A DNA stretch of 64,000 nt, taken from contig CANQNC010000003.1 in assembly GCA_947625145.1 (NCBI GenBank), forward strand, positions 31,754 through 95,753. The letters are read 5' to 3'. Shown here piece by piece: positions 1-64,000 of this stretch. How positions within the stretch are numbered: position 1 is the first letter of the stretch; each line of letters begins with the position of its first letter. Both the position numbers and the translations under genes were made by a program. The DNA comes from an uncultured Clostridia bacterium. Lineage in GTDB: Bacteria; Bacillota; Clostridia; Christensenellales; CAG-917. Below the pieces are notes generated by a model. It was not told the DNA's origin, did no database searches, and saw nothing but the letters and a program-made list of their open reading frames with translations.

Positions 1-181
1 TCGCGCCGAAGTACGTGCCGAAGTCGTCCAAATACTCCGCGGGGCTGTCGAAGCCGAGCACGACGTCCACGGGCTCCCCGTTTTTGTCGGGGACGATCAA
101 CTTCAAAAGTCGCGCTCCGAAGTTGCACACCACCGCCTCGCATTTGCCGTTTGCAAGCCTAAGCGTTTGAAATTTGCTCAT
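1..181 (-). CDS. galM: aldose 1-epimerase (galactose mutarotase), N-terminal part; the gene runs off the left edge
   Basis: Own translation from ATG at 181-179: MSKFQTLRLANGKCEAVVCNFGARLLKLIVPDKNGEPVDVVLGFDSPAEYLDDFGTYFGA. This fits the conserved mutarotase N-terminus (VPDKNG..DVVLGFD....YFGA). A GGAGG RBS sits 8 nt upstream. Confidence 0.6.
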   Translation of the reverse strand, partial: MSKFQTLRLANGKCEAVVCNFGARLLKLIVPDKNGEPVDVVLGFDSPAEYLDDFGTYFGA

Positions 182-199
182 ATCCTCACCTCCTGCAAC

Positions 200-3100
200 T
201 TAGAGTTCGGGATCCGAGTCGTCCTGCAAAATTGCGAGGATGACGTTGATCATGTCGTTGAGCGCGTCCATTTTTGCCAAGTCCATTGCGGCGACGGGGA
301 TGAGATCGCAATGCTGTTTGTAGATCTTGTCCTTGACGGGATTGTACGTCCAACCGTCGCTGATGTGCGCCCTGACCCAACGCTGATGCTCTATGTTTGC
401 GAGGTGCGCCATGCGCAGATGCTTGGGTATCTTGTTGTCCTTAGATTCGGCGGAATATTTCCACTCGTTGGGGCTCTTAAAATTTTGATACGCTTCCTTG
501 ACGGCGCCGAGGTGTCCCGCAAAGATGGACGCGGAGCGGTTGGACTCCTTCGACCACATATCCAGCCCCGCCCAACTGCTTTCGATATGCTCGCTCTTGA
601 AGCATTTGAAGATGACTTCCAAAATGTTTTCGTCGCCGCCTATGTTTTCCTGCAAGTGATCCAACTCTATAAGTTTCATGAAGCTGTCCACCGCCGCCTC
701 GAGATCTTGTTCGGTCTTGGTATCCAAATTCAAAAATCCGATGAGGTCCTTGGTGTTTTGAGTGTTCACGCCGCGCAATGTGTTCAAAATTTGTACGCTT
801 ATGCAACTTATCCAGCCGTTCAGTTTCTCGCCGTTGCCGATCGCGGTCTCGTCGTCGCCGTGTTTGACAATCACGGCGTTCATGGACTTGTACAGGTCGT
901 TTTGCGCGTACATGCGGCCTTCATCCAACGCGCCGTACAGCTTGTTGTACATTTCGTTGAACACGGCTTCTTTTTTGTATTCGAGCACTTCGTCGTAGTT
1001 GAACACGTCCTTTCTGTTGCCCACGATGACTATCTTCAGATTGTTTTTGAGGCTTTCGAATGTGATCGAGCCGTCCATGGCCTTCGAGAGCATGCAATAG
1101 CCGTTGCCGTTCGGGTCCTCGCTGACCTTCAACAGCCCGTTGTTGCGCTCGTCCCAAATGTTGACGATGATCACCTGCTTACGCACAAATCTTTGCGTCT
1201 GCTCGTTGGTGTGCCCAAGCTCGCAACTGATATCCTGAATGACGGCGTTTGCGATCTGTATGTTTCTGAAATCGTCCCCCGTCGCGATCACCATGATGTC
1301 GGGAGACATATAGTTTGCCGCGTCCCGCATAAGCCGCACGGCGTCTATCTCGCCGCTTGCGCCGACCTCTTTCGCTTCGGTCGGCTTGCCAATGCTGTTC
1401 ATCTCCGCGCTGTGCTCTTTGCCCTCTTTGGGCGTTGCGACCGCGCCGTACATGCTGTCCGCGATCGCCTCGTTCAGCCTCGCGCCCGTCGCGGCGTCGA
1501 GCTCCTCGCAGAAGGACGCGTCCGTGCACGACACGTTGTTGAAAACGAATGCGGGGAAGCTCATCTCGCGCTTTGCCGCCGCCACAACGTCCTCTTTCAG
1601 CTTGCCGCCCTCCATAAAATCGGAATTGCGCTTGAGCGAGGACAGATATACATCCATGATCTTCTTCTTTGCGGCCTCCACGGCAAGCGTGATCTCGGCG
1701 TTTCTCTCCAACCTTTCGAGGCATCTGATCCTACGCTCTTTGGAATAGCCGCTCGGAAGATTTGTCACGTATTCGAGCTGAGACTTCTTTACGTCCTCGG
1801 GCAGAGGTTTGACGTCCTCTTTGCCCACGCACACAAACAGCGGATGGGTATAGGCAAACAGCCCCGAAGCGTTTCTTGCGTTCGCGTCGAAAACTTCCAC
1901 TCGCACCTGTTGCGCCTCTCTGTCCGCGTTGAGGTATGCGGATTGCACATACAACTCCTTTGCGATCGCCTGCCCTACCGAGCCGAAGCCGAGAGACCAT
2001 ATCAAAAGGTTGCGGCCGTAGTTGCCGAGATCCGCGTTGCCGTTCGGCTTTTGATCCAAAGATTTCAGCGCGGCGAACCTCGCGATGACGGGAGCGGGCT
2101 CGAAGAGGTTTACGCCCACGTGCCGCTGATATATCTTCTTGGCGTATTTCGCCATTTTTGCCTTTTTGGCGTCTCCCGCCGCGAGGATATGGATGTTTGT
2201 CTCCAACTTTTCCGCGAGCCTGTTGACAAACTCCTCGTTGCGCACGTTGTAGACTTGATAGTTTATGTCCCTCTTTGTCAGGATATAGTATTCTATCCTC
2301 AGTCCGTCGTCCTTGAAGTTGCGCTTGTCGTCCAGCATAAGCCTCACGCCGATGTCGTCGTAGACCGCGCTCTGATTTGCCTCTTCCTTTGTGACGTTGT
2401 TTTTTGCCACGCGCACGCTGCCCGTAGCCTCGTCCGTGATGACGCTGCTTTCCTCCGCAAACGCGAGCACGACAAATCTTTTGACGTTGGTTTCGGGGTC
2501 GAAGTCGGTTTTCTTCCTCTTTCTTTGCAAAGTTCCGTCCTTAAACACCTGCTTGACGTGGGTGATGGAAAAACTCTTCATCTTGATATACAGCTTGTCG
2601 AGAGTGTTGTTGAGCAGGGTCGCAAACGTGCGCGGATCCCTTTGGCACTCCTCCTCGGTCAGCTTCTTTTTGAACACGTAGGCTTTCAGATACAGCTTGA
2701 AAGCGGATATCGCGTCCGCAATGCGCTGTCTAACGCCCGCCTTTTCCGAGCGTGGAGCGCGCTCGTGGATGGCGTTGTGGTTGTTTATCCTCAGTTTTTT
2801 CGCGATGCTCTTGCCGTTTGAGTTGGAATAGGAATAATACAGGAAGCCCGCCGCCATAGCGTCCACGCACAGCTCGTTTTTCTTGTCGAAAGGCTCGAGT
2901 TCTGGCCCCGCAAACACGATGAGCGGTTTGAAATAGTGCTTGTTGGCGTTTTGTTGATACTCCTCTTTTATGGAGTTTGCAAGGGTGAGGCTCTCCTCGT
3001 TCAGCGCGGTGAACACAAAGATATCCTTGTGCCTCTCGCTTCCCAACAGCTTCAGCATTGAATAAAATTCATAGCTCGCGCTTGTGGAGATGATGCTGAC

Positions 3101-3571
3101 AAACAGCAACGCGGTCAGCACGGACGAGCCGTAAAGCAAGGACGCCAGCAACATGCCCTCGGCTTCCCCCACGCCCTCGAAGGTGAGGCCGCCTATCCCG
3201 CCGTACATAGCTTCCAAAAACGCGACGAACCGCGCGTCGAAGTTGTTCTCGAAGCCCGCGGCTTGATAATAGGCGACAAATTTGATGATTATGCTTGCGA
3301 CAAGCGCCGCGCCGATGAAGGCGACTTCCACCGCCCATTTGGAATACGGCTTTTTGCTGCGCACTTTGAAGTACAGCAGCATTATCACAAAATATATCCC
3401 CAAAATGATCGCGATCGCCGCTATGACGGCAAGCGCGGAATCCAAGTGTTTCACAGAGGACAGCGTGTTCAAAACCTGTTCGCCGAACGCCTTGTCCGCA
3501 TGGCCCGCAATCATCAGCGAAAGGCTCAACGCCGCCGACAGCACGCAGACGATCATAAGTGTTGTGATCAT
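200..3571 (-). CDS. large membrane protein of unknown function: channel-like 4-TM N-terminus, RCK/TrkA-N-like Rossmann domains and a C-terminal RyR-like domain
   Basis: 1123-aa ORF starting at ATG 3571 with RBS GGGAGGATGAGG. There are four N-terminal hydrophobic helices, with a Gly-rich segment (FVAFLEAMYGGIGGLTFEGVGEAEG) between helices 3 and 4. Helix 4 is followed by ERHKDIFVFTALNEESLTLANSI, positioned like an RCK domain start. The central Rossmann fold shows LIWSLGFGSVGQAIAKEL..VEVFD..DIMVIATGDDFRNIQIA. The C-terminus LANIEHQRWVRAHISDGWTYNPVKDKIYKQHCDLIPV matches the RyR-repeat core (He.W....GWtYGp.rD...k.HP.L). Confidence 0.85.
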   Translation of the reverse strand: MITTLMIVCVLSAALSLSLMIAGHADKAFGEQVLNTLSSVKHLDSALAVIAAIAIILGIYFVIMLLYFKVRSKKPYSKWAVEVAFIGAALVASIIIKFVAYYQAAGFENNFDARFVAFLEAMYGGIGGLTFEGVGEAEGMLLASLLYGSSVLTALLFVSIISTSASYEFYSMLKLLGSERHKDIFVFTALNEESLTLANSIKEEYQQNANKHYFKPLIVFAGPELEPFDKKNELCVDAMAAGFLYYSYSNSNGKSIAKKLRINNHNAIHERAPRSEKAGVRQRIADAISAFKLYLKAYVFKKKLTEEECQRDPRTFATLLNNTLDKLYIKMKSFSITHVKQVFKDGTLQRKRKKTDFDPETNVKRFVVLAFAEESSVITDEATGSVRVAKNNVTKEEANQSAVYDDIGVRLMLDDKRNFKDDGLRIEYYILTKRDINYQVYNVRNEEFVNRLAEKLETNIHILAAGDAKKAKMAKYAKKIYQRHVGVNLFEPAPVIARFAALKSLDQKPNGNADLGNYGRNLLIWSLGFGSVGQAIAKELYVQSAYLNADREAQQVRVEVFDANARNASGLFAYTHPLFVCVGKEDVKPLPEDVKKSQLEYVTNLPSGYSKERRIRCLERLERNAEITLAVEAAKKKIMDVYLSSLKRNSDFMEGGKLKEDVVAAAKREMSFPAFVFNNVSCTDASFCEELDAATGARLNEAIADSMYGAVATPKEGKEHSAEMNSIGKPTEAKEVGASGEIDAVRLMRDAANYMSPDIMVIATGDDFRNIQIANAVIQDISCELGHTNEQTQRFVRKQVIIVNIWDERNNGLLKVSEDPNGNGYCMLSKAMDGSITFESLKNNLKIVIVGNRKDVFNYDEVLEYKKEAVFNEMYNKLYGALDEGRMYAQNDLYKSMNAVIVKHGDDETAIGNGEKLNGWISCISVQILNTLRGVNTQNTKDLIGFLNLDTKTEQDLEAAVDSFMKLIELDHLQENIGGDENILEVIFKCFKSEHIESSWAGLDMWSKESNRSASIFAGHLGAVKEAYQNFKSPNEWKYSAESKDNKIPKHLRMAHLANIEHQRWVRAHISDGWTYNPVKDKIYKQHCDLIPVAAMDLAKMDALNDMINVILAILQDDSDPEL

Positions 3572-3697
3572 ATCCTCATCCTCCCAAGCAAAATTTTCCT
3601 CGTTTTTGTATCCGTTTTTGTATTGTTGCGTATTTGTTCGATTTGTTGCGTATTTTTTGGTTCACAGCCTTTCAAGGCTTTTCAAGAGGCGTATCCC

Positions 3698-5344
3698 TCA
3701 TCTTTTCACGATCCCGAACCCGTTTCTCAGCACAAGCCACAGCGCGTCGTCCATCAGCTGATAGTCGTACTTTATGACGTCCGTTTCCGCCTCGGTCTTG
3801 CCAAGCCACTCCGCTTTAAGCCGCCTGTAAGTCAAAAGCCCGTCGTAGGTGGTCAGGTTTGCGTGCTTGCGTTCTTTCAGCATTTCCGCCTTGCTTTTGA
3901 GCCTGATATCCTCGATTGACGCGGGAACAAACCCCATGCTCATCATGTAGGCGTTCCACCTGTCGTGCTCCTGCATCGCGAGGATGTTCCGCACCGTCCC
4001 TCGGCGGAAGAGGCAATCGCCGTAATCCACGACGCCCTTGCCGTTAATCATCTCTCCCGTGTACACGATCTCGTCCCCCGCCGCATACGCTCTCGAAAAC
4101 TCCTCGCGTGCGTCGAGGTCGCCCTCTCCTCTTACAAGGTCTAAGCCCATCAGCTGAAACTTCATCTTGAGGCTCAGACACGCATAGACGTTGGAGTCTC
4201 TCTGCGCCTGTTTAGAGGCGCCGTACCAATCCGCGATCGCCTTGCGGAAAAGGGATATCTCCTCGTCCCTGTTCTTCGGCGCCCCCGAATATTCGAGGGA
4301 ATAGCAGAAGTGTCTGTCCTTTGCCATCAGCTCGAAGGAGGAGTTCACGATCCTGTCGAAGCAAAAGCTCTCGTCCTCGAAGCCGAAGCCTATGACCTCG
4401 CCGCATTCTCCCCTCTTCTTCTGCCTTGCAAACACATGGACGTTGCCCTTGCCCTTAAACCTCTTCGCCAGTTCGGAAGCGACGGACAAGTTTTCCTCGT
4501 CCTCGCCCATGTCCACAACGATCATGCAATATCCGCCCAAATCGAGCGCGTCGAGGCTGTTTATATATATCTCCTCCGAGGGCATATCGGGCAGGGGAAG
4601 ATACTCGTCTTTGTGCGCGACAAGCTCGCCGTACATGGCGTTGTAGCGCAAAAAGTATTCCGAATTTGCGCCTTTTTCAGAATGGTTTTTGTCGTATATC
4701 CAATATTTTATGGTCTTTTCCCGCACTTCGCCGTCCACAAGCGTCATAAGCTGACTGTTTGCCACAAGCGCAAGATACAGCTCCTTTTGCCTCTCGCCGA
4801 AGCCCACAAGAGCCACATTTATGTCCGCGTCCTGCCTGACGGTCGCGGTGGAGACGTCAAGCTCTCTCTCCCCCATAAACTCGGTTATGGGATAATTTGC
4901 GATGAAGTCCATGGCGGCAAGCCTAGGCGCGTCTATGGCGTGCAACCTGCCCCCCGTCGCCTCCACAAAAGGCTCGAGCTCCTCGGTGGAGCCCAAAACG
5001 TAGCAATGCAACCCTCTCGGCTCCCTCAAAGACAAATCGCAAGGTTCGGTCTTTGAAGCGCGCTCGGCAAATCGCCTTGCAAACTCGACGTTCAGCCGTT
5101 TGTCGTCAAACACGACGATCAACCTTGTCAGCCTGTCCGAAACCTGTCCGAACAAGTCGAACATGGCGTCCGCGTCCGTGACGTCGGGCACTTCCACGCC
5201 GTTTGCATGCGGACGCGCGGCGTCGCAAAGCAAGATCGCCTTGCCGCGCGAAGAGGAAGCGACCATGGCGGCGTTTTTGTCGCCGATCACAAGATCGAAG
5301 CCGTTTTTTTCGACATATCTCTTCAAATCTTCCCAATCGGTCAT
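3698..5344 (-). CDS. soluble TrkA-N-like Rossmann protein with a C-terminal RyR-like domain (paralog of 200-3571; function unknown)
   Basis: 548-aa ORF starting at ATG 5344 with a GGAG RBS. The Rossmann-like region reads INVALVGFGERQKELYLAL...YCMIVVDMGEDEENLSVASELA. The segment QAQRDSNVYACLSLKMKFQLMGL parallels SKESNRSASIFAGHLGAV in the neighbouring protein. The C-terminus ILAMQEHDRWNAYMMSMGF...KHANLTTYDGL...DVIKYDYQLMDDALWLVLRNGF is RyR-like with an insertion. Confidence 0.8.
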   Translation of the reverse strand: MTDWEDLKRYVEKNGFDLVIGDKNAAMVASSSRGKAILLCDAARPHANGVEVPDVTDADAMFDLFGQVSDRLTRLIVVFDDKRLNVEFARRFAERASKTEPCDLSLREPRGLHCYVLGSTEELEPFVEATGGRLHAIDAPRLAAMDFIANYPITEFMGERELDVSTATVRQDADINVALVGFGERQKELYLALVANSQLMTLVDGEVREKTIKYWIYDKNHSEKGANSEYFLRYNAMYGELVAHKDEYLPLPDMPSEEIYINSLDALDLGGYCMIVVDMGEDEENLSVASELAKRFKGKGNVHVFARQKKRGECGEVIGFGFEDESFCFDRIVNSSFELMAKDRHFCYSLEYSGAPKNRDEEISLFRKAIADWYGASKQAQRDSNVYACLSLKMKFQLMGLDLVRGEGDLDAREEFSRAYAAGDEIVYTGEMINGKGVVDYGDCLFRRGTVRNILAMQEHDRWNAYMMSMGFVPASIEDIRLKSKAEMLKERKHANLTTYDGLLTYRRLKAEWLGKTEAETDVIKYDYQLMDDALWLVLRNGFGIVKR

Positions 5345-5369
5345 ATCAGACTCCTATCCGCAAAAGGCG

Positions 5370-7523
5370 TTACAACAGCCCCATTGCGCGCACGATATAC
5401 ATGATGATGCTTGCAAGGTTCGCCAATCCGAGGAAGGCTACGCCCACGCGCGTCACATACCTCGTTGCAAAGCACAGCGCGATCGCCGAAGCGAAGCCTA
5501 TCGAGGACAGCATCAGCGCAAGCTCGGTCAGCCCCATCGAATACAGCCCCTGCAAGCAACAGCCCGCCGCCGTCAGTGCCAGAAGCCCCGCCGCCAAGAC
5601 GAATTTTCTGCGAAGTTCGTCGGACAGCAAGCACACGATCGCCCCAAACGCGACGGGACAGATCGCCCCTATCGCAAACTGCCATTGATAAATGGACGCG
5701 TCCATGTCGAAGAGCACAGGCATCGCGATCGCAAACGCGAGATGCGCCGCCGCGAGGACGATATAACTCGTCCCGTCCGCCACGCTGAACTCCTTGACGA
5801 CCATGACGCCCGTCGATATCAAATACACCGCCGTCGCGACGCTCATCGCGCAACCTATGGCGGCATAATCCTCGAGATACACCCCCGTCAGCGCGGCGTT
5901 GGCGACCGTGATCGCAAACGCGGAAGCGACGGAAAACGCCTTGTTGTAATTCAGATAGAACAGCGTGTCTATGCTCTTGAACAGCGTAAATCCAAACGTC
6001 GCGCCCGCCGCGCAAAGCAATTGCGTCTCGCAGGAACGAGCGTCGAACACGTCCAATCCCTCCGCGACCGCAAGCATGACGTTTGCCACCGCAAACAAAA
6101 AGTAGTAAACGAAGTTTTCCCTGTGTCTGTACGCGCGTTTGCACGAAAACGCCGCAAACACAGTCGCCATCACGGCGATACACGTGTGGAAAGGCAGTCC
6201 CGCCCAGCCGAAGTCCTGCCCGAAAGCGTACGCCATAAGCCCCGCAAAGGACAGCCCCGACAGCAACATCATGGTTATGTTGGACGCGTCCTCTTTTGTG
6301 GACGGGGACAGCCGCATGCCGTGCACCGCGGTCAGCAATATGCCGATAGTGATCAAGGACAGCGCAATGCCGAACCCTAGATAGAAGAGGGAACGGTCGC
6401 TCGTACTCGTCACCATAAAAACATACGAAAACAGCAATCCCAAACTTCCGAGAATGAAGAATATGCCCGAAACTCCCACAAGCGGAGACCTTACGACAAA
6501 CGCCTTTATGCTTCCGATCAGCGCGAAAAACGCGACCACGACCGAGCAGGATATGCTGATGGACAACAGGTTTGTTGCCGCCACGTTCACGCTTTCGGAC
6601 TCTTCGCCCGAATTGAACAGACCTATCACCGCGCCTAGGCATATCACCGTAAACGCCGCAAAAACGCTGTTCGCGACGCCGAGTTGCAACGCGCCCACCC
6701 TCTTCTTGCCGAGGAAGAGGATGCACACCGAGATCGCGCTCACCACGTACGCGCAAATTATTGACGAATAGCCGAACGCGGTGACGGGATTTGCGCGATA
6801 CTCCAAGCACCTTATGACAAGCACCGCGGTCAGCGCGCTCAAAATCAGCACGAGCGCGACTATCTTCAAAACGTTCAGTGCCCTGCTCGCCCTGTACGAC
6901 AGAGTGCGGGCGGGACGAGATTCTCTCTCCCCTCTTCTCGACTCCGCGGCGGCGCGGCGATCTTCTCTGCGTTCTCTCGCCCTATCGCGCGCTGCCCTGA
7001 ATTCCGCGCCCCGACCTATCCCCGCTCTTCTCGCTCTCCTTGCAAGCCTGACGGGATGGTGGGCGGGCGCTTCCGAAGCCGCGTATGCGGGCGCCGCAGG
7101 CGTGGACTCCGCGTGTGCGGAAGGGGAAGTTGACGTCGCAGAGGCAGTAGGCGCCGCGGGTATGGGAGCCGAGGATGTCGGTTCAAAGTACGTGGCGGCA
7201 GATGCCGCATATGCGGGCGCGGCGGGAGGCGCTATGGGCGCCGCGGACGGCGGGGCAACGGGAGCCACAGGTTCGGGCTCTTCCTCCGCCGCCATATACT
7301 GTTGCCTTTGCAACGCTCTTGCCTCGTCCGCCTCTCTTTGAGCCTCGGCGCGTCTTGCGATCTCCTCTTCTCTCAGCCTTTCTATCTCGCGAAGCGCGGC
7401 GTCGGATTCGGGCATAAGAGAAAAAGACTCGGAAGCGGACAATCTTTCCCTTCCGCCGCAGACCACGCACACCGAATCGGAATCTCGGTTTTCGTTTCCA
7501 CAATTTCTACAAACCCAAGACAT
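5370..7523 (-). CDS. zinc-ribbon protein with a disordered Ala/Pro/Arg-rich linker and a large polytopic membrane domain (unknown function)
   Basis: 717-aa ORF. The N-terminus MSWVCRNCGNENRDSDSVCVVCG is a CxxC..CxxC zinc ribbon. It is followed by a charged coiled segment (EIERLREEEIARRAEAQREADEARA), a PA-rich low-complexity tract and an Arg-rich tract. About 16 hydrophobic helices then run to the C-terminus. Confidence 0.8.
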   Translation of the reverse strand: MSWVCRNCGNENRDSDSVCVVCGGRERLSASESFSLMPESDAALREIERLREEEIARRAEAQREADEARALQRQQYMAAEEEPEPVAPVAPPSAAPIAPPAAPAYAASAATYFEPTSSAPIPAAPTASATSTSPSAHAESTPAAPAYAASEAPAHHPVRLARRARRAGIGRGAEFRAARDRARERREDRRAAAESRRGERESRPARTLSYRASRALNVLKIVALVLILSALTAVLVIRCLEYRANPVTAFGYSSIICAYVVSAISVCILFLGKKRVGALQLGVANSVFAAFTVICLGAVIGLFNSGEESESVNVAATNLLSISISCSVVVAFFALIGSIKAFVVRSPLVGVSGIFFILGSLGLLFSYVFMVTSTSDRSLFYLGFGIALSLITIGILLTAVHGMRLSPSTKEDASNITMMLLSGLSFAGLMAYAFGQDFGWAGLPFHTCIAVMATVFAAFSCKRAYRHRENFVYYFLFAVANVMLAVAEGLDVFDARSCETQLLCAAGATFGFTLFKSIDTLFYLNYNKAFSVASAFAITVANAALTGVYLEDYAAIGCAMSVATAVYLISTGVMVVKEFSVADGTSYIVLAAAHLAFAIAMPVLFDMDASIYQWQFAIGAICPVAFGAIVCLLSDELRRKFVLAAGLLALTAAGCCLQGLYSMGLTELALMLSSIGFASAIALCFATRYVTRVGVAFLGLANLASIIMYIVRAMGLL

Positions 7524-7708
7524 CTGCCTACCTTCGCTTTTGCAACCGAGCGCAAACGGCCAAACCTGCGCATATTTCCATAGAGTCGCAAATCACTTAT
7601 GCGCATATTCGCACGCGTTCCGCTCTCGGACAAGACGTGCGCACATACGCATATATGGCGCATACGCAAACAAAAACGTATGCTTATATATGCTTATATA
7701 TTCGATTT

Positions 7709-7737
7709 ATTTTACAACACCGCGCCGCCTATGTCAA
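7709..7737 (-). promoter_or_regulatory. sigma-70-type promoter for the Zn-ribbon membrane gene and the two RyR-like genes
   Basis: The minus strand reads TTGACA-17 nt-TAAAAT (tgtcaa at 7732-7737, atttta at 7709-7714). This leaves a leader of about 180 nt before the ATG at 7523. Confidence 0.55.
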
Positions 7738-7811
7738 CAGGCAGGAATACGAAACGGCGGAGTTTTTGTCCGCGCAAAGGCGTTTTCGGTCAAGTTGGGA
7801 GTGTTTTTCGC

Positions 7812-7836
7812 AAAGGAAAAGGCGGCGTACGCCGCC
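7812..7836 (-). terminator. rho-independent terminator after the TerD gene
   Basis: The minus strand reads GGCGGCG-TA-CGCCGCC followed by TTTTCCTTT. It lies 24 nt downstream of the stop at 7860. Confidence 0.7.
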
Positions 7837-7859
7837 CTTCCGACATATTATCTCAAAAC

Positions 7860-8798
7860 TTACAGGCGCTCCGCCTCGTCCGCAAGCGCGCGTATTGTCG
7901 CCGCTCTGCTGCCCTGTCCGACCGCCTTGAAGTCCCAACCCGAGCCGTTTCTGAACGCCTTGCCTATGATGATGCCCCTGTCCGAACTCACGTCGTTTTT
8001 GACATGATATTCAACAAGCACTTGGCGCGTCGTGGGCTCGTAAAGGCGTATGTACATGTTGCGCACGTCGCCCAGAGTTTGCCCCCTCTCGACGGAGGAG
8101 TAAATGTTGATGAGGAAGTAGATCTTGTTGAAAGAGGACGGCACTTTGTCAAGATAGACGTCAATGTTTTCGTCGTCCTGATTTCCGCCCTTGTCCGCGC
8201 CCGTGAGGTTGTCGCCGTGGTGCGTCACGCAGCCGTACTTGCTGTTGAGGTTGCCGAAGTACACGATCTCTTGTTCGGAAGATCCCGACAGCACGACTGT
8301 GGAATCGACGTCCATATTCGAACCCGTGCTTGCGGGGTCCCAGCCCACGCCCACATAGATGCGTTTGAGGTCGCTTCCGTCGGGCAGTTTGATGCTTACA
8401 ACGTCGCCCTGTTCAAGCTGCACGGTGTCCGAAGCTCCGAAGCGGCCCGTCGCGCCTGTGACGGGGATTCGATTTGCGCTTGCCGCGGGCACGTCCGCCG
8501 TCGCTCCGCATGCGGGACATTTGGCGTTGTGGATCGCTCTGCCGTCATAGCATATGAATCTCTTGCACGCGCCGCATTGATACACAAACTTGTTGCCGCA
8601 ATGTTTGCACCCCGTCCTCTTGAAGGAATCCCCGATCACGAGGTTTGGGGCGAGCGCCTCGCTGCTGACCGTCGCGGTCTCTCCCGAGATAGCATAGCTT
8701 CCGCCGAGCGCCGCCTCCGAGCCGTTGATGACAAACTGCATGCCAAGCGGTTTTTTCTTTGTGGAGCACGCGCCGAGTTTGGTGATGATCTTTGACAT
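7860..8798 (-). CDS. TerD-domain protein with an N-terminal Cys-rich (double zinc-knuckle) extension
   Basis: I trimmed the start to ATG 8798, which has a GGAGGT RBS; the track start at 8813 is TTG. The C-terminal half has TerD hallmarks: VGVGWDP...DVDSTVVL...VYFGNL...HHGDNLTGADKGGNQDDENIDVYLDKVP...IYFLINIY. Upstream lies CKHCGNKFVYQCGACKRFICYDGRAIHNAKCPACG. Confidence 0.85.
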   Translation of the reverse strand: MSKIITKLGACSTKKKPLGMQFVINGSEAALGGSYAISGETATVSSEALAPNLVIGDSFKRTGCKHCGNKFVYQCGACKRFICYDGRAIHNAKCPACGATADVPAASANRIPVTGATGRFGASDTVQLEQGDVVSIKLPDGSDLKRIYVGVGWDPASTGSNMDVDSTVVLSGSSEQEIVYFGNLNSKYGCVTHHGDNLTGADKGGNQDDENIDVYLDKVPSSFNKIYFLINIYSSVERGQTLGDVRNMYIRLYEPTTRQVLVEYHVKNDVSSDRGIIIGKAFRNGSGWDFKAVGQGSRAATIRALADEAERL

Positions 8799-8850
8799 AT
8801 TGACCTCCGACAATGTATTTTCTTATTTTATCCTATTAAGGAGCACCGAT

Positions 8851-8879
8851 ATTATAGCACGCCTGTTTTCCTTGCACAA
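8851..8879 (-). promoter_or_regulatory. promoter of the TerD gene
   Basis: The minus strand reads TTGTGC-17 nt-TATAAT (attata at 8851-8856, gcacaa at 8874-8879), about 50 nt upstream of the ATG at 8798. Confidence 0.55.
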
Positions 8880-9125
8880 GGGCGGTTTCAAAAAATTTTT
8901 GTCCTCTCCGCACGCATTCAGAAATCAAAAACCATTCCAAAATTCGCCGATTTTTATAATAGTATTCAAAAAATCATTACAATTTGTAATACTTATTAGC
9001 CATATTTTTTGAAATTCTCCGCAAAACCCCACGTCATTCCTCAAAACGCTCCCTCTCAAAAAAAATCACTCTTCATACGCTTTCACTTCAAATCGGCAAG
9101 CCTTTTGCGCCTTTCAAGCGCTCTT

Positions 9126-9158
9126 CAAAAAGGATACGCGCCCGTTTCGGGCGCGTAT
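9126..9158 (-). terminator. rho-independent terminator after the 602-aa acidic protein gene
   Basis: An 11-bp GC-rich stem (ATACGCGCCCG / CGGGCGCGTAT) is followed by CCTTTTT on the minus strand. It starts 5 nt after the stop. Confidence 0.75.
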
Positions 9159-9162
9159 GCCG

Positions 9163-10971
9163 TCAGTTTTTCTTTGCTTTTCTATCCCTTCTTTTGAGGC
9201 GTTTTTCATCCTTGATTTGCACCTGCGGAGTCTCTGTTTGCGGGTCACGGTTTGCCTTACGCAAAGGCTTCAAAGGAAGATGAAGTTTGTCGGGCAAGAG
9301 CTTTGTTTTCTTCACGACGACCACTTCCTGCGAATCCTTGTCGGACGACATATAAAGCGCTGTCTCCCCTATCTCCCATTCCTTTCCGTCGGGATCGAAC
9401 CAATACACTTTTTTGCTGCGACGGCGGAACATGACGCCCACGACCTCTATGCCGTTTTCGTCGTATTCCTCCTCTTCAATCGGTTGAGTTTCCTCTTCCC
9501 CTGCGGGCGCCTCGCTCTCCGTTTCGTTCACAGGCGCCTCGCGCGTCTCGTTTGCTTGCTCTGTCTCGACGACTTGTTCGGGCTCTTGCTCAGGCTCTTG
9601 CTCGGGCTCTTCCTCAAACGCGGGATTTTCTTCCTCGGCTTCAGGCATATCCTCTGCCGTTGCCTCTTCATCAGTCTCGGAAGTCCCCTCTTCCGCAGTC
9701 CCTGCCTCGGACTCCGACTCTTCCTCGGACTCTTCTTTGTCTTCATCCTCGACTGCGAATTCTTCCACCGCGACTTCTTCCGTTTCGTCCTCGGCGACAG
9801 GCTCTCCGACTTCTTCCTCGGTCTTTTCTTCCTCGACCTCGGGTTCGCCGACATCTTCTTCCTCCGCAAATTCTTCTGCGGGGACTTCGTCGGACGCGGA
9901 TTCAACCTCAACTGTTTCTTCCTCAACAGATCCTTCTTCGAAAGGCTCTTCCTCTTCAAAAGCCGCTTCCCCTTCTTCAACGGGAGCGACGGTCTCGTCC
10001 GAGGTCTCCTCTGCAACTTCCGTGACAGTTTTCGTGACAGTTTCTTCGGTGACTTCCGCGGCGGCTTCTTCGGCGATATCTTGCGGAGCCGTATCCTCGC
10101 TCTCCACATATATGCGCTTGATGAGGCCCTTTTCGATAAGCGCCTCGGTATCCTCGTAAGGCAGATAGAAATCTTCCTCCGCACGCTCCTTACGCTCTAT
10201 CCCCCGCGCGCTCATCACTGCGGCGATAAGTTCCGCGGCATATCTCACGCGCCGCTCGTTTTTAAGGCGATACATGCAAGGCGTGTCGGCATAAGTGGAA
10301 TATTCCGAGACGTCCTCGACCTTGTATTTGCTTTCCGCATATGACGCGGGGTCGAGAGGCAGATATATGCACAGCGTGTTGCCGCGATATCTGAAGCGGG
10401 CGACCTTTATCCTGCCCATGCGGAAGGTCTCGCGTTTCCAGCTCATCCGCGCCTTGACCTTTTTGTAGGAGAGGAGTTGGTTTTTGAGCTTTGCGTACCA
10501 CGCTTTGACCTCGTCGCCGGATTGGATGAGTTTGGCGGTGAAGCTCTTGTTGTACAGCACTCCGTCCCCCTCAAACAGCAATGCGGAAGCGGGGACGGTT
10601 ACGATCGGACGTTCCGTCTTTGCTTGCTCCGCTTGCCCCTCGGGCTGTTCGGTTTCCGCTTGCATTTCATGCTCGGCGGGCTGTTCTTGGGCATCATATC
10701 CCGCAGGCTGTTGCTCGACGTCGCTTATCTCCGCTTGCGCCGCCGTCTCTTCCGCTTCGGGCGCTTGTTCCGCAAGCGCTCCGCCCATCCGAGCGGGGAC
10801 TGCGCCGACAGCCTCTCGTCTACGGCGCGAGACCGACACGGCGACGACGATCGTAAGAACAATGGCGGCAAGCGTAAGCACGACCGCGACGATGCAGATC
10901 GCAAACAGGATGATGCCTTCCGTCCCGTTCATAAAAAACGTATTGTCAAAGAAAGATTTGATTGCCGACAT
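9163..10971 (-). CDS. signal-anchored protein with a conserved-looking central domain and a long Glu-rich acidic tract (unknown function)
   Basis: 602-aa ORF starting at ATG 10971. It has an N-terminal TM helix (GIILFAICIVAVVLTLAAIVLTIVVAV). The central region reads YNKSFTAKLIQSGDEVKAWYAKLKNQLLSYKKVKARMSWKRETFRMGRIKVARFRYRGNTLCIYLPLDP...YKVEDVS. An E/T/A-rich tract of about 200 aa follows. The C-terminal beta-like module is VVGVMFRRRSKKVYWFDPDGKEWEIGE. Confidence 0.75.
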   Translation of the reverse strand: MSAIKSFFDNTFFMNGTEGIILFAICIVAVVLTLAAIVLTIVVAVSVSRRRREAVGAVPARMGGALAEQAPEAEETAAQAEISDVEQQPAGYDAQEQPAEHEMQAETEQPEGQAEQAKTERPIVTVPASALLFEGDGVLYNKSFTAKLIQSGDEVKAWYAKLKNQLLSYKKVKARMSWKRETFRMGRIKVARFRYRGNTLCIYLPLDPASYAESKYKVEDVSEYSTYADTPCMYRLKNERRVRYAAELIAAVMSARGIERKERAEEDFYLPYEDTEALIEKGLIKRIYVESEDTAPQDIAEEAAAEVTEETVTKTVTEVAEETSDETVAPVEEGEAAFEEEEPFEEGSVEEETVEVESASDEVPAEEFAEEEDVGEPEVEEEKTEEEVGEPVAEDETEEVAVEEFAVEDEDKEESEEESESEAGTAEEGTSETDEEATAEDMPEAEEENPAFEEEPEQEPEQEPEQVVETEQANETREAPVNETESEAPAGEEETQPIEEEEYDENGIEVVGVMFRRRSKKVYWFDPDGKEWEIGETALYMSSDKDSQEVVVVKKTKLLPDKLHLPLKPLRKANRDPQTETPQVQIKDEKRLKRRDRKAKKN

Positions 10972-12046
10972 ATTTTACCTCATCTTCGAGTTTCTTTTTT
11001 TTCTTTAAGACGACCGCAAGCGCGATCAGGATCAAGACGTCCGCAAACAGGACGCCCGTCGCGATGATGATGACGGAGAAGTAGGACGTGTACGTGCTTG
11101 TAAACACATACGCCGAAAGCCCGTCCGCCACAAAGATGACATAATCTCCGTCTCGGGTATACTCGACGCTCGCGGACCTTGCCACCGTCATAAGTTCGAA
11201 ATCCTTGCTTCTGAACTCTTCGGGAATGAGGAGCCGCACGGTCACCTTTCCGTCGATCTGGACTTCCACGCCGTCCTTGCACATTTTCACGACAAATTTT
11301 TCGGACACTTGGTCCTTCCCCCACGCCAAGTATGTACGCTCGACGCCCTCTATCTTTTCCACAACAAGCTCGAGGGTCGGGTCGAAGCCTTCCTCGCTTT
11401 CGATGAATACATCGGACTCCTTTTCCTCGGAAGAGGGTTCGACCTGCGTCTGCGTACGCAAAATGGTGAGGGTTGCGGTCATTTGGGCGAACACGCCGTC
11501 GGGGTCGCGGAACATCGCCGTCACGGTGTAGATGGAGGGATCCGTCTGTCCGTTCCCCTCGTACGTCACGGTCACATTGGTGGGCAGCTCCCCGTTTATC
11601 AAAACGTCGTGCGCCTCGCCGTCATACTTCACGGTCATATCCTCAAACAGTATCCCGCTCAGATCGTGGCTCACTTCCAAGATCTCCAACGTCGCCTCTT
11701 TGCTCGGAATAAGATTGTGGTTCAGCTCGTCTCCCTTGAAGTTCGCCGTTACGGTATACCTTCCGGGCGTCTTCTTCCCGTTCCCGTCGTAGGTCACGGT
11801 CACGCCGTACGGCAGATCCCCCTCAATGTACAAGTTGTGCTCTTCCGCGTCGTAGGTGAGCGTAAGATCGTCAAAAGTCACCCCGCTCATGTCGTAATCT
11901 GCTTTCAAAATCGCAAACTCGACCGTAAGATCGACGGTTTCGCTGTCCTTCCACTTGAAGTTTTTGCTTGCCGCTTCGGTCAACGTTATCTTCACGGAAT
12001 AGACCGCCGTCGACCGCAACCGCACAATGTCGCTCAGCGGAGCCAT
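10946..12046 (-). CDS. MBG/YDG-repeat surface protein with a C-terminal TM anchor; start uncertain, probably 5'-truncated
   Basis: Two clear repeats are present: MSGVTFDDLTLTYDAEEHNLYIEGDLPYGVTVTYDGNGKKTPGRYTVTANF and LSGILFEDMTVKYDGEAHDVLINGELPTNVTVTYEGNGQTDPSIYTVTAMF. The C-terminus is VIIIATGVLFADVLILIALAVVLKKKKK. The track ORF N-terminus (12047-12442) is antisense to the TM region of the histidine kinase and looks spurious. The first in-frame ATG is 12046, with no SD and no signal peptide. Confidence 0.55.
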   Translation of the reverse strand: MAPLSDIVRLRSTAVYSVKITLTEAASKNFKWKDSETVDLTVEFAILKADYDMSGVTFDDLTLTYDAEEHNLYIEGDLPYGVTVTYDGNGKKTPGRYTVTANFKGDELNHNLIPSKEATLEILEVSHDLSGILFEDMTVKYDGEAHDVLINGELPTNVTVTYEGNGQTDPSIYTVTAMFRDPDGVFAQMTATLTILRTQTQVEPSSEEKESDVFIESEEGFDPTLELVVEKIEGVERTYLAWGKDQVSEKFVVKMCKDGVEVQIDGKVTVRLLIPEEFRSKDFELMTVARSASVEYTRDGDYVIFVADGLSAYVFTSTYTSYFSVIIIATGVLFADVLILIALAVVLKKKKKLEDEVKYVGNQIFL

Positions 12047-13340
12047 AATCGGCGCGGTTACGTTTTTGCTGTTTATCCTGATATGCGTCCTCAAACGCTC
12101 CCTCTCCTTCGTCCCGCAATTGCTGTTTGCCGCGGGGATATTTTTGGCGATGTTTTCCACGTATATGCTGTTCGGTTTCACCACCGTTCCGTACTTCCTG
12201 CTTGCCATACGCCGCTTTTCGGCGGGCTTCCTTATCTTCGCTTCCTCGCTGTATCTCCCCAAAAAGGCAGGCAAGGTCCCCGTTTTGTACCCCACAAGCG
12301 CCGCCACGATCGTCGCGACCATCTTGGCGTTTATCTCTCCGTTTTGCACCACCGTCGCCGCGCACGCCGCGGTCTGCATGACGTATATCGTCTTGGCGTT
12401 TGCCTGCGTCATAGTCGTCTTTGCGTTCACTTTGCGCGACATCTACAAAAACAAGCCGCTTGGCCTCAGGCTGACCACCGTCATCATAGGCGTTTCCACC
12501 GTCATGGCGCTGTTTGCCACGCATCCCATCCCCTTCACCATGCTCTCTCCCGCGTTTTGGCTGTATTTCGTCGAACTCTGCGTCACCCTTGTGCTCGGCC
12601 TCAGAGAGTTCATCACCGCGGAAAGGCACAATCGCTATCTCACCGCAAACCTCGAGCAGGAGGTCTCCCGCCAAACGCAAAGTTTGCAGGACGTCATCGC
12701 CGAACGCGACAACATCTTGCTGTACGTCAGCCATGACATGAAAAAGACCGTATCCTCTATGGGCGACGCCTTGACCGACTTGCGCCAAGAGCTCTCCGCC
12801 CCCGAAGCGGTGGAAAAAGTGGACCGCCTGCTGCAAAAGACAGCGGACCTCAAAAAAGATTTCGCGGACCTAGGCAAGTACAACAAGCAAAACTACGTCG
12901 CCGAACAGTCCGAAGAGGTCAACGTCAGTCGCATTGTGCAAAGCGTGACCGACGACCTCCGCCCCGACTGCGAGGCAAACGGCATCGTCTTGACCGTCAC
13001 CGTGCCCGAAACCTTGAACGTGTACGCCAAAAAAGTCGCCTTGGAAAGCGTCATCTTCAATCTGGTCATGAACGCGATCGAGCACTCGTTCTGCTCGCAT
13101 CTGTCCGTGATCGCCGCAAAACGCAAGGGCTTCTGCCGCCTCGACGTCATAGACGACGGTCAGGGCGTCAACACCGACAAAAACGTCTTTGCTCCCTTCG
13201 TTTCGGGCAGTTCCTCGGAAGGCAATTCGGGCCTCGGACTGTTCTTGGCAAAAAACGCAATCGAAACCATGCACGGCCAATTGACCTACGAGCGCAAGAG
13301 CGATCTGACCATATTCACCGCCACCCTTCCCCTCTCCTAA
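12027..13340 (+). CDS. sensor histidine kinase with a 7-TM N-terminal domain (no response regulator adjacent)
   Basis: 437 aa with seven hydrophobic helices. The H-box is LLYVSHDMKKTVSSM, the N-box is FNLVMNAIEHS, G1 is VIDDGQGV and G2 is NSGLGLFLAKNAIE. No SD precedes the ATG at 12027, so the start is uncertain. Confidence 0.8.
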   Translation: MSLSGAIIGAVTFLLFILICVLKRSLSFVPQLLFAAGIFLAMFSTYMLFGFTTVPYFLLAIRRFSAGFLIFASSLYLPKKAGKVPVLYPTSAATIVATILAFISPFCTTVAAHAAVCMTYIVLAFACVIVVFAFTLRDIYKNKPLGLRLTTVIIGVSTVMALFATHPIPFTMLSPAFWLYFVELCVTLVLGLREFITAERHNRYLTANLEQEVSRQTQSLQDVIAERDNILLYVSHDMKKTVSSMGDALTDLRQELSAPEAVEKVDRLLQKTADLKKDFADLGKYNKQNYVAEQSEEVNVSRIVQSVTDDLRPDCEANGIVLTVTVPETLNVYAKKVALESVIFNLVMNAIEHSFCSHLSVIAAKRKGFCRLDVIDDGQGVNTDKNVFAPFVSGSSSEGNSGLGLFLAKNAIETMHGQLTYERKSDLTIFTATLPLS

Positions 13341-13562
13341 ATTCAAAAATATTGCCTCCGCAATCTCCGCCGCGCTCTTTCTCTCTCTTGTTTTCATATA
13401 TCCGCTTGCCTCAGCAAGCTCCGCCAACGATTTTTCTCTCTCTTTTTCAAAAATCCGCTTGCCTCAGCATGCTCTCACACAGCGGCACGCGCCCTTCCTC
13501 TCTCCCGACTTCAACGCCCGCTCTCCTGTTTCAAAAATATCCTCTTAAACATCATAATACGC

Positions 13563-13598
13563 CATACGCGCGCACATGCGCGCGTATGTATACGTATA
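13563..13598. repeat. 36-nt perfectly alternating pyrimidine-purine tract containing a 26-bp palindrome and a 10-bp palindrome
   Basis: catacgcgcgca-ca-tgcgcgcgtatg spans 13563-13588 with 12-bp perfect arms, followed by tatacgtata at 13589-13598. It lies between the convergent histidine kinase and rlmD-like genes. Confidence 0.8.
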
Positions 13599-13710
13599 AG
13601 TTTTGATGGAATCGCTTGTTTTTTTGATTTATATCTCAAAATTCGATCTGAAAATTTGTCTCTTTATCTCACAAAAATCGGATAAACTTTCAAATTGTAT
13701 GATTTTCCGC

Positions 13711-15045
13711 TCAAGCGCGCGACAGGACCGCCAAAGTCTCAACGTTTGCGGTGCACGGGAACATGTCGTAGGGACGAACGCTTTCGAGTTTCCAACCAAG
13801 CCGCGCGATGTCCCGCGCGAGCGTGATGGGATTGCAGGAAATATAGATTATCTTGTCAAAACCCCTCTCGTTTGCAATACGCAGGACTTCCTCGTCGCAA
13901 CCGCGTCTGGGCGGATCCAACACAAGCGTGCCGCCCTTGACGTCCGCACGCTTCATGTAGGCGAGGGCGTCCTCGCAAACGCACTCCACCCTGTCGTCTA
14001 TCCTCAATTTGCGGGCGAGTTCGGCGGCGGTCGCGCTTGCCTCGGGTTCTATTTCCACCGCCGCGATCTTGACGTCGGGCGCGAGCAGGGCAAGCTGTGC
14101 CGTAAGCAATCCCACGCCCGAATAAAGCTCGACGATATCCCCTCCGCCCGCAAGCTCGGCGGCGACGTCCGCGTATATCGCGTCCCGCACCGCCTCGTTG
14201 ACCTGCAAAAATGACTTAGGCGAAACGCGAGCGGAAAATCCGCCCAACCGCTGTTCTCTCTCCTCGCCGAACACGAGGCGCACGCTGTCGCCGAAGATAG
14301 CGTTGCCCGCCTTTTTGTTTGGGGATACGTATATGCAAAAATCCGAAAACTTTTCCGCAAGCGCCGCGGACAGACGATGAAGATGCGGAAGCTCGTCCGC
14401 GTTCACCACCACCGTGAGGCTCAAATCGTCCAACATGCGCGCGACGACGTGCCGCAAAACGCCCTTTCCGCTTGCCTCGTCGTACACGGATATCCCGCAT
14501 TCGTTAGCCCACGCCGAGACCGCTTGAATGACGTCCGCCGCCCACTGTCCGTGCAGAGGACACCACTTCAGCGGCACAACCTTGTGCGTGCGCTTTTCGA
14601 AAAAGCCGAGGCTTACTCTCCCGCTCGTCCTGTTGTAGGCGAAGGGAAGGGATATCTTGTTTCGGTATTCAAATTGGTTCAAACTTACGGGAAGGGGCAC
14701 GTCGAAGTCCACGCCCGCAAACTTTTTGAGCGCGGAGGCGACCGCGTTTCGCTTTATCTCAAGCTGCCCCTCCAAGGAAATATGCTGAAGATCGCAGCCC
14801 CCGCACCTGCCGAAATAGGGACAGCGCGGCTTGACTCTGCACTCGGACGGAGCCAACACCTCGAGAAGTTCCGCATGCGCGAAATCCTTCCCCGCATGTT
14901 TGACCCGCACGCGCACCGTCTCCCCTTTGATGGCAAAAGGGACGAAGATGGGATATCGTCCCATCTTGATCACGCCCTCGCCCTCGCTTCCGAAGTCCGA
15001 GACCACGCCCTCTATCACGTCGTTGACGGCAATATCGGTCAGCAT
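13711..15045 (-). CDS. rlmD: TRAM-domain 23S rRNA (uracil-5-)-methyltransferase, RumA/RlmD family
   Basis: 444 aa with an N-terminal TRAM-like domain. The Fe-S Cys cluster is CPYFGRCGGCDLQH, the SAM fold is VELYSGVGLLT, and the C-terminus reads DPPRRGC...ISCNP. Confidence 0.85.
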   Translation of the reverse strand: MLTDIAVNDVIEGVVSDFGSEGEGVIKMGRYPIFVPFAIKGETVRVRVKHAGKDFAHAELLEVLAPSECRVKPRCPYFGRCGGCDLQHISLEGQLEIKRNAVASALKKFAGVDFDVPLPVSLNQFEYRNKISLPFAYNRTSGRVSLGFFEKRTHKVVPLKWCPLHGQWAADVIQAVSAWANECGISVYDEASGKGVLRHVVARMLDDLSLTVVVNADELPHLHRLSAALAEKFSDFCIYVSPNKKAGNAIFGDSVRLVFGEEREQRLGGFSARVSPKSFLQVNEAVRDAIYADVAAELAGGGDIVELYSGVGLLTAQLALLAPDVKIAAVEIEPEASATAAELARKLRIDDRVECVCEDALAYMKRADVKGGTLVLDPPRRGCDEEVLRIANERGFDKIIYISCNPITLARDIARLGWKLESVRPYDMFPCTANVETLAVLSRA

Positions 15046-16112
15046 TTTTCTCCTTTTTTCATGACGGCTTTGTAGTCGGTCAAAAACTTTTCCACTCTGA
15101 GGAAGCCCTCGCTCATATCCACGCCCAGCTCTTCCTCTCGTTTAAGATACCAACGATACAGTTTAAGCGCGTCTCTTCTCGCGGGCGCGAAGGGGAAGCG
15201 CAACACATAGCAGTGCCCGCCGTTGAAGATATTCCGCCCTATCGCGTACTCGTTGCTTACGCCCAGCGCGGACAGCTTGCCCGCCATACGCTTCGCCTCT
15301 CCCGCGCACAGCATGTCGAAGCCGCCGCCGTCGTTGAAGGAGGGAGGAAACTCCGCGTTCAAAAAGTTGTACGGCTCGATAAGCGTAGACAGCTCGCTTT
15401 TGCGAAACTCCGAGCGCGAGTGCGTGCGCGTGACGTATCTGACCTCGAGAGTGTGCGTAAACGGGATACGCAACATGACCTTCATGCTGAACGCGCCGCT
15501 GACAAAGATCATGCCCGCAGGATGGATCGCGGGGCGCGGAATGTGCAATTTTTCGGAATATTCCTCATTGCAGGCGGCAACGGCGAGGCATGCGGAAAGA
15601 TGTCCGCCCGAACTGTCCCCCGTGACCGTTATGTTGTGCGGGTCCACTCCGTACTGCTCCGCGTGCTCCACGATGAAGTTGTACGCGTCTATGCAGTCCT
15701 CAAGATTTTGCGGAAAGATTGTCTCGGGGCAAAGGCGATGGTCTATCACAAACACAGTCGCGCCCATTGCGGCGAAACAGCGCGCATAGCCCGCTCTGCG
15801 CTTGCGATTGTGTATCATCCAACCCCCGCCCGGGATGTCCAGCACCGCGGCGCCCACAGAGCGAGTTGGCAGGTATACGTCAAGCTGAAGCTCCTGCCCG
15901 TCCGCGGTTTTGTACACGACGTCCTCCACGACCTTTATCTCGTCGTTGAAAGGAGTGCGCCCGTTGGGTTCGGACCTTGCCTCTTCAACCGCGTCGAAGA
16001 TCTTCCCCATAAGAGGGCGCCTGAACATGCGATGCTCTTTGAAAAAGCGCTTGTCAAGCTCGCGCTCCGCCCTCTTTTGCTGTTTTTTGTCCTTTTTGAT
16101 ATCTTCACTCAT
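15039..16112 (-). CDS. alpha/beta hydrolase, HSL-like esterase/lipase family
   Basis: 357 aa. The oxyanion-type motif is IPGGGW and the nucleophile elbow is VTGDSSGGHL. It overlaps the rlmD-like start by 7 nt, consistent with an operon. Confidence 0.75.
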   Translation of the reverse strand: MSEDIKKDKKQQKRAERELDKRFFKEHRMFRRPLMGKIFDAVEEARSEPNGRTPFNDEIKVVEDVVYKTADGQELQLDVYLPTRSVGAAVLDIPGGGWMIHNRKRRAGYARCFAAMGATVFVIDHRLCPETIFPQNLEDCIDAYNFIVEHAEQYGVDPHNITVTGDSSGGHLSACLAVAACNEEYSEKLHIPRPAIHPAGMIFVSGAFSMKVMLRIPFTHTLEVRYVTRTHSRSEFRKSELSTLIEPYNFLNAEFPPSFNDGGGFDMLCAGEAKRMAGKLSALGVSNEYAIGRNIFNGGHCYVLRFPFAPARRDALKLYRWYLKREEELGVDMSEGFLRVEKFLTDYKAVMKKGEKC

Positions 16113-16180
16113 AGCAATGTTTTTGATGAAACCGTTCTAAAAAACGCGGATTTTTGTAATGGTTTTGCCAAATACGCTTC

Positions 16181-16217
16181 AAAAAAGTAAAAGCGCGGCG
16201 GCAAAACGCCGCCGCGC
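16181..16217 (-). terminator. rho-independent terminator after pfp
   Basis: A 10-bp stem (GCGCGGCGGC/GCCGCCGCGC) is followed by TTTTACTTTTTT on the minus strand. Confidence 0.75.
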
Positions 16218-16229
16218 CGCAATGCCTTG

Positions 16230-17477
16230 TCAAAGCGTTGCGTAAACTTTTTTCAGCTTGGCAAATCTCGGCAATCCCTCCTCAAGAGGCGCCTTTGCGT
16301 CCCCTTGGATCAGAGGCAACGCATACTTGATGAATTCGTCGCTGACGTATGACCCGTCGTTGGTTATCCACTCAAGAGGAACTTTCTTTTCGGTGTTGGC
16401 GGCAAGTTCGAGGGGCATCAGCACGTTTTTGCAGACGTAGTTGCCGTCCTTGTCGTACGCCCTTTCGAAAATGACCATCTTGTCCGTCTCGCCCTCGCAC
16501 GCGCACTTGACGGCGAACGCCCCCGCATTGAAGGCTTCCTCGACGTCCGTCTTTGAGGCGAGGTGCGCGCCGCAGCGTTGCATGAGGCTGAGCTCGATGG
16601 GCCTGACCTTCACTCCGAGCCTTGTCTTGACTAGGTTTGCAAGCACTTGCGCAAGCCCGCCTAGCTGAGCGTGTCCGAAGCTGTCGTTTGCGGACGCTTC
16701 CGCCTCCGCGACATACTTCCCTTCGAGGTTTTTGATGCCCTCGGACACCGCGACAATGCACTTGTTGTCGTTTTTCTCGCACACGTTTTTGACTGCGGCG
16801 AGGAACTTTTCGGTGTCAAACGGGACCTCGGGAAGATAGATGAGGTCCGCCCCCAAGCCCTTGTAGCCCGCCAAAGCCGCGGCGGCTGTCAGCCAGCCCG
16901 CGTTGCGCCCCATGATCTCCATGATGCACACGCAGCCGAAGTTGTAGACCTTTGCGTCGAGGTTGCACTCCATGATGGTGTTTGCGATATACTTTGCCGC
17001 GCTTGCGTACCCCGGGCAATGGTCGGTGCCGTAAAGGTCGTTGTCAATGGTTTTGGGCACGCCTATGACGTTGCACTCATACCCCACGGATTGCAGATAT
17101 TTGCTGATCTTGTTGCAGGTGTCCATGCTGTCGTTGCCGCCGTTGTAGAAGAAATAGCGGATGTTGTACTTTTCAAACACCTCGAGGATGCGCCTGTAGT
17201 CCGAATCGTCCACGCTTGCGTCCTTAAGTTTGTATCTCGCCGAGCCGAGCGCCGAGGACGGCGTATACTTCAACAACTCTATCTCCTTGGGATCTTCCTT
17301 GGAAATGTCGAAGAATTTTTCGTTGAGGATACCCACGATCCCGTGCTCCGCGCCGTAGACCGCCGTAATATTGCCCTGCTTGAGCGCCTCGGTGAAAACG
17401 CCTGCCGCGCTGCTGTTGATGACGGAAGTCGGACCGCCCGACTGCCCGAACATGCATGCTCCCTTCAAATTTTTCAT
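16230..17477 (-). CDS. pfp: long-form phosphofructokinase, probably PPi-dependent (diphosphate--fructose-6-phosphate 1-phosphotransferase)
   Basis: 415 aa with FGQSGGPTSVINSS, NGGNDSMDT and VIGVPKTIDND. The Lys is where ATP-PFKs carry Gly. Confidence 0.75.
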   Translation of the reverse strand: MKNLKGACMFGQSGGPTSVINSSAAGVFTEALKQGNITAVYGAEHGIVGILNEKFFDISKEDPKEIELLKYTPSSALGSARYKLKDASVDDSDYRRILEVFEKYNIRYFFYNGGNDSMDTCNKISKYLQSVGYECNVIGVPKTIDNDLYGTDHCPGYASAAKYIANTIMECNLDAKVYNFGCVCIMEIMGRNAGWLTAAAALAGYKGLGADLIYLPEVPFDTEKFLAAVKNVCEKNDNKCIVAVSEGIKNLEGKYVAEAEASANDSFGHAQLGGLAQVLANLVKTRLGVKVRPIELSLMQRCGAHLASKTDVEEAFNAGAFAVKCACEGETDKMVIFERAYDKDGNYVCKNVLMPLELAANTEKKVPLEWITNDGSYVSDEFIKYALPLIQGDAKAPLEEGLPRFAKLKKVYATL

Positions 17478-17947
17478 TTCAAACTCCTTTTGCCGCCCGA
17501 CGGCATATATGTCTTAAAATATGATAATATATTTTCACTCAAAATACAAGCGTAAATATTTCCTTTTGCACAATCTTCCCCCTTGAAAGCATTTCACGTT
17601 TCGCCAAAAGCCGAAAAACGCCCATACAAGCGCTCCACCTTTGATGATGACCCGAGTTTTTCCCATGAAAACGCTGCATGTTTTAATGGGGACCCCCATA
17701 GAAGCACTCGCCCAAGCTATCATATTATGAATAGGGCTGTTGACGCAGTATTTCGCTCAACAGCGCGAGTGGATAGGACATGATGACAACGCAAAGCATT
17801 ATAAAGACGTGTAAAACCGCAATATTGAGATGAGTGACAAGGAAGCGCCCCCTGAACGACAAGCCCAATCCCACCCCATGAAAACGCTACGCATTTTGAT
17901 GGGGACCCCGAGAAAATCCCCGTACAAACTATTGTGTTATGATAACT

Positions 17948-18273
17948 CTTGACACAGCTATTCGCCAAATAGCGCGGCAAGAGGACTTGATGTCCACGAA
18001 AAATAAGATAGAGAAAGGTAAAACCGCGATATTTGGATGCTAGGCTAGGAAACAGCCCTCTCCCGAGGCGCCTAGTGTACATGGCGTACACGACGGCGAG
18101 GACAAGCCCCCTTGACACAGCTATTCGCCAAATAGCGCGGCAAGAGGACTTGATGTCCACGAAAAATAAGATAGAGAAAGGTAAAACCGCGATATTTGGA
18201 TGCTAGGCTAGGAAACAGCCCTCTCCCGAGGCGCCTAGTGTACATGGCGTACACGACGGCGAGGGAGAGGGCT
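17948..18273. repeat. tandem duplication with a 163-bp period, two copies
   Basis: By eye, 17948-18101 and 18111-18264 are identical. The copies diverge only in the last ~10 nt. Confidence 0.85.
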
Positions 18274-18309
18274 GTTGACAACGCATAGCGCCAAATAGCG
18301 CGGTTTTAC
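18181..18309. repeat. complete 129-bp repeat element with 19-bp terminal inverted repeats (copy E1)
   Basis: The left end gtaaaaccgcgatatttgg (18181-18199) and right end ccaaatagcgcggttttac (18291-18309) are complementary in 18 of 19 positions. The internal hairpin spans 18216-18274 (CAGCCCTCTCCC...GGGAGAGGGCTG). Confidence 0.8.
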
Positions 18310-19289
18310 TTGCTGATGACGATGGCAAGATCATACAACTTCTGATCAAACTCCTTCGGCAAGGACAGCGCCTCCGCCACGGTGGTGTCGTAGATATCGC
18401 CGCCGCGGACGCCGACGACTCTGCCCGACTGACCGCACTGAATGAGGTCAACGGCGCGCTGAGCCATGCGGGAGGCGAGGACGCGATCGGACATGGTGGG
18501 ATTGCCGCCGCGTTGCATATAGCCAAGCGCCATATGGTTTACGCGGCGATTGGTTTCCGCCGCCACTTTTTGCAAAAGCTCGTCCTTCAAATAGTTTTTG
18601 CCCTCGGCGAGCAAGATGATGGTGGACGTCTTGCCCTTGTCGAAGCCGCGCTTCACGCTTTTTGCGATCTCGTCCACGTCCGCGGGGGCTTCGGGGACGA
18701 TGACATATTCCGCGCCGCCCGCCACGGCAGAGTTGAGCGCGATGTTGCCGCTCATCCTGCCCATGACCTCGAGGATCATGATGCGGTCGTGAGAAGTGAT
18801 GGTGTCGCGCAGTTTCAAGATGGCGTCTATGACGGTGTTGCAAGCGGTGTCGAAGCCTATGGTGTAGTCCGTATAGCCCATGTCGTTGTCAATGGTGCCG
18901 GGGATGCCGATGACGTTCAGTTCGGTGAAATCGTGAATGTCCTGCACTCCCCTGAACGAGCCGTCGCCGCCTATGACTATCAAATTTTCTATGCCTCTGT
19001 TGAGGAGGTTGTCCACCGCCTTTTTCATGACTTCCTTGTCCTTGAACTCGGGGCAACGGGAAGTGCGCAGAATGGTGCCGCCCGCGTGCACGCAGTTGGA
19101 CACGGAGGAATAGGGCATGGGGATTATCTCATCGCGGACGAGCCCGGAATAGCCGTGGCGCACGCCGTACATTTCAAAGCCCTGCGCCATGCCGTAGCGC
19201 ACGACTGTCCTGATGCACGCATTCATGCCCGAGGCGTCTCCGCCCGAGGTGAGCACTGCCAATTTGTTGTTTTTCAAAGTCTTTGCCAT
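18306..19289 (-). CDS. pfkA: ATP-dependent 6-phosphofructokinase
   Basis: I trimmed the start to ATG 19289 (MAKTLKNNKLAVLTSGGDASGMNA), which has a GGAG RBS. Motifs are VIGGDGSFRG, GIPGTIDND and MGR. The stop TAA at 18306-18308 lies inside the repeat terminus. Confidence 0.9.
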   Translation of the reverse strand: MAKTLKNNKLAVLTSGGDASGMNACIRTVVRYGMAQGFEMYGVRHGYSGLVRDEIIPMPYSSVSNCVHAGGTILRTSRCPEFKDKEVMKKAVDNLLNRGIENLIVIGGDGSFRGVQDIHDFTELNVIGIPGTIDNDMGYTDYTIGFDTACNTVIDAILKLRDTITSHDRIMILEVMGRMSGNIALNSAVAGGAEYVIVPEAPADVDEIAKSVKRGFDKGKTSTIILLAEGKNYLKDELLQKVAAETNRRVNHMALGYMQRGGNPTMSDRVLASRMAQRAVDLIQCGQSGRVVGVRGGDIYDTTVAEALSLPKEFDQKLYDLAIVISK

Positions 19290-19387
19290 AAAATTCTCCA
19301 TAAGGCCAAAAGCCGATCGTTTTGTGGGGGACGCGCACAAGCCCGTCCGATTGCTATTATATCACAATTTTTGCCATCTTCAACAGT

Positions 19388-22300
19388 TTATTCGTATTTT
19401 ACATTGTTCTCCCCGAGCAATTGTTTGAGTCTGAAGATCAACTCGTCGCCGACTTCGACAGTCTGCGGGAAGGCGCGCACCTGCCCCAATATCTGCGCGT
19501 GGCAGGGGGTTTTGCCGGGATACATGGACAGCAGGCTTGCGACGAGGTTTTTCTGCTCCACGGTGGTGATGTTGACATACAATTTTCTCTCGCGCACGGG
19601 AGCGCCCTCCGCGTCCGAATTTTTCCATATCTCCATACGCTCGATCACGATCTTCGGCTCGCTCTCGTCCGAGAGGTCTATCTTGCCCACGACCTTGACG
19701 GGAAGCTCGGCGTCGAGGAGCTCGAAATATCTCTCGTAGGCGCGCGTGTACATTGTGAAAGAGATCGAGCCCATCATGTCCTCAAGCCGCCCTATCGCAA
19801 ACTTTTGCTGTTTTTTGGTCAGCTTGCGCTCGTAGGAGCTGATGATACAGCCGAATTTGACGGTTTTGCCGTCCAGCGAGCTGTCCACCGCCAAATGCGC
19901 GTCTCCGAACTCCTCGCCCTCGTCCTTTTCTTCCACCATAAGCATGCTCGTGTCGAAATCGAACTCGTGCCTGTCGTCGTGATAGTCGTCGAGGGGATGC
20001 CCGCTTATGTACATGCCAAGCACTTCCTTCTCAAATGCAAGACGTTGCATTTTGGGATACTCTTCCACCTCGGTGTAGACGATCTCGGTCTGTTCGAGCA
20101 GTGCGTCGAAGAGGGAAAGTTGCCCCAAGACCCTGCTCTTCTTGTCGCTGAGCACCGCGTCCAAAATGCGCTCGTACGACGCCATCAGCGTTGCACGCGA
20201 CTTCCCGAAGCAGTCCAGCGCCCCGCCCTTGATGAGGCTTTCTATCATACGCTTGTTTATCCTGACCGCGGGATTGTCCCCTTGACCTCCCGCACATCTC
20301 TCGAAGAAGTCGCGAATGTTTTTGAATTTGCCGTTTTTCTCCCTCTCCTCGAGGATGAACTCCATGGCGAGGTCGCCCACGTTCTTTATGCCCATAAGCC
20401 CGTAACGCACGTTGTTGCCCTCAATGGAAAACAGCTTTTCCGAGCGGTTGATATCGGGAGGCAGAACGGCGACGCCCGTGCGGCGCAGATAGCCCATATA
20501 GTGCTTCACTTCGTCCGCGTTTGTGATGCGATTGTTGACCACCGCGACGATGAAGTGAATGGGATAATACAGCTTGAGAAACGCCGTCTGATACGTCAAG
20601 AGGGTGTACGCCGCGGCATGCGACTTGTTGAAGGCATAATCCGCAAATTTGAGTATCTGATCGAACAAATGGCTCGCCACCTCTTCGTCTACGCCGTTTG
20701 CGACGGCGCCGGGGATATGCGTTTTTGTCTTATCGTCTTTAAGCACGCCCCCGTGCAAGAATATTTTCTTTTGAGCTTCGAGCTCTGTTTTGCTCTTCTT
20801 CGCGACGGCGCGACGCAAGATGTCCGCTCCGCCGAACGTATAGCCGCCGAGGCGCTGCGCGATCTGCATGACCTGCTCCTGATAGACGATACAGCCGTAG
20901 GTGGTTTTGAGGATGTCCTCGAGCAGAGGGTGCGCGTAGGTGATGGATTCGGGATTGTGCTTGCCCTTGATGAAGTCGCCGATAAATTGCATCGGACCGG
21001 GCCTGTACAGCGATATGCCCGCTATGACGTCCTCTATGTTGGTGGGCTGAAGCTGAGCCATAAACCTCTTCATGCCCCCCGATTCAAGTTGGAACACCGC
21101 CTCGCAATCCCCCGAAGATATCAATTCAAAGACCTTTTTGTCATCATAGCCGAGTTTGTGGAAGTCGATCTCCACTCCCCTGTCCTTTTTGATCAGCTTG
21201 ATCGCCTCGTCTATGTCCGTCAGGGTCTTGAGGCCGAGGAAGTCCATCTTCAAAAGGCCGATCTTTTCTATCATCTTCTTGTCGAACTGAGTCGTGACAA
21301 ACGGGCCGTTGCGGGACAGCGCGCAATATTGCACAACGGGGTCCCTGCATATGACAACTCCCGCCGCGTGCATGGAGGTCTGCCTCGGCATGCCTTCAAG
21401 CCCCATGGCGATGTCTATGACCTCTTTGGCGACGCCGCCCTCGTCGTATATGCGCTTGAAGTCCGCGCTGAAGCACGACGTCCCCTCGTGAAGCACCTGC
21501 GGAAGCAACACTTTGCCCGTGGGGATCTCCCTGACCCAAGCGTTTGCCTCGGAGTACGGCACGTCCAACACGCGCGCGACGTCCTTGACGACCGCCTTTG
21601 CGCTCATGGTGGAGTAGGCGATGATCTGCGAGACCCTCTCCTTGCCGTATTTTTTTACGCAATAGTCAATGACTTCCTGCCTGCGCACGAAGCAAAAATC
21701 CACGTCGAAGTCGGGCATGCTGACGCGCTCGGCGCTCAAAAAGCGCTCGAACAGAAGGTTGTATTTCAAGGGGTCTATGTCCGTGATGCCTATACAATAC
21801 GCCACTATGCTCCCGCATCCGCTTCCTCTTCCGGGGCCAACGGGGACGCCCATCTCCTGCGCGGCGTGCACATAGTCCCACACGATCAAAAAATAGCCGT
21901 CGAAGCCACATTTGTGTATGACCCCCAACTCGTACTCCAACCTGTTGCGCACCTCGTCCGTGACGACGGGATATCTGCGCTTCACGCCCTGCCACGCGAG
22001 GTCCCTGAGGTATTCCATCTCGTCTCTGTCCCCCATTTCCTCGTTGTGATAGATGGGGATGATGGGTTTGGCGTGGTCGACGAAATAGTCCTCCACTTTG
22101 TCCGCGATCTCGGTCGTGGACTCTATCGCCTCGGGGATCCAATCGAACAGCTTTTCCATCTCCTCGCCCGATTTGAGATAATATTCGTCCTCGGTGAAGC
22201 GGGCGGAGTTTTGCTTTTCGTCCGATTTTTTGCACCCCATTGTGATGCACATCATGGTGTCTTGAAGCTCGGCGTCCTCTTTTTTGATGTAGTGGACGTC

Positions 22301-22990
22301 GTTTGTGGCGACCACTTTGACGCCAATCTCACGTGCTATGCGCACAAGAGGATTCATGACGATCTTGTCCTCTTCCTTGCCGTGGTCCTGAAGCTCTATA
22401 TAATAGTCTCCCTCCGCAAACATGTCCCGCATGCGCGCGGCGTATTGCTTTGCCCCCTCATAGTCTCCCTTGAGTATGAGCCTCGGCACCTTCCCCGCAA
22501 GGCAAGCCGAAAGGCAGATGAGCCCTTCCGTGTGTCCCTCGAGACGTTGGAGGTCAATACGCGGGCGCATATAAAATCCGTCCACAAACGCGATCGAGCT
22601 GAGATACATGAGGTTTTCATAGCCCGTTTTGTTTTTTGCAAGCAAAATGAGATGATAGCGCTCTTTGAGCACTTCGGGAGTCTTGACGTACATGTCCTCG
22701 GCGACGTAAAATTCCTGCCCGATGATGGGCTTGATGCCGTGCGACCTCAAGGACACGACAAAGTTGAACACGCCGTACATGTTGCCGTGGTCCGTGATCG
22801 CGCACGCCTTCATGCCAAGCTCTTTGAGCGCGGAGGCAAGAGGATTCACGGTCACGGTCTTGTTCGGGTCCTTTTTGGGCGGGTCCGAGTCGTCCATTGC
22901 GTCGAAGTTGGGGATCTCCTGCGAAAGACGGCAAGCCCCGTCAAGCAAGCTGTATTCGGTGTGCAAATGCAAATGTACAAAATCGCTCAT
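19388..22990 (-). CDS. dnaE: DNA polymerase III alpha subunit (DnaE type)
   Basis: 1200 aa. The PHP N-terminus is MSDFVHLHLHTEYSLLDGA. Catalytic region motifs include GPGRGSGCGSIVAYCIGITDIDP and PDFDVDF. The RBS is AAGGAG. Confidence 0.95.
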   Translation of the reverse strand: MSDFVHLHLHTEYSLLDGACRLSQEIPNFDAMDDSDPPKKDPNKTVTVNPLASALKELGMKACAITDHGNMYGVFNFVVSLRSHGIKPIIGQEFYVAEDMYVKTPEVLKERYHLILLAKNKTGYENLMYLSSIAFVDGFYMRPRIDLQRLEGHTEGLICLSACLAGKVPRLILKGDYEGAKQYAARMRDMFAEGDYYIELQDHGKEEDKIVMNPLVRIAREIGVKVVATNDVHYIKKEDAELQDTMMCITMGCKKSDEKQNSARFTEDEYYLKSGEEMEKLFDWIPEAIESTTEIADKVEDYFVDHAKPIIPIYHNEEMGDRDEMEYLRDLAWQGVKRRYPVVTDEVRNRLEYELGVIHKCGFDGYFLIVWDYVHAAQEMGVPVGPGRGSGCGSIVAYCIGITDIDPLKYNLLFERFLSAERVSMPDFDVDFCFVRRQEVIDYCVKKYGKERVSQIIAYSTMSAKAVVKDVARVLDVPYSEANAWVREIPTGKVLLPQVLHEGTSCFSADFKRIYDEGGVAKEVIDIAMGLEGMPRQTSMHAAGVVICRDPVVQYCALSRNGPFVTTQFDKKMIEKIGLLKMDFLGLKTLTDIDEAIKLIKKDRGVEIDFHKLGYDDKKVFELISSGDCEAVFQLESGGMKRFMAQLQPTNIEDVIAGISLYRPGPMQFIGDFIKGKHNPESITYAHPLLEDILKTTYGCIVYQEQVMQIAQRLGGYTFGGADILRRAVAKKSKTELEAQKKIFLHGGVLKDDKTKTHIPGAVANGVDEEVASHLFDQILKFADYAFNKSHAAAYTLLTYQTAFLKLYYPIHFIVAVVNNRITNADEVKHYMGYLRRTGVAVLPPDINRSEKLFSIEGNNVRYGLMGIKNVGDLAMEFILEEREKNGKFKNIRDFFERCAGGQGDNPAVRINKRMIESLIKGGALDCFGKSRATLMASYERILDAVLSDKKSRVLGQLSLFDALLEQTEIVYTEVEEYPKMQRLAFEKEVLGMYISGHPLDDYHDDRHEFDFDTSMLMVEEKDEGEEFGDAHLAVDSSLDGKTVKFGCIISSYERKLTKKQQKFAIGRLEDMMGSISFTMYTRAYERYFELLDAELPVKVVGKIDLSDESEPKIVIERMEIWKNSDAEGAPVRERKLYVNITTVEQKNLVASLLSMYPGKTPCHAQILGQVRAFPQTVEVGDELIFRLKQLLGENNVKYE

Positions 22991-23035
22991 ATTTCTCCTT
23001 CGGAAGCGCTTCTTCCGTTTTCCGTACGTCTTTTT

Positions 23036-23953
23036 TCAACAATTTTGCGCGAGTTCGATCAGCCGTCTGAAGCGGTTGCCGAGGCAACTTTTGCTGACGC
23101 CCAGCATGTCCGCAAGCTCTTTCAGGGATGCCTCGGGGTTGGCGGTCCTCGCGTCCGCGGTCTGTTTGAGCGCGGCGGGCAGACGATCGAAAACGCCCTT
23201 TTCCTTCAAGCGCATGATCGCGACGATCTGCTTTGCCGAAGCGCTGACCGTCTTGTCTATGTTCGCCGCCTCGCAAATGCTCCGCCTGTTGATGTTGTTG
23301 GCGATCTCTCTGTCGTCTATTATGGCGTGCAGTTTCAGATAGCTCTCGGTGAGGCCGAGCATGCCCAGCGCGTCCAAGATGACGTCCTTGTCGTGGATAT
23401 ATATCTCCTTAAATTCCCCTCTGTCCCTGCTTTTTGCGGGCAGACCCAACTGTCCGAGAAGCCGCGTCACGTCCTCGGCGAGGGCTTCGTCCGTCAGGTG
23501 AAGCTCCAAGGAATAGCCGCTCTTTCCCCCCGACACGTAGACGCCCGCGCAACTCAAAAGCAATCCCAAAAGATAGCTTTTTTTGCAACACGTCTTGCGC
23601 AAAAGCCCCTCGGGAGTCCCCCGTCTGAAACCCACAAACGCGTCGTTTTCGCTGTCCATAAGCTCGAGGTCGAAAAGCGCCTGCTTGCTCATTCCGTGCG
23701 GAAGGACCACGCCGCAATCCCCGGATTGGGACACGCGAAGCTCTATCTCCACGGGATAGAGGGATTTGAAAAGTCGTATGAGCGCAAGCCCTTCCTCTCG
23801 ATTTGCGACAGATATCGCAAGGTTCATCCGTCTGCCCGAGATCTCTATGCTTCCCTTCTGCCTTGCCACAGCCGAGCAAAACGCGCGCGCGCAACACTGC
23901 TCTTTGGGGAGCGCGGTCAAAATTTCGGATTTCAATTCATCTTGAAAGCTCAT
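23036..23953 (-). CDS. whiA: DNA-binding sporulation/cell-division regulator WhiA
   Basis: 305 aa. The N-terminus MSFQDELKSEIL...CCARAF is typical of WhiA, and the C-terminal HTH is LKELADMLGVSKSCLGNRFRRL. Confidence 0.85.
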   Translation of the reverse strand: MSFQDELKSEILTALPKEQCCARAFCSAVARQKGSIEISGRRMNLAISVANREEGLALIRLFKSLYPVEIELRVSQSGDCGVVLPHGMSKQALFDLELMDSENDAFVGFRRGTPEGLLRKTCCKKSYLLGLLLSCAGVYVSGGKSGYSLELHLTDEALAEDVTRLLGQLGLPAKSRDRGEFKEIYIHDKDVILDALGMLGLTESYLKLHAIIDDREIANNINRRSICEAANIDKTVSASAKQIVAIMRLKEKGVFDRLPAALKQTADARTANPEASLKELADMLGVSKSCLGNRFRRLIELAQNC

Positions 23954-24713
23954 CTGTCCACTTCCGTTTATCCTTAAACTCGGGCATATTGCCCTCTATG
24001 CCGAAAATGCGGTTTTCGGGTATCCCGAATGTCAACGCAAACTTCTCCACGGCTTGAAAGCGTCCCGGTTTGTTCGCCCTGTGCGCGTCGCTTCCCAAAA
24101 TGAAGTTTACGCCCGAGGATACAAGCGCTTCCACAGCCCCGCCGTCAAGCCCTTTTATGGCGCCGAGATGCCTCTCGTTCAGTTCGAAATACACGCCGTT
24201 TTTCGCGCACGCCTCGCCCAACGCCCCGAAGTCCACGGGGAAGCGATGCCCGGGATGCGCGATCACGTCCACGGGATATCTTTCCATGGCTTTGAGATAC
24301 GCCTGCGTGTTGAGCGCCCTGTTCCTTTCCCTCGCCCCGTCCCCGCAAAAACCGTTTGACAGGATGAAGCGGCGGGAGCTCTTCTTTTTTGCAAGCGCGA
24401 GGAAGGGATGGAAGCCCACGATCAGCGGCGAGCACAGCGGCAACAGCTCGGGCGGGACGTCCACAGTGCCCTCGAAGTCGATTATGTTGCCCTCTATGCC
24501 TTGAAGGACTTTGACCGAGGTCACCCCCTCGATCTCCTTCCTCTGCGCGAAAAAGCTGTCCGAGCTATGCCCGCAGGACCGGTTCAAAAAGGAGTGATCC
24601 GTGATCGCGATCACGTCCAGCCCGCGCGCCCTTGCGGCGTCCGCATGATCCCAAACGTCGCAATGCCCGTCGCTGACCCGCGTATGAAGATGAAAATCCC
24701 CCGCAATGCGCAT
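23937..24713 (-). CDS. PHP-domain metal-dependent phosphoesterase
   Basis: 258 aa with MRIAGDFHLHTRVSDGH...AITDH...GSDAH. It overlaps the whiA start by 17 nt. Confidence 0.7.
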   Translation of the reverse strand: MRIAGDFHLHTRVSDGHCDVWDHADAARARGLDVIAITDHSFLNRSCGHSSDSFFAQRKEIEGVTSVKVLQGIEGNIIDFEGTVDVPPELLPLCSPLIVGFHPFLALAKKKSSRRFILSNGFCGDGARERNRALNTQAYLKAMERYPVDVIAHPGHRFPVDFGALGEACAKNGVYFELNERHLGAIKGLDGGAVEALVSSGVNFILGSDAHRANKPGRFQAVEKFALTFGIPENRIFGIEGNMPEFKDKRKWTDELSR

Positions 24714-24729
24714 ATGTCCCCCAAAACCG

Positions 24730-25581
24730 TCATTCTATAAGTTCAAATTCCTCTTCAAGCGTTACGCCGAAGTTTTCGTACACCCGCGCTTTCGCAAGCT
24801 CGGCAAGCGCAAGGAAGTCCGCCGCGCTGCCTCCGCCGTTGTTGACGATGAAGTTTGCGTGGACAGCGGATATCTCCGCTCCGCCCACTCTTGCGCCCTT
24901 CAATCCGCACTGCTCCACGAGCCTGCCGCTGGGACGCGAGCCGTTTTTGAACACGCTCCCGCAAGACGGCTTTTGAGGCTGTTTCGCGCCCCTAAACTCA
25001 AGATATTCCCGCGCGATACGCAGACTTTCGGACCGCTCTATGCGCTCGAGGCGGAGAGTCGCGGAAAGCACGACGGCGCTCACGCCCTTTCTGTACGAAA
25101 ACATATCCGCAAGCGCCTTTTCGTCAAGCGCGCCCTTGTCAGTTTCCACATGGACGACAAAGCGGCCTATGCTGTTGCCGAACGCGCCCGCGTTCATTCT
25201 GATCGCGCCGCCTATGCTTGCGGGCACTCCCGTAAGAAATTCCAGTCCGCCAAGCCCCTGCGCTCTGCCCGCCGAGATGACGTCCGCAAGCCTCGCGCCG
25301 CATTCCGCGCGGAGAAGGTCCCCCTCTGTCTGCACTCGGTTCAAACGCTTGGTCAGCGCAAGCGGAGTTTTACATATCCCGTCCGCAAGTATGACGTTCG
25401 ACCCTCCGCCGATGGGCTTGACGCCGAGTTCAGACAGCCTGCCAAACTGCTCCGAAGTTTGTGGGACAAACGTCCACGCGCTTCCCCCGCCCTTGTAGGA
25501 CGTCAGTTGGGCGGCGCTCATAAGCGCGGCTTTCAGCCCGCACAGTTCCTCTATCCGACGCACATTCAAAAAATCAGACAT
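24730..25581 (-). CDS. murB: UDP-N-acetylenolpyruvoylglucosamine reductase
   Basis: 283 aa with an FAD-binding GGGSNVILADG, SIGGAIRMNAGAFG and the C-terminal CGSVFKN...GGAEIS motif. Confidence 0.85.
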   Translation of the reverse strand: MSDFLNVRRIEELCGLKAALMSAAQLTSYKGGGSAWTFVPQTSEQFGRLSELGVKPIGGGSNVILADGICKTPLALTKRLNRVQTEGDLLRAECGARLADVISAGRAQGLGGLEFLTGVPASIGGAIRMNAGAFGNSIGRFVVHVETDKGALDEKALADMFSYRKGVSAVVLSATLRLERIERSESLRIAREYLEFRGAKQPQKPSCGSVFKNGSRPSGRLVEQCGLKGARVGGAEISAVHANFIVNNGGGSAADFLALAELAKARVYENFGVTLEEEFELIE

Positions 25582-25970
25582 GCCCTATCTTATGCCGAGT
25601 CGTGCGCGGCAAGACCGAGCGGCTGATTTATTATAACTCATTTTTTTTTAATATACAATAAGGAAAAGGAATCTCGAAGCGAGTACACAATTTGTATCCT
25701 GCGACGGCTTGAAACAGTTTGAAAAGCGCGCCGAAACGCGCTAAATCAAAATCTTTGCCAAATCGCTTTGCCCGAAATCGAATGCGGCAAGGGCTATTCC
25801 TGCGCCGAAATCGTCAATCTCACGCGGAGAAGATATCCTCTTGTCCGAAAACGGTTGTTCTTCCCGCGGCGAAACGATTTTTTCAATTCCGAGACAGTAA
25901 ATTTTCCGTGGCGAAACGTTCGTCCCTACGTCAAAATCGTAAATATCCCGTCGTCCCTGCGCAGATGTCG

Positions 25971-27779
25971 TCAATCTTCCTCGCCGTTCAACGCTTGCAA
26001 GATCTTTTCCGCCTTTGCGAGGGAAATGCCTTTGACGGCGGCAAGCTCCTCGGGAGTTTTGCGCCTGATATCCTCCACGGATCCGAAGCTCTTGATCAGA
26101 AGCGCCGCGGTCTTTTCGCCCACGCCGTCAATCTTTTTCAAGGCGCTTTCGCTCATATGCTTGCTTCTGAGGCTTCGGTGGAAGGTGATGGCAAAGCGAT
26201 GGGACTCGTCTCGAACCCTCTGCAACAGCTGAAGCGCAACGCTGTCCTTGGGCAAGATCACGGGCGAGGTCGGATCGCTGCCCAAAAACACCTCTTCCTC
26301 CCTTTTTGCGAGGGAGACGATCTGAATGTCCTCGGTGCCCGTTTCCGCTTGCGCTTCCTTGGCGTAGGCGAGCTGTCCCTTGCCGCCGTCAATCAGAAGG
26401 AGGTCGGGGACCGTGGAAAAACTTTCGTCCTCGTCGTTCAGCCTCTTGAGCCTGCGGGTCAGCGCCTCTTTCATGCACGCGAAGTCGTTGTTGCCCTCGA
26501 CTGTCTTGATCTTGAACTTTCTGTAATGGGCTTTTTTCGGCTCTCCCCCTTCAAAGACGACCATGCTCGCCACCTTGTCCGTGCCCGAAATGTGCGAAAT
26601 GTCGAAGCCCTCTATGCGGTTGGGCAAAATCTTCAGCCCGAGCAGTTCGCCAAGCTGTTTCACCGCGCCCACGGTGCGCTGTTCCTTCCTCTCCTCCGCC
26701 GAGCCGTGTTTTGTCATGGCGTCGTAGGCGTTTGAGTGCGCAAGCTCGAGCAATTGTTTTCTGACGCCCTGTTTCGGTTCCACGACCCGCACTGTATGCG
26801 CGCACAGCGCGCAGACGGCGCTTTCCAGACTGGCCGCGTCCTCCACGCCGTCCGTGACGATCTCGTCGCAAAGCGGCGGAGTGATTGAATAGTATTGATA
26901 AATATACGAAGCGAGGTCCTCGTCCGCGCAAGTGACGGTGAAGTTGTCTCCGCCCACAAGCTTGCCCCCTCTTACGACAAGCATGTTGATAGCGGAAATG
27001 ATGCCGTTGCTCTCAAACGCGAATATGTCCAGATTGAAGTCCTTTGGCAAGGAGCTGACCTGCTTGCGCACCAGCTTGTCCAAGACCTTCAACTTGTTGC
27101 GATAGCTTAAGGCGACCTCGAAATTTTCCTCATCCGCAAATTTTTTCATCTTTGCGGTGAGGATTTTTTCCACCTCTCTGTCGTTGCCTCTCAAAAAGTC
27201 TATGACCCGTTGCACTTCGCGCTTGTACTCCTCGCTTGACACCTTCCCCGCGCAGGGGGCGAGGCATCTGCCGAGGTGATAGTTCAAGCAGGGGCGGGAG
27301 GGCTTGCTCATATCCCGTCTGCACTCCCTCACGCAAAAGGCGGTGTGGATGAGGTCGAAGATGTCCTTGATGTTGACGGATTGCATGTACGGCCCGAAAT
27401 ATTTTGCGCCGTCGTTTTTGAGTTTTCTGACAAGCTCAATGCGCGGGAAATCCTCCTTCATGTCAATGCGCAAAAAGGGATAGGATTTGTCGTCTTTGAG
27501 CAGGATATTGTAACGCGGTGAGTATTTTTTGATGAGGTTGTTTTCGGTGACAAGCGCGTCCACCTCGCTCGCGCAGATGATATATCTGAAATCCGCGACG
27601 TGCTCGAGCATCGCCATGACCTTTGCCGTGCGGTTGGCGAGATTGAAAAAATACGAGCTTAGCCTGCGCTTGAGGTTTTTGGCTTTGCCCACATAGATGA
27701 TCTCCCCCGCGCTGTCCGACATAAGATACACGCCGGGGTCCGTCGGCACGTCTTTGAGTTTTGCCTTGAAATCCACCAT
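25971..27779 (-). CDS. uvrC: excinuclease ABC subunit C
   Basis: The GIY-YIG motif is GVYLMSDSAGEIIYVGKAKNLKRRLSSYF, followed by a UVR domain, an endonuclease domain and a C-terminal HhH. I chose ATG 27779 (MVDFKAKLKDVP) as the start; ATG 27797 is an alternative. Confidence 0.9.
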   Translation of the reverse strand: MVDFKAKLKDVPTDPGVYLMSDSAGEIIYVGKAKNLKRRLSSYFFNLANRTAKVMAMLEHVADFRYIICASEVDALVTENNLIKKYSPRYNILLKDDKSYPFLRIDMKEDFPRIELVRKLKNDGAKYFGPYMQSVNIKDIFDLIHTAFCVRECRRDMSKPSRPCLNYHLGRCLAPCAGKVSSEEYKREVQRVIDFLRGNDREVEKILTAKMKKFADEENFEVALSYRNKLKVLDKLVRKQVSSLPKDFNLDIFAFESNGIISAINMLVVRGGKLVGGDNFTVTCADEDLASYIYQYYSITPPLCDEIVTDGVEDAASLESAVCALCAHTVRVVEPKQGVRKQLLELAHSNAYDAMTKHGSAEERKEQRTVGAVKQLGELLGLKILPNRIEGFDISHISGTDKVASMVVFEGGEPKKAHYRKFKIKTVEGNNDFACMKEALTRRLKRLNDEDESFSTVPDLLLIDGGKGQLAYAKEAQAETGTEDIQIVSLAKREEEVFLGSDPTSPVILPKDSVALQLLQRVRDESHRFAITFHRSLRSKHMSESALKKIDGVGEKTAALLIKSFGSVEDIRRKTPEELAAVKGISLAKAEKILQALNGEED

Positions 27780-27944
27780 GCTCTGATTATATCCCATTCG
27801 CAAAAAATAGTAAAGCCCAAGTTGCGACTGTCAATACGCCCAAAATTCGGAGCGAAACGCGCAAAAGTATTCGAAATTCGCCCCGATTTTGTAATACTCG
27901 CGCCCTATATCCGCCGCATGCTCCCCTAAAAAATCGCGATTTTG

Positions 27945-27969
27945 CAAAAAAAACGCGGGCATACGCCCG
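27945..27969 (-). terminator. rho-independent terminator after prfA
   Basis: The stem GCGGGC-gtat-GCCCGC is followed by T8 on the minus strand. Confidence 0.75.
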
Positions 27970-28004
27970 CTCCCGAAGTTTGCGCTTCAAACGAAAGAAA
28001 AAGC

Positions 28005-29093
28005 TCAATCCTCTATGTTTTCAAGCAATTTGTTTTGCACGGCGATGCGAAGCGCGTCTATCATCTCGTCAAGCTCGCCGAGCATAAACCTGTCCAAATA
28101 ATAGAGCGTCAGCCCTATGCGGTGATCCGTGACCCTTCCCTGCGGGAAGTTGTAGGTGCGTATCCTCTCGCTCCTGTCCCCCGTGCCGACCTGCGCGCGC
28201 CGATTTGCGGCGTACTCTCTGTCAAGCTGCGATTGATAGAAGTCGTACAGTCTGGATTTGAGCACCTTCATCGCCTTTTCCTTGTTTTTGATCTGACTGC
28301 GCTCGTCCTGACACTCCACGATGATGCCCGTGGGGATATGCGTGATCCTGATCGCGCTTTCCGTCTTGTTGACGTGCTGTCCGCCCGCGCCGCCGCTTCT
28401 GTAGGTGTCTATCTTCAGGTCGTTTTCGTTTATGTTGATCTCAACGTCCTTCGCCTCGGGGAGCACGGCGACCGTCACCGTGGAGGTGTGCACTCTGCCC
28501 TGCGATTCGGTTTCGGGCACGCGCTGAACGCGGTGCACTCCGCTTTCAAACTTCAACTTGCCGTACGCGCCCTTCCCCGTGATCATAAACACAAGTTCTT
28601 TCGCGCCGCCGAGCTCGGTGAAATTCATGCTGACTTCTTCCACCTTCCAGCGGTTCAGATCCGCATAATGGCGATACATTTTCATAAGTTCCGTGCCAAA
28701 CAGCGCGGCTTCGTCTCCGCCCGCGCCCGCGCGGATCTCCATGACGACGTTTGAGTCCTCGTTAGGGTCCTTGGGCAAAAGCGCGATCTTGATGTCCTCG
28801 AGGTCCTTTTCCTGCCTCTGTCTCAGGTCTTCTAGCTCCTGCTTGAGCAGGGCTCGCATATCCGCGTCCGTCTCGAGCGCAAGCATCTTTTCGCACTCCG
28901 CAAATTCCGCCCTATGCGAAAGGAAGGCGTCATACAGCTCCACGACAGGCGTAAGGTCGGAATGTTCTTTTGCAAGCGCCTTGAGCCTCTCTTGATTTTG
29001 TATGACTTCCGCGTCGCAAAGCAGAGCGCCGAGTTCCTCATGGCGTTGCTTCAACTTGTTCAGTCTTTCCAAAAACGCTTCGGATACCTTCAT
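28005..29093 (-). CDS. prfA: peptide chain release factor 1
   Basis: 362 aa with the GGQ motif [20 protein letters not shown] and a PxT-type RF1 region. Confidence 0.95.
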
Positions 29094-30946
29094 TTTCTTG
29101 TTACGAGGGCAAATCTTTCCACGCCCTCGATGTCCTTTTCTATCCTCACGTCAAAGTCCGAAAACAGCGCTTTGACGGCTTCTGCTTGTCCTATTCCAAG
29201 CTCCATCAGCAATATTCCGCCCGCGCTGAGCCTTTCGTCCAATCCCTCGGCTATCCTGCGGTAAAAGTCCAAGCCGTCCTCTCCTCCGTCCAGCGCCAAA
29301 ATCGGCTCGAAGTTTTTCACCTTGTCCTCAAGCCCCGAAATATCCGCCGTGGGAATGTAGGGAGGATTGCACACGATGACGTCGTAGCTTCCGCTTGTCG
29401 CCTGCCACATATCCCCCTGTTTGAATTCCGCTTTCACGCCCAAGTTTATCGCGTTTGCGGAAGCGACTGCAAGCGCCTCCGCGCTTATGTCCGTGCCCGT
29501 GACCTCAACGCCCGTCTTTGCGGCAAGGGCAAGCGCGATCGCGCCGCTGCCCGTGCACATGTCAAGCGCGCGAAGCCCGTCCGAGGGCATGCGTTCGAGG
29601 ACGCGATCTATCGCCGCTTGCGCAAGCTCTTCCGTCTCGGGACGAGGGATGAGAGTTGCGGGAGTCACGCTGAGTTTAAGTCCCAAAAACTCCGCGTAGC
29701 CGAGCGCGTATTGAAGGGGCGTCCCGTCCGCCATCTTCTTCGCAACGCCCTGCGCCACCTCGAATTGTGCCTTCGAGACAGAGGGCGAAGAGGCAAGCTC
29801 GCTTCTTTTCAGCCCCGTTGCCTCCACCAATATCCAATCTATGTCCGCGCTGTCCGCGCTTGGCGCGAGGTCGCAAAGTTTTTGCCTTGCAAACGCGTAG
29901 GGGACTTTGACGTCGAAACTCGTCTCGGGAAGAGAGGGATCCGCGTCCATCTCCTGCACCCGCTTGAACGCTGTGATGGACACCTCGAGCATGTCGTCCG
30001 TAGGCTCCTTTGTCGTAAGCTTTTGGAGGAGCATGCCGGGGGCGCGAATGATACGCACAAGCAGGCAGTCGCTTTTTGCAAGCAATTTCAAGATCTCGTA
30101 CGACACGCCCGCGACGACAGGCACAAACAACAGCTTGAACCCGAGTTTGATCAGCGCGTTCAGCACCTTGTAGGCGGAAACCGAAGACGGCACGAGCAAC
30201 CCGCACTTTTCAAGCATAAAGTTGACGAGCGCAAACACGATTATGCTTACGGCAAGCACAAAAAACAAGAACGTGGTGCCGCAACGGCTGTGCTCCCTGC
30301 GCATGCCGCGCGCGTTTTCCACGGTGAGGTCAAGCCCGTGCTCGTAGCACGTGATGACCTTGTGCTCCGCCCCGTGATACATAAAAACTCTTCGCACGTC
30401 CTTCATCAGCGTGACAAGCAGGATATAGCACAAAAAGATGGTCAGCATAAACCCGCTTTCTATCAAGCTGTACCAAAGGCTTTTGAGGGAAGAGGAAGCG
30501 ATCGCCGTGTGGTCGCAGATGAGGGAGGCGAGCACGTTCGGCAAAAAGACAAACAACGCGACCGCCAGCACGATGCCGAGGGTCACCGAAAAGGTCATCA
30601 GCACGCTCATGGGATTGATCTTAAGCTTTTTTGCCATCCACTCGTCCGCTTTGCTAGGCTCCGCGAAATCGCCGTAGACCTCTGCGGAGCGCATAAGCAA
30701 CCCCGTCCCCGCGATCAGCTGAGTGAAGAGGTTGACCACTCCGCGCACAAAAGGAAGGCGGAAGAACACGTTTCTGTCCTTCGCGCTCTTCACGTATTTG
30801 CTCTCCACGGTGATCTCCCCGCCGGGAGCGCGGACTGCGGTCGCCATAGAGCGTTCTCCTCTCATCATGACGCCCTCGAGCACAGCCTGCCCGCCTATTG
30901 ACGTGCGGCGAACCGCGCGATCTTTTTTCTTGCTTTTTTCCGCCAT
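29090..30946 (-). CDS. prmC: fusion protein: DUF1385 (YqhQ-like membrane domain) plus release-factor glutamine N5-methyltransferase PrmC
   Basis: 618 aa. The N-terminal half reads [14 protein letters not shown]...[15 protein letters not shown]...RCGTTF with TM helices (DUF1385). The C-terminal half reads [14 protein letters not shown]...[10 protein letters not shown] (HemK/PrmC). It overlaps the prfA start by 4 nt. Confidence 0.85.
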
Positions 30947-30992
30947 AAATCCTGATTATGCAAAAATGCAGGCACAAGTGCCCGCACTCCTG

Positions 30993-31199
30993 TCAGTCGA
31001 GATTGTATCTCTTTTTGAATTTGTCTACTCTTCCGCCTGTGTCCACAAGTTTCTGCTTCCCCGTGAAATAGGGATGGCACTTCGAGCAAATTTCGACCTT
31101 CATCTCGGTGACGTTTTTCGTCGTGCCCGAAAGGAATGTGTTGCCGCAAGCGCAAGTGACGACGACATCATGGTAATTGGGATGGATGCCTTCTTTCAT
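30993..31199 (-). CDS. rpmE: 50S ribosomal protein L31
   Basis: I trimmed the start to ATG 31199: [28 protein letters not shown]...[13 protein letters not shown] (68 aa, CxC...CxxC type). Confidence 0.9.
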
Positions 31200-31269
31200 G
31201 TTCAAACTCCTGAAACGATTTTTTATCCCCACACGAGCCTCTTGCCCGCATATGACATAAAGTTTCTTT

Positions 31270-31297
31270 ATTATAACACACAAAACGCAAAAGTCAA
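31270..31297 (-). promoter_or_regulatory. promoter of rpmE (and possibly of the downstream prmC-prfA genes)
   Basis: The minus strand reads TTGACT-16 nt-TATAAT, with TGT immediately upstream of the -10 (extended -10). Confidence 0.6.
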
Positions 31298-31346
31298 GCG
31301 ATTGAGGCGCAATTGCCTCAAATATTAAATCCGCTTAAGCGCTCCT

Positions 31347-32063
31347 CTACAAGCTGAGCGCGCGCAACAGCTCCTCTCGCACCCCCGAAAGCTCCTTAGA
31401 CGACAACCTTCTGTCCGTCGCCGAGACGGCGCCCGAGCTGAGAATCACGGCGGGATTTTCGCCGAGCACGAAATAATCGTCCGCAAGCAACAAGCACTCG
31501 TCGATCGCGTGCGTGACGAACACTATGGTGCGGGGGCTGAGCCTGTTGAGACGTACGAGCTGATCCAACAGCCTCGCTTTAAGCGCGGTGTCCAGCGCCT
31601 TGAACGGCTCGTCCAACAGCAGGATGTCCGACGGATAGAGGTAGGCGCGCGCCATTGCAACCCTTTGCGCCTGACCGCCGCTGAGTTCGGCGGGCAACTT
31701 CTTTGCCTCGTCCGCGATCTCCAACAGTTCGAGCATATCGTATATCCTCTTTTTGCGCTCCTGCCTGTCCTTGATCACGCTTTTGAGCACAAGTTCGAGG
31801 TTTTTGTACACGGATATGCCGGGCACAAGCCTGTCCCGCTGAAAGATATAGCTTATTGCGCCCTCTCCCTTGGCTATCTCGCCGCCGAAGTCCAAAAGCC
31901 CCGCGATCGCGTTCAGGAGAGTGGTTTTGCCCACGCCGCTGCCGCCGAGCAACGCGCTTATCCTGCCGCTTGCAAAGGAGATGTCGAAGTCCTTGAACAC
32001 AACTTTGTCCCCATAGCTTACGTTAAGCCCTTTTATGACGATGTTCGGAGGGGTCGGGTTCAT
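31347..32063 (-). CDS. ABC transporter ATP-binding protein (NitT/TauT nitrate/sulfonate/taurine-like family)
   Basis: I trimmed the start to ATG 32063, which forms an ATGA overlap with the permease stop. Walker A is GGSGVGKTT, the signature is LSGGQAQRV and Walker B is ILLLDEP. Confidence 0.85.
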   Translation of the reverse strand: MNPTPPNIVIKGLNVSYGDKVVFKDFDISFASGRISALLGGSGVGKTTLLNAIAGLLDFGGEIAKGEGAISYIFQRDRLVPGISVYKNLELVLKSVIKDRQERKKRIYDMLELLEIADEAKKLPAELSGGQAQRVAMARAYLYPSDILLLDEPFKALDTALKARLLDQLVRLNRLSPRTIVFVTHAIDECLLLADDYFVLGENPAVILSSGAVSATDRRLSSKELSGVREELLRALSL

Positions 32064-32839
32064 CTTGTCGCCTCCCACAATTTTTTCAAGCCGCCGACCG
32101 CCGCCTCGAGCACGAAGCTGAACACGATGGCGATCAGCGTCCACGCAAACAGCGCGGAGATATCGAACGAGGCGTAGGCAAATTGTATGTTCCGCCCCAT
32201 GCTTTTGGGTATGCTTGTCAAGATCTCCGCCGCGATCACCACCTTGAGCGTGAGGGAAAGAGTGGAACGACTGCTGTCGAAAAGCGTGGGCGCTATGCTC
32301 GGAAGATAGATGGACAACACCCTGTCCCTTGCGCGCACCTTGTACAGCTTCGCCATGTCAAGCAGATCGCGGTCCACCCCCTCGATCGCGGAATAAAAGG
32401 AGGAATACAGCGCGGGGAAGGCTATCAAAAAGCCCACGACGACAGACATGCTGTCCTTTGCCATAAACGCGTAAAGGATGAAGATCACCGCCACCGTGGG
32501 CGCCGCGCGAAGTATGCTTACGATCGGCGAGACCACTCTATGCAAGGGCTTGCACAATCCCCCGAGCGTGGCAAGCAAAAGCGCGAGCGCAAATGACAAC
32601 GCGAAGCATCCCACGCTTCTGCCTATCGTCGCGAGCACGTCTATCCAGAACTCCCCGCTCCCGCCTAGGCTGAAAAACCTCTTCAGCACGGTCGCGGGCA
32701 TGGGGACAAGATACGGCATGTCCTTCACCGCCGCCCAGACAGCCCACGCCGCCAGCGCCAAAGCAAGCGCCAGCAGCGGGTAGAAAACGTTCAACGCGAT
32801 GCGTTTCGCTTTTGTCTTGTCAAAGTTCAGCTTTGCCAT
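32060..32839 (-). CDS. ABC transporter permease (NitT/TauT-type, BPD_transp_1-like)
   Basis: I trimmed the start to ATG 32839 (MAKLNFDKTKAKR). The protein has six hydrophobic helices and sits between the SBP and ATPase genes. Confidence 0.8.
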   Translation of the reverse strand: MAKLNFDKTKAKRIALNVFYPLLALALALAAWAVWAAVKDMPYLVPMPATVLKRFFSLGGSGEFWIDVLATIGRSVGCFALSFALALLLATLGGLCKPLHRVVSPIVSILRAAPTVAVIFILYAFMAKDSMSVVVGFLIAFPALYSSFYSAIEGVDRDLLDMAKLYKVRARDRVLSIYLPSIAPTLFDSSRSTLSLTLKVVIAAEILTSIPKSMGRNIQFAYASFDISALFAWTLIAIVFSFVLEAAVGGLKKLWEATR

Positions 32840-32856
32840 CGAATTCCTTTTTTGTT

Positions 32857-33897
32857 TTACGCCAACAGATCCTGCGCGAATATGGCATCCTTGTTCGCCG
32901 CCCAATCCACAGACGGGACCATGTTTTTCAAAAATTGCAAGATCTCCGCCACGTCATCTGCATCAAGCTCGTCGCAATCAAGCGCGCATCTCTGAAGCGC
33001 GGGCTTCGGGAAGGGAGTCGTACTGCCGATTGACGCCGCCTCCGCCGTCACCTTGTCCGGATTTGCCTTTATCCAATCCTTGTTGTCGTCAAGCGCTTTG
33101 AAGAGGTCGCGCAAAAAGTCCGCCTCTTTCAAAAGCTCGGCGCGCACAAACAGCCCCGCTTGCGGATAGTTGTCCGCGCCCGTGACGCCGCTGACCTTGC
33201 CGTACTCGACCTGCAGATCCATCTCGGCGTTTATGTCGTTTTGATCGTTGTTTTTCTGCACGGTCGCGACGGGCTCGCCGACCACAATGAAATCAACGCG
33301 TTCCTTGGTCTTGTCCGCGCCTATATATCTTTGAACCGCCAAATTACCGTCATCGACGTACTCTACAAACACCTTGCCCTTGTTTTTTTCGGGGTCCGAG
33401 TCGGGATTGCCCTCCACGGGCGTCAAATCATTCTGTCCCATTACATATCTGAAAATCAGCCCGGGGACGCCCGTCTTTCCTATGCAGGCGATCTTTTTGC
33501 CCTCAAGGTCGGCAAAGGTGATATCCAAAACACCTTGCCCGTCCTTATGTCCGAGAAGATACAGGCTGCCCTCCACCGCAACGGACACAAGTTTGTAGCC
33601 GTTTTTGTTGTCTACGATCTGCTTGGCGCCTGCGTTGACGGGCATGATGACGATATCCGCCTTTCCGCCGCCCATCTCCAAGGCGATAGTGTTCGCCGAG
33701 ACCACATCATAGTTTACGTCGTGCGCGCCCAACTTTGTCTTTTGCGAGGCAAGCCTGAGCATTGCAAGCGCGGGCGTCCCTTGCGGAGCGGCAAAGCGCA
33801 GTTCGCCGCTGTCGTTGCAGGCGACAAACCCTACAGCCACGATCGCGACAAGCGCGACAGCCAAAATGACGCATGCGAGTTTTGAAAACTTTTTCAT
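32857..33897 (-). CDS. ABC transporter substrate-binding lipoprotein (NMT1/TauA-like)
   Basis: 346 aa. The signal peptide carries the lipobox VGFVAC, followed by a periplasmic-binding-like body. Confidence 0.75.
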   Translation of the reverse strand: MKKFSKLACVILAVALVAIVAVGFVACNDSGELRFAAPQGTPALAMLRLASQKTKLGAHDVNYDVVSANTIALEMGGGKADIVIMPVNAGAKQIVDNKNGYKLVSVAVEGSLYLLGHKDGQGVLDITFADLEGKKIACIGKTGVPGLIFRYVMGQNDLTPVEGNPDSDPEKNKGKVFVEYVDDGNLAVQRYIGADKTKERVDFIVVGEPVATVQKNNDQNDINAEMDLQVEYGKVSGVTGADNYPQAGLFVRAELLKEADFLRDLFKALDDNKDWIKANPDKVTAEAASIGSTTPFPKPALQRCALDCDELDADDVAEILQFLKNMVPSVDWAANKDAIFAQDLLA

Positions 33898-34026
33898 TGT
33901 TACACCTCTATAAAAATTATTATTTACTTACGCAAAATTCTTAAGCCGACTTTGGAGCGACTTTCCACCGCATTGGCAATTCCTCGAACGTGCGAACGCC
34001 GTTTCCCCTTTTCAAAGGACGCTTGC

Positions 34027-34275
34027 TCACTCAAGCTCGACGGAAGTCATTGCGGATTTGATGGACAGGTCCTCTATTCGTCCCAGCCTGCCCGTAAGCG
34101 CGCCTATCCTCTCCTGCTCGCCCTCAACAATGAGGGCAATGCAATTGACCGAATGTCGCGGCACGCCCATGCGCCCCACGATGATGTCCGCAAAGTCGCT
34201 GAACACCCTTTGCATCTGCATCACGACGTCCTTGCCGCCGCTGACCACGATTCCCACAACTCCGATCCTTTTCAT
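34027..34275 (-). CDS. TM1266-family small ACT/NikR-C-like regulator (the family annotated as 'iron-only hydrogenase system regulator')
   Basis: I trimmed the start to ATG 34275 with RBS GGAGAAG. MKRIGVVGIVV...FADIIVGRMGVP...IALIVEGEQERIGALTGRLGRIEDLSIKSA matches the family pattern (IIVGRMGIP ... IGALTGKLG). Confidence 0.75.
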   Translation of the reverse strand: MKRIGVVGIVVSGGKDVVMQMQRVFSDFADIIVGRMGVPRHSVNCIALIVEGEQERIGALTGRLGRIEDLSIKSAMTSVELE

Positions 34276-34492
34276 GTTCTTCTCCATCGTCGAATTCGTA
34301 TCGTATGCAATCATGTCGCGCCCGACGTTTTTGCGATATGCCCACAAAAAAACGTTGCCGCGCAAGACGGCAACGCCAAAAAAGCCTTATGTCCTCTTAC
34401 GCTCCGACATTCGGCTTGACCTTGGCATCGCTTTGGATCTTCCGCCGCTCCGCGCATACGGCCTTGCCGTCATTGCTTCCGATATCGTTTTT
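34276..34492 (-). promoter_or_regulatory. 5' leader with mutually exclusive antiterminator/terminator structures (riboswitch- or attenuator-like; class not identified)
   Basis: The leader between the consensus promoter and the start codon is about 210 nt. It contains an intrinsic terminator at 34335-34365. The upstream segment GACGGCAAGGCC (34471-34460) is complementary in 11 of 12 positions to GGCGUUGCCGUC (34367-34356), which includes the 5' terminator arm. Confidence 0.5.
34335..34365 (-). terminator. leader (attenuator) terminator upstream of the TM1266-family gene
   Basis: The minus strand reads CGTTGCCG-tcttgcg-CGGCAACG followed by T7. It lies inside the 5' UTR, not after a gene. Confidence 0.7.
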
Positions 34493-34521
34493 ATTATACA
34501 CTACGAGGTTTTATATGTCAA
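34493..34521 (-). promoter_or_regulatory. consensus sigma-70 promoter of the TM1266-regulator/ABC importer operon
   Basis: The minus strand reads TTGACA-17 nt-TATAAT exactly (tgtcaa at 34516-34521, attata at 34493-34498). Confidence 0.75.
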
Positions 34522-34527
34522 CCCCCG

Positions 34528-36318
34528 TCAAAACATGATCATGATCAAAATCGTCGCCGCAAAGCCGACGACCCCGCTTTCTCTCAGCCGCGGGAAAGCG
34601 GTTTCAAACTCCTCTTCCGTCATGCTCTGCTTAAACTGCTCTTTGGCAAGCGCGTCCAGCTTTGTTTTTTGCTCGGAGCCTTGCTTGAAATAGTCCTCCG
34701 CGTACAGCTTTATGTCCGCGAGCGCCTTTTTCGCGCAGCCCTCGATCGCGGCTTTCGCGCTGTCCAATCCCACCGTCATATAATAGTTGTACCAATCCGC
34801 GGTCTCATTGATATAGTCATACGGATTTTCCGCCCCGAGGTCGTCGAATCTGCATGCGTTTGCCGCCGCCAACAGGTTGTTGTAGGAGGATGTCTCCCCC
34901 CTTGCAAATTTGTAGTACGCCTGTTTGAACGCGTCCAGCCGTCTGCTCAGCCCAAACACGGCAGCGCTCATGCGGGAGATGTCCTCCGCGGACACCGCCT
35001 CGGGATGGCGTATGCTCAGCTCGCCCTCGAAATTGCCGTCCGTAACGATGTCCGAGAGGTTCAACGCAATGTCCGCGACGAGGATGGGAATTGCCTTTTG
35101 CCAATCGAAAACCCCTTGGTTCAGACGGCAGGCGTCCGCCAGATCGTCCAACAGCGCGGAGACGGACGCGAGGTCGTACTTGTCCAGCGTGCCCTCCACG
35201 ACCCTCGCCGTCGCTATGCACAGATTGTAGACCATTTCCCCGCTCAGCTCCTCGTTTTTGATCTGCCCTTTGAAAAAGTCGAGCGCCTCGCGGTCCAAGA
35301 TCACGTCTCCCGCGGTCAGAACGGCGTCGCACAGCATGGGCAGGACGTCCACGAGTGTGTACGCGTATTTTGCGTATTGCACGACGCTTGCAAACAGCGC
35401 GGAGGAGATGCTCGACGCGTCAAACTGATCTATCACAAGCCCGAGCGCGACGTTTAGTTTGTCAAGCTGATCCCCCGAAAGGGCGTTTTTCAATCTTCCG
35501 ACGTTGTTCATCACGGCGTTTGCCACCGCCTCGATCTCGCCGTCCGAGATGTTTTCAAGCGCGCCGTCCGACTTCAAGAGCGCGCTCCACAGCTCGTCGG
35601 ACGCGGATTGCGAGGAGGAATACGCGAAACTTACGATAGAGTCCAGCCCCTGCTTTGCGTCCTCGAAGGCGGAAAGCAACCTCTGCTCCATGGTCTTTGT
35701 GGGGACGACCGAATCTATCGCAAGTCTGACCGAGCTGAGCGCATCGTTGACCTTTGCGATATATTTGACGTTGTTCAGCCCTCGCACTTCAAGCAACAAG
35801 TCCCGCATATCTTGGAGATATTCCCCGCTTTTGGACGCAAGCGCGTTCAACAGCCTGAACACGATCTCGGAAACGTCGTCTTGCGTAAACCCCACGCTTC
35901 TGACAAGCGGGACCAACTTTTCGGCGTTTGCAGAGAAGTCGTGCATAAGCTGTTTTCCGTCCTCGGACGCCACGGCTTGCGCGAGCGCGTTCAGCTTTGC
36001 CGTCTGCAAGGTAGAGTCCTTCAACTCCTCGCACACCAGCTTCGCCCAGCCGTTTGCAAGCACATAGTCCCCGGGCTCGTCAAGTTCGGCTATCTTGTCC
36101 GCGGGCAGATCGTTCTTCCAGCCCTCGCCCATGCTTTCAAGCACCGCGCCGCGAAGCAGAGCCACGCTGTCCGCTCTTTCCGCCTGTTGCTTTTTCTTGT
36201 CCTTGTTGCAAGCGACAAGCGCGAAGGTCAGCGCGACGACAAGCACCGCCGCCGTCAATGCGATCAATATCCTGCGAAGCCTATTCGTTTTTTTTCGGCT
36301 GTTCGTATCCATGCTCAA
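34528..36318 (-). CDS. hypothetical helical lipoprotein, last gene of the MacB/FtsX-type ABC operon
   Basis: 596 aa. The N-terminal signal has the lipobox ALVAC. The body is rich in A/L/E/D/K and looks helical, and there is a short hydrophobic C-terminus (VVGFAATILIMIMF). It lies 15 nt downstream of the permease stop. Confidence 0.7.
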   Translation of the reverse strand: MSMDTNSRKKTNRLRRILIALTAAVLVVALTFALVACNKDKKKQQAERADSVALLRGAVLESMGEGWKNDLPADKIAELDEPGDYVLANGWAKLVCEELKDSTLQTAKLNALAQAVASEDGKQLMHDFSANAEKLVPLVRSVGFTQDDVSEIVFRLLNALASKSGEYLQDMRDLLLEVRGLNNVKYIAKVNDALSSVRLAIDSVVPTKTMEQRLLSAFEDAKQGLDSIVSFAYSSSQSASDELWSALLKSDGALENISDGEIEAVANAVMNNVGRLKNALSGDQLDKLNVALGLVIDQFDASSISSALFASVVQYAKYAYTLVDVLPMLCDAVLTAGDVILDREALDFFKGQIKNEELSGEMVYNLCIATARVVEGTLDKYDLASVSALLDDLADACRLNQGVFDWQKAIPILVADIALNLSDIVTDGNFEGELSIRHPEAVSAEDISRMSAAVFGLSRRLDAFKQAYYKFARGETSSYNNLLAAANACRFDDLGAENPYDYINETADWYNYYMTVGLDSAKAAIEGCAKKALADIKLYAEDYFKQGSEQKTKLDALAKEQFKQSMTEEEFETAFPRLRESGVVGFAATILIMIMF

Positions 36319-36333
36319 ATTCTCTCCATATTT

Positions 36334-38775
36334 TCAATATCTCGCTCTCTTTATGCTGTAATTTCTCTTGAAGTTGAACGCAAGGGGCACCGCCGTATAC
36401 AAAAGGCATATCCCCGCGCCGACCGCAACGACCACGCCCGCGTTGTACATAAACTCAAACGCCAGCCCGAACAGCTCGAGCGCGCCGATAAGACAGCCCG
36501 TCAGCGGGAGGGACAGCAACAGCGCGACGACAAACGCCGAGATAGCGCATGCCGCGTGCTCCGCTATCTCCGAGCGCAACAGCATGTTTTTGGACATGCC
36601 CGCGTTGAGCAGCGCGACGCGTCCCCTCTCCTCCGAAGATCTTCCCACAAGCGTGGCGGCGACGGCAACCACAAGGATGAAGAATGTCACCAAAAACGCG
36701 AGAGTCCCAACAAGGTCGAACACCGCCTGAGTGCTCTCCATCTCCCACCGATACGCGGTCAGCGCGTCGATGACGTAATAGTTTTTGTGCGCGAACTTGT
36801 TGGACAGCGCGCCTATCGCCTTTTCGTCCTCTACGCGCGCGATCACGGTGTCGGCGTGAAGCCCGTACAGCTTGTCCAGAGTGTTTTCCGAGAGTATCAC
36901 GTACGCGCCGTTGAACAGCCTGTGACTGAGCACGCCGCCCACCTTAAGCTCCTGCTTTTTGTCCGCGATCGTCAGCCAAAGGGAGTCCCCGACGTCTATG
37001 CCGTAAAGTTTGCAAAAGGCGTTGTCCACAAAAACGTAGGGTTCATCCGACAAAAGTCGGGTTTTAAGTTGATCTTCGGGCGTCACGTATTTGAAATCGA
37101 CAAGGGACAGCGCCTTTGAAGAGCCAAGCACGCTTACGCTTCGCGAAAGCCCTTTTCCGCTCAGGTTGCCCTGCTGCCACACAAGCTTTACGGCGTCCTG
37201 CACCCCTTCAACTTCCAAAAACTCGTTTTCGCTTGCGTCCGCCCTGATGTTGGACACAAACGCCAAGCCCTCGAAGTCCGAAATGTATGCTGTGAATATC
37301 GTGGACGTCAACTGCCACGCCATAAACAATATCATAGCCACAAGCGTGCCCACCGCAAGCAGAGTTGCCGAGCGCGCATGCCGCTTGCCTTTCAGCGCGT
37401 TGCCCGCCACCTTCAAGTCGGGCGCGGACGTCTTTTTCATCGCGCCGCCCGTCCCGCGCACCAAAAGCGAAGTGCCACCTCCGACCACCGCAAGCACGAT
37501 TATCAAAACTCCGAGCGCGAGGGCGAGCCATGCGGGCATATGTCCGCTGAAATACAGCGCGACGGAAACCGCAAACGCGACGACAAGCGCCGCCGAGGTC
37601 AAATACGCGAAAGTGTTTTTCCCGTTCAAAGTTCCGAGCTGACTCTCGCGCACGCTCTTCCGCATGGAGCGGAATATGGGATAGAGAGAGGCGAATATCG
37701 CGGTGAAAAACCCGAGCGCCGCCGCACCCGCAAGTTTTGCGACGGAAATCGCAAACGCGGACGAGGACAGCGTAAGTTTGACAAGCGCCGCGAATATCCC
37801 CACGGACAAGCCGACCCCTATCAACGCGCCCGCAAGCGCGAGCATGCCGCTTTCAAGCAAAAGTATCCCCGTGATCTGCCCTCTCGTCCCGCCTATGACC
37901 GTCAACTTCGAGATGAGGGTCTGCTTCTCTCTCTCCCCCATCAGGAAGAGGAGGGCAATTATCGCCACGCCGAGCGCGAGCACAGCCCCGCCCGCAAGCA
38001 CGATGGGGGCGGTCAAAGATGACGTCTGCTCCTGCGCCGCGCCGCTGTCGTTTGCCCGTCTGACAAGCATATCCTCAAAGCGCGGCATGCCCTTGACGCG
38101 GGCAATGACGTCCTCGACGTCCGCGCCCTCGTCCGTTTTGAGATATATTTCGTTGAACAGCTCGTTCTCTCCCCCTATCAACAGCCCCGAAAGCTGTCTT
38201 GAAAAGCCGAGTATGAGGAAGGGAGAATCCGCCAAAAAGTATCCGCTCTGCTTCGCGATCCCGCCCACGAACACGAAAACGCTTTTGCCGTCCAAACTCA
38301 GGGATATCCTGTCGTCCACGTCAATGCCGAAATGCTTCGCCGTGCTCTCGGAGATCACAACGTCGTCGCTCTTCAACTCGCCCTCCCTCTTTTTTGCGAA
38401 GTCCACGCTTTGGAGCGCCTCGAGAGAGGGAGAGTTTTTGTCAAATTCAAAGCCTCGCGCCTGCACGTATTCCCCCTCGAGCATGGCGTAAAGCGCAAGC
38501 GAGGGCACGACCGACTTCACGCCCGAGACGCGCGGCGAGCCGTCCGAACCCACAAGGTCCGCGACGATGGTCAGCCTGTCCGAGCCGGAAGATGCGCTTA
38601 TGACGATATCGCTGTCCCCCGAGATCGCGGTCTGCGTGCCGAAGATATATTCAAACACCGCGTCCTTGAAGGAGAGCATGCAAAAGATCATCGCCACCGC
38701 AAGCGCAATGACAAGTATCGTCGCGACAGCCCGTAGCGGCTTTGCCGTTATGTTTTTGAAAGCAAGCCTGAACAT
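36334..38775 (-). CDS. ABC transporter permease with duplicated FtsX/MacB-type domains
   Basis: 813 aa. Two modules each have one TM helix, a large extracytoplasmic domain and three TM helices. Confidence 0.8.
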   Translation of the reverse strand: MFRLAFKNITAKPLRAVATILVIALAVAMIFCMLSFKDAVFEYIFGTQTAISGDSDIVISASSGSDRLTIVADLVGSDGSPRVSGVKSVVPSLALYAMLEGEYVQARGFEFDKNSPSLEALQSVDFAKKREGELKSDDVVISESTAKHFGIDVDDRISLSLDGKSVFVFVGGIAKQSGYFLADSPFLILGFSRQLSGLLIGGENELFNEIYLKTDEGADVEDVIARVKGMPRFEDMLVRRANDSGAAQEQTSSLTAPIVLAGGAVLALGVAIIALLFLMGEREKQTLISKLTVIGGTRGQITGILLLESGMLALAGALIGVGLSVGIFAALVKLTLSSSAFAISVAKLAGAAALGFFTAIFASLYPIFRSMRKSVRESQLGTLNGKNTFAYLTSAALVVAFAVSVALYFSGHMPAWLALALGVLIIVLAVVGGGTSLLVRGTGGAMKKTSAPDLKVAGNALKGKRHARSATLLAVGTLVAMILFMAWQLTSTIFTAYISDFEGLAFVSNIRADASENEFLEVEGVQDAVKLVWQQGNLSGKGLSRSVSVLGSSKALSLVDFKYVTPEDQLKTRLLSDEPYVFVDNAFCKLYGIDVGDSLWLTIADKKQELKVGGVLSHRLFNGAYVILSENTLDKLYGLHADTVIARVEDEKAIGALSNKFAHKNYYVIDALTAYRWEMESTQAVFDLVGTLAFLVTFFILVVAVAATLVGRSSEERGRVALLNAGMSKNMLLRSEIAEHAACAISAFVVALLLSLPLTGCLIGALELFGLAFEFMYNAGVVVAVGAGICLLYTAVPLAFNFKRNYSIKRARY

Positions 38776-38801
38776 ATTCCTTCAAACGAGCGCGTATCGC
38801 A

Positions 38802-39482
38802 TCACAGCGCGATTATGTTGCCGTCCTCCATGCGCACTATCCTGCTTGCGTACGCGGCGTGCGCCTCGGAGTGCGTGACCATGACAAGCGTCACCCCGCG
38901 GGTCGAGTTGATGTCTTTGAGCAATTCCATCACCTGTCTGCCCCTCTCCTTGTCCAAGCTGCCCGTAGGCTCGTCGAGGAAGATGACGTCGGGAGACGTC
39001 ACAAGCGCTCTTGCGATCGCGGCGCGCTGTTGCTCTCCGCCGCTGAGCTGCGCGGGATAGGAGTCCAGCCTGTCCGCAAGCCCGAGATATTCCGCGATCT
39101 CCAAAACGTCCTTTTTGAACTCGCTCTCCTTTTTCTTGTCAAGGACAAGGGGAAGCGTGACGTTTTCGTACACCGTGAGGTTTGGGACAAGGTTGTCATA
39201 TTGATACACAAAGGAAAAATTCCTGCGGCGCATAGCGGCAAGCTCCTCGTCCTTTACCTCGTCCAGCCTCTTGCCAAGCAGAGTGACCGAGCCTTCGGTG
39301 GGCTTGTCTATCCCCGCGAGGATGTACAAAAGCGTGGATTTGCCGCTTCCCGACTCCCCTACGATCGCCACAAACTCCCCCTTTTCGAGGGAGAAGTCCA
39401 CGCCCTTGAGCACCTCGGTGATGGGCCCGCGGGCGGCAAAACTCTTTTTTATGCCCTCGGCTTTCAAAACAAGCTCCGCCAT
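38802..39482 (-). CDS. ABC transporter ATP-binding protein (MacB/LolD-like)
   Basis: 226 aa. Walker A is GESGSGKST, the signature is LSGGEQQRAAIARAL and Walker B is VIFLDEPTGSLD. Confidence 0.9.
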   Translation of the reverse strand: MAELVLKAEGIKKSFAARGPITEVLKGVDFSLEKGEFVAIVGESGSGKSTLLYILAGIDKPTEGSVTLLGKRLDEVKDEELAAMRRRNFSFVYQYDNLVPNLTVYENVTLPLVLDKKKESEFKKDVLEIAEYLGLADRLDSYPAQLSGGEQQRAAIARALVTSPDVIFLDEPTGSLDKERGRQVMELLKDINSTRGVTLVMVTHSEAHAAYASRIVRMEDGNIIAL

Positions 39483-39553
39483 TTTTCCTCCTTTTGCGCT
39501 CGAAGCCCTCGAAGAGTCGCGCGCAAAATGTCATATACAAAAAGCTATATACA

Positions 39554-39582
39554 ATTATAACATATCCGCAACACATGCACAA
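39554..39582 (-). promoter_or_regulatory. promoter of the MacB/FtsX-type ABC operon
   Basis: The minus strand reads TTGTGC-17 nt-TATAAT, about 70 nt upstream of the ATG at 39482. Confidence 0.55.
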
Positions 39583-39632
39583 TAGCAAACTTTCCGTTTG
39601 CGCCGCGCAAAACGTCATTTGAGGGCAATCGG

Positions 39633-39661
39633 TTGAAAATCCGAAGAGGAAGTGCTACAAT
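39633..39661 (+). promoter_or_regulatory. promoter of queH (implies a leaderless or near-leaderless mRNA)
   Basis: TTGAAA-17 nt-TACAAT. The -10 ends 6 nt before the ATG at 39668. Confidence 0.55.
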
Positions 39662-39667
39662 GTGGGT

Positions 39668-40258
39668 ATGGACAGGACGGACGTGAACAGCGTGGAATAT
39701 GTCATGAGCTCGGCAAGCGAAAAGCCTCGCCTGCTTTTGCACGCGTGTTGCGGGCCGTGCTCGGCGGGAGTTTTGGACAGGATACACCCCTATTTTGACA
39801 CGACCATATTCTTTTACAATCCCAACATTTTGCCGAAAGAGGAGTTTATCCTGCGGCTTGAAGCGCTTAAAACCGTCGTTTCGCATTTTGACGGAGTGAA
39901 ACTTATCGTCCCCGAACAGTCCGCGGAGGAGTTCGTCTCGCGGGCGGCGGGCATGCGTGCTCTCCCCGAGGGCGGCGCAAGATGCACCCTTTGCTTCGAC
40001 ATCCGCCTGAGCAAGACCGCGGAATATCTTTCCGAGCACGCGGACGAATACGACTTTTTTGCGACCACTCTGACCGTAAGCCCGCACAAAAACGCCCCGC
40101 TCATCAACTCTGTGGGCGCGGAAGCGGCGGCGCGCTTCGGAGTGCGCTATCTCGCCTCCGACTTCAAAAAGCACGACGGATATTTGCGCTCCGTTCAGCT
40201 CTCAAAACAGTTTGGGATATATCGCCAACGCTATTGCGGTTGCGGCTTCGGAAGTTGA
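39668..40258 (+). CDS. queH: epoxyqueuosine reductase QueH (DUF208)
   Basis: LLLHACCGPCSAGVL...FFYNPNILPKEE...CTLCFDIRL...TLTVSPHKN...YRQRYCGCGF. I moved the start to ATG 39668 because the best promoter -10 (39656-39661) abuts the track GTG start. Another candidate start is ATG 39704. Confidence 0.85.
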   Translation: MDRTDVNSVEYVMSSASEKPRLLLHACCGPCSAGVLDRIHPYFDTTIFFYNPNILPKEEFILRLEALKTVVSHFDGVKLIVPEQSAEEFVSRAAGMRALPEGGARCTLCFDIRLSKTAEYLSEHADEYDFFATTLTVSPHKNAPLINSVGAEAAARFGVRYLASDFKKHDGYLRSVQLSKQFGIYRQRYCGCGFGS

Positions 40259-40377
40259 CCGCAAGGCTTCTCGCATCCTCACACTGCTTCAAAAAAATCT
40301 CAAACCGCTTTCAAAAAATCCAAACGGAAAGGATTTGCGCAAAAAATCTCCGACCGAATTTTATAAGACGACAAATA

Positions 40378-40487
40378 TCAAAAGACGGCGACCCGCCGTC
40401 TTTTCACATATCATATTTGAATTTTTCCCCTAAAAATTTCGGTGCCGAACAGTTCTTAAAACCCCTATCTCAACTCTCTTTCAAGAG
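40378..40487 (+). repeat. direct repeat copy A flanking the XRE/membrane-protein cassette
   Basis: tcaaaagacggcgacccgccgtcttttcacatatcatatttgaattt...tcttaaaacccctatctcaactctctttcaagag. The first ~45 nt are nearly identical to copy B and the remainder has decayed. Confidence 0.75.
40380..40404 (+). terminator. terminator hairpin after queH (part of direct repeat copy A)
   Basis: AAAA-GACGGCG-acc-CGCCGTC-TTTT. Confidence 0.7.
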
Positions 40488-40545
40488 GGCGTTTCAAAAA
40501 TCGCGCCCTGCTCTTATTCCATTCCTGATTCAACCTGCAAAATTT

Positions 40546-40767
40546 TCAATCGTCCGAAAGCCCGATAAGATAGTCCGAGCTGATCCCGAAAAAGTGCGCC
40601 AACTTGAAAATTGCCGAAGCGGAAGGCTCCTGCTTCCCCGTCTCCCAATAACTTATGGACGCATTGCTCAACCCCAGCTCCTTTGCAAGCTGATTTTGTC
40701 CCAATCCTCTTTCAAGGCGCAATGCGCGCAACCGTTCGCCCAACACCTTTGAGTCGAAAACTTTCAT
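40546..40767 (-). CDS. XRE-family helix-turn-helix transcriptional regulator
   Basis: 73 aa. LGERLRALRLERGLGQNQLAKELGLSNASISYWETGKQEPS is a classic HTH_3 sequence. Confidence 0.9.
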   Translation of the reverse strand: MKVFDSKVLGERLRALRLERGLGQNQLAKELGLSNASISYWETGKQEPSASAIFKLAHFFGISSDYLIGLSDD

Positions 40768-40800
40768 GCATTTATTCTAACAATAATTATAGAATTTAAC

Positions 40801-40829
40801 TTGACTTCTAATTATAATTAGAATATAAT
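40801..40829 (+). promoter_or_regulatory. consensus promoter of the 217-aa membrane protein gene
   Basis: TTGACT (40801-40806) -17 nt- TATAAT (40824-40829). Confidence 0.75.
40806..40823. promoter_or_regulatory. perfect 18-bp palindromic operator, presumed XRE repressor site
   Basis: TTCTAATTATAATTAGAA is its own reverse complement and fills the -35/-10 spacer. A related imperfect site, TTCTAACAATAATTATAGAA, lies at 40776-40795. Confidence 0.6.
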
Positions 40830-40859
40830 AAGAAAAAACAGAAAAAAGGAGATTTTTCC

Positions 40860-41513
40860 ATGAAAATTGCAAGTTGGATACTGACAGTGCTGTCGTACGT
40901 TTTGGCAGCCGTAATGATCGTTGTGGGCGTGTTCAGCAAGGATCTGTTCTTCTACATATTCGGAGCGATCTTATTCATCGCGTTTGGCCTTGTCGGGCAC
41001 ATTCTGATCAGCAAAGTCAAGAGCAAACGCGGAGATTTCGGAAAGGACGGTTTGGCGGTTTACATACTCTCGTTCCCCCAATTCATCCTGCCATTTGTCA
41101 TCATATTCGTCGTTTTGATGATCCTCAAAATCGCCGACTTCTTCATATACTTGTTTACAGACAAGCACTATGTGGCAAACGCCGTCAACACTGCGCTTAA
41201 CGCCCTCCTCGGCAGACCGCAAGCAAGCGACTATGCCGATTATGACGAAAGCGACGATGGCGACGCAAACGAAGTCGTATATACCGTGAACGGAGTGGAT
41301 TATGAATTGGTCCGCGGCGGCTATGTCTGTTTTCCCGTGGACGGCAAGCCGATCGGCGGGCAATATTATCCTACCGACGGAAAAAACTATCCCCTCTTCC
41401 GCGACATAAGAGGCATCGCCCCCAATTGCACCTCGTTTGACGGCGGAAAGACATTGGTCGTGATCCCGACGTCCGAATGGGGCTCGCAATTTATCCGCGT
41501 GTACATTCCGTAA
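40860..41513 (+). CDS. hypothetical membrane protein (4 TM helices plus a C-terminal soluble domain), divergent from the XRE gene
   Basis: 217 aa. The RBS AAGGAG lies 9 nt upstream of the ATG. A consensus promoter with an embedded palindromic operator lies upstream. Confidence 0.75.
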   Translation: MKIASWILTVLSYVLAAVMIVVGVFSKDLFFYIFGAILFIAFGLVGHILISKVKSKRGDFGKDGLAVYILSFPQFILPFVIIFVVLMILKIADFFIYLFTDKHYVANAVNTALNALLGRPQASDYADYDESDDGDANEVVYTVNGVDYELVRGGYVCFPVDGKPIGGQYYPTDGKNYPLFRDIRGIAPNCTSFDGGKTLVVIPTSEWGSQFIRVYIP

Positions 41514-41555
41514 AAATTCAAACATAATAAAAATGTTTCAATTATCCCCCGATTT

Positions 41556-41669
41556 TCAAAAAGACGGCGACTCGCCGTCTTTTCACATATCATAGTTGAA
41601 TTTTCTTGCCGAAATATTTCCGCTTAGAAAATGTCTTAAAGTCCCTATCTAAGTCCTATTTCACAAGAG
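41556..41669 (+). repeat. direct repeat copy B flanking the XRE/membrane-protein cassette
   Basis: tcaaaaagacggcgactcgccgtcttttcacatatcatagttgaatttt...tcttaaagtccctatctaagtcctatttcacaagag. Confidence 0.75.
41557..41583. terminator. bidirectional terminator hairpin between the membrane-protein gene (+) and the FNT gene (-); part of direct repeat copy B
   Basis: AAAAA-GACGGCG-act-CGCCGTC-TTTT has A/T runs on both sides. Confidence 0.7.
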
Positions 41670-41766
41670 CCTCTTCGCCACTTTGAACATGATCTCGTCG
41701 TCCGTTTGAGCGGGCGCTTATGCTTTCTCTTGTACAGACCGCTTATGAGTTCGTTTGAGCGAGCTC

Positions 41767-42537
41767 TTATGCGTTCTCTTGAACGGTTGCTTCCGCGCTC
41801 TGCCTGGCGGGCGCCTCTTCGGTTTGTTGAGAGGGCATTTCTTCTTTTTGAGCGTGCGCCCTTTCGTCTTGAGCGGGAGTAGGCGCGGGTTCGGAGGGTT
41901 CTACGCCCTTCTTTTTGAAGGATATCTTGCCGAGAGTTTGCAGTGCGGGGATCAAAAGTCCGCCGATGGAGTTGCCTATGATCACGATCCACACAAAGCC
42001 GAACGATCGAGCGGACGCGACGCCGTATGCGGAAAAATAGAACATGTCCGCAATGGAGTGCTCGTAGCCGCTGAGGATGAACGCGGGGATGCCGAGCAAC
42101 ACGCCGAGCGGGGATTTGTTGTTTGAAAAAACGTCCACAGCCACATAGATGAGGACGCCGCACATGATCGCCCTCAAAAGCACCCTGTCAAAGGAGAGTT
42201 CGAGCTTCGCGGCGCACACGAGGGTAGCGGCGGTTTTAAGGTCGGGCAAGGCGTACGCGATCATATATCCGAACACGACTGTCCCGAGCAGGTTGCCCGC
42301 AAGCCCGAGCAACAAGACCGAGATATCCTCTTTTGAGTGTTTGTCAAACAACAGCCCTATCTTCCCCGTATAGAGGGAAAACTTCTTCCAGCAAACCGTA
42401 AGCAACCCTATGCAAAACAAAAACGCGCCCGCGATCTTGTGATCGGGATAGCACGCGAGATACGCCGCCCCGCCGATCGAGATCATCATGCCCGCAAGAA
42501 ATCCGCTTATGATTTTGGAAACGATGGTGTCCTTCAT
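41767..42537 (-). CDS. formate/nitrite transporter (FNT) family channel with a C-terminal acidic/Pro-rich tail
   Basis: 256 aa with six TM helices. It carries the FNT signature SGYEHSIADMFYF. Confidence 0.85.
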   Translation of the reverse strand: MKDTIVSKIISGFLAGMMISIGGAAYLACYPDHKIAGAFLFCIGLLTVCWKKFSLYTGKIGLLFDKHSKEDISVLLLGLAGNLLGTVVFGYMIAYALPDLKTAATLVCAAKLELSFDRVLLRAIMCGVLIYVAVDVFSNNKSPLGVLLGIPAFILSGYEHSIADMFYFSAYGVASARSFGFVWIVIIGNSIGGLLIPALQTLGKISFKKKGVEPSEPAPTPAQDERAHAQKEEMPSQQTEEAPARQSAEATVQENA

Positions 42538-42597
42538 ATCCCCTGTCCTTCAAGGCTCAATATGCAAAAACCGCATATATGTTGCGTTTTTGAAAAC

Positions 42598-43248
42598 TCA
42601 ATGTTCGCCGTCCGAGTCGTTTTTTTCCTCGAGCATGCTTTTGACTTTCATCAATCTTGTGGTCGCGCCTCTTTCGTTTTCGTCAAGTTTCATTGTGATA
42701 TACTTGATGGTCTCCTCAAGTTGCGGGATCATGACGTATTCGAGCGCGTTGACGCGGCGACGATTCTTTTCTATCTCGTCCGCGAGGATGTTGCAAGTTT
42801 TTTCCACCTCGGCGAGTTTGAGAAGTTTCGGCAAAAGGCGGGCGAGAGAGGATATGGAGCCGTCGAGTTCGGAAGGTACGCTTGCAAAGGAATAGGGATA
42901 AAGCTCCCCGCCCTCCTGCTCTACGATGTCGAACACGGGAACGTCCACGCTCATGATACTGCTTGCGCCGACTTTCAACTCCACGCCCGTCCCCGTCATT
43001 GCGACAGCCTCTTCGATGGCGTCGTCCGAAGCAACGGCACGCGCGAGCATAAAAGCTCTGAGCGCGGTTTGCAATTCCTCTTCGACCTCTTCTCTAAGCC
43101 TCTTGTTTTCCTTTATTACAAGCATAAAGCGACGGACCATTTCATCCGCCTTGTCCTTCAACAGCTTGTGCCCTCTGACAGCGGTTTTAAGGCGCTCTTT
43201 CAGCCGCCTAAGCTCCATTCGGGTAGGATTTACATTGAGCTTTGCCAT
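42598..43248 (-). CDS. ntpD: V-type ATP synthase subunit D
   Basis: MAKLNVNPTRMELRRLKERLKTAVRGHKLLKDKADEM; 216 aa. Confidence 0.9.
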   Translation of the reverse strand: MAKLNVNPTRMELRRLKERLKTAVRGHKLLKDKADEMVRRFMLVIKENKRLREEVEEELQTALRAFMLARAVASDDAIEEAVAMTGTGVELKVGASSIMSVDVPVFDIVEQEGGELYPYSFASVPSELDGSISSLARLLPKLLKLAEVEKTCNILADEIEKNRRRVNALEYVMIPQLEETIKYITMKLDENERGATTRLMKVKSMLEEKNDSDGEH

Positions 43249-44628
43249 TTACTCTTCCTCTTGCTTGAGATATTTTTCCAAATACTCGTCTCTTATCCTC
43301 TTCAGCTCGCTCTTGGGGAGCATCGCGAGCAATTCCCAACCGAGGTCCAATGTCTCCTCTATGCTTCTGTTGACGTTGAAGCCCTGAGAGACATACCTCT
43401 TTTCAAACTCGTCCGCAAAGCGCGCGTACTGTTTGTCAACGTCCGTAAGCGCGGCGTCGCCGAGGATGGAGCTGAGCTCTTTTGCCTCTTTGCCCTGCGC
43501 GTAGGCGCTGAACAGCTGGTTCATGGTGTCGGCGTGGTCCTCTCTTGTCTTGCCCTCGCCTATGCCCTTGTCTTTCAGACGGGACAGGGAGGGAAGCACG
43601 TCGATTGGCGGCACGATACCCTTTTTGTAAAGCTCTCTTGATATGATGATCTGCCCCTCGGTGATATACCCCGTAAGGTCGGGGATGGGGTGCGTTTTGT
43701 CGTCCTCGGGCATGGTCAAGATCGGGATCTGCGTGATGCTGCCCTTCTTGCCCACGATCCTGCCCGCGCGCTCGTACATGGTCGCAAGGTCGGTGTACAT
43801 ATAGCCGGGATAGCCGCGCCTGCCGGGGACCTCTTTCCTCGCGGCGGAGACCTCTCTCAACGCCTCGGCGTAGTTGGTGATGTCCGTGGTGATGACAAGC
43901 ACGTGCATGTCCTTTTCAAACGCGAGATATTCCGCGGCGGTGAGCGCCATACGCGGCGTGGAGATACGCTCCACGGCGGGGTCGTTTGCAAGGTTGATGA
44001 ACATGACCGCACGCTCTATCGCGCCCGTCTTTCTGAAATCGGATATGAAGAAATCCGCTTCCTCAAACGTTATGCCGACCGCGGCAAACACGACCGCGAA
44101 TTTTTCGTTGCTTCCAAGCACCTTTGCCTGCCTCGCGATCTGCGCGGCGAGCTCGGCATGCGGCATGCCCGACATGGAAAACACGGGCAACTTCTGACCT
44201 CTGACAAGGGTGTTGAGCCCGTCTATCGCGCTGATACCCGTCTGAATGAACTCGTTGGGATAGTCCCTTGCGACGGGGTTGATGGGCTGGCCGTTGATGT
44301 CCAACTTCATTTCGGGGATTATGGGCGCGCCGCCGTCGCGGGGTCTGCCCATGCCGTCGAAAACTCTGCCCAACATATCCTCGCTGACGCCGAGCTCCAC
44401 GCCATGCCCCAAAAATCTTGCCTTTGAAGAGGACATCTTTATGCCCTGCGAGGGCTCGAACAGCTGAACGAGCGCCTTGTCGCCGTTGACCTCAAGCACT
44501 TTGCCACTGCGCACTTCGCCGTTTGCCTGCCTGATCTCCACAAGTTCGTTGTATTTGACTCCGCTTACGCCCTCGACGAGCATAATGGGCCCTACGATCT
44601 CTCTGATGGTCTTGTATTCCTTGAGCAT
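43249..44628 (-). CDS. ntpB: V-type ATP synthase subunit B
   Basis: 459 aa. [21 protein letters not shown]... has the typical V/A-type B subunit sequence. Confidence 0.95.
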
Positions 44629-46394
44629 TAGAGTTCCCCTCCTTCATTCATAAGAGCAAGCATTTCTCTCTTCTCCTCCGCGATAAGCTCATCCAACTTG
44701 TCAAGCTCGCTCTCGGGGATATACTTTGCCCTTCCTATCTTCTCTCTCACGTCAAGCGCAAGGATATCCTCGATGTCCACGTTTTTGTCCAACGCTTCCT
44801 TTGCGAGGCGGTCGAATTCCAAAATGAGGGTGAGCATCGCAAGCTGTTTTTTCAAGGAGGTGTACGTGTCCACCTCGTGGAACGCGTTTTGGTGCAAATA
44901 GTCCTCTCTTATGGACTTTGCCGTTTCCATGGTCAGTCTGTTTGCGGGAGAGAGCGCGTCCATACCCACAAGGCGCACGATCTCGTTCAGCTGAGCCTCT
45001 TCCTGCAATATCCTCATGCAATCCGCGCGCAGAGTTATCCATTCGTCGCCGACGTTGTCGCTGTACCACTCCTTCAACCTGTCCGCGTACAGCGAATAGC
45101 TCGTAAGCCAATCCACCGCGGGGAAGTGACGCTTGTATGCAAGGGAAGCGCTAAGCCCCCAGAACACCTTGACAATACGCAACGTGGCTTGCGAAACAGG
45201 CTCCGAAAGGTCGCCGCCCGCGGGCGAGACCGCGCCGATAGCCGTGATAGAGCCGTTGACGTTGGGCTGTCCGAGCACCTTGACGCAACCCGCTCTCTCG
45301 TAAAATTCCGCCAATCTCGAGCTGAGATACGCGGGATATCCTTCCTCGCCGGGCATCTCTTCCAACCTTCCCGACATCTCTCTGAGCGCCTCCGCCCAGC
45401 GGGACGTCGAGTCCGCCATGATCGCCACGGAATAGCCCATATCTCTGAAATATTCCGCAATGGTGATGCCTGTGTATATAGAAGCCTCTCTTGCCGCGAC
45501 GGGCATATCCGACGTGTTTGCGATAAGCACCGTGCGCTTCATAAGAGGCTGTCCGCTTCTTGGGTCAACAAGGCGGGGGAACTCGTTGAGGACGTCCGTC
45601 ATCTCGTTGCCGCGCTCGCCGCAACCGACATAGACGATTATGTCCGCGTCCGCCCACTTTGCAAGCTGATGCTGGACCACGGTTTTTCCGCTTCCAAACG
45701 GCCCGGGGACCGCCGCGACGCCGCCTTTTGCGATCGGGAAGAGGGTGTCTATCACGCGCTGTCCCGTGACAAGAGGACTGCTCGGAGCGGATTTTTCCGC
45801 ATAGGGTCTGCCCTTTCTGACCGCCCATTTTTGGAGCATGCAGACGGGTTTGTCCCCGCTTGCGGTCGATATGACCGCAATTGTTTCGTCCACTGTAAAC
45901 GCGCCTTTTTTGACTTCCTTGACCGTGCCCTCAACGCCGACGGGAACCATGATCTTGTGCAGGATCAGCTCGTTTTCCTGAACTGTGCCGAGCACGCTTC
46001 CGCCCTCCACGGGGTCTCCCACTCTGGCTGTGGGGACAAACTCCCATTTCTTCTCATGGTCGACGGCGGGCGCGTACACGCCTCTTTCGATGCGATCGCC
46101 TGACATTTCCTTCAGCCTTGACAGCGGACGCTGTATGCCGTCGTAAATGCCCTCGATCAGCCCGGGAGCCAGCTCGACAGACAGCGGCGCGCCTGTGGAA
46201 TACACGTTTTCGCCGGGGCCGAGTCCGCTTGTCTCTTCATACACCTGAATGGACGCGCGGTCCCCTCTGAGTTCGATGATCTCGCCGATGAGTCGCTTTT
46301 CGCTCACCTGCACGACGTCGTACATTTTGCTTTCGCGCATACCCTCCGCCACGATCAGCGGACCCGAAACCTTAACAATCTTTCCAACTTCCAT
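44628..46394 (-). CDS. ntpA: V-type ATP synthase catalytic subunit A
   Basis: 588 aa. The Walker A is GPFGSGKTV, the non-homologous insert region is present, and the motif [10 protein letters not shown] is found. Confidence 0.95.
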
Positions 46395-46729
46395 TATTTG
46401 TCCTCTTTGCCGAATAGGATATCGGCGCCTATTGCCTTTTCTATGTTAGACTTTATCCCCGCTGCGCCAAGCCCCATGCTCTCTCCCGCGGACGGGATGG
46501 GCACGACGACGGGATAGGGACGGGATTTGTAACGCTTCAGATACATATCCGCCCAAATCGCGACTTGCTCGGTGACAAAGATGACGGCGTGCGTCCTTGC
46601 GAGCGCATGCACCGTCTGCCTTGCCTGCTCCTCGTCGTCAACGGGAAAGACGTCAAGTCCCAACGCCCTGAAAACCAAAACGGAGTCCTTGTCCCCGACG
46701 ACTGCAATTTTTCCTTCACGTTCAGACAT
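46394..46729 (-). CDS. V-type ATP synthase subunit F
   Basis: 111 aa with [24 protein letters not shown]. It sits between the C and A subunit genes. Confidence 0.85.
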
Positions 46730-47672
46730 CCCTGAGTCTCTCCCTTACTGCGGACGGCTCCACGCCGTTTCTGACGCCCGCGACGATGAGCCTTGCCGTC
46801 TTGATCGCCGCCTCTCTGCACAGATAATACGCGAGTATGGGCGCAAGCGAAAACATATCGTCTCTCTGCCCCTCGACAAGTTGCAAAAGCGCGTTGTCGC
46901 AAGCGACCTCGAAGGCTATGATGTTTCCGTCGTCCAGCGCCTTGAAGAAGGACTCGGCGTATATTCTGCCCTTCACGGCGTCCCTCAACTTTTCAAGGGG
47001 CTGATCGTAGAGGCTTGCAAGTTCAAGCTCGCCCCCTTCCAAGAAGGTCTCGCCGTAAAATTTTGCGCTCAGATCAAGTTTTTTGCACCTCAAAAACGAT
47101 ATGAGATTGATTTGATCCGTCTTTTGCACGAAATATGCCCGAAGCAGTTTGTCTCCGCGCTTGACCTTTGCAAGCGCCATGCGGTTTGCCTGTTTGTCCA
47201 CAGCCGTGTCTATAAGCCGCGGATTGGGGTTTTCGCCGAGGGCTCGCACCTGCACGATAGCCTCTCTGAAAAACGGCGGGATCTTTTCCTCATCCGTCTG
47301 CAAAGCCATCTGCTCAAGTTCCTCCGCGCCGACAAGCCCCGTCGTCACGACGGAGGCGCGCTTGCCGCAAGCCTGCGCCTTCAGCACGGATTTGAGATTC
47401 AAAAAGTCATACTCAAGCAAAAACGCGTCCAGCGCTCCGTCCACGTTGAATTCGCACAAAAACGCGCGCTGTCTTTCGCGCTCGTAGGCAAACAGCGCGT
47501 CGAAGTCCTCCGCCGCGAAACTTCCTCCCGCGCCGAAGCCCATGTCAAGCAGAGTGCGCCAAAGCATGCCGAGGCTTGTGCACTCGAGCAATCTTTGGAC
47601 CGACTGCGGGGTCATAAGGCTCGACTCCATGGATTTTATGCGAGCGTTTTGATATACGAACTTCTCTGACAT
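46722..47672 (-). CDS. ntpC: V-type ATP synthase subunit C (d-type)
   Basis: 316 aa and helical. Its position between E and F matches ntp operons. Confidence 0.8.
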   Translation of the reverse strand: MSEKFVYQNARIKSMESSLMTPQSVQRLLECTSLGMLWRTLLDMGFGAGGSFAAEDFDALFAYERERQRAFLCEFNVDGALDAFLLEYDFLNLKSVLKAQACGKRASVVTTGLVGAEELEQMALQTDEEKIPPFFREAIVQVRALGENPNPRLIDTAVDKQANRMALAKVKRGDKLLRAYFVQKTDQINLISFLRCKKLDLSAKFYGETFLEGGELELASLYDQPLEKLRDAVKGRIYAESFFKALDDGNIIAFEVACDNALLQLVEGQRDDMFSLAPILAYYLCREAAIKTARLIVAGVRNGVEPSAVRERLRDV

Positions 47673-47673
47673 A

Positions 47674-48252
47674 TCAGCCGAAAATTTCCTTTGCTATATC
47701 CGCTTCGGATCTGTCTCTCAGCGCCGCCAGCTCGCTTTCGAAGGTGAGGTTTTTGTCCGCGCCTCCACCCGAGAGGATCATGCCTCCCGCAAACTCGCCG
47801 ACTTCGGGGCTGATCGTGACTTTGATCTTCCGCTTTGCAAGCTGTTTGTCCGCCGCCTCTTGCGTGATCAGCTCGTGCCCGCGAGCGTTCAGGATCACGA
47901 CGTCGCCGTCCTCTGCGGCGCCTGTCAGCATGGACAGCAAAAGCGCTTTCATGGTTTTGTCGTCAAGCTCGGCGAGCTTTTCGAGGGCGCGGCTGAATAT
48001 CCTGTCCAACAGCTCTCTTTTTGCGCCCAAGGACAGTTTGCCCGCGTCCAACCCCGCGACCGTCTGAGACCTTGCTATGGTTTCGTTTGCCTCTCTGATC
48101 GCGGCGGCTTCCGCCTCGTCGAGCATACGCTTTCTGTCCTCTGTCGCCGCGGCGACGATAGCGTCCGCCTTCTGCCGGTTTTCCTGCACGATGGCGTCCG
48201 CCTTCTCCTTGGCGTCCTCGAGGATCTTGTCAATGATCGCTTGCTTGCTCAT
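47674..48252 (-). CDS. ntpE: V-type ATP synthase subunit E
   Basis: 192 aa. The N-terminal coiled coil is MSKQAIIDKILEDAKEKADAIVQE, followed by a C-terminal globular domain. Confidence 0.85.
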   Translation of the reverse strand: MSKQAIIDKILEDAKEKADAIVQENRQKADAIVAAATEDRKRMLDEAEAAAIREANETIARSQTVAGLDAGKLSLGAKRELLDRIFSRALEKLAELDDKTMKALLLSMLTGAAEDGDVVILNARGHELITQEAADKQLAKRKIKVTISPEVGEFAGGMILSGGGADKNLTFESELAALRDRSEADIAKEIFG

Positions 48253-48261
48253 ATTCGTACA

Positions 48262-50789
<2,528 letters not shown>

Positions 50790-50793
50790 TGGG

Positions 50794-51123
50794 TCAATAT
50801 TCCTTCAAAAGCATTTCGACCACCTTGTCGGCAGCCACTTCGACCGCGGAGTTTTTGTCCTCCAACAGTTTGTTTGCAGCGGCCTCGCCTTTGCGAAGCG
50901 TAGCCGCTCTGCGTTCGGACGCGATCCTTTCCGCCTCGGACTCGGCGTGACGGGACAGCTCCTTGCAATCCGCAGCAGTCTCTCTGCGAATTCTGTCCGC
51001 CTCCGCCTGAGCGGTCATCAAAATGTCCTTGCCGCGCTGAGCCGCTTCATGGACAAGCCTGTCCGCTCTTTCCTCCGCCGAACGGATATCGCCGATCATC
51101 TCGTCAATTACGTTCTCTTTCAT
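50794..51123 (-). CDS. V-type ATP synthase small peripheral-stalk subunit (G/H-like coiled coil)
   Basis: 109 aa, charged and helical (AEERADRLVHEAAQRGKDILMTAQAEADRIRRE). It is the first gene of the ntp block. Confidence 0.7.
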   Translation of the reverse strand: MKENVIDEMIGDIRSAEERADRLVHEAAQRGKDILMTAQAEADRIRRETAADCKELSRHAESEAERIASERRAATLRKGEAAANKLLEDKNSAVEVAADKVVEMLLKEY

Positions 51124-51572
51124 CTGAAATTTTTGTCCTCTATGTCGCTTATCATGTCAAGACGGCGTTGATGTCTGCCGCCCTCATAATCCGCAAGATA
51201 CCACTCGGAAACTATCTTTGCCGCCGTATCGGGGTCTATCACCCTGCCGCCGAGCGCGATTATGTTTGCGTTGTTGTGGTTTTTGGTGAGCTTTGCCATG
51301 TACGTGTTTGTCACGACCGCCGCCCGTATGCCCTTGACCTTGTTTGCGGCGATGGATATGCCGATGCCCGTGCCGCACATGACGACGCCCGCGTCGCACG
51401 CGCCGCTTGCCACCGCGTTTGCCACCGCCTCGCCGTATTTGGGATAATCCACCGAGACCTCGGCGCTGTCGCATCCGAAATCCACAACTTCCGCGCCAAG
51501 CGCGACGAGCGCGTCCGAAACGGATTGTTTGAGCACAAATCCGCCGTGATCGCAACCAATGGCAACCTTCAT
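51120..51572 (-). CDS. rpiB: ribose-5-phosphate isomerase B
   Basis: 150 aa with MKVAIGCDHGGFVLKQ...CGTGIGISIAANK. It overlaps the next gene by 4 nt. Confidence 0.9.
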   Translation of the reverse strand: MKVAIGCDHGGFVLKQSVSDALVALGAEVVDFGCDSAEVSVDYPKYGEAVANAVASGACDAGVVMCGTGIGISIAANKVKGIRAAVVTNTYMAKLTKNHNNANIIALGGRVIDPDTAAKIVSEWYLADYEGGRHQRRLDMISDIEDKNFR

Positions 51573-51599
51573 ATCCGACCTCGCATTTTATTTCTTTAT

Positions 51600-51628
51600 A
51601 TTATACACCCGAATATATAATAAATCAA
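51600..51628 (-). promoter_or_regulatory. promoter of the rpiB/V-ATPase operon
   Basis: The minus strand reads TTGATT-17 nt-TATAAT (attata at 51600-51605, aatcaa at 51623-51628), about 28 nt upstream of the rpiB ATG. Confidence 0.6.
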
Positions 51629-51679
51629 CCAAAATCTTACGCCCCTATCCCACAAAAAACCGCGTACCTCGCAGATCGC

Positions 51680-51712
51680 AAAAAAATAGGCCCGCCAAAC
51701 GGCGAACCTATT
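51680..51712 (-). terminator. rho-independent terminator after the giant surface-protein gene
   Basis: The minus-strand RNA forms AAUAGGUUCGCC-GUUU-GGCGGGCCUAUU (two G-U pairs) followed by U7. Confidence 0.7.
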
Positions 51713-51796
51713 TCCGATCTTTTCGATATCGCAGGTCTTGACCTTCCTCAAAGGGCTTGCCTATCCTTTTCGGATATCCCGCCTTTTTGAGCTTTG

Positions 51797-54700
51797 TCAG
51801 ATCAACTTTTTGAGTTTGGACTTCCTTACGACGTACGCAAGCACTACGATCAGCACAAACGCCGCAACCGCGCCCGCAGCGCCGACCGCGGACCACACCG
51901 CCCACTTCGGCAGAGTCGGCGTGGAGAAGTCCACAAACACGACCTCGCCCAGATAGTCCGTGACAAACACTATGCTCGAGCCGTCCGCGGCTGTCTTGAG
52001 TTGATAGTCGGACAGTTTGGCAAGTCCGCCCTCGGGAGTACGCACATAGACGGCGGCGTCTTTGAGGTTTTGATCCACGCTTTCGGGGATCTTGATGGTC
52101 AATTCCATCAATCCTTTTGCCGCCACGCGCTGATTGTCGCAATACAGATCCATATGCACAACGCCCGCAAGCCTCGCCTTGGAGTTGATATACGGCATGT
52201 ATTGGTTGACTTTGTCCCACAGCTCGACATCCGCGCCGCTGCCGCTCTTACGCAAGATATTGCGCACTTCCAGCCTGTTTGCGATCACGCCCGCGGTCTC
52301 GTTGCCGCTGTCGTCCACAAGGCGCATACCGAAGTCGGAATTTCCGCTTTCGAACGCGCTTGCGGTCAGTTCCAAAATTCCGTCCGCGCCGACGAAGTTG
52401 TAGTTGTCTGCATTGAGGTCCTGCCCATTGACCGTGACTCGGAAGGTGTATCTGCCCGCGGAGTTGATCTCCTTTGCAAACACGATCTTGGTCATTGCCT
52501 TTGTAAGCGCGGCGGCGTTGCTCGGGTCTCCCATCGCGACGTTGTAGTCTATGTTGTAGGTCGCGTTTTCGCTGAACTTTTCGTTGAGAACGACGGGGGC
52601 TGTGGCGATCTCGTTTGCGCGCGCCGCGGAGCCGTTCATTCTGATGCCGCTGATGTTGACGATAGCCTTTCTGACGGTGATGCTTGCGGTGAAGGAAGTC
52701 TTTGCGTAGTTGGGATTTTCGGACTCGAATCTGTCGTTCAGCGCGACGACCACTCTGTACGTGCCCGCGTCTTTGATCTCAAAGGATTGCGGTTTCCCCG
52801 CATAATCATTGCGCGTGTTGCCGTCCATATAATAGTAGGTCACGTTGCCGTCCGCGTCCGTCTCGGAAAGCAGAGGTATCATGACGTCGCCCTGCATGAA
52901 GTAGGCGCAATAGAACGTCGTCCCTATCTGCTTTTCCACAACGAGGTCCGCGCAGCCTTCGCCGATGTTCTGTCCTTCACCATCTTGCCATGTGACTGAA
53001 GATTTGTTGCCCGAGTAGGCGTAAGTGTAAACTTTGCCGTCATACTCCTTGCTGTAATCGGTCGCGTAGAAGGTAGGAGTCGCCTTTGTGATCTCTATCC
53101 TGACGATCTTGTCGGACAGCCATTCGGCGGAATAGCCCGCGTCGCTGTCGCTCCACTTGACGATACGCGTGACTTTGAGTTTGCCCTCGTAAACGCCGAC
53201 GTTGATGGCTTTTTTCTTGTTGACGGTCGTCACGTCAAACTCAACGGTGTCGCCCGCGCGCAGGCCCACGAGCATTTCGGGAGTCCTGTCTATGGGGTTT
53301 GTGCCGGATTTGGCGTAAGTGAACGTCCTTTCCGTTTGATCCGCGAGGCTCACGCCCTCGACGACGGGCTCGGTGACCGTGAGGCGGGAGGTGTCCGCGA
53401 CAAACGAACTGCCGTCGTATTTCAGAATGAATCTGTATTCTTCGTTTTCCAACAGCTCGTGCCCTATGGTGCCGAACTCGAAGAGGTAGTTTTGGATGGA
53501 CGCTTCATAATCTTCGCCTGCCGCCATCTCGTATCTTGCCACATAGTACATTCCCGCTTCCTCTTGAGGCGCGGACAAGGAGAAGTTTGTGTCCGAAAGA
53601 GGAGTCGCGCTGCCCGAATTTATGTCGTACAGATACCACTTGAGCACGGGGCCGTGGTCAACGCCGCTCCAAACGAACACGCTCTGATAGGATTCGCCCG
53701 AAGCGAAGCCGAAGTCCGTGCCGTCCGACGCGTAGAACGCCAGAACAAATGACGTCGTGGGAAGAGGATCGCCGTAGCGCACCGTCGCGTCCGTGCCCGT
53801 TGTGGACACCAACAGCTTGCGTCTGACGATCTCCGCGACGGAAGTTGCGCTTCCGTCCGTTTGCGTGTAGACGTATTCGAAGTTGTAGTTCGACGCGCTT
53901 CCGTTGACAAGGCTGTACGACCTCGACTTGTCCCCCGCCTGCGGCTTGAACGAGGAGGAGAACACCGCCTTTGCGACGGGCAATGTGACCGCGCCTATCA
54001 GCCTGATATATTCGCCCTCGTTGCCGTCAGACGGCTGTGTGGCGGACAGTATGCTGCTCGTCTCGGGATCCGTGTTGAGGTTGTAGGTGTATTGGACGAG
54101 CGAGTTGATGTACGGAACGTCGTCCTTGTTTGTCTTTGCAAAACCGATGAGTTCGAGGTATTCGGCAAATTTGACATACAGCGCGCCCTCGAACAAGGTC
54201 AGCTTCTTGCCGCCCATGCTGTATTCCACGTCTCCGACGACGCTCTGGACGTTTGTGCCGTAGCTTATCTTCTTGTCTGCGAGCGAGGCTTTGACGTCGC
54301 GTTTTGTGATGGTCGCCTTGATGCGCGCGGTGGACAGCTCTCGCATCACATAGTTGCCCGCGTCCTTGCCGACGAAACTTTGGATGCTGAACACGACGTA
54401 TTGCGCTTCCGTGCCCGCGGAGTTAAATTCCGCGCTGAGCGTGCCTATGGACAGCTCGTCGCCCTCGACCGCGCCGACAATGGCGTTTTGGTTAAAGTCG
54501 TAGTCCTTCCCGACTTCGCCCGCAAACTTCACCGTGCCGTCAAAGACCTTTGTGAACGCGGTGGAGCCGTCCTTCGCGTAGATGCCGTCCGAGCTGATAT
54601 ACACCTTTTTGGGCTCGACAGTGCCCTGCATTGCGAAGTATTTGACAGAGCCGAGGGCTTCGATGGCGGCCACGTCGTCCGCGCCCTCCACGCTCTCGGC

Positions 54701-57700
54701 GCCTGCCGCGAGCGCGTAATAGCCCACGTTTTGATATTCGAAATATCCGAGGATAAATTCCTCGACCTTAGCCGCGTTTTCGGACTTCGCCTTGATGAAG
54801 AGGGAGGCCTCCGCAAGCGCGTACAGATATTTGACGGGAGCTTCCACGCTTGCCGCCGCTTCGTAATAGAAGTATTCCCCGCTCTTGTCCATTGCGCCGA
54901 TCAGCGTCCTGCCCTCGAGGGGCTTTTCGGAAGCTTCCGCAAGCACGTAGTTGCTTATCTTGCTGTTGGAGTTGATGAGCACGGGGTTGAACACGGCGCC
55001 GTCTTTGAGTCCGACGACCTGTTTTGCGACGTTGGACTCGTCGAGCTGTTGCACGTATTTGACGTTCTTGTCCGTGAAGAACGCGCCGATCGAGCCGCTT
55101 GACACGTTGTAGAAGTTGACGTCCTCGGGCAGGATGCCTTCAAGCGAATAGGACGGTCTGTACGCCTTGTTGTTGCCGTCGTAGGTCTTTGTGCCGAGTT
55201 CGCCCGTCAGCGCGACGGGGCGAGCGATGATCTCGCCGTAGAACAGGGACGTCGAGGGGATAAGCGTGTAGTTTTTGATGAGATATTCAAAGTCCTCGTC
55301 CGCGACTATCCTGCAATCTGACAGCGTGACTCTGATGTTCTGCTCCACGACGACTCGCGAGAAGTTGCCCGTTGCGACGATGCCGATATGCTCTCTTGCT
55401 CCCTCGGGCAGGTTGTGGTCCTCGCCGGGCAGGTCGATGGTGACGTGCGCGGTGTTGGTGCCGTCGTAGACTTTTTTGTCGATATGCACGTTTGTGTCAA
55501 TGACGTGCAGGTCGAATTTGGTGATAGCGATCGCGTTCAGGATCTCATAATCGCTTATGTACGTATCCGTCGTGACTTCGCCGATGGGGTTGTACGAGTC
55601 GCCGCTGCTGTTGTAGATGTAGCCTAATATGGTGTAGTTGTTCAGCAAGCTGAGGTCGTCCACCTGCACTTGAAGCCCTTGCACGAGGACGTTGTGCAAA
55701 ATCACTCTGCCCTGCGCGTCGAAAGCGACGTTCGGGTCTGCGGCGCCCTTGTCGGACAAAATGTAGGTGGGTTCGCCCACGATCTTGATGCGTTCAAGCT
55801 CGTGCTCGAGTTCGGTCGAGTAGAAGACCGTGGTGAAGTTGTGCTGTTCATAGCCGCTGTTTTTGGACACGGCTTTTTCGTCGAGTTCCGCCGAGCCGTT
55901 GTACGCTCTGGGATTGAACGTGACGTTTGGCACCAGCTTTGCCCTTGTGATGTCCACAGTAAGAGAAGTCGTGGACAGGAAGTACGTCCTAAGCGCTTCT
56001 ATGTCAAGCTCGTAATTTTTGTTGCGCACGTCTGAAGCGTCCGACAACGTGACCGTGTGGTTGCCCGCGTTTGGCGAATCGGCGTCGCCTTTGAGGGTGA
56101 GTCCGACGGAAGCCGCGGAGTCCCCGGGAGCGAGCGCGCCGTCCGCGAAGCTGAAGTTGACGTCCACCGAGGTCTTGGAGTTGTAGTCCCTGCTCTCCGC
56201 GAAAACGCTGTCCGCGACAAAGGACGCGGCGTTGAGTTTGCGTTTGACGATGGAGGCGTTCAAGTTGACGATGGTGACCAAGAAGCCGCCTTCCTGCACG
56301 GCAATCGTCACGTCGCTTCCTTCGAGATTTATGACGTTGAAGCCGTCCGCGTGTTCTATGGGGAAGAAGATCTCGAGATTGACGATATACGTGCTGCTGA
56401 CTCCCGATCCCGCAAAGCGCGTGCTGTGCTCGGCGATCAGTTGCGCCGCGCCTCCCATCAAGATGGTTGCGAGCACGTTGGGCGAGCCCGAGCCGTCATC
56501 GGGACGAGAGCCGATGCTTATGTTTGCAATCGTGAGGCTTGTGGAGCCGTCGTACATCTTGCTGACCGTAATGTCTTGTTTCCTCAAGCCCAAGTTGCCG
56601 ATGAGGATGACTATCCTTTCCTTCTCGCTCGCGTCCGCCTTATTATTTATATATTTTATTATTATTTCAATAATATCCGAAATATCTATGCCGCTCATCG
56701 CTTCGCTTTGGTCGAGCATGCGGTCGCCGTCATAGATCTCGGCTTCGTTGTCCTTGTTGGAGTTGTAAATCTTGCCGAGGACATAGTTGTACGCCTTTGA
56801 CCCTTCGATCGCGAGTTTTTTGAACCTGATGGAGGTATAGACAGGCTCGGTCATACTGCCCGCTTCCTCAAACGCCGCTTCGAACACGAGGTACACGTCG
56901 TCGCTGTTGAGCACGATTGAGTTGAAGTCGTACGCGATGACAAGATCGGCGCCCTCCGCCGCGAAGAGTTTGTTGTTTTTGTACAGCGCGTTGACAGTGC
57001 CGTCATACGTCTTGCTTATGCCCACGAAATTGGCGACGTCGAGGTTTACGGTCAAGGGGTTGATGACAAGCCTTGTTCCGATCAAATTGTCCTCGCCCTC
57101 TACCTCGACAGAGAAGTTGTTGTCTCTTATCGCGAACGCGAGCGCGATCGTCAATGCGTAATAGTCGTTTGTGCCGTCAAGGCAGTTGCCGAGATCGTCT
57201 GTCGCGCAGTCCCATTGCGAGATGACGGTCGGCGTGCCGTCCTCCCTGAAGCGTCCGCGCCCGAAGTTGCCCGAGACAAGCGCCAAGATCTCCGCGTAGC
57301 TCTTCCCCGCGTAGGAGAAGGAGGCTTTGTCGTCCACGGTCTCGCCGTTGACCGAGGCGATCTCAAATCCGATGCCGAAATCCGCGTCTACTCCGCCGTA
57401 GACCCTGTTTGTTTTGGCAATTGTGGGTCGCACGGAGACGACCGCCTTTGTCACTGTAAATCTGAAGGGGCTGACCACGATCAAGAGGTCGGGAATCTCC
57501 TCTCCGCTCTCGTCGAAGATATGCACGTCCGAAGCGTTGACGTTGTATGTGTTCGCGTTGAGCATGCCGCCGTCGTGGATGTCCTCCGAGTTGCCGCTCA
57601 GCGCAAGTTGCCACGTCACGCTCCCCGCGGTCTTGCCCTCGGGAAGTCCCGTAAGCTCGAACAGCTCCGCGCTGAACTTGATGAGATCGTTGTTCCAGAT

Positions 57701-60700
57701 CACGCCGTACGCGAAGGACAGCGCGCGCCTCAGCGTGATGATGACCGCCGCCTCGCCCGCAAACTTGACCACAAAGACGATCTCGTCGCCCTCGCCTATC
57801 GTCAACTTGACGTTTTCGTTTTCCGTGAGTCCGCCGAGCAAAATATTGTACAGTCTGACTTCCTTGAAGCCTTCCTCGGAGCTTGGCGTAAAGCTCGGGT
57901 CGATGGACAGCGTTGCGCCGCCCTCAAACAGTTTTGCCACCTCATTGGCGACAAGCCTCAGGTTGTCCTCTCTTGAAAGGGCGTAGTCCACGCTGAGAGA
58001 AGACGGGTCGAAGCTTTCGAGCTGACTTGGCGCGAGCACGACTTGATGACCCGACACGTTGAGTTTGACCGTACGCTTTGTGATGGTGAACATGGAATTC
58101 GATTGCACCCCAAGCGAATAGTTTGAGTTGACTTCAAATCTGCTTGCCGAGCTTGAGAAGTTGTATTGCGCAACGTTTTCGCCCTCCTGACGTTGGATGC
58201 GGCCTGCGGTGTCCTCGCTGACGAGATAGGTTTGGCCGTCCGCTTCCGTCCGTTCGATGATTTCGCCCACGGCGTCCCCGAGCATCTCTTTCAACAGGGC
58301 TTTGATGTCGTCGTCCGACATGCCCTCGAAGTCGGATTTGCGCGCGCCGAACATGAAGTGCGGGTCGGGATCGCCAAACGCCTTTGTCGCCGCCATGACG
58401 TAGATGTTGACGCTCTTGGCTGTGATGATGTATGTCACATTTGAAACAAACGTGACGTTGAAGTTTTCGCCTAGGCTGAACGCCTTGTCCTGCACTATGG
58501 TGTACTGTCTGACGGCAAGTTTTGCCGCGCCGTTGTAGAAGCCGTCCGCGTCCACGGACCAACCCTCCACGCCGTCGAGTTTGAGCGTGCCGACCACGCC
58601 GTCCCCGATCTCGAGGCGAATGGCTTCGTCCGAGATGACCGCGCCCGTCGCGCCGTCCGTGATCTTGAAGGTCAGTTTGACCTTGTCGCCGTACACCGAA
58701 TTGCCGCCGTCGGGGGTCACGGTGACGTTGCCCTGCAAGATCTCGAAAGAGAATTCCTCGGGGATCTGCGAAGAGACTTGCGGATCCGTGCACGAGGGGT
58801 CGAGTTCGACCTTCGGCATGTTGAAGTTTGCGGCGACGACCGCCTCGTCGTCGTACGGGAAATACGCAAGCAGCGTATATTTGCCCCTGTTGTACGGCGC
58901 AAAGAAGGTCGCGTTGCCGTCATCGTCCTTTGTCGCGTCTTCGAAGTTGTTTGTGAATTTAAGTCTGATATCCTCGCTGGCGTCGTCCTTGAAGTACATC
59001 ACGCCGCCATCGTTTTTGAACACTTTCAAAAACCTTTTGATGATTGCGGCGGTCAACTCGTCGGACAGCGTTTCGTCGTGCAGAGTGATCGCGGGATCCG
59101 CGGGTTTTGCGGTGTAGTTGGCGTTTGCTTCCGTCTGGAAGCTGACCACAAGCCTCGGCTGGACTGTGTATTCAACTGTCAAGCCGCTTGCTGTGGGAAG
59201 CTGTCCGAAATCGGGCGTATCCAAATGCAACGTGATCGCGCGCGGGTCGTTCAAGCCGTCGAAGCTGTATCTTCCGTCACCCTCTCCCGCATTTATTGTT
59301 TCAATGTTCTCAAAGAAAGATTTGTAATCGGCGTCTCTGAGCGTCCACCTGCTTTGTTGCGAGAAGTTGTCAAGCAGGACCACGCCGTCGTGTCCGCCGA
59401 GGAACATCTTGAACGGGACAAACCCCGTCTCATAGTCCAAAGTCAGATTGAGTTGCGCGCCCCTCTTCAATGTCGTGGTCGAGTCGCCGAAACTTCCGCT
59501 GACGCAGGTCAGATCGCTCAACAGGCTGTCCTTGTAGACGTTCAACCGCACGGAATAGGTGTTCCAATCCACAAACATTCTGTAGGTTTGCAGATCCGAT
59601 TTGTTGCCCGCCTGATCCTCCGCCCACACGTAGAACACGCGCAAGCCCACGCCAGCGGTCTGTATCAGATCCTCGGACTGACCCTCCAAGTCGTCCTCAA
59701 ACGGGCCTTCTTTTGTGACGAATTTGTCGAAATATGTCGAGAAGTTGTCACTCGTGATGGTCTTGTAGAGCGCCTCTATGTTCAGGTCCCTGAGCTGCCC
59801 CAGCTGTTCCGCGTTCGTGACGACCTTGACGCCGTAGTGTATCTTAAGCATAGAGCCGTAGTCGTCGTCTGCCAAAAACGCGTCTCCGTCGTCGAAGTGG
59901 AAGGTGGCGTTCATCGTCCAAGTCACGGTGTACCACAACCTTTCCGAAAGCAGGGCCGCGAAGTCGTAGATCGCGCCCTCTACAAACGCGCCGCTTGCGG
60001 TCTCGTCCAAGACGGTGGGCTTGCCGGGCGCGCGTGCGTCTATCAATATGTTTGTGCAAGGATCCCAACCGATCTCCGTCAAAGGTTTGCTGACGTTGGG
60101 ATTGTCATAGTTGTCTTCTTCTATGTTCGCTTGAGACAACACCCCCGTGTACACGACGAAGGCAGGCTTCCAGATCACCGCGAAGCTGTTGCCCGTGCCG
60201 TCGTCCGCGCTCACGTCGAAGGACAGGACGTTGCTTCTGTACGAAATGGTCAACTTCGCGTTTTTGTTGTCGCCCAAGCCCGACGGCAGGTCAAGCGTCA
60301 TGCCGCCCACCGCGTCGTTTCCTTTGTACAAAGTGGCGTTGCCGCCGCTTATTTGAACCGAATAGTCGTCCTCGCCTATGCCGAACGTGACCGTGTTGCC
60401 CGAAATGTTGGGCGCGGTGAACGCAATGTTGAACTTGCCCGACGTCGCGGTGATCCACGCTCCGTTTTCCGCGGCGGATATCTTTTTGGCTTCGCCGCCG
60501 TCAAAGGAGATGTTTGTGCCCGCCGCGTTCAAAGACGCGGGATCGTAGTCCACCTTGACGTAGTAGGTCTTCGGGCTTGACGAAATGTTGCCCGCGAAGT
60601 CCGCAACGTAGAATGCAAATCTATAATACCCGCACCCCGTCACGGCGGACTTGTCCCCATACACGGACTTGCCGTTTGCGGTGCCGTTTGCAAAGTCGTA

Positions 60701-62758
60701 GGAGAACGAGCTCATCTGCGACTGACTGAACGCCAGATAGTTTGCGAATATACTGTTGTAACACGGATCGGTCGCGGGGTCCGAAACGGTCTGCTTGTAA
60801 TCTCGCAAAAAATTGCTTTTGTACTCTGGCAATTTATCCAAACTCTCCTGAGGGAATGTCGTGTTCGTGGATTTTGTCACGTGGACAAACCAAAGCAGAG
60901 GCGCGCCGCTGTTTGCCGTGGAGTTTGTGTTCGGCTCGGCAGAGAGCGAAGAGACTCTGCGCCATTGTTTGCTGCTGAGCACATTCGAGCCTGATAAGAG
61001 GTTTAACGCGAGATATGCGTCCGAGTCGTTGAAAGTCAAATAACTTGACGCACTCGGAGCAGCGGTGTCTATTCCGCCGAACTCTATCGTCTTTGACACG
61101 GAATTGGCATAGCCGTAATCTGCGGGAGTGGATTCGCCGAAATCGTACGCCGTGATCTTGAATGTCGCGTTCTTTGCGGCGTACACCGTCACTGTGGCAA
61201 GCCCTCGGCTTGTCTTTTCCACCTTCACCACCGCGTACGTCGTGCCCGAACTTGATTTTATGACGGCATAACTTGTGCCGCTTGCGCCGGGGCAGCTGAT
61301 CGTCTGAGTGCTCCCCACAGTCGTTTGACCGCCCAACGAGTCCGTTTCCGTGACCGAAACTTCTATCTTTTTCACTCCGCCCGCCGCGGTGGTCGTGTTT
61401 CCGCTTGACGGGGACGTCTGACCGGTTTGATATGCGTTGCCCTGATCAAGATATTTGCCGAAAACTCCCACGTAATTCCTCGCGGTCGAGCCGATCTCCT
61501 TCAACACGTCGACCGAATAGCCTTGTCGGTTGTAATAGTTGTATGTATCCGCAAACGTGACGTCCGCCAGCTTGTAGTATGAGCCCGTCGCGCTTGAATA
61601 GATCTTCGAAAGGTCCCCGAGCACCGTTGACGTGTAGGATTGAAGCAATATCTTGCCCGTTTCGTTGTAGTTGGGCGTGTCCAACTTCTTTTCAAGTTCT
61701 GATTGTATCTCGGGATACCAGACCTCGAATTTGTCCCTGTTCGCAAAGTCCGCGCTTGTCCTGTACGGCGCCCAATTTGCGGTGTAAACGCTCTCGTTGT
61801 TCCACAATGTCGAACTGTCCTTCCAAATCGGGAAGTCGCTCACGACAACGGGCGCGCCGCCGTCGTAGTATGTCGAATTACTTGAGAGAGAGGGGTTTTT
61901 GAGAGAGACGGAATAGCTTATTTTGAGGTTGATTATTCTGCCCTCGGGGTTGGCATAGCCCGTAGTAATTCCCGTACGGTGTTGATATGTTATGGACACC
62001 ATCGGAATAATATACACGGTGTCTTTTGCAAGCGTAAATGTGTAAGAATAGTCTCTCGTGACCCATGTGCCGTTTGAGTCGTTGTTTATTTGACTGCTTC
62101 CGCCGCCGTTGTCCGTCGGTTTGTGAGTTATGGAAGAGCTGGTCACTCTTGAAGCGGAAATTTTGCCTCCGCAATAAAGCGTACCGTTAGATCCAACTTT
62201 GTCAGCATTGCAAATTCCACCTTGATAGGACAGCTTAGCTGTGACGGTGTGCCCGTTTGCCGCAAGCATCCTTATCAGCGCGGGCACTTGAATGTTGAGC
62301 GCGGCTGCGACGTCATACTCCGCGTAGCACTCCACTGTGCCGAACCTGAACGTGCCGTTCGTGCCCGTCCATATGCGCAACGCGGTGTCTCCGCCTGTTT
62401 TTTGTATGATGAGTTTGTCCGAGTCGCCACCTACGTTGTTGAAAGTCTCGTCGTACGAAAAGGAAGTCCCGCTGCTTACATAAGGATATTTGAGATCGAC
62501 TGCGCTTATATCGCCGTGGTCTCCGAAAAACGGATTGCCCGCACCGTAATCATTCTTTTCTTTGCCCTCTGAGCTCGTCTCCCAGTCCGCATACGCGGGC
62601 TTGACCCTGTTGCCAAACGCAAGGACAAGCGCGAACACCGTGACAAAACATACGGCAAGCGCCAAAAACTTGAGCAGATTGATCCGCTTCTCCCTCTTCC
62701 CGCCCGAAACGGCGCCGCGAGCGAAGCGCATGTCTGTGCTGAAATTGTTTGTTCTCAT
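51797..62758 (-). CDS. giant (3653 aa) secreted surface protein rich in MBG/YDG-type repeats, with a C-terminal TM anchor
   Basis: I trimmed the start to ATG 62758 with RBS AAAGGTGA; the track start at 62767 is GTG. The signal/anchor is LLKFLALAVCFVTVFALVLAF followed by AYA/DWE. At least ten repeat seeds are present (KKVYDGTNTAHV, KTYDGNNKAY, KTYDGTVNAL, KMYDGSTSLT, KVFDGTVKFA, KEYDGKVYTY, RAYNGSAEL, RVYGGVDADF ...). The C-terminus is WAVWSAVGAAGAVAAFVLIVVLAYVVRKSKLKK. I saw no LPXTG. Confidence 0.9.
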   Translation of the reverse strand: MRTNNFSTDMRFARGAVSGGKREKRINLLKFLALAVCFVTVFALVLAFGNRVKPAYADWETSSEGKEKNDYGAGNPFFGDHGDISAVDLKYPYVSSGTSFSYDETFNNVGGDSDKLIIQKTGGDTALRIWTGTNGTFRFGTVECYAEYDVAAALNIQVPALIRMLAANGHTVTAKLSYQGGICNADKVGSNGTLYCGGKISASRVTSSSITHKPTDNGGGSSQINNDSNGTWVTRDYSYTFTLAKDTVYIIPMVSITYQHRTGITTGYANPEGRIINLKISYSVSLKNPSLSSNSTYYDGGAPVVVSDFPIWKDSSTLWNNESVYTANWAPYRTSADFANRDKFEVWYPEIQSELEKKLDTPNYNETGKILLQSYTSTVLGDLSKIYSSATGSYYKLADVTFADTYNYYNRQGYSVDVLKEIGSTARNYVGVFGKYLDQGNAYQTGQTSPSSGNTTTAAGGVKKIEVSVTETDSLGGQTTVGSTQTISCPGASGTSYAVIKSSSGTTYAVVKVEKTSRGLATVTVYAAKNATFKITAYDFGESTPADYGYANSVSKTIEFGGIDTAAPSASSYLTFNDSDAYLALNLLSGSNVLSSKQWRRVSSLSAEPNTNSTANSGAPLLWFVHVTKSTNTTFPQESLDKLPEYKSNFLRDYKQTVSDPATDPCYNSIFANYLAFSQSQMSSFSYDFANGTANGKSVYGDKSAVTGCGYYRFAFYVADFAGNISSSPKTYYVKVDYDPASLNAAGTNISFDGGEAKKISAAENGAWITATSGKFNIAFTAPNISGNTVTFGIGEDDYSVQISGGNATLYKGNDAVGGMTLDLPSGLGDNKNAKLTISYRSNVLSFDVSADDGTGNSFAVIWKPAFVVYTGVLSQANIEEDNYDNPNVSKPLTEIGWDPCTNILIDARAPGKPTVLDETASGAFVEGAIYDFAALLSERLWYTVTWTMNATFHFDDGDAFLADDDYGSMLKIHYGVKVVTNAEQLGQLRDLNIEALYKTITSDNFSTYFDKFVTKEGPFEDDLEGQSEDLIQTAGVGLRVFYVWAEDQAGNKSDLQTYRMFVDWNTYSVRLNVYKDSLLSDLTCVSGSFGDSTTTLKRGAQLNLTLDYETGFVPFKMFLGGHDGVVLLDNFSQQSRWTLRDADYKSFFENIETINAGEGDGRYSFDGLNDPRAITLHLDTPDFGQLPTASGLTVEYTVQPRLVVSFQTEANANYTAKPADPAITLHDETLSDELTAAIIKRFLKVFKNDGGVMYFKDDASEDIRLKFTNNFEDATKDDDGNATFFAPYNRGKYTLLAYFPYDDEAVVAANFNMPKVELDPSCTDPQVSSQIPEEFSFEILQGNVTVTPDGGNSVYGDKVKLTFKITDGATGAVISDEAIRLEIGDGVVGTLKLDGVEGWSVDADGFYNGAAKLAVRQYTIVQDKAFSLGENFNVTFVSNVTYIITAKSVNIYVMAATKAFGDPDPHFMFGARKSDFEGMSDDDIKALLKEMLGDAVGEIIERTEADGQTYLVSEDTAGRIQRQEGENVAQYNFSSSASRFEVNSNYSLGVQSNSMFTITKRTVKLNVSGHQVVLAPSQLESFDPSSLSVDYALSREDNLRLVANEVAKLFEGGATLSIDPSFTPSSEEGFKEVRLYNILLGGLTENENVKLTIGEGDEIVFVVKFAGEAAVIITLRRALSFAYGVIWNNDLIKFSAELFELTGLPEGKTAGSVTWQLALSGNSEDIHDGGMLNANTYNVNASDVHIFDESGEEIPDLLIVVSPFRFTVTKAVVSVRPTIAKTNRVYGGVDADFGIGFEIASVNGETVDDKASFSYAGKSYAEILALVSGNFGRGRFREDGTPTVISQWDCATDDLGNCLDGTNDYYALTIALAFAIRDNNFSVEVEGEDNLIGTRLVINPLTVNLDVANFVGISKTYDGTVNALYKNNKLFAAEGADLVIAYDFNSIVLNSDDVYLVFEAAFEEAGSMTEPVYTSIRFKKLAIEGSKAYNYVLGKIYNSNKDNEAEIYDGDRMLDQSEAMSGIDISDIIEIIIKYINNKADASEKERIVILIGNLGLRKQDITVSKMYDGSTSLTIANISIGSRPDDGSGSPNVLATILMGGAAQLIAEHSTRFAGSGVSSTYIVNLEIFFPIEHADGFNVINLEGSDVTIAVQEGGFLVTIVNLNASIVKRKLNAASFVADSVFAESRDYNSKTSVDVNFSFADGALAPGDSAASVGLTLKGDADSPNAGNHTVTLSDASDVRNKNYELDIEALRTYFLSTTSLTVDITRAKLVPNVTFNPRAYNGSAELDEKAVSKNSGYEQHNFTTVFYSTELEHELERIKIVGEPTYILSDKGAADPNVAFDAQGRVILHNVLVQGLQVQVDDLSLLNNYTILGYIYNSSGDSYNPIGEVTTDTYISDYEILNAIAITKFDLHVIDTNVHIDKKVYDGTNTAHVTIDLPGEDHNLPEGAREHIGIVATGNFSRVVVEQNIRVTLSDCRIVADEDFEYLIKNYTLIPSTSLFYGEIIARPVALTGELGTKTYDGNNKAYRPSYSLEGILPEDVNFYNVSSGSIGAFFTDKNVKYVQQLDESNVAKQVVGLKDGAVFNPVLINSNSKISNYVLAEASEKPLEGRTLIGAMDKSGEYFYYEAAASVEAPVKYLYALAEASLFIKAKSENAAKVEEFILGYFEYQNVGYYALAAGAESVEGADDVAAIEALGSVKYFAMQGTVEPKKVYISSDGIYAKDGSTAFTKVFDGTVKFAGEVGKDYDFNQNAIVGAVEGDELSIGTLSAEFNSAGTEAQYVVFSIQSFVGKDAGNYVMRELSTARIKATITKRDVKASLADKKISYGTNVQSVVGDVEYSMGGKKLTLFEGALYVKFAEYLELIGFAKTNKDDVPYINSLVQYTYNLNTDPETSSILSATQPSDGNEGEYIRLIGAVTLPVAKAVFSSSFKPQAGDKSRSYSLVNGSASNYNFEYVYTQTDGSATSVAEIVRRKLLVSTTGTDATVRYGDPLPTTSFVLAFYASDGTDFGFASGESYQSVFVWSGVDHGPVLKWYLYDINSGSATPLSDTNFSLSAPQEEAGMYYVARYEMAAGEDYEASIQNYLFEFGTIGHELLENEEYRFILKYDGSSFVADTSRLTVTEPVVEGVSLADQTERTFTYAKSGTNPIDRTPEMLVGLRAGDTVEFDVTTVNKKKAINVGVYEGKLKVTRIVKWSDSDAGYSAEWLSDKIVRIEITKATPTFYATDYSKEYDGKVYTYAYSGNKSSVTWQDGEGQNIGEGCADLVVEKQIGTTFYCAYFMQGDVMIPLLSETDADGNVTYYYMDGNTRNDYAGKPQSFEIKDAGTYRVVVALNDRFESENPNYAKTSFTASITVRKAIVNISGIRMNGSAARANEIATAPVVLNEKFSENATYNIDYNVAMGDPSNAAALTKAMTKIVFAKEINSAGRYTFRVTVNGQDLNADNYNFVGADGILELTASAFESGNSDFGMRLVDDSGNETAGVIANRLEVRNILRKSGSGADVELWDKVNQYMPYINSKARLAGVVHMDLYCDNQRVAAKGLMELTIKIPESVDQNLKDAAVYVRTPEGGLAKLSDYQLKTAADGSSIVFVTDYLGEVVFVDFSTPTLPKWAVWSAVGAAGAVAAFVLIVVLAYVVRKSKLKKLI

Positions 62759-62893
62759 AATCTTCACCTTTTCCCAAAACCCCGCCTCCGCCGAACCCTG
62801 TCTCAGCAGAACCCCGCCTCAGCCGACTTTTGGATATCCCCATTGCGCCTCATGCGCCTGTGCACATGCATACGCAATATTATACTTAATATT

Positions 62894-62923
62894 ATTTTAC
62901 TATCCCCATTTCCATTCTGTCAA
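62894..62923 (-). promoter_or_regulatory. promoter of the giant surface-protein gene
   Basis: The minus strand reads TTGACA-18 nt-TAAAAT, about 135 nt upstream of the ATG at 62758. Confidence 0.5.
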
Positions 62924-63022
62924 TACCCATTTCTCCTTTTAATAATTTTAACCTTATCCCCCCGCGCTTCCCGCTTTCTTCTTCCCCTCGCTTTTCGTTT
63001 CCCGCCCAGCTTTCCAACTTCT

Positions 63023-63581
63023 ATTGCCAAATAGCGCGGTGGTTGACAACGCATAGCGCCAAACAGTGCGGTGGATAGGGCACGAGGTCACCCCAAAATA
63101 TGATAAAAACGTGTAAAACCGACTGTACGGGATGAAGAACAAGGAAGCGCCCCCTGAATGACAAGCCCAATCCCACCCCATGAAAACGCTACGCATTTTA
63201 ATGGGGACCCCGGGGAAGCCCTTTGTATTAACTTTTTGAGAGCAAAGCTGACACAGCTATTCGCCCTGACAAACAGAAATAGTTTATGTAAAACCGCGAT
63301 ATTTGGATGCTAGGCTAGGAAACAGCCCTCTCCCGAACCGCCTAGTGTACAAGAAGTACACGACGGCGAGGGAGAGGGTTGTTGACAACGCATAGCGCCA
63401 AATAGTGCGAGTGGAGAGGATACCATGTCACCGCACAACAAGATAAAGAAATGTAAAACCGCCTGTACGGGATGAAGAGCAAGGAAAAACCCATTTTGCG
63501 AACTGCCTAATGTACAAAAAGTACATGACAGTGAGCAAAATGGGTTTTGACACAGCTATTCGCCCGTACAGACGGTTTTAC
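63023..63581. repeat. cluster 2 of the same structured repeat family (about 3.5 units)
   Basis: It lies between the mnmA stop and the giant-gene promoter. 63101-63265 is homologous to 17801-17966, and 63288-63410 is homologous to 18181-18302. Confidence 0.8.
63453..63581. repeat. complete 129-bp repeat element with 19-bp terminal inverted repeats (copy E2)
   Basis: The left end gtaaaaccgcctgtacggg (63453-63471) and right end cccgtacagacggttttac (63563-63581) are complementary in 18 of 19 positions. The internal hairpin spans 63486-63548 (AAAACCCATTTTGC...GCAAAATGGGTTTT). Confidence 0.8.
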
Positions 63582-64000
63582 CTGATTGGGGCGCCACCTA
63601 AGCACTCAACAAACGAACTGCTTCCATCTCCGTCCATGCTCCCATCTTCGCCCTCGTACGGCACATAGATCACGGCGTATTGGCCCGAGGCGATGGCGCG
63701 CTGAGGCGCGGCAAAGGTCAAATGTACGTCCCCGTTTTCAAGCACGCGCGCGGTGGCGGCTTGAAGGGGTTGACGATGCTTGATGCGGACGCGACACTCA
63801 AACTCGCGCGACGGGGGCGGCGTGATGAAATTGAAGCCCTCGGTGACAAGTTCGCTCCCGAAAAGCACGCTGTCCTCGCCCTGCGACACGACAAGACGAT
63901 TGTGTTCGACGTCCTTTGACAGGACAAACCACCTTTCGCCGTTGCCGTCCGCGCTTCCGCCTATGCCCAGCCCTCTGCGCTGACCGATTGTGTAGAAGTA
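63578..64000 (-). CDS. mnmA: tRNA 2-thiouridine(34) synthase MnmA, C-terminal part; the gene runs off the right edge
   Basis: The frame is open to the window end. The window end reads YFYTIGQRRGLGIGG on the minus strand, which is the MnmA motif. The C-terminal barrel reads RIKHRQPLQAATARVLENGDVHLTFAAPQRAIASGQYAVIY. The stop TAA at 63578-63580 lies inside the repeat terminus. Confidence 0.85.
   Translation of the reverse strand, partial: YFYTIGQRRGLGIGGSADGNGERWFVLSKDVEHNRLVVSQGEDSVLFGSELVTEGFNFITPPPSREFECRVRIKHRQPLQAATARVLENGDVHLTFAAPQRAIASGQYAVIYVPYEGEDGSMDGDGSSSFVECLGGAPIR

Follow-up and report, generated by a model that had tools for sequence, protein, structure and literature searches.

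In MthK and related 2TM P-loop RCK channels (GsuK and Kch; TrkA/KtrA are separate subunits) an outer helix, a helix-loop and an inner helix lead to a cytoplasmic α/β domain, and soluble RCK subunits complete the MthK gating ring. We know of no RCK channel with a RyR domain. Single RyR/R12 repeats (PF02026) are found in RyDEP (mycobacteriophage DyoEdafos gp78, PDB 35TM) and in a B. thetaiotaomicron protein (3NRT/6UAG), both small soluble stand-alone domains of ~100-140 aa. RyDEP binds and cleaves 2'/3'cADPR using H-W-H-D residues; this ligand is bound by RyDEP and 6 of 8 homologues, and in RyR3 the equivalent residues make contact with adenine ligands (PMC13232231). Fusion of RyR domains to a cation channel has occurred twice in eukaryotes, in the ryanodine receptors and in the oomycete PKD-RyR (PKDRR) channels, the latter with repeats near the C-terminus (PMC4820453). 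TerY-P has been described as a switch in signalling with links to defence (PMC10542128); our literature search turned up no report that connects RyR domains to Ter genes.

Here we describe a membrane protein encoded in the window, the whole stretch of 64,000 nucleotides that was analysed (Table 1). We tentatively suggest that, as part of a family not described before, it forms one subunit of a cation channel regulated by nucleotides or else is a channel-like membrane effector. The word search gave 12 homologues, and the exhaustive HMMER search 232 clusters at E<=1e-3 (202 at E<=1e-10). The protein belongs to an unnamed family of ~230 members, counted as clusters at 50% identity. The family is rare, patchily distributed and confined to gut and rumen Firmicutes MAGs.

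Table 1. Features of the target gene and its neighbourhood; positions are those of the window.
Feature	Residues	Position	Strand	Basis or remark
Target ORF, 1123 aa (membrane module, two α/β domains, helical region, RyR domain)		200..3571	minus	ATG start; stop codon included
Optional extra N-terminal hydrophobic helix	1-23	3503..3571	minus	hydropathy, alignment
TM-A	44-73	3353..3442	minus	AF2 model helix 2-31 (+42 = protein numbering)
TM-B, outer-helix equivalent	78-104	3260..3340	minus	AF2, conservation
Short amphipathic helix and acidic loop	111-139	3155..3241	minus	AF2, conservation, fold matches
Long TM-C, inner-helix equivalent	140-181	3029..3154	minus	AF2, conservation
First α/β (Rossmann-like) domain, without GxGxxG	182-445	2237..3028	minus	AF2, conservation
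Second α/β domain	515-860	992..2029	minus	alignments, hhalign, TrkA_N matches
Linker region	861-1040	452..991	minus	alignment
Single RyR (R12-type) repeat	1045-1117	221..439	minus	PF02026, PDB/profile matches
Partner gene (soluble product of 548 aa, paralogous to the target's cytoplasmic part)		3698..5344	minus	BLAST, hhalign
717-aa protein		5370..7523	minus	Zn_Ribbon_1 E 6e-4, TM segments
Promoter-like site TTGACA-17-TAAAAT		7709..7737	minus	upstream of 717-aa gene
317-aa protein, TerD domain and N-terminal Cys-rich TerY-C-like metal-binding region		7860..8813	minus	
884-aa ORF, overlapping the target gene		167..2821	plus	

All peptides singled out in an earlier sequence-only reading are found in place in this ORF: FVAFLEAMYGGIGGLTFEGVGEAEG at residues 115-139, ERHKDIFVFTALNEESLTLANSI at 179-201, EHQRWVRAHISDGWTYNPVKDKIYKQHCDLIP at 1061-1092, GFGSVG at 528-533 and VEVFD ending at D562. 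They are more than chance, since homologues exist and these motifs are the conserved ones. Among 156 representatives G127 is conserved in 89%, F131 in 93%, E132 in 84% and G133 in 93%; an alignment of 45 members shows no variation at G528, F529, D767, N775, E1061, R1064, W1065, H1087 and D1106.

The elements follow one another as that reading proposed: helix, short helix with a Gly/acidic loop, long helix, α/β domain, GxGxxG...D domain, RyR domain. Its 2TM layout is wrong. Hydropathy and AF2 give four hydrophobic helices (~1-23, 44-73, 78-104 and 140-165), the first of which is missing from most family members, whose sequences mostly begin just before the next helix in the alignment; the family core is three TM helices and one short helix-loop. 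In the AF2 model covering residues 43-182 (pLDDT 94.1, pTM 0.82), TM-A and TM-B are followed by a short helix, which a loop of 10 residues joins to the long TM-C. TM-A, with Y67 99% conserved, is followed by a basic cytoplasmic loop (R71, K72-74, K78), and TM-B carries E82 (95%) and K/R97 (90%). Residues 111-129 form the short amphipathic helix and 130-139 the acidic loop (AF2 H69-87 and loop 88-97; pLDDT ~88-95), with the family signature Y123-x-x-I-G-G-L-T-F-E132-G-L, which is the best-conserved element of the membrane module among the 156 representatives. TM-C, with conserved Y146, G148, Y152, G/A154 and then S166-Y167-E168-x-Y-S171, continues into the cytoplasm, where the first α/β domain begins ~17 residues after the membrane. 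From the charge distribution, the positive-inside rule places the loop outside and the α/β domains inside, and residues 111-139, the pore-helix/filter-like element, are predicted to be at the extracytoplasmic side. We note that the short helix has 19 residues, which exceeds the typical length of a pore helix, and that the conserved GG lies within the predicted helix; this counts against a pore, as does TM-A, which is extra to a canonical pore domain.

The nearest folds to the TM-only model are channel pores. P-loop cation channels of at least 10 subfamilies, including NaK, KcsA, MthK, Kv, K2P, MloK1, HCN and AMPA receptors, make up 38 of its 50 best Foldseek matches in the PDB, and in two libraries the best matches are mostly tetrameric P-loop cation channels. 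NaK superposes with a TM-score of 0.50-0.51 (rmsd 5.6 Å over 97 columns) and TREK-2 with an rmsd of 4.8 Å; in the viral library, which is independent of the PDB, a putative K+ channel from Tupanvirus ranks first (TM-score 0.50). None of these matches reaches significance (the lowest E is 0.36 for the PDB and 0.34 for the viral library; TM-scores ~0.4-0.5). For the 1-445 model the best PDB match is MthK, a protein with both a pore and an RCK domain, at a weak E of 0.013 (probability 0.92). At the profile level, Ion_trans and Ion_trans_2 (Pfam) match none of the 45 family members even at E<=10, a PDB profile search with the membrane module gives 0 matches at E<=10, and hhalign of the module against a pore alignment reaches 0.1-0.4%. 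This last negative carries little weight, because accepted distant P-loop relationships, those of NavAb and of RyR/IP3R to K+ channels, go undetected by it too. The channel-like interpretation is partly supported: there is a helix-loop between two TM helices with channel-dominated matches, but each match is non-significant, and the sequence and profile methods give no link to channels. It survives two findings named at the outset as able to refute it, a missing pore helix and a match to a non-channel anchor family: the helix-loop is modelled, and residues 1-180 gave no match to a membrane family other than channels. Unlike MthK-type channels, the protein has IGGLTFEGL instead of TVGYG or any K+-type filter, as had been anticipated, has two extra TM helices (the family has one), and shows no Ion_trans_2 or significant TrkA_N match and no profile-level similarity.

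The first α/β domain consists of β/α elements (pLDDT 82-86 for residues 180-250) with conserved T188, F220, G222, F228, D229 and C235, and has an insertion at ~268-360 that is unique to the target among 12 aligned sequences. The second, as in MthK-type channels, has a GxGxxG...D motif, the dinucleotide-binding signature G528-F-G-S-V-G533...D562, followed by conserved T764-G-D-D767...N775. This second Rossmann motif had been recognised correctly; the assignment to RCK has not been established. Against KTN/RCK, hhalign gives 0.2% for the first domain, with no KTN profile match, and 18.5% over 18 columns for the second, covering the generic GxGxxG (β1-αA) only, and TrkA_N matches 3 of 45 family members faintly (best E 0.016). 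The second domain is possibly, though not provenly, KTN/RCK-like. The linker region, poorly conserved except for W1006, S1010 and N1011, is probably helical.

That the C-terminus is a RyR domain is solid and bears out the earlier assignment. The target matches PF02026 at E 8.8e-5 (23.1 bits, below the gathering score of 27.4) and the B. thetaiotaomicron RyR 6uag at 7.5e-5; the family profile of this part matches 4n05/3nrt at 4-5e-9, RyR2 at 6e-8 and RyDEP 35tm at 3e-5. RyDEP H75/W78/H100/D117 align with H1062/W1065/H1087/D1106, and both families, that of the target and that of the partner, conserve these equivalents. Unlike in RyDEP, the repeat makes up the final 7% of a 1123-aa membrane protein, for which binding or hydrolysis of a cADPR isomer is putative. 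Ryanodine receptors and PKDRR channels likewise join a P-loop-type cation pore, here predicted, to cytoplasmic RyR repeats, in PKDRR also near the C-terminus; the eukaryotic pore modules are 6TM and their repeats come in tandem, against 3-4 TM helices and a single repeat in the target. No homology is detectable between the pore regions, and the fusion is probably independent of the eukaryotic ones. A likeness of GGIG to the RyR filter GGGIGD was rejected (hhalign 11%, aligned elsewhere).

The partner gene recalls the soluble RCK subunits of MthK. Its product has α/β domains and a divergent RyR-like repeat with H460, W463, H494 and D527; hydropathy shows no hydrophobic segment, and the membrane module is missing. 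BLAST matches it to the genes upstream of homologues in loci L001, L002, L004 and L005 (E 1e-92 to 1e-114), hhalign aligns the target and partner families at 98.5% (E 2e-15, 481 columns), and such a paralogue lies upstream of the target homologue in 10 of ~20 distinct loci. Separated from the partner gene by 25 nt, the 717-aa gene is probably co-transcribed with it and the target; its product has an N-terminal zinc ribbon, an Ala/Pro/Glu-rich low-complexity stretch and then at least 12 TM helices, and its relatives adjoin TerD in L001, L006 and L021. The promoter-like site matches the consensus in 11 of 12 positions, such sites overall being not above shuffled expectation in the region, and is a possible start of a three-gene operon. 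As in Ter systems, a TerD gene lies nearby, three genes upstream of the target (PF02342 E 6.9e-43; TerY_C E 4.4e-5, below cutoff); the target family is, however, not a described Ter component. The sequence-only reading had mentioned neither the partner, nor the TerD/Ter-type context, nor the fact that the RyR domain keeps its nucleotide-binding residues.

We suggest the following mechanism. The last two of the three core TM helices would flank the re-entrant helix and acidic loop (IGGLTFEGL) at the outer membrane face. In an oligomer, presumably a tetramer, the helix-loops would line the pore, with E132 as an acidic ring favouring cations. The long inner helix would lead straight into the two cytoplasmic α/β domains, the second with the dinucleotide-binding signature. 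The H-W-H-D pocket of the RyR/R12 domain may bind an adenine-containing ligand, ADPR-like or a cyclic ADPR isomer, and pore gating would follow from the ligand binding to the cytoplasmic assembly. The soluble paralogue probably supplies a second domain set, as soluble RCK subunits do in the MthK gating ring. The lone RyR repeat would have to pair into a two-fold R12 module, presumably by dimerising as RyDEP does (PMC13232231). The system frequently, though not invariably, sits within stress/conflict modules (TerD and the TerY-P signalling triad, ClpP-like pairs, TraG-like ATPases). The analysis itself establishes the gene, its family and pattern of conservation, the predicted fold, the RyR domain with its ligand residues, the relation of the partner as a paralogue and the neighbouring genes; we infer the oligomeric state, ion conduction, the ion passed, the ligand, heteromer formation and the physiological role. 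If the protein works as a channel, it would be a bacterial ligand-gated channel with the pairing seen in animal ryanodine receptors.

Somewhat unlikely, in our estimate, is that the protein acts not as a channel but as a nucleotide sensor or enzyme anchored in the membrane. The three-helix module would then be an anchor only, the outer loop perhaps sensing an external cue or metal, and the Rossmann-like and RyR domains would bind, sequester or hydrolyse an ADPR-type or nucleoside-like signal, like RyDEP, with output to the paralogue, ClpP-like proteases, TraG-like ATPases or TerD. The best-conserved motif of the N-terminal 180 residues lies in the inter-TM helix-loop, which is unexpected for a simple anchor; the conserved Gly/small residues in TM-C and the intramembrane E82 and K/R97 point beyond anchoring, and the confident fold (pLDDT 94) has channel pore domains as nearest neighbours in two libraries. 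These matches are nevertheless non-significant and without sequence-level link to any channel family, and the full RyDEP catalytic dyad and binding residues (H, W, H, D) are conserved (PMC13232231). Moreover, ~85% of the target (~940 residues) is cytoplasmic, and partner-family members with a different membrane anchor or none retain the cytoplasmic domains, suggesting that the conserved business end is there.

We consider it improbable that the protein serves an anti-phage or conflict system as an effector that disrupts the membrane, in which a nucleotide alarm at the RyR/Rossmann domains would open a non-selective pore, collapse the membrane potential and stop growth (abortive infection), as opposed to a physiological selective channel. 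Conflict-type neighbours, though variable between loci, do recur beside homologues: ClpP-like pairs, TraG/VirD4-like ATPases, an AAA+/M41 protease, and in L001, L006 and L021 the order (vWA)-PP2C-kinase-TerD-Zn-ribbon membrane protein, then the target homologue. The Ter association is, however, optional (4 of ~20 distinct loci), and several members occur singly between housekeeping genes, so the protein is self-sufficient, as expected of a fused sensor and effector. Thoeris-type cADPR signals are recognised by RyR domains (PMC13232231), and the patchy rarity of the family would suit a conflict system, but no signal-producing enzyme (TIR, CD-NTase) was seen in any locus examined; the lack of one for an ADPR-type signal, such as a TIR protein, also counts against the nucleotide-regulated channel. 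PADLOC gives a weak PDC-S18 match in a gene 5 kb upstream of the target and none for the target, partner, TerD or Zn-ribbon protein; from ~13.7 kb core genes follow (DnaE, WhiA, PFK), and no mobile-element genes were seen in the window.

Finally, that a spurious or decaying ORF merely looks pore-like through a hydrophobic N-terminus and a Gly-rich stretch is highly improbable: the MthK comparison came from a sequence-only reading, and the 884-aa ORF that overlaps the gene in antisense shows how easily long ORFs arise in this sequence, but this is effectively refuted by the 232 homologous clusters with conserved full-length architecture, the motif conservation of 84-99%, the 45-member alignment, the conserved synteny with the paralogue and a good start codon with a Shine-Dalgarno-like GGGAGGA ~9 nt 5' of the ATG. 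The target ORF is real, and the 884-aa plus-strand ORF is taken for a putative antisense shadow ORF.

We tentatively read the target, the 1123-aa membrane protein with a C-terminal RyR domain, as a nucleotide-regulated cation channel or channel-like effector, which is the best supported of the readings considered. Here, the membrane would hold a P-loop-like pore whose loop, IGGLTFEG, is acidic. Gating would fall to a large assembly in the cytoplasm, which comprises the Rossmann-like domains and the RyR nucleotide pocket and is probably completed by a soluble 548-aa paralogue (the partner), encoded by the next gene upstream. On this reading the architecture would be of a known kind, the P-loop-type channel with cytoplasmic ligand-binding domains, with a new filter motif and a RyR sensor.

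The target gene is real. Its open reading frame is the one given by the sequence-only reading, starts with ATG and is preceded at about 9 nt by the Shine-Dalgarno sequence GGGAGGA; all peptides quoted in that reading were located at the expected places. An 884-aa ORF overlaps most of the gene on the opposite strand and is taken for an antisense shadow ORF, not a gene. The protein has no name in public sources. A word-indexed search found 12 relatives, and exhaustive HMMER with a profile of target residues 1-445 found 232 clusters at 50% identity with E<=1e-3 (202 with E<=1e-10), most of them 760-1500 aa long and with the layout of the target. All 15 loci from GTDB representative genomes belong to uncultured gut or rumen Firmicutes (Christensenellaceae, other Clostridia, Ca. 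Stercoripulliclostridium, Bacilli and Ca. Enteromonas).

According to hydropathy, the target has four hydrophobic helices (about 1-23, 45-68, 80-100 and 141-165); a Gly-rich, amphipathic segment separates the last two. The first helix is absent from most family members in the alignment; hence, the core consists of three TM helices (TM-A, TM-B and TM-C), and the 2TM layout proposed earlier does not hold. Among 156 representatives, Y67 is kept in 99% and E82 in 95%, and the positions of the loop motif Y123-x-x-I-G127-G-L-T-F131-E132-G133-L, between TM-B and TM-C, are kept at 84-93%. In the last helix Y146, G148 and G/A154 are among the most conserved membrane positions, and S166-Y167-E168-x-Y-S171 is conserved at its cytoplasmic end. 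The loop after TM-A is basic (R71, K72-74, K78) and the segment 105-139 is net-acidic; by the positive-inside rule, therefore, the helix-loop would be extracytoplasmic and the remaining protein would lie in the cytoplasm.

The first AF2 model, of residues 1-445 with a 10-sequence alignment, is of only moderate confidence (pLDDT 65.7). The second, of residues 43-182 with a 77-sequence alignment, is confident (pLDDT 94.1, pTM 0.82) and comprises helices 44-73, 78-104 and 111-129, the loop 130-139 and the long helix 140-181 (protein numbering). At the level of predicted structure, two TM helices thus flank a pore-helix-like short helix and a filter-like loop, whose re-entrance is suggested by the fold matches, and the best-conserved motif of the module lies where a filter would be expected. 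In the Foldseek search with this model, 38 of the 50 best PDB matches are tetrameric P-loop cation channels of many subfamilies, namely KCNQ1/2/4/5, Kv1.2/1.3/4.2, KcsA, TREK/TASK, NaK, MloK1, MthK, HCN1, AMPA receptors and TRPML2. None of the PDB matches is significant (best E 0.36, TM-scores at most ~0.51); NaK gives a TM-score of 0.50-0.51 with an rmsd of 5.6 A over 97 columns, and TREK-2 an rmsd of 4.8 A. In an independent viral library, a putative potassium channel of Tupanvirus ranks first (TM-score 0.50, rmsd 5.5 A), again with no significant match (best E 0.34), and EsV-1-223, which we take to be the Kesv K+ channel, is among the low-rmsd matches. With the 1-445 model, the best PDB match is MthK, a protein with a pore and an RCK domain (E 0.013, probability 0.92, 176 columns). 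The channel fold suggested by the sequence-only reading survives the refutation test which that reading set, with the helix-loop present in the confident model and P-loop channels dominating the fold matches. On balance, the module appears to have a P-loop pore-domain topology and predicted fold, plus one extra N-terminal helix.

The main rival of the channel reading is a membrane-anchored nucleotide sensor or enzyme without a pore, and it could appeal to the profile searches. Pfam Ion_trans and Ion_trans_2 have zero matches among 45 members even at E<=10, the TM profile has 0 matches among PDB sequences at E<=10, and hhalign of the family TM profile with the pore alignment gives 0.1-0.4%; 7 close relatives of MthK were all that a further homology search could add to the pore reference profile. 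NavAb and the RyR/IP3R pores are generally placed in one structural superfamily with K+ channels. In the same small-profile test against K+ channels, NaK reaches 98.2%, NavAb 0.1% and the RyR/IP3R pores 0.7%. The negative hhalign result therefore carries little weight, because the test also misses NavAb and the RyR/IP3R pores. Since hhalign lacks power at this distance, fold comparison is the proper level of evidence, and there the matches are mostly channels. The sequence-level negatives are uninformative here and do not tell against a channel. We give the pore-less protein a somewhat lower probability than the channel.

The expectation of a filter other than TVGYG is borne out: the family motif is Y-x-x-I-G-G-L-T-F-E-G-L, which holds no recognised filter signature (TVGYG, TVGDG, TLESW, GGGIGD and the like). 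Its T-F-E-G segment bears a loose likeness to T-L-E-S of bacterial Nav channels, which we take as a lead only. The identification of MYGGIGG with the RyR/IP3R filter GGGIGD was rejected: RyR1/IP3R1 pore sequences gave 11% in hhalign against the family TM profile, with TM-A aligned instead of the loop, and the family consensus at that loop is x-[GAT]-I-G-G, not GGIG. TerD is a Ca2+-binding fold. In the more specific and improbable proposal for the whole family given below, a ring of the conserved Glu (E132), together with TerD as an occasional neighbour, would suggest that the permeant ion is Ca2+ or some other divalent cation.

The inner helix 140-181 runs straight into the first alpha/beta domain in the AF2 prediction (strand 182-187, helix 192-207, strand 215-222; pLDDT 82-86 for residues 180-250 of the 1-445 model). 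This domain thus joins straight onto the end of the inner helix, as an RCK-like domain would; it is without GxGxxG and shows no similarity to the KTN profile (0.2% in hhalign). In the second domain G528-F-G-S-V-G533, followed by D562 where the next strand ends, and T764-G-D-D767, followed by N775 (also given as N770, in an xxDDxxN pattern), are invariant or nearly so. Dinucleotide-binding Rossmann folds typically show such a pattern, which also resembles that of KTN/RCK domains. Against a 5-sequence KTN alignment, hhalign gives 18.5% for the second domain over 18 columns only and 11.4% for the partner over 84 columns, and TrkA_N (PF02254) matches only 3 of the 45 members (best E 0.016). Hence, of the RCK domain and second Rossmann fold proposed earlier, the GFGSVG...D motif stands and the RCK membership is not established; the RCK/KTN identity of the two alpha/beta domains is unsupported, as is their origin by internal duplication (1.1% between them). 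The channel proposal as a whole keeps its layout, its non-K+ filter and its RyR domain, and loses the 2TM count, with the RCK identity unproven. The first alpha/beta domain of the target holds a ~95-residue insertion that is missing from the 11 family members aligned with it; long helices are predicted in the insertion with low confidence, and it makes the target one of the longest single-module family members.

RyR domains have long been seen as structural or protein-interaction modules. A preprint of May 2026 presents them as nucleotide pockets, which bind or cleave cyclic ADP-ribose immune signals, and suggests the same pocket in animal RyRs (PMC13232231). In the target the C-terminal RyR domain is confirmed by PF02026, by solved RyR repeats and by the family profile. 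The target alone matches PF02026 at E 8.8e-5 (23.1 bits, under the gathering score of 27.4), and in phmmer it matches solved RyR repeats in the PDB at E 2e-10 to 1e-4 (6uhi 2e-10, 6uag 7.5e-5). The family profile matches 6uhi at 3.5e-19, 4n05 (a B. thetaiotaomicron RyR protein) at 3.9e-9, RyR2 repeat 1-2 at 6e-8 and 35tm at 3e-5, and PF02026 is found in 32 of the 45 members at E<=10 and in 22 at E<=0.01. The last structure, 35tm, is RyDEP, mycobacteriophage DyoEdafos gp78, whose sequence was taken from MN234187.1 and aligned with MAFFT. RyDEP H75, W78, H100 and D117 correspond to target H1062, W1065, H1087 and D1106; the H-W-H-D set is kept in 10 of the 12 target-family sequences shown and in all 5 partner sequences, and across the 45-member alignment E1061, R1064, W1065, H1087 and D1106 do not vary. 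In RyDEP, H75 and D117 are catalytic, W78 forms a stacking contact with the adenine and H100 touches the phosphates. These residues are also the ones in contact with adenine ligands in human RyR3, and most tested RyDEP homologues with them bind cADPR-isomer signals without cleavage (PMC13232231). Since these residues align and are kept in target and partner, the C-terminal domain is very likely a pocket, as predicted from sequence, for an adenine nucleotide or ADPR-type ligand. However, RyDEP binds and cleaves 2'cADPR / 3'cADPR, whereas the likeness of the target to it is one of residue conservation only. Four long members, P0049, P0052 and P0053 (about 1500 aa) and the one of locus L019, have ~500 extra C-terminal residues; in the final ~105 residues of P0049 the H-W-H-D pocket is not kept, with Q/Y/S/A at those columns of the RyDEP alignment.

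The partner has no Pfam match. In four loci of the target family, L001, L002, L004 and L005, a homologue of the partner (E 1e-92 to 1e-114) lies directly upstream of the target's counterpart, and the same holds in 6 of the 15 GTDB loci, one of which, L008, is on the same contig as L002. Profile-profile comparison of the two families (98.5%, E 2e-15, 481 columns) shows them, at the sequence level, as paralogous across the whole cytoplasmic part. The pore-like element is carried by the target only, not by the partner, longer versions of which have their own N-terminal anchor, unrelated to the target module (0.19%). A heteromeric pore built from both proteins is unlikely, because the two membrane parts are not homologous. 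MthK has soluble RCK subunits, and a hetero-assembly of target and partner may reasonably be inferred by analogy, since a single RyR repeat must pair into a two-fold R12 unit; compare RyDEP, which pairs as a homodimer (PMC13232231).

A more specific proposal covers the whole family: a prokaryotic cation channel with its gate under a RyR/R12 domain, which would bind a cyclic-ADPR-type or related nucleoside signal in a hetero-oligomer with the soluble paralogue. Taken in full, we hold it to be improbable. If true, it would be the third case, and a bacterial one, of a P-loop pore combined with a RyR domain, and a small, tractable model for the long-debated cADPR link to ryanodine-receptor gating. 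Among eukaryotes, the reported occurrences of the RyR domain are limited to RyRs, oomycete PKD-RyR channels and one oomycete CaMK (PMC4820453). The sequence-only reading knew of no prokaryotic channel-like protein with a RyR domain, and our literature search on RyR domains with TerD, TrkA or prokaryotic channels likewise found no earlier description of this architecture. If the channel reading is right, the family would be the first bacterial case that we found of a RyR pocket fused in one chain to a channel-like module. Nucleotide-responsive conduction, if true, would offer a simple test system for how R12 couples ligand binding to a pore and a new bacterial ligand-gated channel class with a non-canonical acidic filter. 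It would also offer a candidate effector or sensor leading from Ter-type stress/defence signalling to membrane ion flux in abundant uncultured gut Firmicutes. Interest is raised by the recent demonstration that the RyR pocket recognises cADPR isomers, for which the target would be a compact bacterial test of R12-pore coupling (PMC13232231). Should the target turn out not to be a channel, the RyR nucleotide-signal family still gains a new, membrane-bound member whose paralogous partner is conserved.

The genes of the Zn-ribbon protein, the partner and the target are separated by gaps of 25 and 126 nt; these short gaps and the promoter-like site suggest that the three may form an operon. The vWA-PP2C-kinase set is known as the TerY-P triad (PMC10542128). 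It occurs with TerD and a Zn-ribbon polytopic membrane protein in loci L001, L006 and L021, and the window has TerD and the Zn-ribbon protein of that set. The remaining ~16 loci lack TerD, and in several of them the target gene stands by itself; since the Ter linkage is optional, the target is no core Ter component. Several family members stand alone beside housekeeping genes, which argues that the target protein is self-sufficient and only optionally linked to Ter-type or conflict-type modules. A third reading, in which the pore is kept and the protein is a lethal, non-selective defence effector, would suit such links, is less likely again than the pore-less one, and finds no PADLOC match in the four cluster genes (TerD, Zn-ribbon protein, partner, target). 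The TraG/VirD4-like coupling-protein ATPase adjoins the partner-target pair in five loci, and L008 shares that of L002 by their common contig; no further conjugation genes are in view. A ~302-aa protein without a Pfam match precedes the TraG-like gene in four of these five, and L019 has the TraG-like gene only, after an unrelated 287-aa ORF. Neither the ~302-aa nor the ~300-aa accessory protein is a relative of TerD (0.1% in hhalign for the former). L004 and L005 have two adjacent ClpP-like genes between partner and target homologue, L014 has a ClpP-like match across a similar stretch, and L019 a single one on the opposite strand; these genes may form a module for processing or regulation within the system. 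They encode ~175-180 aa each, shorter than canonical ClpP. L001 also carries an AAA+/M41 protease.

Positions of features in the window and in loci of target homologues
Feature	Sequence	Positions (strand)	Size or score
Antisense shadow ORF (putative)	window	167-2821 (+)	884 aa
Target	window	200-3571 (-)	1123 aa
Insertion, target residues about 268-360	window	2492-2770 (-)	~95 residues
Partner	window	3698-5344 (-)	548 aa
Zn-ribbon protein	window	5370-7523 (-)	717 aa
Promoter-like site upstream of Zn-ribbon gene	window	7737-7709	consensus match only
TerD fusion, three genes upstream of target	window	7860-8813 (-)	317 aa; TerD E 6.9e-43
Strong terminator-like hairpin after 602-aa gene	window	9158-9134	
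Acidic membrane protein	window	9163-10971 (-)	602 aa
Phosphofructokinase family	window	16230-17477 (-)	E 1.6e-62
Phosphofructokinase family	window	18306-19340 (-)	E 1.2e-101
ClpP-like	L004	8894-9976	
ClpP-like	L005	8902-9987	
ClpP-like	L014	8820-9902	
ClpP-like	L019	9072-9602	
TraG/VirD4-like ATPase	L002	1977-4733	
TraG/VirD4-like ATPase	L005	4404-7168	
TraG/VirD4-like ATPase	L010	4597-7325	
TraG/VirD4-like ATPase	L014	4322-7083	
TraG/VirD4-like ATPase	L019	15182-16987	
Long family member	L019	9692-14296	1534 aa

The Cys-rich N-terminal region of the TerD fusion shows a weak TerY-C metal-binding domain and several zinc-ribbon model matches. In the Zn-ribbon protein, the zinc ribbon lies at the N-terminus, a long low-complexity stretch rich in Ala, Pro and Glu comes next, and there are at least 12 TM helices; the Zn-ribbon and polytopic proteins that follow TerD in L001, L006 and L021 are similar by BLAST in the first ~30 residues only. 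The 602-aa protein has a single TM helix at its N-terminus and a very long acidic region rich in Glu, and its residues 141-260 weakly match the candidate defence family PDC-S18 of PADLOC (E 4e-6). The locus has no phage match and the window no tRNA. The window is ordinary chromosome, with tRNA methyltransferase, PFK, DnaE and WhiA from ~13.7 kb on. The two phosphofructokinase-family genes lie within 2 kb beside DnaE and are probably ATP-dependent and PPi-dependent paralogues, unrelated to the target finding.

Follow-up and report, generated by a model that had tools for sequence, protein, structure and literature searches.

Christensenellaceae-like bacteria are prominent in the human gut flora and are known mainly through metagenome assemblies. 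Among the small repeats described in other bacteria, ERIC elements influence, through their orientation, how stable the upstream mRNA is, and RNase III cuts the hairpins of Correia elements. REP sequences are imperfect palindromes of 20-40 nt with a GTAG or CGTC tag, two of which in inverted orientation make up a REPIN, and they are mobilised by RAYT. The GTAG-tagged kind is found no more than 20 bp from the 3' end of an upstream ORF, whose TAG stop codon is often provided by the REP terminus (PMC3733652).

Here we analyse a stretch of 64,000 nucleotides from an uncultured Clostridia bacterium (the window, to which all positions refer). It carries a hairpin-forming repeat array that belongs to an unnamed family, with units of about 128 nt, of Christensenella-like gut Clostridia. 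A full-text literature search found no description of the element, and the family is apparently undescribed so far. Identity with a known RNA family was rejected, as Rfam returned nothing at gathering score for the whole window and only noise at E values up to 10 for 17400-18400, and no tRNA or tmRNA was found. We consider it likely, if by no means assured, that the repeat is a non-autonomous REP/MITE-like element whose hairpin works at the 3' ends of genes, probably as terminator or stabiliser.

Anatomy of the two arrays

Cluster 1 consists of four repeat units within 17650-18309; its features and those of cluster 2, including the neighbouring genes, are assigned to the - strand. The gene-proximal unit (18181-18309) is complete, at 129 nt. 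Read on the - strand it opens G-TAA-AACCGCG. This TAA (18308-18306), which falls within the terminus of the repeat, serves as stop codon for the upstream gene, encoding an ATP-dependent 6-phosphofructokinase (PFK) of 327 aa (18306-19289; Pfam PF00365, E = 1e-101). Over 99% of its length the PFK is 100% identical to the 327-aa protein P0001. With the covariance model R1, whose reference orientation is the window's + strand, the unit scores 128.1 bits (+) and 55.2 bits (-). As the original prediction had it, the unit is an imperfect palindrome with terminal inverted repeats of 19 nt (18181-18199 and 18291-18309, 95% complementary) and an inner hairpin, of which the helix AACAGCCCTCTCCC / GGGAGAGGGCTGTT is 100% complementary and the GTGTAC-ATGGC-GTACAC tip is present in the minimum-free-energy fold. 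As RNA it folds at -78.2 kcal/mol (+) and -74.6 kcal/mol (-), compared with means of about -36 to -38 kcal/mol for shuffled versions (z = -10.4 and -11.3; 0/200 shuffles as stable), and as DNA at a z of about -9.6.

Next to this unit is a 40-nt spacer (18141-18180; CAAGAGGACTTGATGTCCACGAAAAATAAGATAGAGAAAG on the + strand) with 62-68% identity to three other 40-nt spacers of both arrays, followed by a second unit (18018-18140; R1 73.5 bits, 86.8% identity to 18181-18309) that lacks the gene-proximal TAAAA terminus and has a partly disrupted inner helix, and by an identical copy of the spacer (17978-18017). Both of these CAAGAGG.. spacers lie inside a 163-nt tandem duplication (17948-18264; 1.9 copies, 100% identity). 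A long-variant unit of 167 nt comes next (17811-17977; R1 22.6 bits, E = 0.002; 78% identity to 63113-63277), which keeps the conserved GATG..AAGGAA and TTGACA..CGC motifs; its interior differs and is branched, with a CCCCATGAAAAC..TTTTGATGGGG hairpin in the fold, and its outer arms are mutually unmatched. Beyond a 40-nt spacer of the TGGATAGG.. type (17771-17810), which has 62-75% identity to the CAAGAGG.. spacers and 75% identity to the spacer at 63073-63112, lies the most distal remnant of a long-variant unit (17650-17770), which was recognised through the repeat families D3 and D4, has no R1 match, retains the CCCATGAAAAC hairpin and the TTGACGCAGTATTTCGCTCAACAGCGCGAG arm, and is missing the GTAAAACCG arm. 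The upstream copies that had been described as ending at ..GCGG and as joined by 40-nt linkers are therefore real, with units from 18018 and 17811, and so is a second inner-hairpin type, CCCATGAAAACGC..TTTT(A/G)ATGGGG, of which two copies (17662-17703 and 17875-17916) share 81% identity. With up to 3 mismatches allowed, GTAAAACCGCGATATTTGG occurs five times in the window, against 0.03 expected.

A second array of the same family, also correctly foreseen, is found at about 63020-63581. Its complete gene-proximal unit (63453-63581, 129 nt; R1 129.7 bits, fold z -11 to -15) contains the stop codon of mnmA, the TAA at 63580-63578; this tRNA 2-thiouridylase gene (63578-64000; Pfam PF20258 and PF20259) is represented by its 3' part, being truncated by the end of the window. 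The unit resembles 18181-18309 in length and architecture, with an identity of only 69% because of compensatory changes in the helices, and the gene-proximal units of both clusters are 129-nt imperfect palindromes with RNA folds of -69 to -78 kcal/mol (z -10 to -15). A 40-nt spacer, assigned by spacer comparison (63413-63452), separates it from a second unit (63288-63412; R1 106.2 bits) that belongs to the subtype of 18181-18309, with which it has 89.9% identity. The spacer on the other side of this unit has just 10 nt and leads to a long-variant unit (63113-63277; R1 19.6 bits, 78% identity to 17811-17977). The distal end (63020-63112) is debris, read from the sequence and from spacer identity as the solitary arms ..CCAAATAGCGCGG and TTGACAACGCATAGCGCCAAACAGTGCGG and then a 40-nt spacer. 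A promoter-like site for a 3656-aa ORF, identified by consensus match only (62894-62923; TTGACA-18-TAAAAT, 11/12), would place cluster 2 between the stop codon of one gene and the promoter of the next.

In the sense of the upstream gene, a unit begins with the conserved (G)TAAAACCGCG terminus, continues with a variable helix of 7-8 bp, a conserved asymmetric internal loop with the sides GCGAATAACTTTGTCA and TTCCTTGTTCTTCATC, and a hypervariable helix of 11-14 bp with a conserved GTAC-loop-GTAC tip, and closes with the terminus CGCGGTTTTA(C). Units are 127-130 nt long, have no conserved ORF inside, and conserve the termini GTAAAACCG / CGGTTTTAC, which form the 19-nt inverted repeat of the window copy. 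The helices are maintained by compensation: 31/44 base pairs have changed on both sides and 93.9% of cells are paired, values that 0/500 shuffles matched, while slid controls were 34-45% paired. Outside two fixed positions, mismatches of the G-U type and of the A-C type are equally common (38 and 35), as is expected if copies drift after insertion but copying requires the hairpin, and unit decay looks neutral. At these two, R1 columns 21-192 and 60-152, a fixed G.T would become an A.C mismatch in the sense RNA, which hints that the strand opposite the sense may be the relevant one; both strands of the unit fold equally well. The idea that the variable helices are spacer-like copies of other sequence was rejected, as they have no 13-mer in common with the rest of the window.

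The spacers of the window invite another interpretation, in which the arrays are read on the + strand as small peptide or small-RNA genes, each spacer providing a ribosome-binding site and an ATG for an ORF of 11-17 codons that ends in the next unit. Indeed, all four spacer types of the window (five spacers) have AGGA or GAGG followed by an in-frame ATG, and the ORFs stop at GGATGA or GGATGCTAG. However, the equivalent spacers of other genomes have neither an ATG nor any similarity, 47 of 59 arrays are single units with no spacer at all, the unit at 63288 has only its 10-nt spacer, the supposed C-terminal codons covary as a helix with no conservation of amino acids, and consensus scans call no + strand promoter-like site within the arrays. 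Given that they are not conserved in other genomes, we reject spacer peptides as the purpose of the family and find the interpretation as a whole scarcely credible.

Units at the ends of genes

The family extends far beyond the window. The covariance model found about 140 units in about 100 fetched loci; 39 strong ones came from the window together with the genome loci, and metagenome loci added about 95. Scanning genomes gave about 20 true loci, spread over 10 or more MAGs or genomes of gut Clostridia, and scanning metagenomes gave 105 stretches, mostly from gut. Besides gut metagenomes, the sources comprise uncultured gut Clostridia (Christensenella sp. nC33, with the complete genome CP091723.1 of 1.65 Mb, CAG:475, RUG767 and Ca. 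Limadaptatus). Plasmids, phages and IMG/VR viral contigs were searched for the family and gave no match. The original prediction had allowed for a local duplication artefact, should the element occur at two loci only and show no covariation; with this number of copies and the compensatory changes in most of its pairs, neither holds.

What unites these loci is their position relative to genes. In 59 of the 69 evaluable arrays, a long ORF (100 codons or more) had its end between -25 and +6 nt relative to the R1 3' terminus; at the other terminus this was so in 2 of 57. The stop codon was within the terminus in 21/32 arrays in one count and 30/53 in another, the remaining arrays being mostly variants in the length of the A-run, with one case of TGA-AACCGC. 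The usual stop is the TAA of (G)TAAAACCGCG, and it is the upstream gene's own. The upstream genes are unrelated to each other (PFK, mnmA, groEL, an ABC transporter and a LOR-family gene are examples), and the non-coding, multi-copy units have no recurrent neighbouring gene. Because each array begins precisely at a stop codon, many ordinary genes have a repeat as their 3' end, among them 2 of about 36 genes in the window and, in a prevalent species, groEL, whose protein P0129 is encoded on at least 422 contigs. The polarity and the start at the stop codon were absent from the original description.

The hairpin starts 0-2 nt past the stop codon, in the order A-run, GC-rich stem and T-run. Given this start and layout, the hairpin must be transcribed as the beginning of the 3' UTR and, given the fixed polarity, the units of the window must be transcribed on its - strand. 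A reading of the units as free-standing RNAs of the + strand is therefore not upheld, as they begin a 3' UTR on the opposite strand and keep a fixed polarity to the upstream gene. We propose that the hairpin most likely serves as the 3'-end structure of the gene, as something akin to an intrinsic terminator, as a block to 3' exonucleases, or as both, a role that would parallel the proposals made for REP and ERIC elements.

The stem base of the units is CCGCG/CGCGG and their T-run mostly has 4-5 T; ordinary terminators of the window genome end alike, for example GCGCTTTTACTTTTTTG after the ORF at 16230. Scans with promoter and terminator consensus sequences did not call the units terminators and found nothing above shuffle expectation. 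A classical terminator follows some arrays (for example at locus L013), and a canonical terminator-like site was present within 200 nt downstream of 15/63 arrays and of 50/171 unit-free gene ends, which is no difference and does not bear either way on whether the units replace ordinary terminators.

Gain, loss and possible mobility

PFK orthologues with about 90% identity have the same C-terminus (..VISK) and no unit downstream, and 64 kb of sequence from these relatives contained no strong R1 match. Whole related lineages are without the family. At one site, different strains carry 130, 275, 312 or 401 nt of units (1-3 units), and at this variable site the new unit type adjoins the stop codon. 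Subtypes are common to both loci of the window (90% identity) and are found across genomes (84.5% identity between the window and locus L037). The best R1 score belonged to the gene-proximal unit in 17 of 19 independent arrays. The groEL unit is kept in 10/10 strains, and the DNA distal to it is a non-homologous mosaic between strains. Contig breaks occur inside units, as they do in other repeats.

Based on these observations, we propose that new units join an array at the stop-codon side, and that older units would be pushed distally, lose the TAAAA terminus and decay. Unequal recombination among units would reshuffle the arrays, the exact 163-nt duplication of the window probably being one such event.

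Persistence at orthologous sites could also mean a function at the level of the locus, with compensation in place rather than turnover. The repeat would then be a vertically inherited, cis-regulatory 3'-UTR RNA under compensatory evolution, and not mobile. One gene carries a unit in three species (76-100% protein identity) in which the helices differ and are still complementary, every difference being compensated, and such an RNA would also account for the fixation after groEL and for the conserved internal loops and tip. Against it, the upstream genes are functionally unrelated, near-identical subtypes recur behind different genes and across genomes, the number of units varies by strain, a new subtype can precede an old one, relatives do without the family, and in the sense strand G-U mismatches are not in excess over A-C. 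For these reasons we regard a purely vertical origin as very unlikely.

Alternatively, the units may be MITE-like DNA that is purely selfish and does nothing for the host. Their position at stop codons would reflect a target preference, for TA or for TAA with an A-run, and an insertion that regenerates the TAA stop would be harmless. The balance of G-U-type and A-C-type mismatches (38 to 35) is that of neutral decay, distal units decay, related lineages do well without the family, and contigs break in the units as in other repeats. However, a target that is palindromic at its termini does not explain a polarity of 59/69 against 2/57, and the gene-proximal unit stays intact, being fixed in all ten strains after groEL. 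A TA..TA reading is possible (TA|AAACC..GGTTT|TA), but the bases outside it are not those of an insertion into a stop codon: a TA duplication there should give TTTTAA or TTTTAG, and the distal junction mostly reads TTTTAC. When flanks were joined by BLAST at all loci, sites differed in the number of units and none with near-identical flanks was empty, so that neither the boundaries of the element nor a target-site duplication could be defined. We think it unlikely that the units are selfish DNA alone, and continue to favour a repeat that acts as a 3'-end hairpin.

That no transposase, RAYT or integrase gene lies in the window, as originally stated, agrees with our Pfam scans: the 35 ORFs gave housekeeping families only and no transposase or integrase match, a negative that is incomplete as 16 of the 35 had no Pfam match at all. 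An all-against-all comparison of 158 ORFs near units found no recurrent family. Among the loci covered, no insertion sequence with the same ends was found, every true match to the terminus pattern being a hairpin unit, and approximate queries for RAYT and IS608 TnpA, run by tblastn on 1.2 Mb of loci, gave one spurious match (E = 0.05), which was to non-coding DNA. The assignment to a MITE/REPIN-type element stands in part. It is right as to the general class, a multi-copy, non-coding, interspersed hairpin repeat with conserved inverted termini and very strong covariation that occurs in many genomes and is absent from close relatives. The traits that define a MITE or a REPIN were not seen: no target-site duplication, insertion sequence with matching ends or RAYT was found in this material, and the arms are not REP-like palindromes.

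A further possibility is that the units are recombination sites that act as single-stranded DNA, of the attC or CTX-phage attP kind, for a site-specific recombinase, with units and distal variable modules added serially beside the stop codon like cassettes at attI. Many features are attC-like: termini of the ..AAC / GTT.. form, variable sequence on a conserved structure, asymmetric bulges, a length of 127-130 nt, a place directly after an ORF and a fixed polarity. In addition, the newest and best-preserved unit adjoins the gene, the DNA distal to the groEL unit is mosaic and non-homologous between strains, and the fold suggested by the two fixed G.T positions is that of the ORF's complementary strand. 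However, the termini fit RYYYAAC / GTTRRRY at 5/7 positions each, internal units lack one terminus that integron recombination would keep, there are no ORF cassettes between units, core genes flank the units at many loci, and no integrase was found in the window or near units. Taken together, these points make a recombination site of this kind decidedly improbable.

Quite unlikely, too, is a reading in which the units are substrates of an undescribed hairpin-dependent, strand-specific integration system. It would target translation stop codons, or the end of a unit already in place, with polar arrays as the result. The enzyme might be of the tyrosine, serine or HUH type and encoded elsewhere in the genome. 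If true, this would be a chromosomal analogue of attC x attI capture that brings mobile 3' ends, as terminator modules, to core genes. The strict polarity, the new units beside the stop codon and the distal decay gradient are compatible with it. The fixed asymmetric mismatches and the hypervariable mosaic distal to the groEL unit are compatible with it as well, and for none of these observations is there another explanation so far.

Significance and comparison with known systems

The repeat supplies the 3' end, including the stop codon, for a noticeable share of the genes of these bacteria. It breaks assemblies, and neither Rfam nor terminator predictors see it. As its copy number varies between strains, it could serve as a typing marker. 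Furthermore, the strict polarity and the gradient along the arrays make it a tractable system for questions on the mode of copying and on a role as terminator.

Like MITEs, the units are shorter than about 300 bp, non-coding and multi-copy, with terminal inverted repeats and presence or absence between related genomes. They share with intrinsic terminators the A-run, the GC-rich stem base (CCGCG/CGCGG) and the T-run immediately past the stop codon, but differ in a stem-loop of about 120 nt, compared with 15-40, a T-run of usually 4-5 nt, and a repeated, modular and asymmetric build. With integron attC sites, likewise imperfect palindromes, which measure up to about 140 nt and come right after an ORF, they share ..AAC/GTT.. 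termini, variable sequence on a conserved structure, fixed polarity and arrays. In contrast to attC, their ends GTAAAAC and GTTTTAC match the core sites RYYYAAC (R'') and GTTRRRY (R') at 5/7 each, the units abut each other or short spacers, no cassette ORFs or integrase were seen, and they are scattered behind core genes.

Other parallels are found among interspersed repeats. The bcr1 element of the Bacillus cereus group similarly has a Firmicutes host, a length of about 130-155 nt, an interspersed, non-coding nature and a compensated fold, but it has TTTAT direct repeats at its ends, no known anchoring at stop codons and no sequence similarity to our family. The 127-bp ERIC/IRU elements and the Correia/NEMIS elements of Neisseria resemble our units in being imperfect palindromes of about 105-155 bp with conserved inverted termini, in lying in transcribed intergenic regions where they are co-transcribed with their neighbours, and in encoding no transposase. 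They have no sequence similarity to our units and occur in both orientations and at variable distance from genes, and Correia elements duplicate a TA target, whereas here the polarity is fixed and the terminus coincides with the stop codon. REPs and REPINs resemble our units as well: both are non-coding, extragenic hairpins close to the 3' ends of upstream ORFs, in clusters or arrays, and for both a role in termination or mRNA stabilisation has been proposed. The tetranucleotide at the terminus gives a stop codon in either case, GTAG yielding TAG in REPs (PMC3733652) and GTAA yielding TAA here. However, the arms of our units are not self-complementary, the whole forming one 128-nt hairpin in which the internal loops are conserved and two helices are variable, the tag is GTAA, the hosts are Clostridia, the polarity to the gene is strict and the searched loci showed no RAYT. 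The family adds a long, modular form, from Clostridia, to the gene-end palindromic repeats of the REP/ERIC type.

Two arrays of a hairpin-forming unit

The interval 17478-18305 is flanked by two - strand phosphofructokinase (PFK) genes, 18306-19289 and 16230-17477, which are tandem paralogues of 327 and 415 aa, and the spacer between these paralogues consists entirely of a repeat array, bar the promoter region of the second gene. In order of position on the + strand, the array comprises a truncated unit (17650-17770), a 40-nt spacer (17771-17810), a long-variant unit of 167 nt (17811-17977), a further 40-nt spacer (17978-18017), a unit without its last six bases (18018-18140), a repeat of the preceding 40-nt spacer (18141-18180) and a complete unit of 129 nt (18181-18309); an exact 163-nt tandem duplication spans 17948-18264. 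The original prediction described this array correctly in every detail: the 40-nt linkers joining the upstream copies and the second hairpin type are present as stated, the 19-nt inverted termini of the complete unit show 95% complementarity, and its inner hairpin is a perfect 14-bp helix with a GTGTAC/GTACAC tip. Fold energies of the complete unit are -78 kcal/mol for the + strand and -75 kcal/mol for the - strand, with z of about -10 to -11, and DNA parameters give an equally good fold. The terminus motif is present five times in the window, where chance predicts 0.03.

Another array built to the same plan occupies about 63020-63581, with 40-nt spacers at 63073-63112 and 63413-63452; the mnmA 3' end is on one side of it and a promoter-like site for a 3656-aa ORF on the other. 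Its gene-proximal unit (63453-63581) matches 18181-18309 exactly in length and fold, yet identity is only 69% because the changes are paired in every helix. The subtype common to both window arrays shows 90% identity, and that common to the window and a rabbit-gut MAG 84.5%. The 3656-aa ORF (51797-62767, - strand), whose promoter-like site is just distal to the array, is probably a giant surface protein; its sole Pfam match is a YDG domain at residues 2734-2810.

The spacers at 17771-17810, 17978-18017, 18141-18180, 63073-63112 and 63413-63452 carry, on the + strand, AGGA or GAGG together with an in-frame ATG, opening ORFs of 11-17 codons that extend into the next unit and stop at GGATGA or GGATGCTAG (for example, MSTKNKIEKGKTAIFGC*). 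We rejected these small ORFs as the purpose of the family, since the corresponding spacers in other genomes do not preserve them. Elsewhere in the window, 200-13427 holds seven - strand ORFs of 185-1123 aa without a Pfam match at E <= 1e-5, which represent either unannotated protein families or true genes in other frames, and a 53-nt tandem repeat (13352-13474; 2.3 copies, 84% match) overlaps the ends of two predicted ORFs.

We describe the unit in the orientation of R1, our covariance model, which is that of the window + strand. The 5' terminus, GTAAAACCG(C/T)(G/C), is followed by a variable arm of 7-8 nt, a conserved segment (GATGAAGAACAAGGAA, or GATGCTAGGCTAGGAA in the window's main subtype), a hypervariable arm of 11-14 nt with a short second helix, and a tip of RYGTAC, a 5-6-nt loop and GTACRY; the return side consists of complementary arms broken by (T)TGACAAAGTTATTCGC and closes with the 3' terminus, CGCGGTTTTA(C). 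The termini, GATG, C.AGGAA, both GTACs, TGAC and CGC are invariant. Since R1 scores one strand of each unit about 60-80 bits above the other, the palindrome has a definite polarity. The units are non-coding, and their variable helices have no match elsewhere in the window.

Distribution and covariation of the family

Scanning a species-representative genome collection with a pattern based on conserved sequence in the 5' part of the unit gave 37 loci, about 20 with true units, all of these from uncultured gut Clostridia: BRZ_LA bin1, UMGS1688, two rabbit-gut MAGs, RUG767 (seven loci), Ca. Limadaptatus stercoravium, RGIG4097, Firmicutes bacterium CAG:475, a Hadza MAG and Christensenella sp. nC33. 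The rest are chance matches, as expected from an 18-base pattern. A metagenome scan returned 105 stretches, mostly from human or animal gut, with about 95 additional units. A local duplication artefact, which the original prediction had allowed for if the element occurred at only two loci, without covariation or a transcript, is contradicted by units in many gut Clostridia genomes and metagenomes. The unit had no match in Rfam, nor among PLSDB plasmids, GenBank phages or IMG/VR. The family is real, widespread and apparently undescribed.

The consensus fold of a 20-unit alignment has 44 pairs, 26 with compensatory changes, and R1, built from this alignment, detects 39 strong units in the window and genome-scan loci. 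When these 39 units were aligned, 93.9% of cells were paired and the covariation asked about at the outset was evident, with compensatory changes on both sides in 31 of the 44 pairs; none of 500 shuffled controls reached the observed values, and moving the partner strand by 1-3 columns reduced pairing to 34-45%.

Continuous RNA-level selection on one strand should leave G-U-type mismatches far above A-C-type ones. With two fixed positions excluded, the two types are equally frequent (38 and 35), as expected from neutral drift in inserted copies. Given such drift, full compensation of the differences that separate subtypes implies that the hairpin is needed at copying, or in the small number of copies from which new ones arise. 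The fixed positions, columns 21-192 (T.G) and columns 60-152 (G.T, G-C or A-T, never A.C), both read as wobble pairs on the gene's complementary strand and so may point to that strand; this is a hint only, because the tip has just three sequence types, perhaps a few inherited variants.

Anchoring at stop codons and turnover of units

The link of the family to stop codons is unusually strict. The R1 3' terminus of each window array overlaps the stop codon of the convergent gene by exactly four bases; in gene sense the array begins as ...G TAA AACCGCG..., and such overlap is also found in most other loci. For 21 of 32 arrays across the window and genome loci, the terminal T(A/G)A is where the longest ORF leading into the array stops; in 7 more this ORF stops 3-19 nt upstream, three of these inside a TAAAACCGC remnant of an older unit. 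Among the evaluable, non-redundant metagenome arrays, the stop codon lies within the terminus in 30 of 53, and about 10 others differ only in A-run length (e.g. TAAAAAACCG, TGAAAAACCG, GAATAAACGC). An ORF of at least 100 codons ends -25 to +6 nt from the R1 3' terminus in 59 of 69 arrays, whereas by the same criterion only 2 of 57 do so at the 5' terminus. One unit (locus L031:6534-6660) exactly fills the gap between two convergent genes and gives both stop codons. The genes upstream of units are functionally unrelated (PFK, mnmA, groEL, an ABC transporter and a LOR-family protein). The window PFK ends in ..VISK, as do its orthologues; therefore, the unit starts precisely at the stop codon and leaves the protein unaltered.

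Comparisons between genomes indicate that units are gained, lost and exchanged. Presence of the family depends on the lineage: PFK orthologues about 90% identical, in a conserved uvrC-murB-whiA-dnaE-pfk neighbourhood, have ordinary downstream regions, and 64 kb of sequence from these relatives gave no strong R1 match. Flank-joining BLAST across the fetched loci recovered no exact empty site, that is, near-identical flanks without a unit. Downstream of a LOR-family gene in one prevalent gut species, the array measures 130, 275, 312 or 401 nt depending on the sample, between flanks that share 97-100% identity. Where two units are present, the one next to the stop codon is of a different subtype from the older unit behind it; the other states are explained by recombination between homologous arms. 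Arrays of three to four units with 40-nt spacers, as in the window, are the elaborate end of a range in which 47 of 59 arrays are single-unit. Where several units are present, the gene-proximal one has the top R1 score in 17 of 19 independent cases (mean of 110 bits, against 65 for the second unit). Together with the two-unit state, this gradient suggests that arrays grow from the stop codon outwards, new units being added there and older ones decaying distally.

In each of three species, one shared gene (protein identity 100, 80 and 76%) carries a unit at the stop codon; the helix sequences differ with complementarity kept, which would reflect replacement or compensation. A unit follows groEL in 10 of 10 strains, and beyond it come 500-1100 nt of mosaic sequence without homology between strains, marking a hypervariable intergenic hotspot. 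The mosaics, in the groEL-PRK intergenic region of one species (L147-L156, ~4246-5366; ten strains with identical GroEL), are composed of short hairpin modules and unit fragments.

Downstream of at least three different genes, a 19-nt fragment, TAAAACCGCACCAAATCGCGCC, which is the start of one unit subtype, supplies the stop codon and is followed by a full unit of a different subtype (L018:5062-5090, L011:6113-6140, L033:7707-7720, and the same motif in L088 and L106); this suggests that composite fragments are copied along with units. A second short family, TTTTAC-ATGTA..GGGGCTYCTCGCCCCGC.CCCTCGGCAAAGGGCG, forms two small hairpins directly at stop codons in gene sense (L038:10984-11060 and ~11150-11198; L013:1404-1470; L040:10987-11040). 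It occurs in relatives without the 128-nt units, where the orthologous PFK stop codon in L038 reads TAA-TTTTAC, and elsewhere just distal to such units, as in L016, distal to the array at 2219-2474. All six contigs encoding protein P0244 (L157-L162) end 25-71 nt past the gene, five of them at 63-71 nt, inside the unit; the repeat is therefore a systematic metagenome assembly breakpoint.

Proposed role and relation to known repeats

The units sit in ordinary housekeeping neighbourhoods. As the original prediction had noted, no window ORF scanned has a transposase or integrase Pfam match, including those near the units. The autonomous partner it proposed to look for did not emerge: comparison of ORFs near units revealed no recurrent accompanying gene, and tblastn of the fetched loci with approximate query sequences found no RAYT.

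As the hairpin begins 0-2 nt past the stop codon, it must be transcribed along with the gene. Its frame of A-run, CCGCG...CGCGG and T-run resembles that of an intrinsic terminator, ordinary terminators of the window genome have similar GCGCTTTTAC-type tails, and both window arrays appear to have a stop codon on one side and the promoter region of the following gene on the other. The T-run is short, mostly 4-5 T, and consensus scans did not call the units as terminators; canonical terminators downstream did not differ between genes with and without units, a test that is uninformative. Based on the transcribed hairpin, the terminator-like frame and the stop-to-promoter position, we favour a dual nature like that of REP and ERIC, a self-propagating repeat that may also serve as a gene 3'-end hairpin. 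The repeat would spread by hairpin-dependent copying and would be tolerated, or retained, as the 3'-end hairpin of the gene, acting in termination, protection from 3'-exonucleases, or both. Should copying prove to be a new hairpin-directed integration system, the family would be of greater interest.

The MITE/REPIN-type assignment of the original prediction was roughly right as to general class; it was incomplete, and its specifics are unproven. The closest precedent is the GTAG-tagged REP superfamily. According to Di Nocera et al. (2013, PMC3733652), these repeats lie within 20 bp of upstream ORF 3' ends, their GTAG termini often provide a TAG stop codon, and they are believed to function as RNA. 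Where the GTAG of these REPs gives TAG, the GTAA of the unit gives TAA. However, the arms of the unit are not the 20-40-nt palindromes of the REP definition. The unit is similar in size and shape to ERIC and Correia elements, and in architecture and polarity to attC sites, but lacks defining features of each. For this reason, we file it as a new family of a known kind: it belongs among the interspersed gene-end palindromic repeats, outside any named family.

Follow-up and report, generated by a model that had tools for sequence, protein, structure and literature searches.

The repeat cluster at the end of the window (the whole 64-kb stretch of DNA that was analysed) is made up of one intact and several increasingly decayed copies of a non-coding, multi-copy palindromic element of about 129 nt, and the same repeat family forms both this cluster (cluster 2) and cluster 1 of the window. 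The helices of the element vary in sequence while retaining their pairing, two loops and an apex are conserved, and one end of the element docks on the stop codon of a gene. The family is probably a REPIN/MITE-like self-propagating DNA hairpin that also gives the docked gene a 3' hairpin of the A4-stem-U4 terminator type. Judging by Rfam and by the literature that was searched, it is apparently undescribed: across the whole window no Rfam match reached the gathering thresholds, permissive E-values on 62950-63650 yielded only chance matches to miRNA precursors (E >= 0.29), text-string look-ups of the conserved motifs in the literature gave no match, and nothing relevant was found in the literature on repeats in Christensenellales. 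No tRNA or tmRNA genes were found, and consensus scans for promoters and simple terminators put neither cluster above the shuffle expectation and did not call the hairpins.

The gene-proximal member of cluster 2, E2 (63453-63581, plus strand), is a complete 129-nt unit that scores 123.2 bits with the covariance model of the family. Its outer arms, GTAAAACCGCCTGTACGGG (63453-63471) and CCCGTACAGACGGTTTTAC (63563-63581), enclose a left loop (GATGAAGAGCAAGGAA) and a right loop (TGACACAGCTATTCGC), an inner stem formed by AAAACCCATTTTGC (63486-63505) and GCAAAATGGGTTTT (63529-63548), and the apex ATGTAC-AAAAA-GTACAT. Within its right terminus lies the TAA stop codon of mnmA (63578-63580, minus strand; agG TAA AACCG in gene sense), which is offset by +1 relative to the right end of the element and closes a translation ending in ...GGAPIR*. 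This gene, which carries the docked cluster 2, encodes a tRNA 2-thiouridylase (Pfam tRNA_Me_trans_C and _M); its 3' part occupies 63582-64000 on the minus strand, and the gene extends past the window end. On the other side of E2, an inter-unit spacer or 'tail' (63411-63452, plus strand), A-rich on the plus strand, T-rich in gene sense and situated immediately after CGGTTTTAC, is homologous to 63071-63112 (direct repeat, 82%). It is adjoined by an array-internal unit (63288-63410, plus strand; fold z -7.7, 101.6 bits) that forms the full hairpin, its right arm stopping at ...AGTGCGA without TTTTAC; both the fold and the covariance model bear out its earlier description as an E1-type element, from which only the TTTTAC right terminus is missing.

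Further from the gene, the copies are increasingly degraded. 'Unit A' (63113-63282, plus strand), which scores 31.9 bits over the full covariance model with an insertion, consists of an E2-type left arm (GTAAAACCGACTGTACGGG, 95% complementary to the E2 right arm), a left loop, a foreign core with a hairpin of its own (CCCCATGAAAACGCTACGCATTTTAATGGGG), a right loop (cTGACACAGCTATTCGCC) and a degenerate right arm. The most distal remnants (63025-63070, plus strand) comprise a lone right arm (CCAAATAGCGCGG) and an E1-type right loop plus right arm (TTGACAACGCATAGCGCCAAACAGTGCG), 63038-63070 being 94% identical to 63377-63409. The array is placed between the mnmA stop codon and a promoter-like site (62894-62923, minus strand; TTGACA-18-TAAAAT, 11/12), a consensus match only, which would serve the next gene downstream of mnmA in the same direction, a 3656-aa ORF.

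Cluster 1 has a comparable composition. Its complete unit, E1 (18181-18309, plus strand; 129 nt), holds the TAA stop codon of pfkA (18306-18308, minus strand) inside its right terminus. An E1-type internal unit (18018-18146, plus strand; z -2.65, 81.6 bits) belongs to a 163-nt tandem duplication (repeat 96%) and has lost its inner stem through the replacement of one inner-stem arm; a second 'unit A' (17811-17983, plus strand; 28.3 bits) shares its foreign core with 63113-63282; and the distal remnants (17662-17810, plus strand), with direct repeats within cluster 1, contain a partial unit-A core hairpin, a right loop and arm (TTGACGCAGTATTTCGCTCAACAGCGCG) and a spacer.

Comparison of both clusters confirms what the first-pass annotation had read from the sequences of E1 and E2, with one correction, on a T-run of E2 (below). 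The extreme termini said to be kept in E2 are indeed shared, since GTAAAACCG occurs eight times in the window, against 0.4 expected, three times on the plus strand and then once on the minus strand in each cluster (17811, 18018, 18181 and then 18301 in cluster 1; 63113, 63288, 63453 and then 63573 in cluster 2). The outer arms that differ between E2 and E1 do pair, with 18/19 positions complementary in E2 and the same geometry built from other stem sequences in E1, as does the divergent inner stem of E2 (90% complementary), and the conserved apex, CCTARTGTAC-N5-GTACAYGAC, has four occurrences against 0 expected. Both complete units fold as the same 129-nt hairpin, with z-scores of -9.6 to -14.8 on either strand and as DNA or RNA.

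Beyond the window, an unbiased left-end pattern together with the covariance model brought to light more than 100 full-length copies at about 70 loci, almost all of them in uncultured gut Clostridia or human-gut metagenomes. Used alone, the left-end pattern yielded about 15 true loci out of 24 in species-representative genomes and 50 in metagenomes, and the covariance model gave 184 matches, about 115 of them full-length in forward orientation. Two pattern matches on viral contigs were discarded as chance, given that the covariance model does not match them. From the outside inwards, the A-rich terminus of each unit is followed by a variable outer stem (about 19 bp), a loop pair, a variable inner stem (10-14 bp) and the conserved apex GTAC-N5-6-GTAC. 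The GTAAAACCG terminus is replaced in some copies by CGTAAAGCG, AAATAAACG or GAATAACAAAG, and the dominant subtypes are genome-specific: E1 arms prevail in the window, E2 arms in MAG CANQCC01. The loops are conserved, non-complementary and asymmetric, GATGAAGAACAAGGAA standing opposite TGACAAAGTTATTCGC, and on the plus strand they give an invariant T·G and tandem G·A/A·G. Readings of these loops as sites for CsrA, Hfq or anti-Shine-Dalgarno pairing, or as a K-turn, were dropped, as GGA is lost in many copies and there is no 3-nt bulge by the tandem G·A. The plus strand, antisense to the docked gene, is the more stable of the two in 48/59 copies folded as RNA and in 55/59 folded as DNA. A pure sense-strand terminator model does not predict this better folding of the plus strand.

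That structure is kept while sequence varies, as first proposed from E1 and E2, is strongly supported by covariation over many copies. Both-sided changes were found in 29/41 pairs (23/32 in another count). Across 30 copies, 90.7% of the cells are paired, against 73% after shuffling and at most 46% with the partners slid, and 224 cells carry both-sided changes, against 71 shuffled and at most 77 slid. Among 90 non-identical copies there are at least 31 outer-arm types and at least 49 inner-stem types, outer and inner stems being freely recombined in 57 combinations; this wider set, with its many intermediate and recombined stem types, excludes the possibility that the covariation is an artefact of two unrelated sequence families.

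The kind of pairs and the timescale of their changes are informative about how the pairing is kept. Leaving out two fixed wobble positions, the variable helices contain 3,207 Watson-Crick, 55 G·U and 66 A·C pairs, and strain variants at the same site show 42 one-sided against 3 two-sided changes. Covariation is strong, as in structured non-coding RNAs generally, but the greater tolerance of G·U over A·C that such RNAs show on the transcribed strand was not found in the variable helices. Because G·U is about as frequent as A·C and same-site changes are mostly one-sided, pairing would appear to be enforced at propagation or restored by template switching. These observations speak against strong purifying selection that would keep every resident copy paired as an RNA. 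The selection on a folded nucleic acid that had been suggested has partial support, and of the two substrates named, single-stranded DNA or RNA, the evidence favours DNA over a classical structured RNA.

The second characteristic of the family is its position. The right end of the element adjoins a converging long ORF, with the stop codon inside the terminal stem, a relation that the left end lacks: over 48 distinct right-flank contexts, the stop of a converging ORF (at least 100 codons) falls between -15 and +6 nt from the right end in 33, exactly at +1 in 19 of these 33, while the same criterion gives 1/48 for the left end, so that the orientation relative to the gene is nearly fixed, at 33 to 1. 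Most of the other right-flank contexts are array-internal units. The docked genes end in TAA in 29 cases (about 90%), in TGA in three and in TAG in one, against a background of 107 TAA, 141 TGA and 39 TAG (Fisher p = 2e-8). The association between repeat and stop codon is near-absolute and phase-exact. We know of no transposition chemistry that explains this precision. Docking on stop codons in one orientation is the main contextual fact absent from the first-pass annotation.

In the sense of the docked gene, TTTT follows the stem in 83-94 of 96 units, internal ones included; the A-tract is dispensable. The base of an intrinsic terminator is present (CCGCG...CGCGG, then TTTT), although the stem, interrupted and about 55 bp long, is far from the short type of 5-14 bp with a loop of 3-8 nt. 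The earlier suggestion of a terminator in the minus-strand orientation gains plausibility from the stop-codon docking and from the A4...T4 base, but the GGG followed by TTTTT in E2, put forward as its tail, is not one, as this T-run sits within the inner stem; the relevant T-tract is the TTTTAC following the outer stem. The docked unit probably also terminates transcription, protects the 3' end or insulates mnmA from the gene that follows. It is not a general terminator, since the 64-kb window has roughly a dozen or more operon ends and the element is found at just 2 of these.

Presence and type of the element vary among close relatives, which have different subtypes, or none, at the same stop codon. 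At one and the same stop codon, pfkA orthologues (84-91% identity) have any of six arm types or no element at all, the docked element being present in 6 of 10 sampled lineages; among the loci examined, only these pfkA relatives qualified as empty sites, and of the four, only locus L075 reads TAA|TTTTACA. Some arm differences between species at pfkA resemble compensated in-place substitutions (TTTGG/CCAAA versus TTCGG/CCGAA), which fits host-level constraint on resident copies as well as turnover. Matches in mnmA relatives are mostly fragments from very short contigs; in one relative an element lies 65 nt downstream, undocked and facing the other way, and in another the element is absent. Array content differs between strains at two other genes, the gene-proximal unit being always complete. 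The history of the arrays is not reducible to simple insertions; slippage or recombination is suggested by microhomologies at their junctions (CTTCC, GGAAGT) and by arms duplicated in a b-core-b'-b pattern. Invasion of a native terminator stem by a smaller element was ruled out, because identical outer arms recur at unrelated genes.

A self-propagating DNA hairpin would account for these features as follows. Only lineages with pairing arms would give new copies, because a hairpin in single-stranded DNA would be required for propagation, and template switching during replication may copy one arm onto the other; template switching is known to make and repair perfect stems (PMC8794818). The expected outcome would be many stem variants with Watson-Crick pairing on both strands, while resident copies would later decay. 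New copies would insert in one orientation right at the TAA stop or at the gene-proximal end of a resident copy, in which case older copies would be displaced, and arrays would come to have a single right end but several left ends. In gene sense, a docked unit reads stop-AAAA-stem...stem-UUUUAC, a terminator-type hairpin of the A4/T4 kind typical of Firmicutes.

With regard to the machinery involved, tblastn searches of the window and the loci (about 0.6 Mb) with IS200 TnpA, IS608 TnpA and E. coli RAYT found no credible transposase, and no Y1/HUH enzyme was found in the same 0.6 Mb. The sole tblastn match, at locus L010 (E = 0.025), is at chance level; it falls in non-coding DNA flanked by two convergent genes, both of which have a docked element of their own. 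The covariance-model matches included no autonomous version in which an ORF splits the two ends, and no clear target-site duplication was found, TAA...TAA flanks being limited to a few single copies. The lack of a linked transposase, the lack of a clear target duplication and the unexplained precision of docking are points against self-propagation.

It is also conceivable, if tentative, that the family represents a new class of bacterial mobile DNA, in the form of a protein-less hairpin module that homes to TAA stops in fixed orientation. Under such a reading, the stop codon would form the base of the stem, propagation would proceed through a single-stranded DNA enzyme or a template switch at replication, the module would serve as a portable terminator or insulator, and the asymmetric loops would be the recognition site of a partner.

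Among the alternatives, the least unlikely is a host-functional cis-acting RNA, that is, a 3'-UTR module (terminator, 3'-exonuclease block or protein-binding hairpin) under locus-wise selection, which would have been disseminated by duplication or recombination and not by transposition. The single orientation in which the element docks on stop codons agrees with it, as do the gene-sense U-tract of every unit next to a dispensable A-tract, and a shape that equals the A4/T4 terminators of Firmicutes (PMC1590033), whereas a normal terminator has nothing like these conserved 16-nt loops in a stem that spans about 55 bp with interruptions. The recurrence of the docked element at pfkA, with partly in-place compensated divergence, would point in the same direction; against this, close relatives carry unrelated subtypes at the same site and others are empty. 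At the level of the pairs, G·U is no commoner than A·C on either strand and most strain-level changes break pairs. Finally, in gene sense the conserved positions amount to C·A and U·C/C·U mismatches, and it is the sense strand that folds worse.

A cut-and-paste MITE of an IS630/Tc1-like or IS5-like element is improbable. In such an element, the transposase would recognise the terminal inverted repeats in double-stranded form and duplicate a TA or TAA target, and since a single enzyme would bind either end, the two arms would change in step. The runs of T3-5 followed by A at both ends and the TAA...TAA flanks of L031/L069, L028 and L034 are in line with this, and an A-initial insertion into the TA of TAA or TAG would regenerate TAA, matching the depletion of TGA; most distal ends, however, read TAC, not TAA. 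TA is found at both ends of most copies, where it is not separable from the palindrome, and the distal consensus is TTTTACA. Instead of the conserved terminal repeat of a MITE, the family has at least 31 perfectly complementary arm types, which cannot all be sites of a single sequence-specific transposase, and covariation is just as good in the inner stem, which is no part of a terminal repeat. Nor are the conserved segments inverted copies of each other, the orientation to the gene is nearly fixed, and the parent IS was not found.

More improbable still is a small or protein-binding RNA transcribed from the plus strand, antisense to the end of the docked gene and with a tandem G·A hairpin, of which tandem gene copies would make up the arrays. 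The better folding of the plus strand is consistent with such an RNA, together with the invariant U·G, the pair at the base of the apex, for which G·U, G-C and A-U occur but A·C never does, and the invariant GGAA/UGAC, which can make tandem sheared G·A pairs; the variable stems nevertheless show no excess of wobble pairs. Boxes resembling a -10 element (TATAAA, GATAAA) precede GTAAAACCG by 5-6 nt in the four spacers of the window, but they were not flagged by the promoter scan, and other species do not conserve them, their spacers reading ...GAAAGAAACGT. Internal units have no T-tract on the plus strand, and a match in Rfam is absent.

The core sites of attC are RYYYAAC (R'') and GTTRRRY (R'), and cassettes made of an ORF and an attC site form arrays beside intI. 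An integron-like site of the attC type, or another folded site of a tyrosine recombinase, has only a very slight chance of being correct: a structure conserved rather than its sequence, conserved unpaired bases, a length (129 nt) inside the attC range and frequent overlap with the stop codon of the upstream ORF are common to both, but the termini GTAAAAC / GTTTTAC do not fit the core sites, the tandem units are not separated by cassette ORFs, pfkA and mnmA, on which the element is docked, are housekeeping genes with a conserved location beside dnaE, and no integrase was seen in the ORF list of the window.

The family is a clean natural case in which helix sequence changes freely and pairing is kept, and the evidence from two timescales separates pairing at the birth of a copy from selection on resident copies, which bears on how covariation should be interpreted as evidence for functional RNA. 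Its hosts are abundant uncultured gut Clostridia, including Christensenella-like organisms, Ca. Limadaptatus and CAG:475, and to our knowledge almost nothing has been reported on the non-coding DNA of these bacteria. The element could be miscalled as a structured RNA in annotation, and several contigs end inside it, so that it probably breaks metagenomic assemblies. If its terminator function is true, it would be a selfish or domesticated portable terminator.

In RAYT/REPIN systems, which are mainly proteobacterial, two inverted copies of a conserved REP palindrome on either side of a spacer make the hairpin, which is mobilised by a RAYT transposase (Y1, IS200-like) whose gene typically has the repeats at its sides. 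The REPINs described in Pseudomonas fluorescens SBW25 share with this family a non-coding, extragenic and multi-copy nature, a long hairpin of about 70-130 nt predicted in single-stranded DNA or mRNA, conserved blocks split by variable stretches with frequent compensatory changes, tandem clusters that include flanking sequence, with insertion beside existing copies, and genome-specific subfamilies (PMC3116915). They differ in that the conserved parts here are two different 16-nt loops and an apex, not inverted copies of a REP palindrome, the pairing arms being the variable parts; the GTAG-type REP head is absent, RAYT was not found in about 0.6 Mb and the hosts are Clostridia. In addition, REPINs are reported to lie at random in extragenic space, in contrast to this family with its one-way docking at stop codons. 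Elements of the IS200/IS605 group (PATE-like; single-stranded DNA peel-and-paste) insert in a set orientation 3' of a short target, without duplicating it, and have a TnpA or TnpB partner. Such elements are compatible with the fixed orientation, with the position right 3' of TAA on the coding strand, which here is the lagging-strand template according to GC skew, and with the intact copy of an array lying next to the target, although no TnpA was found in about 0.6 Mb and there are no separate LE/RE hairpins.

The Efa (EFAR) repeats of E. faecalis, the Ype repeats of Yersinia and ERIC are likewise repeats of about 100-170 bp that fold as long RNA or DNA hairpins, and have been proposed to stabilise or terminate co-transcribed mRNA, as is suggested here; insertions of the Efa and Ype families are located close to where coding sequences end, on their 3' side (PMC1590033). 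They have no sequence similarity to this family, which has hypervariable covarying stems instead of conserved terminal inverted repeats, a stop codon at fixed phase in the terminal stem and a nearly invariant orientation. Lastly, the A4/T4 Rho-independent stem-loops found near stop codons in low-GC Firmicutes resemble a docked unit in their GC-rich stem base with about four A on the 5' side and four T on the 3' side, their position directly after the stop codon and their potential to act in both directions (PMC1590033). Those stem-loops are 30-50 nt long and mutually unrelated, whereas the units described here belong to a homologous 129-nt family that forms arrays and conserves its loops and apex.

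The two arrays in the window, clusters 1 and 2, belong to one hairpin-forming repeat family whose units comprise outer arms, conserved left and right loops, an inner stem and a GTAC...GTAC apex. In E2, the complete 129-nt unit of cluster 2 (63453-63581), the 19-nt arms (63453-63471 and 63563-63581) pair at 95% and the inner stem is 90% complementary. As the first-pass annotation had noted, the stem sequences differ from those of E1, the complete unit of cluster 1 (18181-18309), with the layout unchanged, and both units fold into an identical 129-nt hairpin shape, whichever strand is folded and whether as DNA or as RNA (folding z of -9.6 to -14.8). The apex motif, also described there as conserved, is present in four copies against none expected in the window, and GTAAAACCG in eight against 0.4 expected, three times on the plus strand and then once on the minus strand in each cluster. 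Cluster 2, which lies between the mnmA stop and a promoter-like site of the next gene, is an array in which a single intact unit adjoins 63581 and damage grows leftward. It includes an E1-type copy (63288-63410), correctly recognized from the start and lacking only the right-terminal TTTTAC, a unit with an unrelated hairpin module in place of its centre (63113-63282) and arm and loop remnants (63025-63070); a single right arm is able to pair with each of three left arms.

A second repeated module with its own hairpin, GCGCCCCCTGAAYGACAAGCCCAATCCCACCCCATGAAAACGCTACGCATTTTRATGGGGACCCC, is found at 17830-17910, at 63135-63215 and, in part, at 17662-17703, and takes the place of the inner stem and apex in one unit per window cluster. 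A related module (GGGGGTCCCC...) lies in the pfkA array of a relative (L077, ~4110-4160), and modules of this type may be a separate small element nesting inside the hairpin family. Directly downstream of cluster 2, a 3656-aa ORF (51797-62767, minus strand) has as its only Pfam match one YDG domain (residues 2734-2810) and probably encodes a giant surface protein.

Beyond the window, a pattern fixing no more than the left terminus and some of the left loop, and leaving the arms, stems, apex and right half free, matched 24 loci in species-representative genomes. About 15 of these are true copies, all hosted by uncultured Clostridia, Christensenella sp., Ca. Limadaptatus or Firmicutes CAG:475, and the remaining matches are chance occurrences in other phyla, in a number near expectation. 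A similar pattern retrieved 50 metagenomic loci, mostly from the human gut. Thirty copies could be aligned to a single architecture, with invariant positions on the left (GATG, C, G, AA), at the apex (GTAC...GTAC) and on the right (TGAC, CGC), and a covariance model built from this alignment gave 184 matches in the window and 66 loci, about 115 of them full-length and forward. Viral contigs held no copy of the element, no Rfam family matched it, and, within the literature library searched, neither the conserved motifs nor the host group gave a match. Assembled contigs frequently break off within the element or no more than a few dozen bases past the docked stop (L083, L084, L094-L098, L076 and many mnmA fragments), and for many homologues of the docked genes the records consist solely of fragments on very short contigs; the repeat is probably a breakpoint in the short-read assembly of metagenomes.

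Pairing is maintained across the family by changes on both sides. RNAalifold predicts 32 pairs, 23 of which show such changes; in the full 41-pair structure, 90.7% of cells are paired, against 73% after shuffling and at most 46% after sliding, and double-change cells number 224, against 71 and at most 77, respectively. The 90 non-identical full-length copies comprise at least 31 outer-arm and at least 49 inner-stem types, one outer arm occurs with as many as seven unrelated inner stems, and the 'terminal' GTAAAACCG itself covaries in some copies (CGTAAAGCG/CGCTTTACG, AAATAAACG/CGTTTATT). The covariation therefore does not reduce to two unrelated families without intermediates, the case that the first-pass annotation had set against its own reading.

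The type of pairing is informative as well. If the helices belonged to a transcribed structured RNA, one strand would accept G·U much more readily than A·C. This pattern is seen on neither strand of the element, in which helix cells outside two fixed positions comprise 3,207 Watson-Crick, 55 G·U and 66 A·C pairs. Among same-site strain variants (12 groups), 42 changes are one-sided and three pairs are altered on both sides, one of them compensated, and variation in paired columns is only slightly below that in unpaired ones, so that in resident copies pairing is without strong protection over short times. Structure is conserved where sequence is not, as first proposed, but these one-sided changes and the balance of G·U and A·C speak against strong selection on each resident copy as a folded RNA. 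Pairing is a property of the lineages that spawn new copies, or of mutational copying from arm to arm. Template switching at quasi-palindromes is known to copy one arm from the other (PMC8794818). At L044 (5608-5736, minus strand, with flanks), the inverted repeat runs about 10 nt into coding sequence, its far arm repeating in inverted form the final codons of the docked gene together with the stop, which fits an arm-copying process; TTCGAGTTGGAATAACAAA on both sides of the inverted repeat, there and at L074 (~8900-9146), suggests palindrome growth by template switching.

The conserved loops are non-complementary and remain so across copies, which argues that something selects for them. On the plus strand they contribute an invariant T·G together with a tandem G·A (GGAA/TGAC), and the pair at the base of the apex is G·T, G-C or A-T, never A·C. 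This strand forms the more stable fold in 48 (RNA) and 55 (DNA) of 59 complete copies. Together with the GTAC apex, the loops are the strongest candidates for a site at which a propagating or binding partner would recognize the element.

Regarding their location, both window clusters lie directly 3' of minus-strand housekeeping genes, pfkA (PF00365) and the end of mnmA, with the TAA stop inside the right terminus of the element (G TAA AACCG in gene sense). Of 48 distinct right-flank contexts in the collected loci, 33 have a converging ORF (100 codons or more) whose stop lies between -15 and +6 nt relative to the right end, in 19 of them exactly at +1; the left end gives 1/48 by the same criterion, and the 15 non-docked contexts are mostly array-internal units. 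Docked ORFs end in TAA in 29/33 cases, against 107/287 for the remaining long ORFs in these loci (Fisher p = 2e-8). Three or four further ORFs enter the element and stop at +23, the position at which the conserved right loop has its TAA (gene sense GCGAATAAC), so that the element supplies stop codons in two reading frames; these stops are TAA in L034 (6760-6887) and L052 (1755-1884) and TAG in L061 (1893-2019 and 14386-14515). TTTT follows the unit in gene sense in 83-94 of 96 cases, internal units included, and the matching A-tract is restricted to the gene-proximal unit. The docked element thereby has the same shape as the A4/T4 terminator-like stem-loops found close to stop codons in low-GC Firmicutes (PMC1590033), and with this A4-stem-U4 form it is likely to serve the host gene as a terminator or in 3' protection. 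One mnmA relative is an exception, its element lying 65 nt downstream, in opposite orientation, behind a small ordinary terminator. In the more distant L088-L090 (1393-2429), mnmA is called as two overlapping ORFs, an N-terminal PF03054 part and the C-terminal barrel domains, through either a frameshift or a genuine split. In a few copies (L021 7698-7720, L012 ~5060-5080, right ends of L009 and L050), the 10-11 terminal bases are duplicated in tandem between element and stop codon (e.g. TGCGGTTTTAG TGCGGTTTTAG); these duplications may be traces of earlier copies or have arisen by slippage.

The pfkA site illustrates the turnover of the family. Sampled PfkA orthologues share 84-91% identity with the window protein, and elements docked on the same stop in six lineages have six different arm types: CCGCGCTATTTGG in the window, CCGTCTGTACGGG (the E2 type) in L083, CTGTGTGAAACAG in L077, TTCCGTTATTCGG in L093, CCGCGCTATTTAG in L094 and CGGCGCTATTTGCC in L097. 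Some of these differences look like in-place substitutions with compensation; other arms are unrelated subtypes, which implies replacement. The site lacks an element in L075, L080, L081 and L082, as the covariance model confirms. L075, a single case, may have lost the hairpin cleanly, its pfkA stop TAA being directly followed by TTTTACA, the consensus normally 3' of the distal arm. At two other genes, array content varies between strains, the gene-adjacent unit always being complete and the older distal units truncated at the left loop; array junctions show short microhomologies and duplicated arms, and the dominant subtypes differ genome by genome. Such polymorphism is characteristic of a repeat family in active turnover and not of a fixed structural gene. 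Cluster 1 itself separates two tandem phosphofructokinase genes (PF00365; 16230-17477, 415 aa, and 18306-19340, 327 aa, both minus strand). Upstream of pfkA, dnaE is found both in the window and in all sampled relatives with enough upstream sequence, whereas the downstream gene differs in almost every lineage, which marks the 3' end of pfkA as a hotspot of rearrangement. Downstream of pfkA, the element-free L080 (3985-4530) and L082 (2812-3160) carry other GC-rich repeated motifs (CCCCGGCAAGGGGTTTCACCCCCTGCACCCCAAGC, GTCCGAGC..., CATTTCGAGC.TAGTCGAGAAATCCCCTTGTCCGAGC), a different intergenic repeat family.

The conclusion drawn, as the most likely reading, is that these are DNA hairpins of the REPIN/MITE kind that propagate themselves. 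Propagation probably needs the hairpin itself, a requirement that would explain why both strands pair in Watson-Crick fashion and why copies decay once resident. The fixed orientation, the position directly after TAA on the coding strand and the arrays in which the intact copy adjoins the target would all be compatible with a putative enzyme of the IS200/IS605 type, inserting single-stranded DNA in one orientation. The coding strand is here the lagging-strand template, the minus strand being the G-rich leading strand. A search of about 0.6 Mb found no enzyme of this type, and the element ends are unlike those of that family. Duplication of a TA or TAA target would account for the TAA bias, but it leaves the hypervariable arms and the fixed orientation unexplained and is improbable.

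Compared with known systems, self-propagating hairpins of this kind resemble REPINs, non-coding extragenic hairpins with frequent compensatory changes that occur in tandem clusters including their flanks (PMC3116915), but differ in having no REP doublet, and no RAYT was found. Classical MITEs do not apply, as conserved terminal repeats are absent and no parent IS was found, nor does attC, whose core sites and cassette structure are missing; for an ordinary terminator the element is too large. By analogy, the element appears to work most like a REPIN and to be placed like the Efa and Ype repeats, and it can be filed as a member of the palindromic intergenic repeat elements, among which two features are unusual: the phase-exact docking on TAA stops in a fixed orientation, and the conserved asymmetric loops between freely covarying stems.
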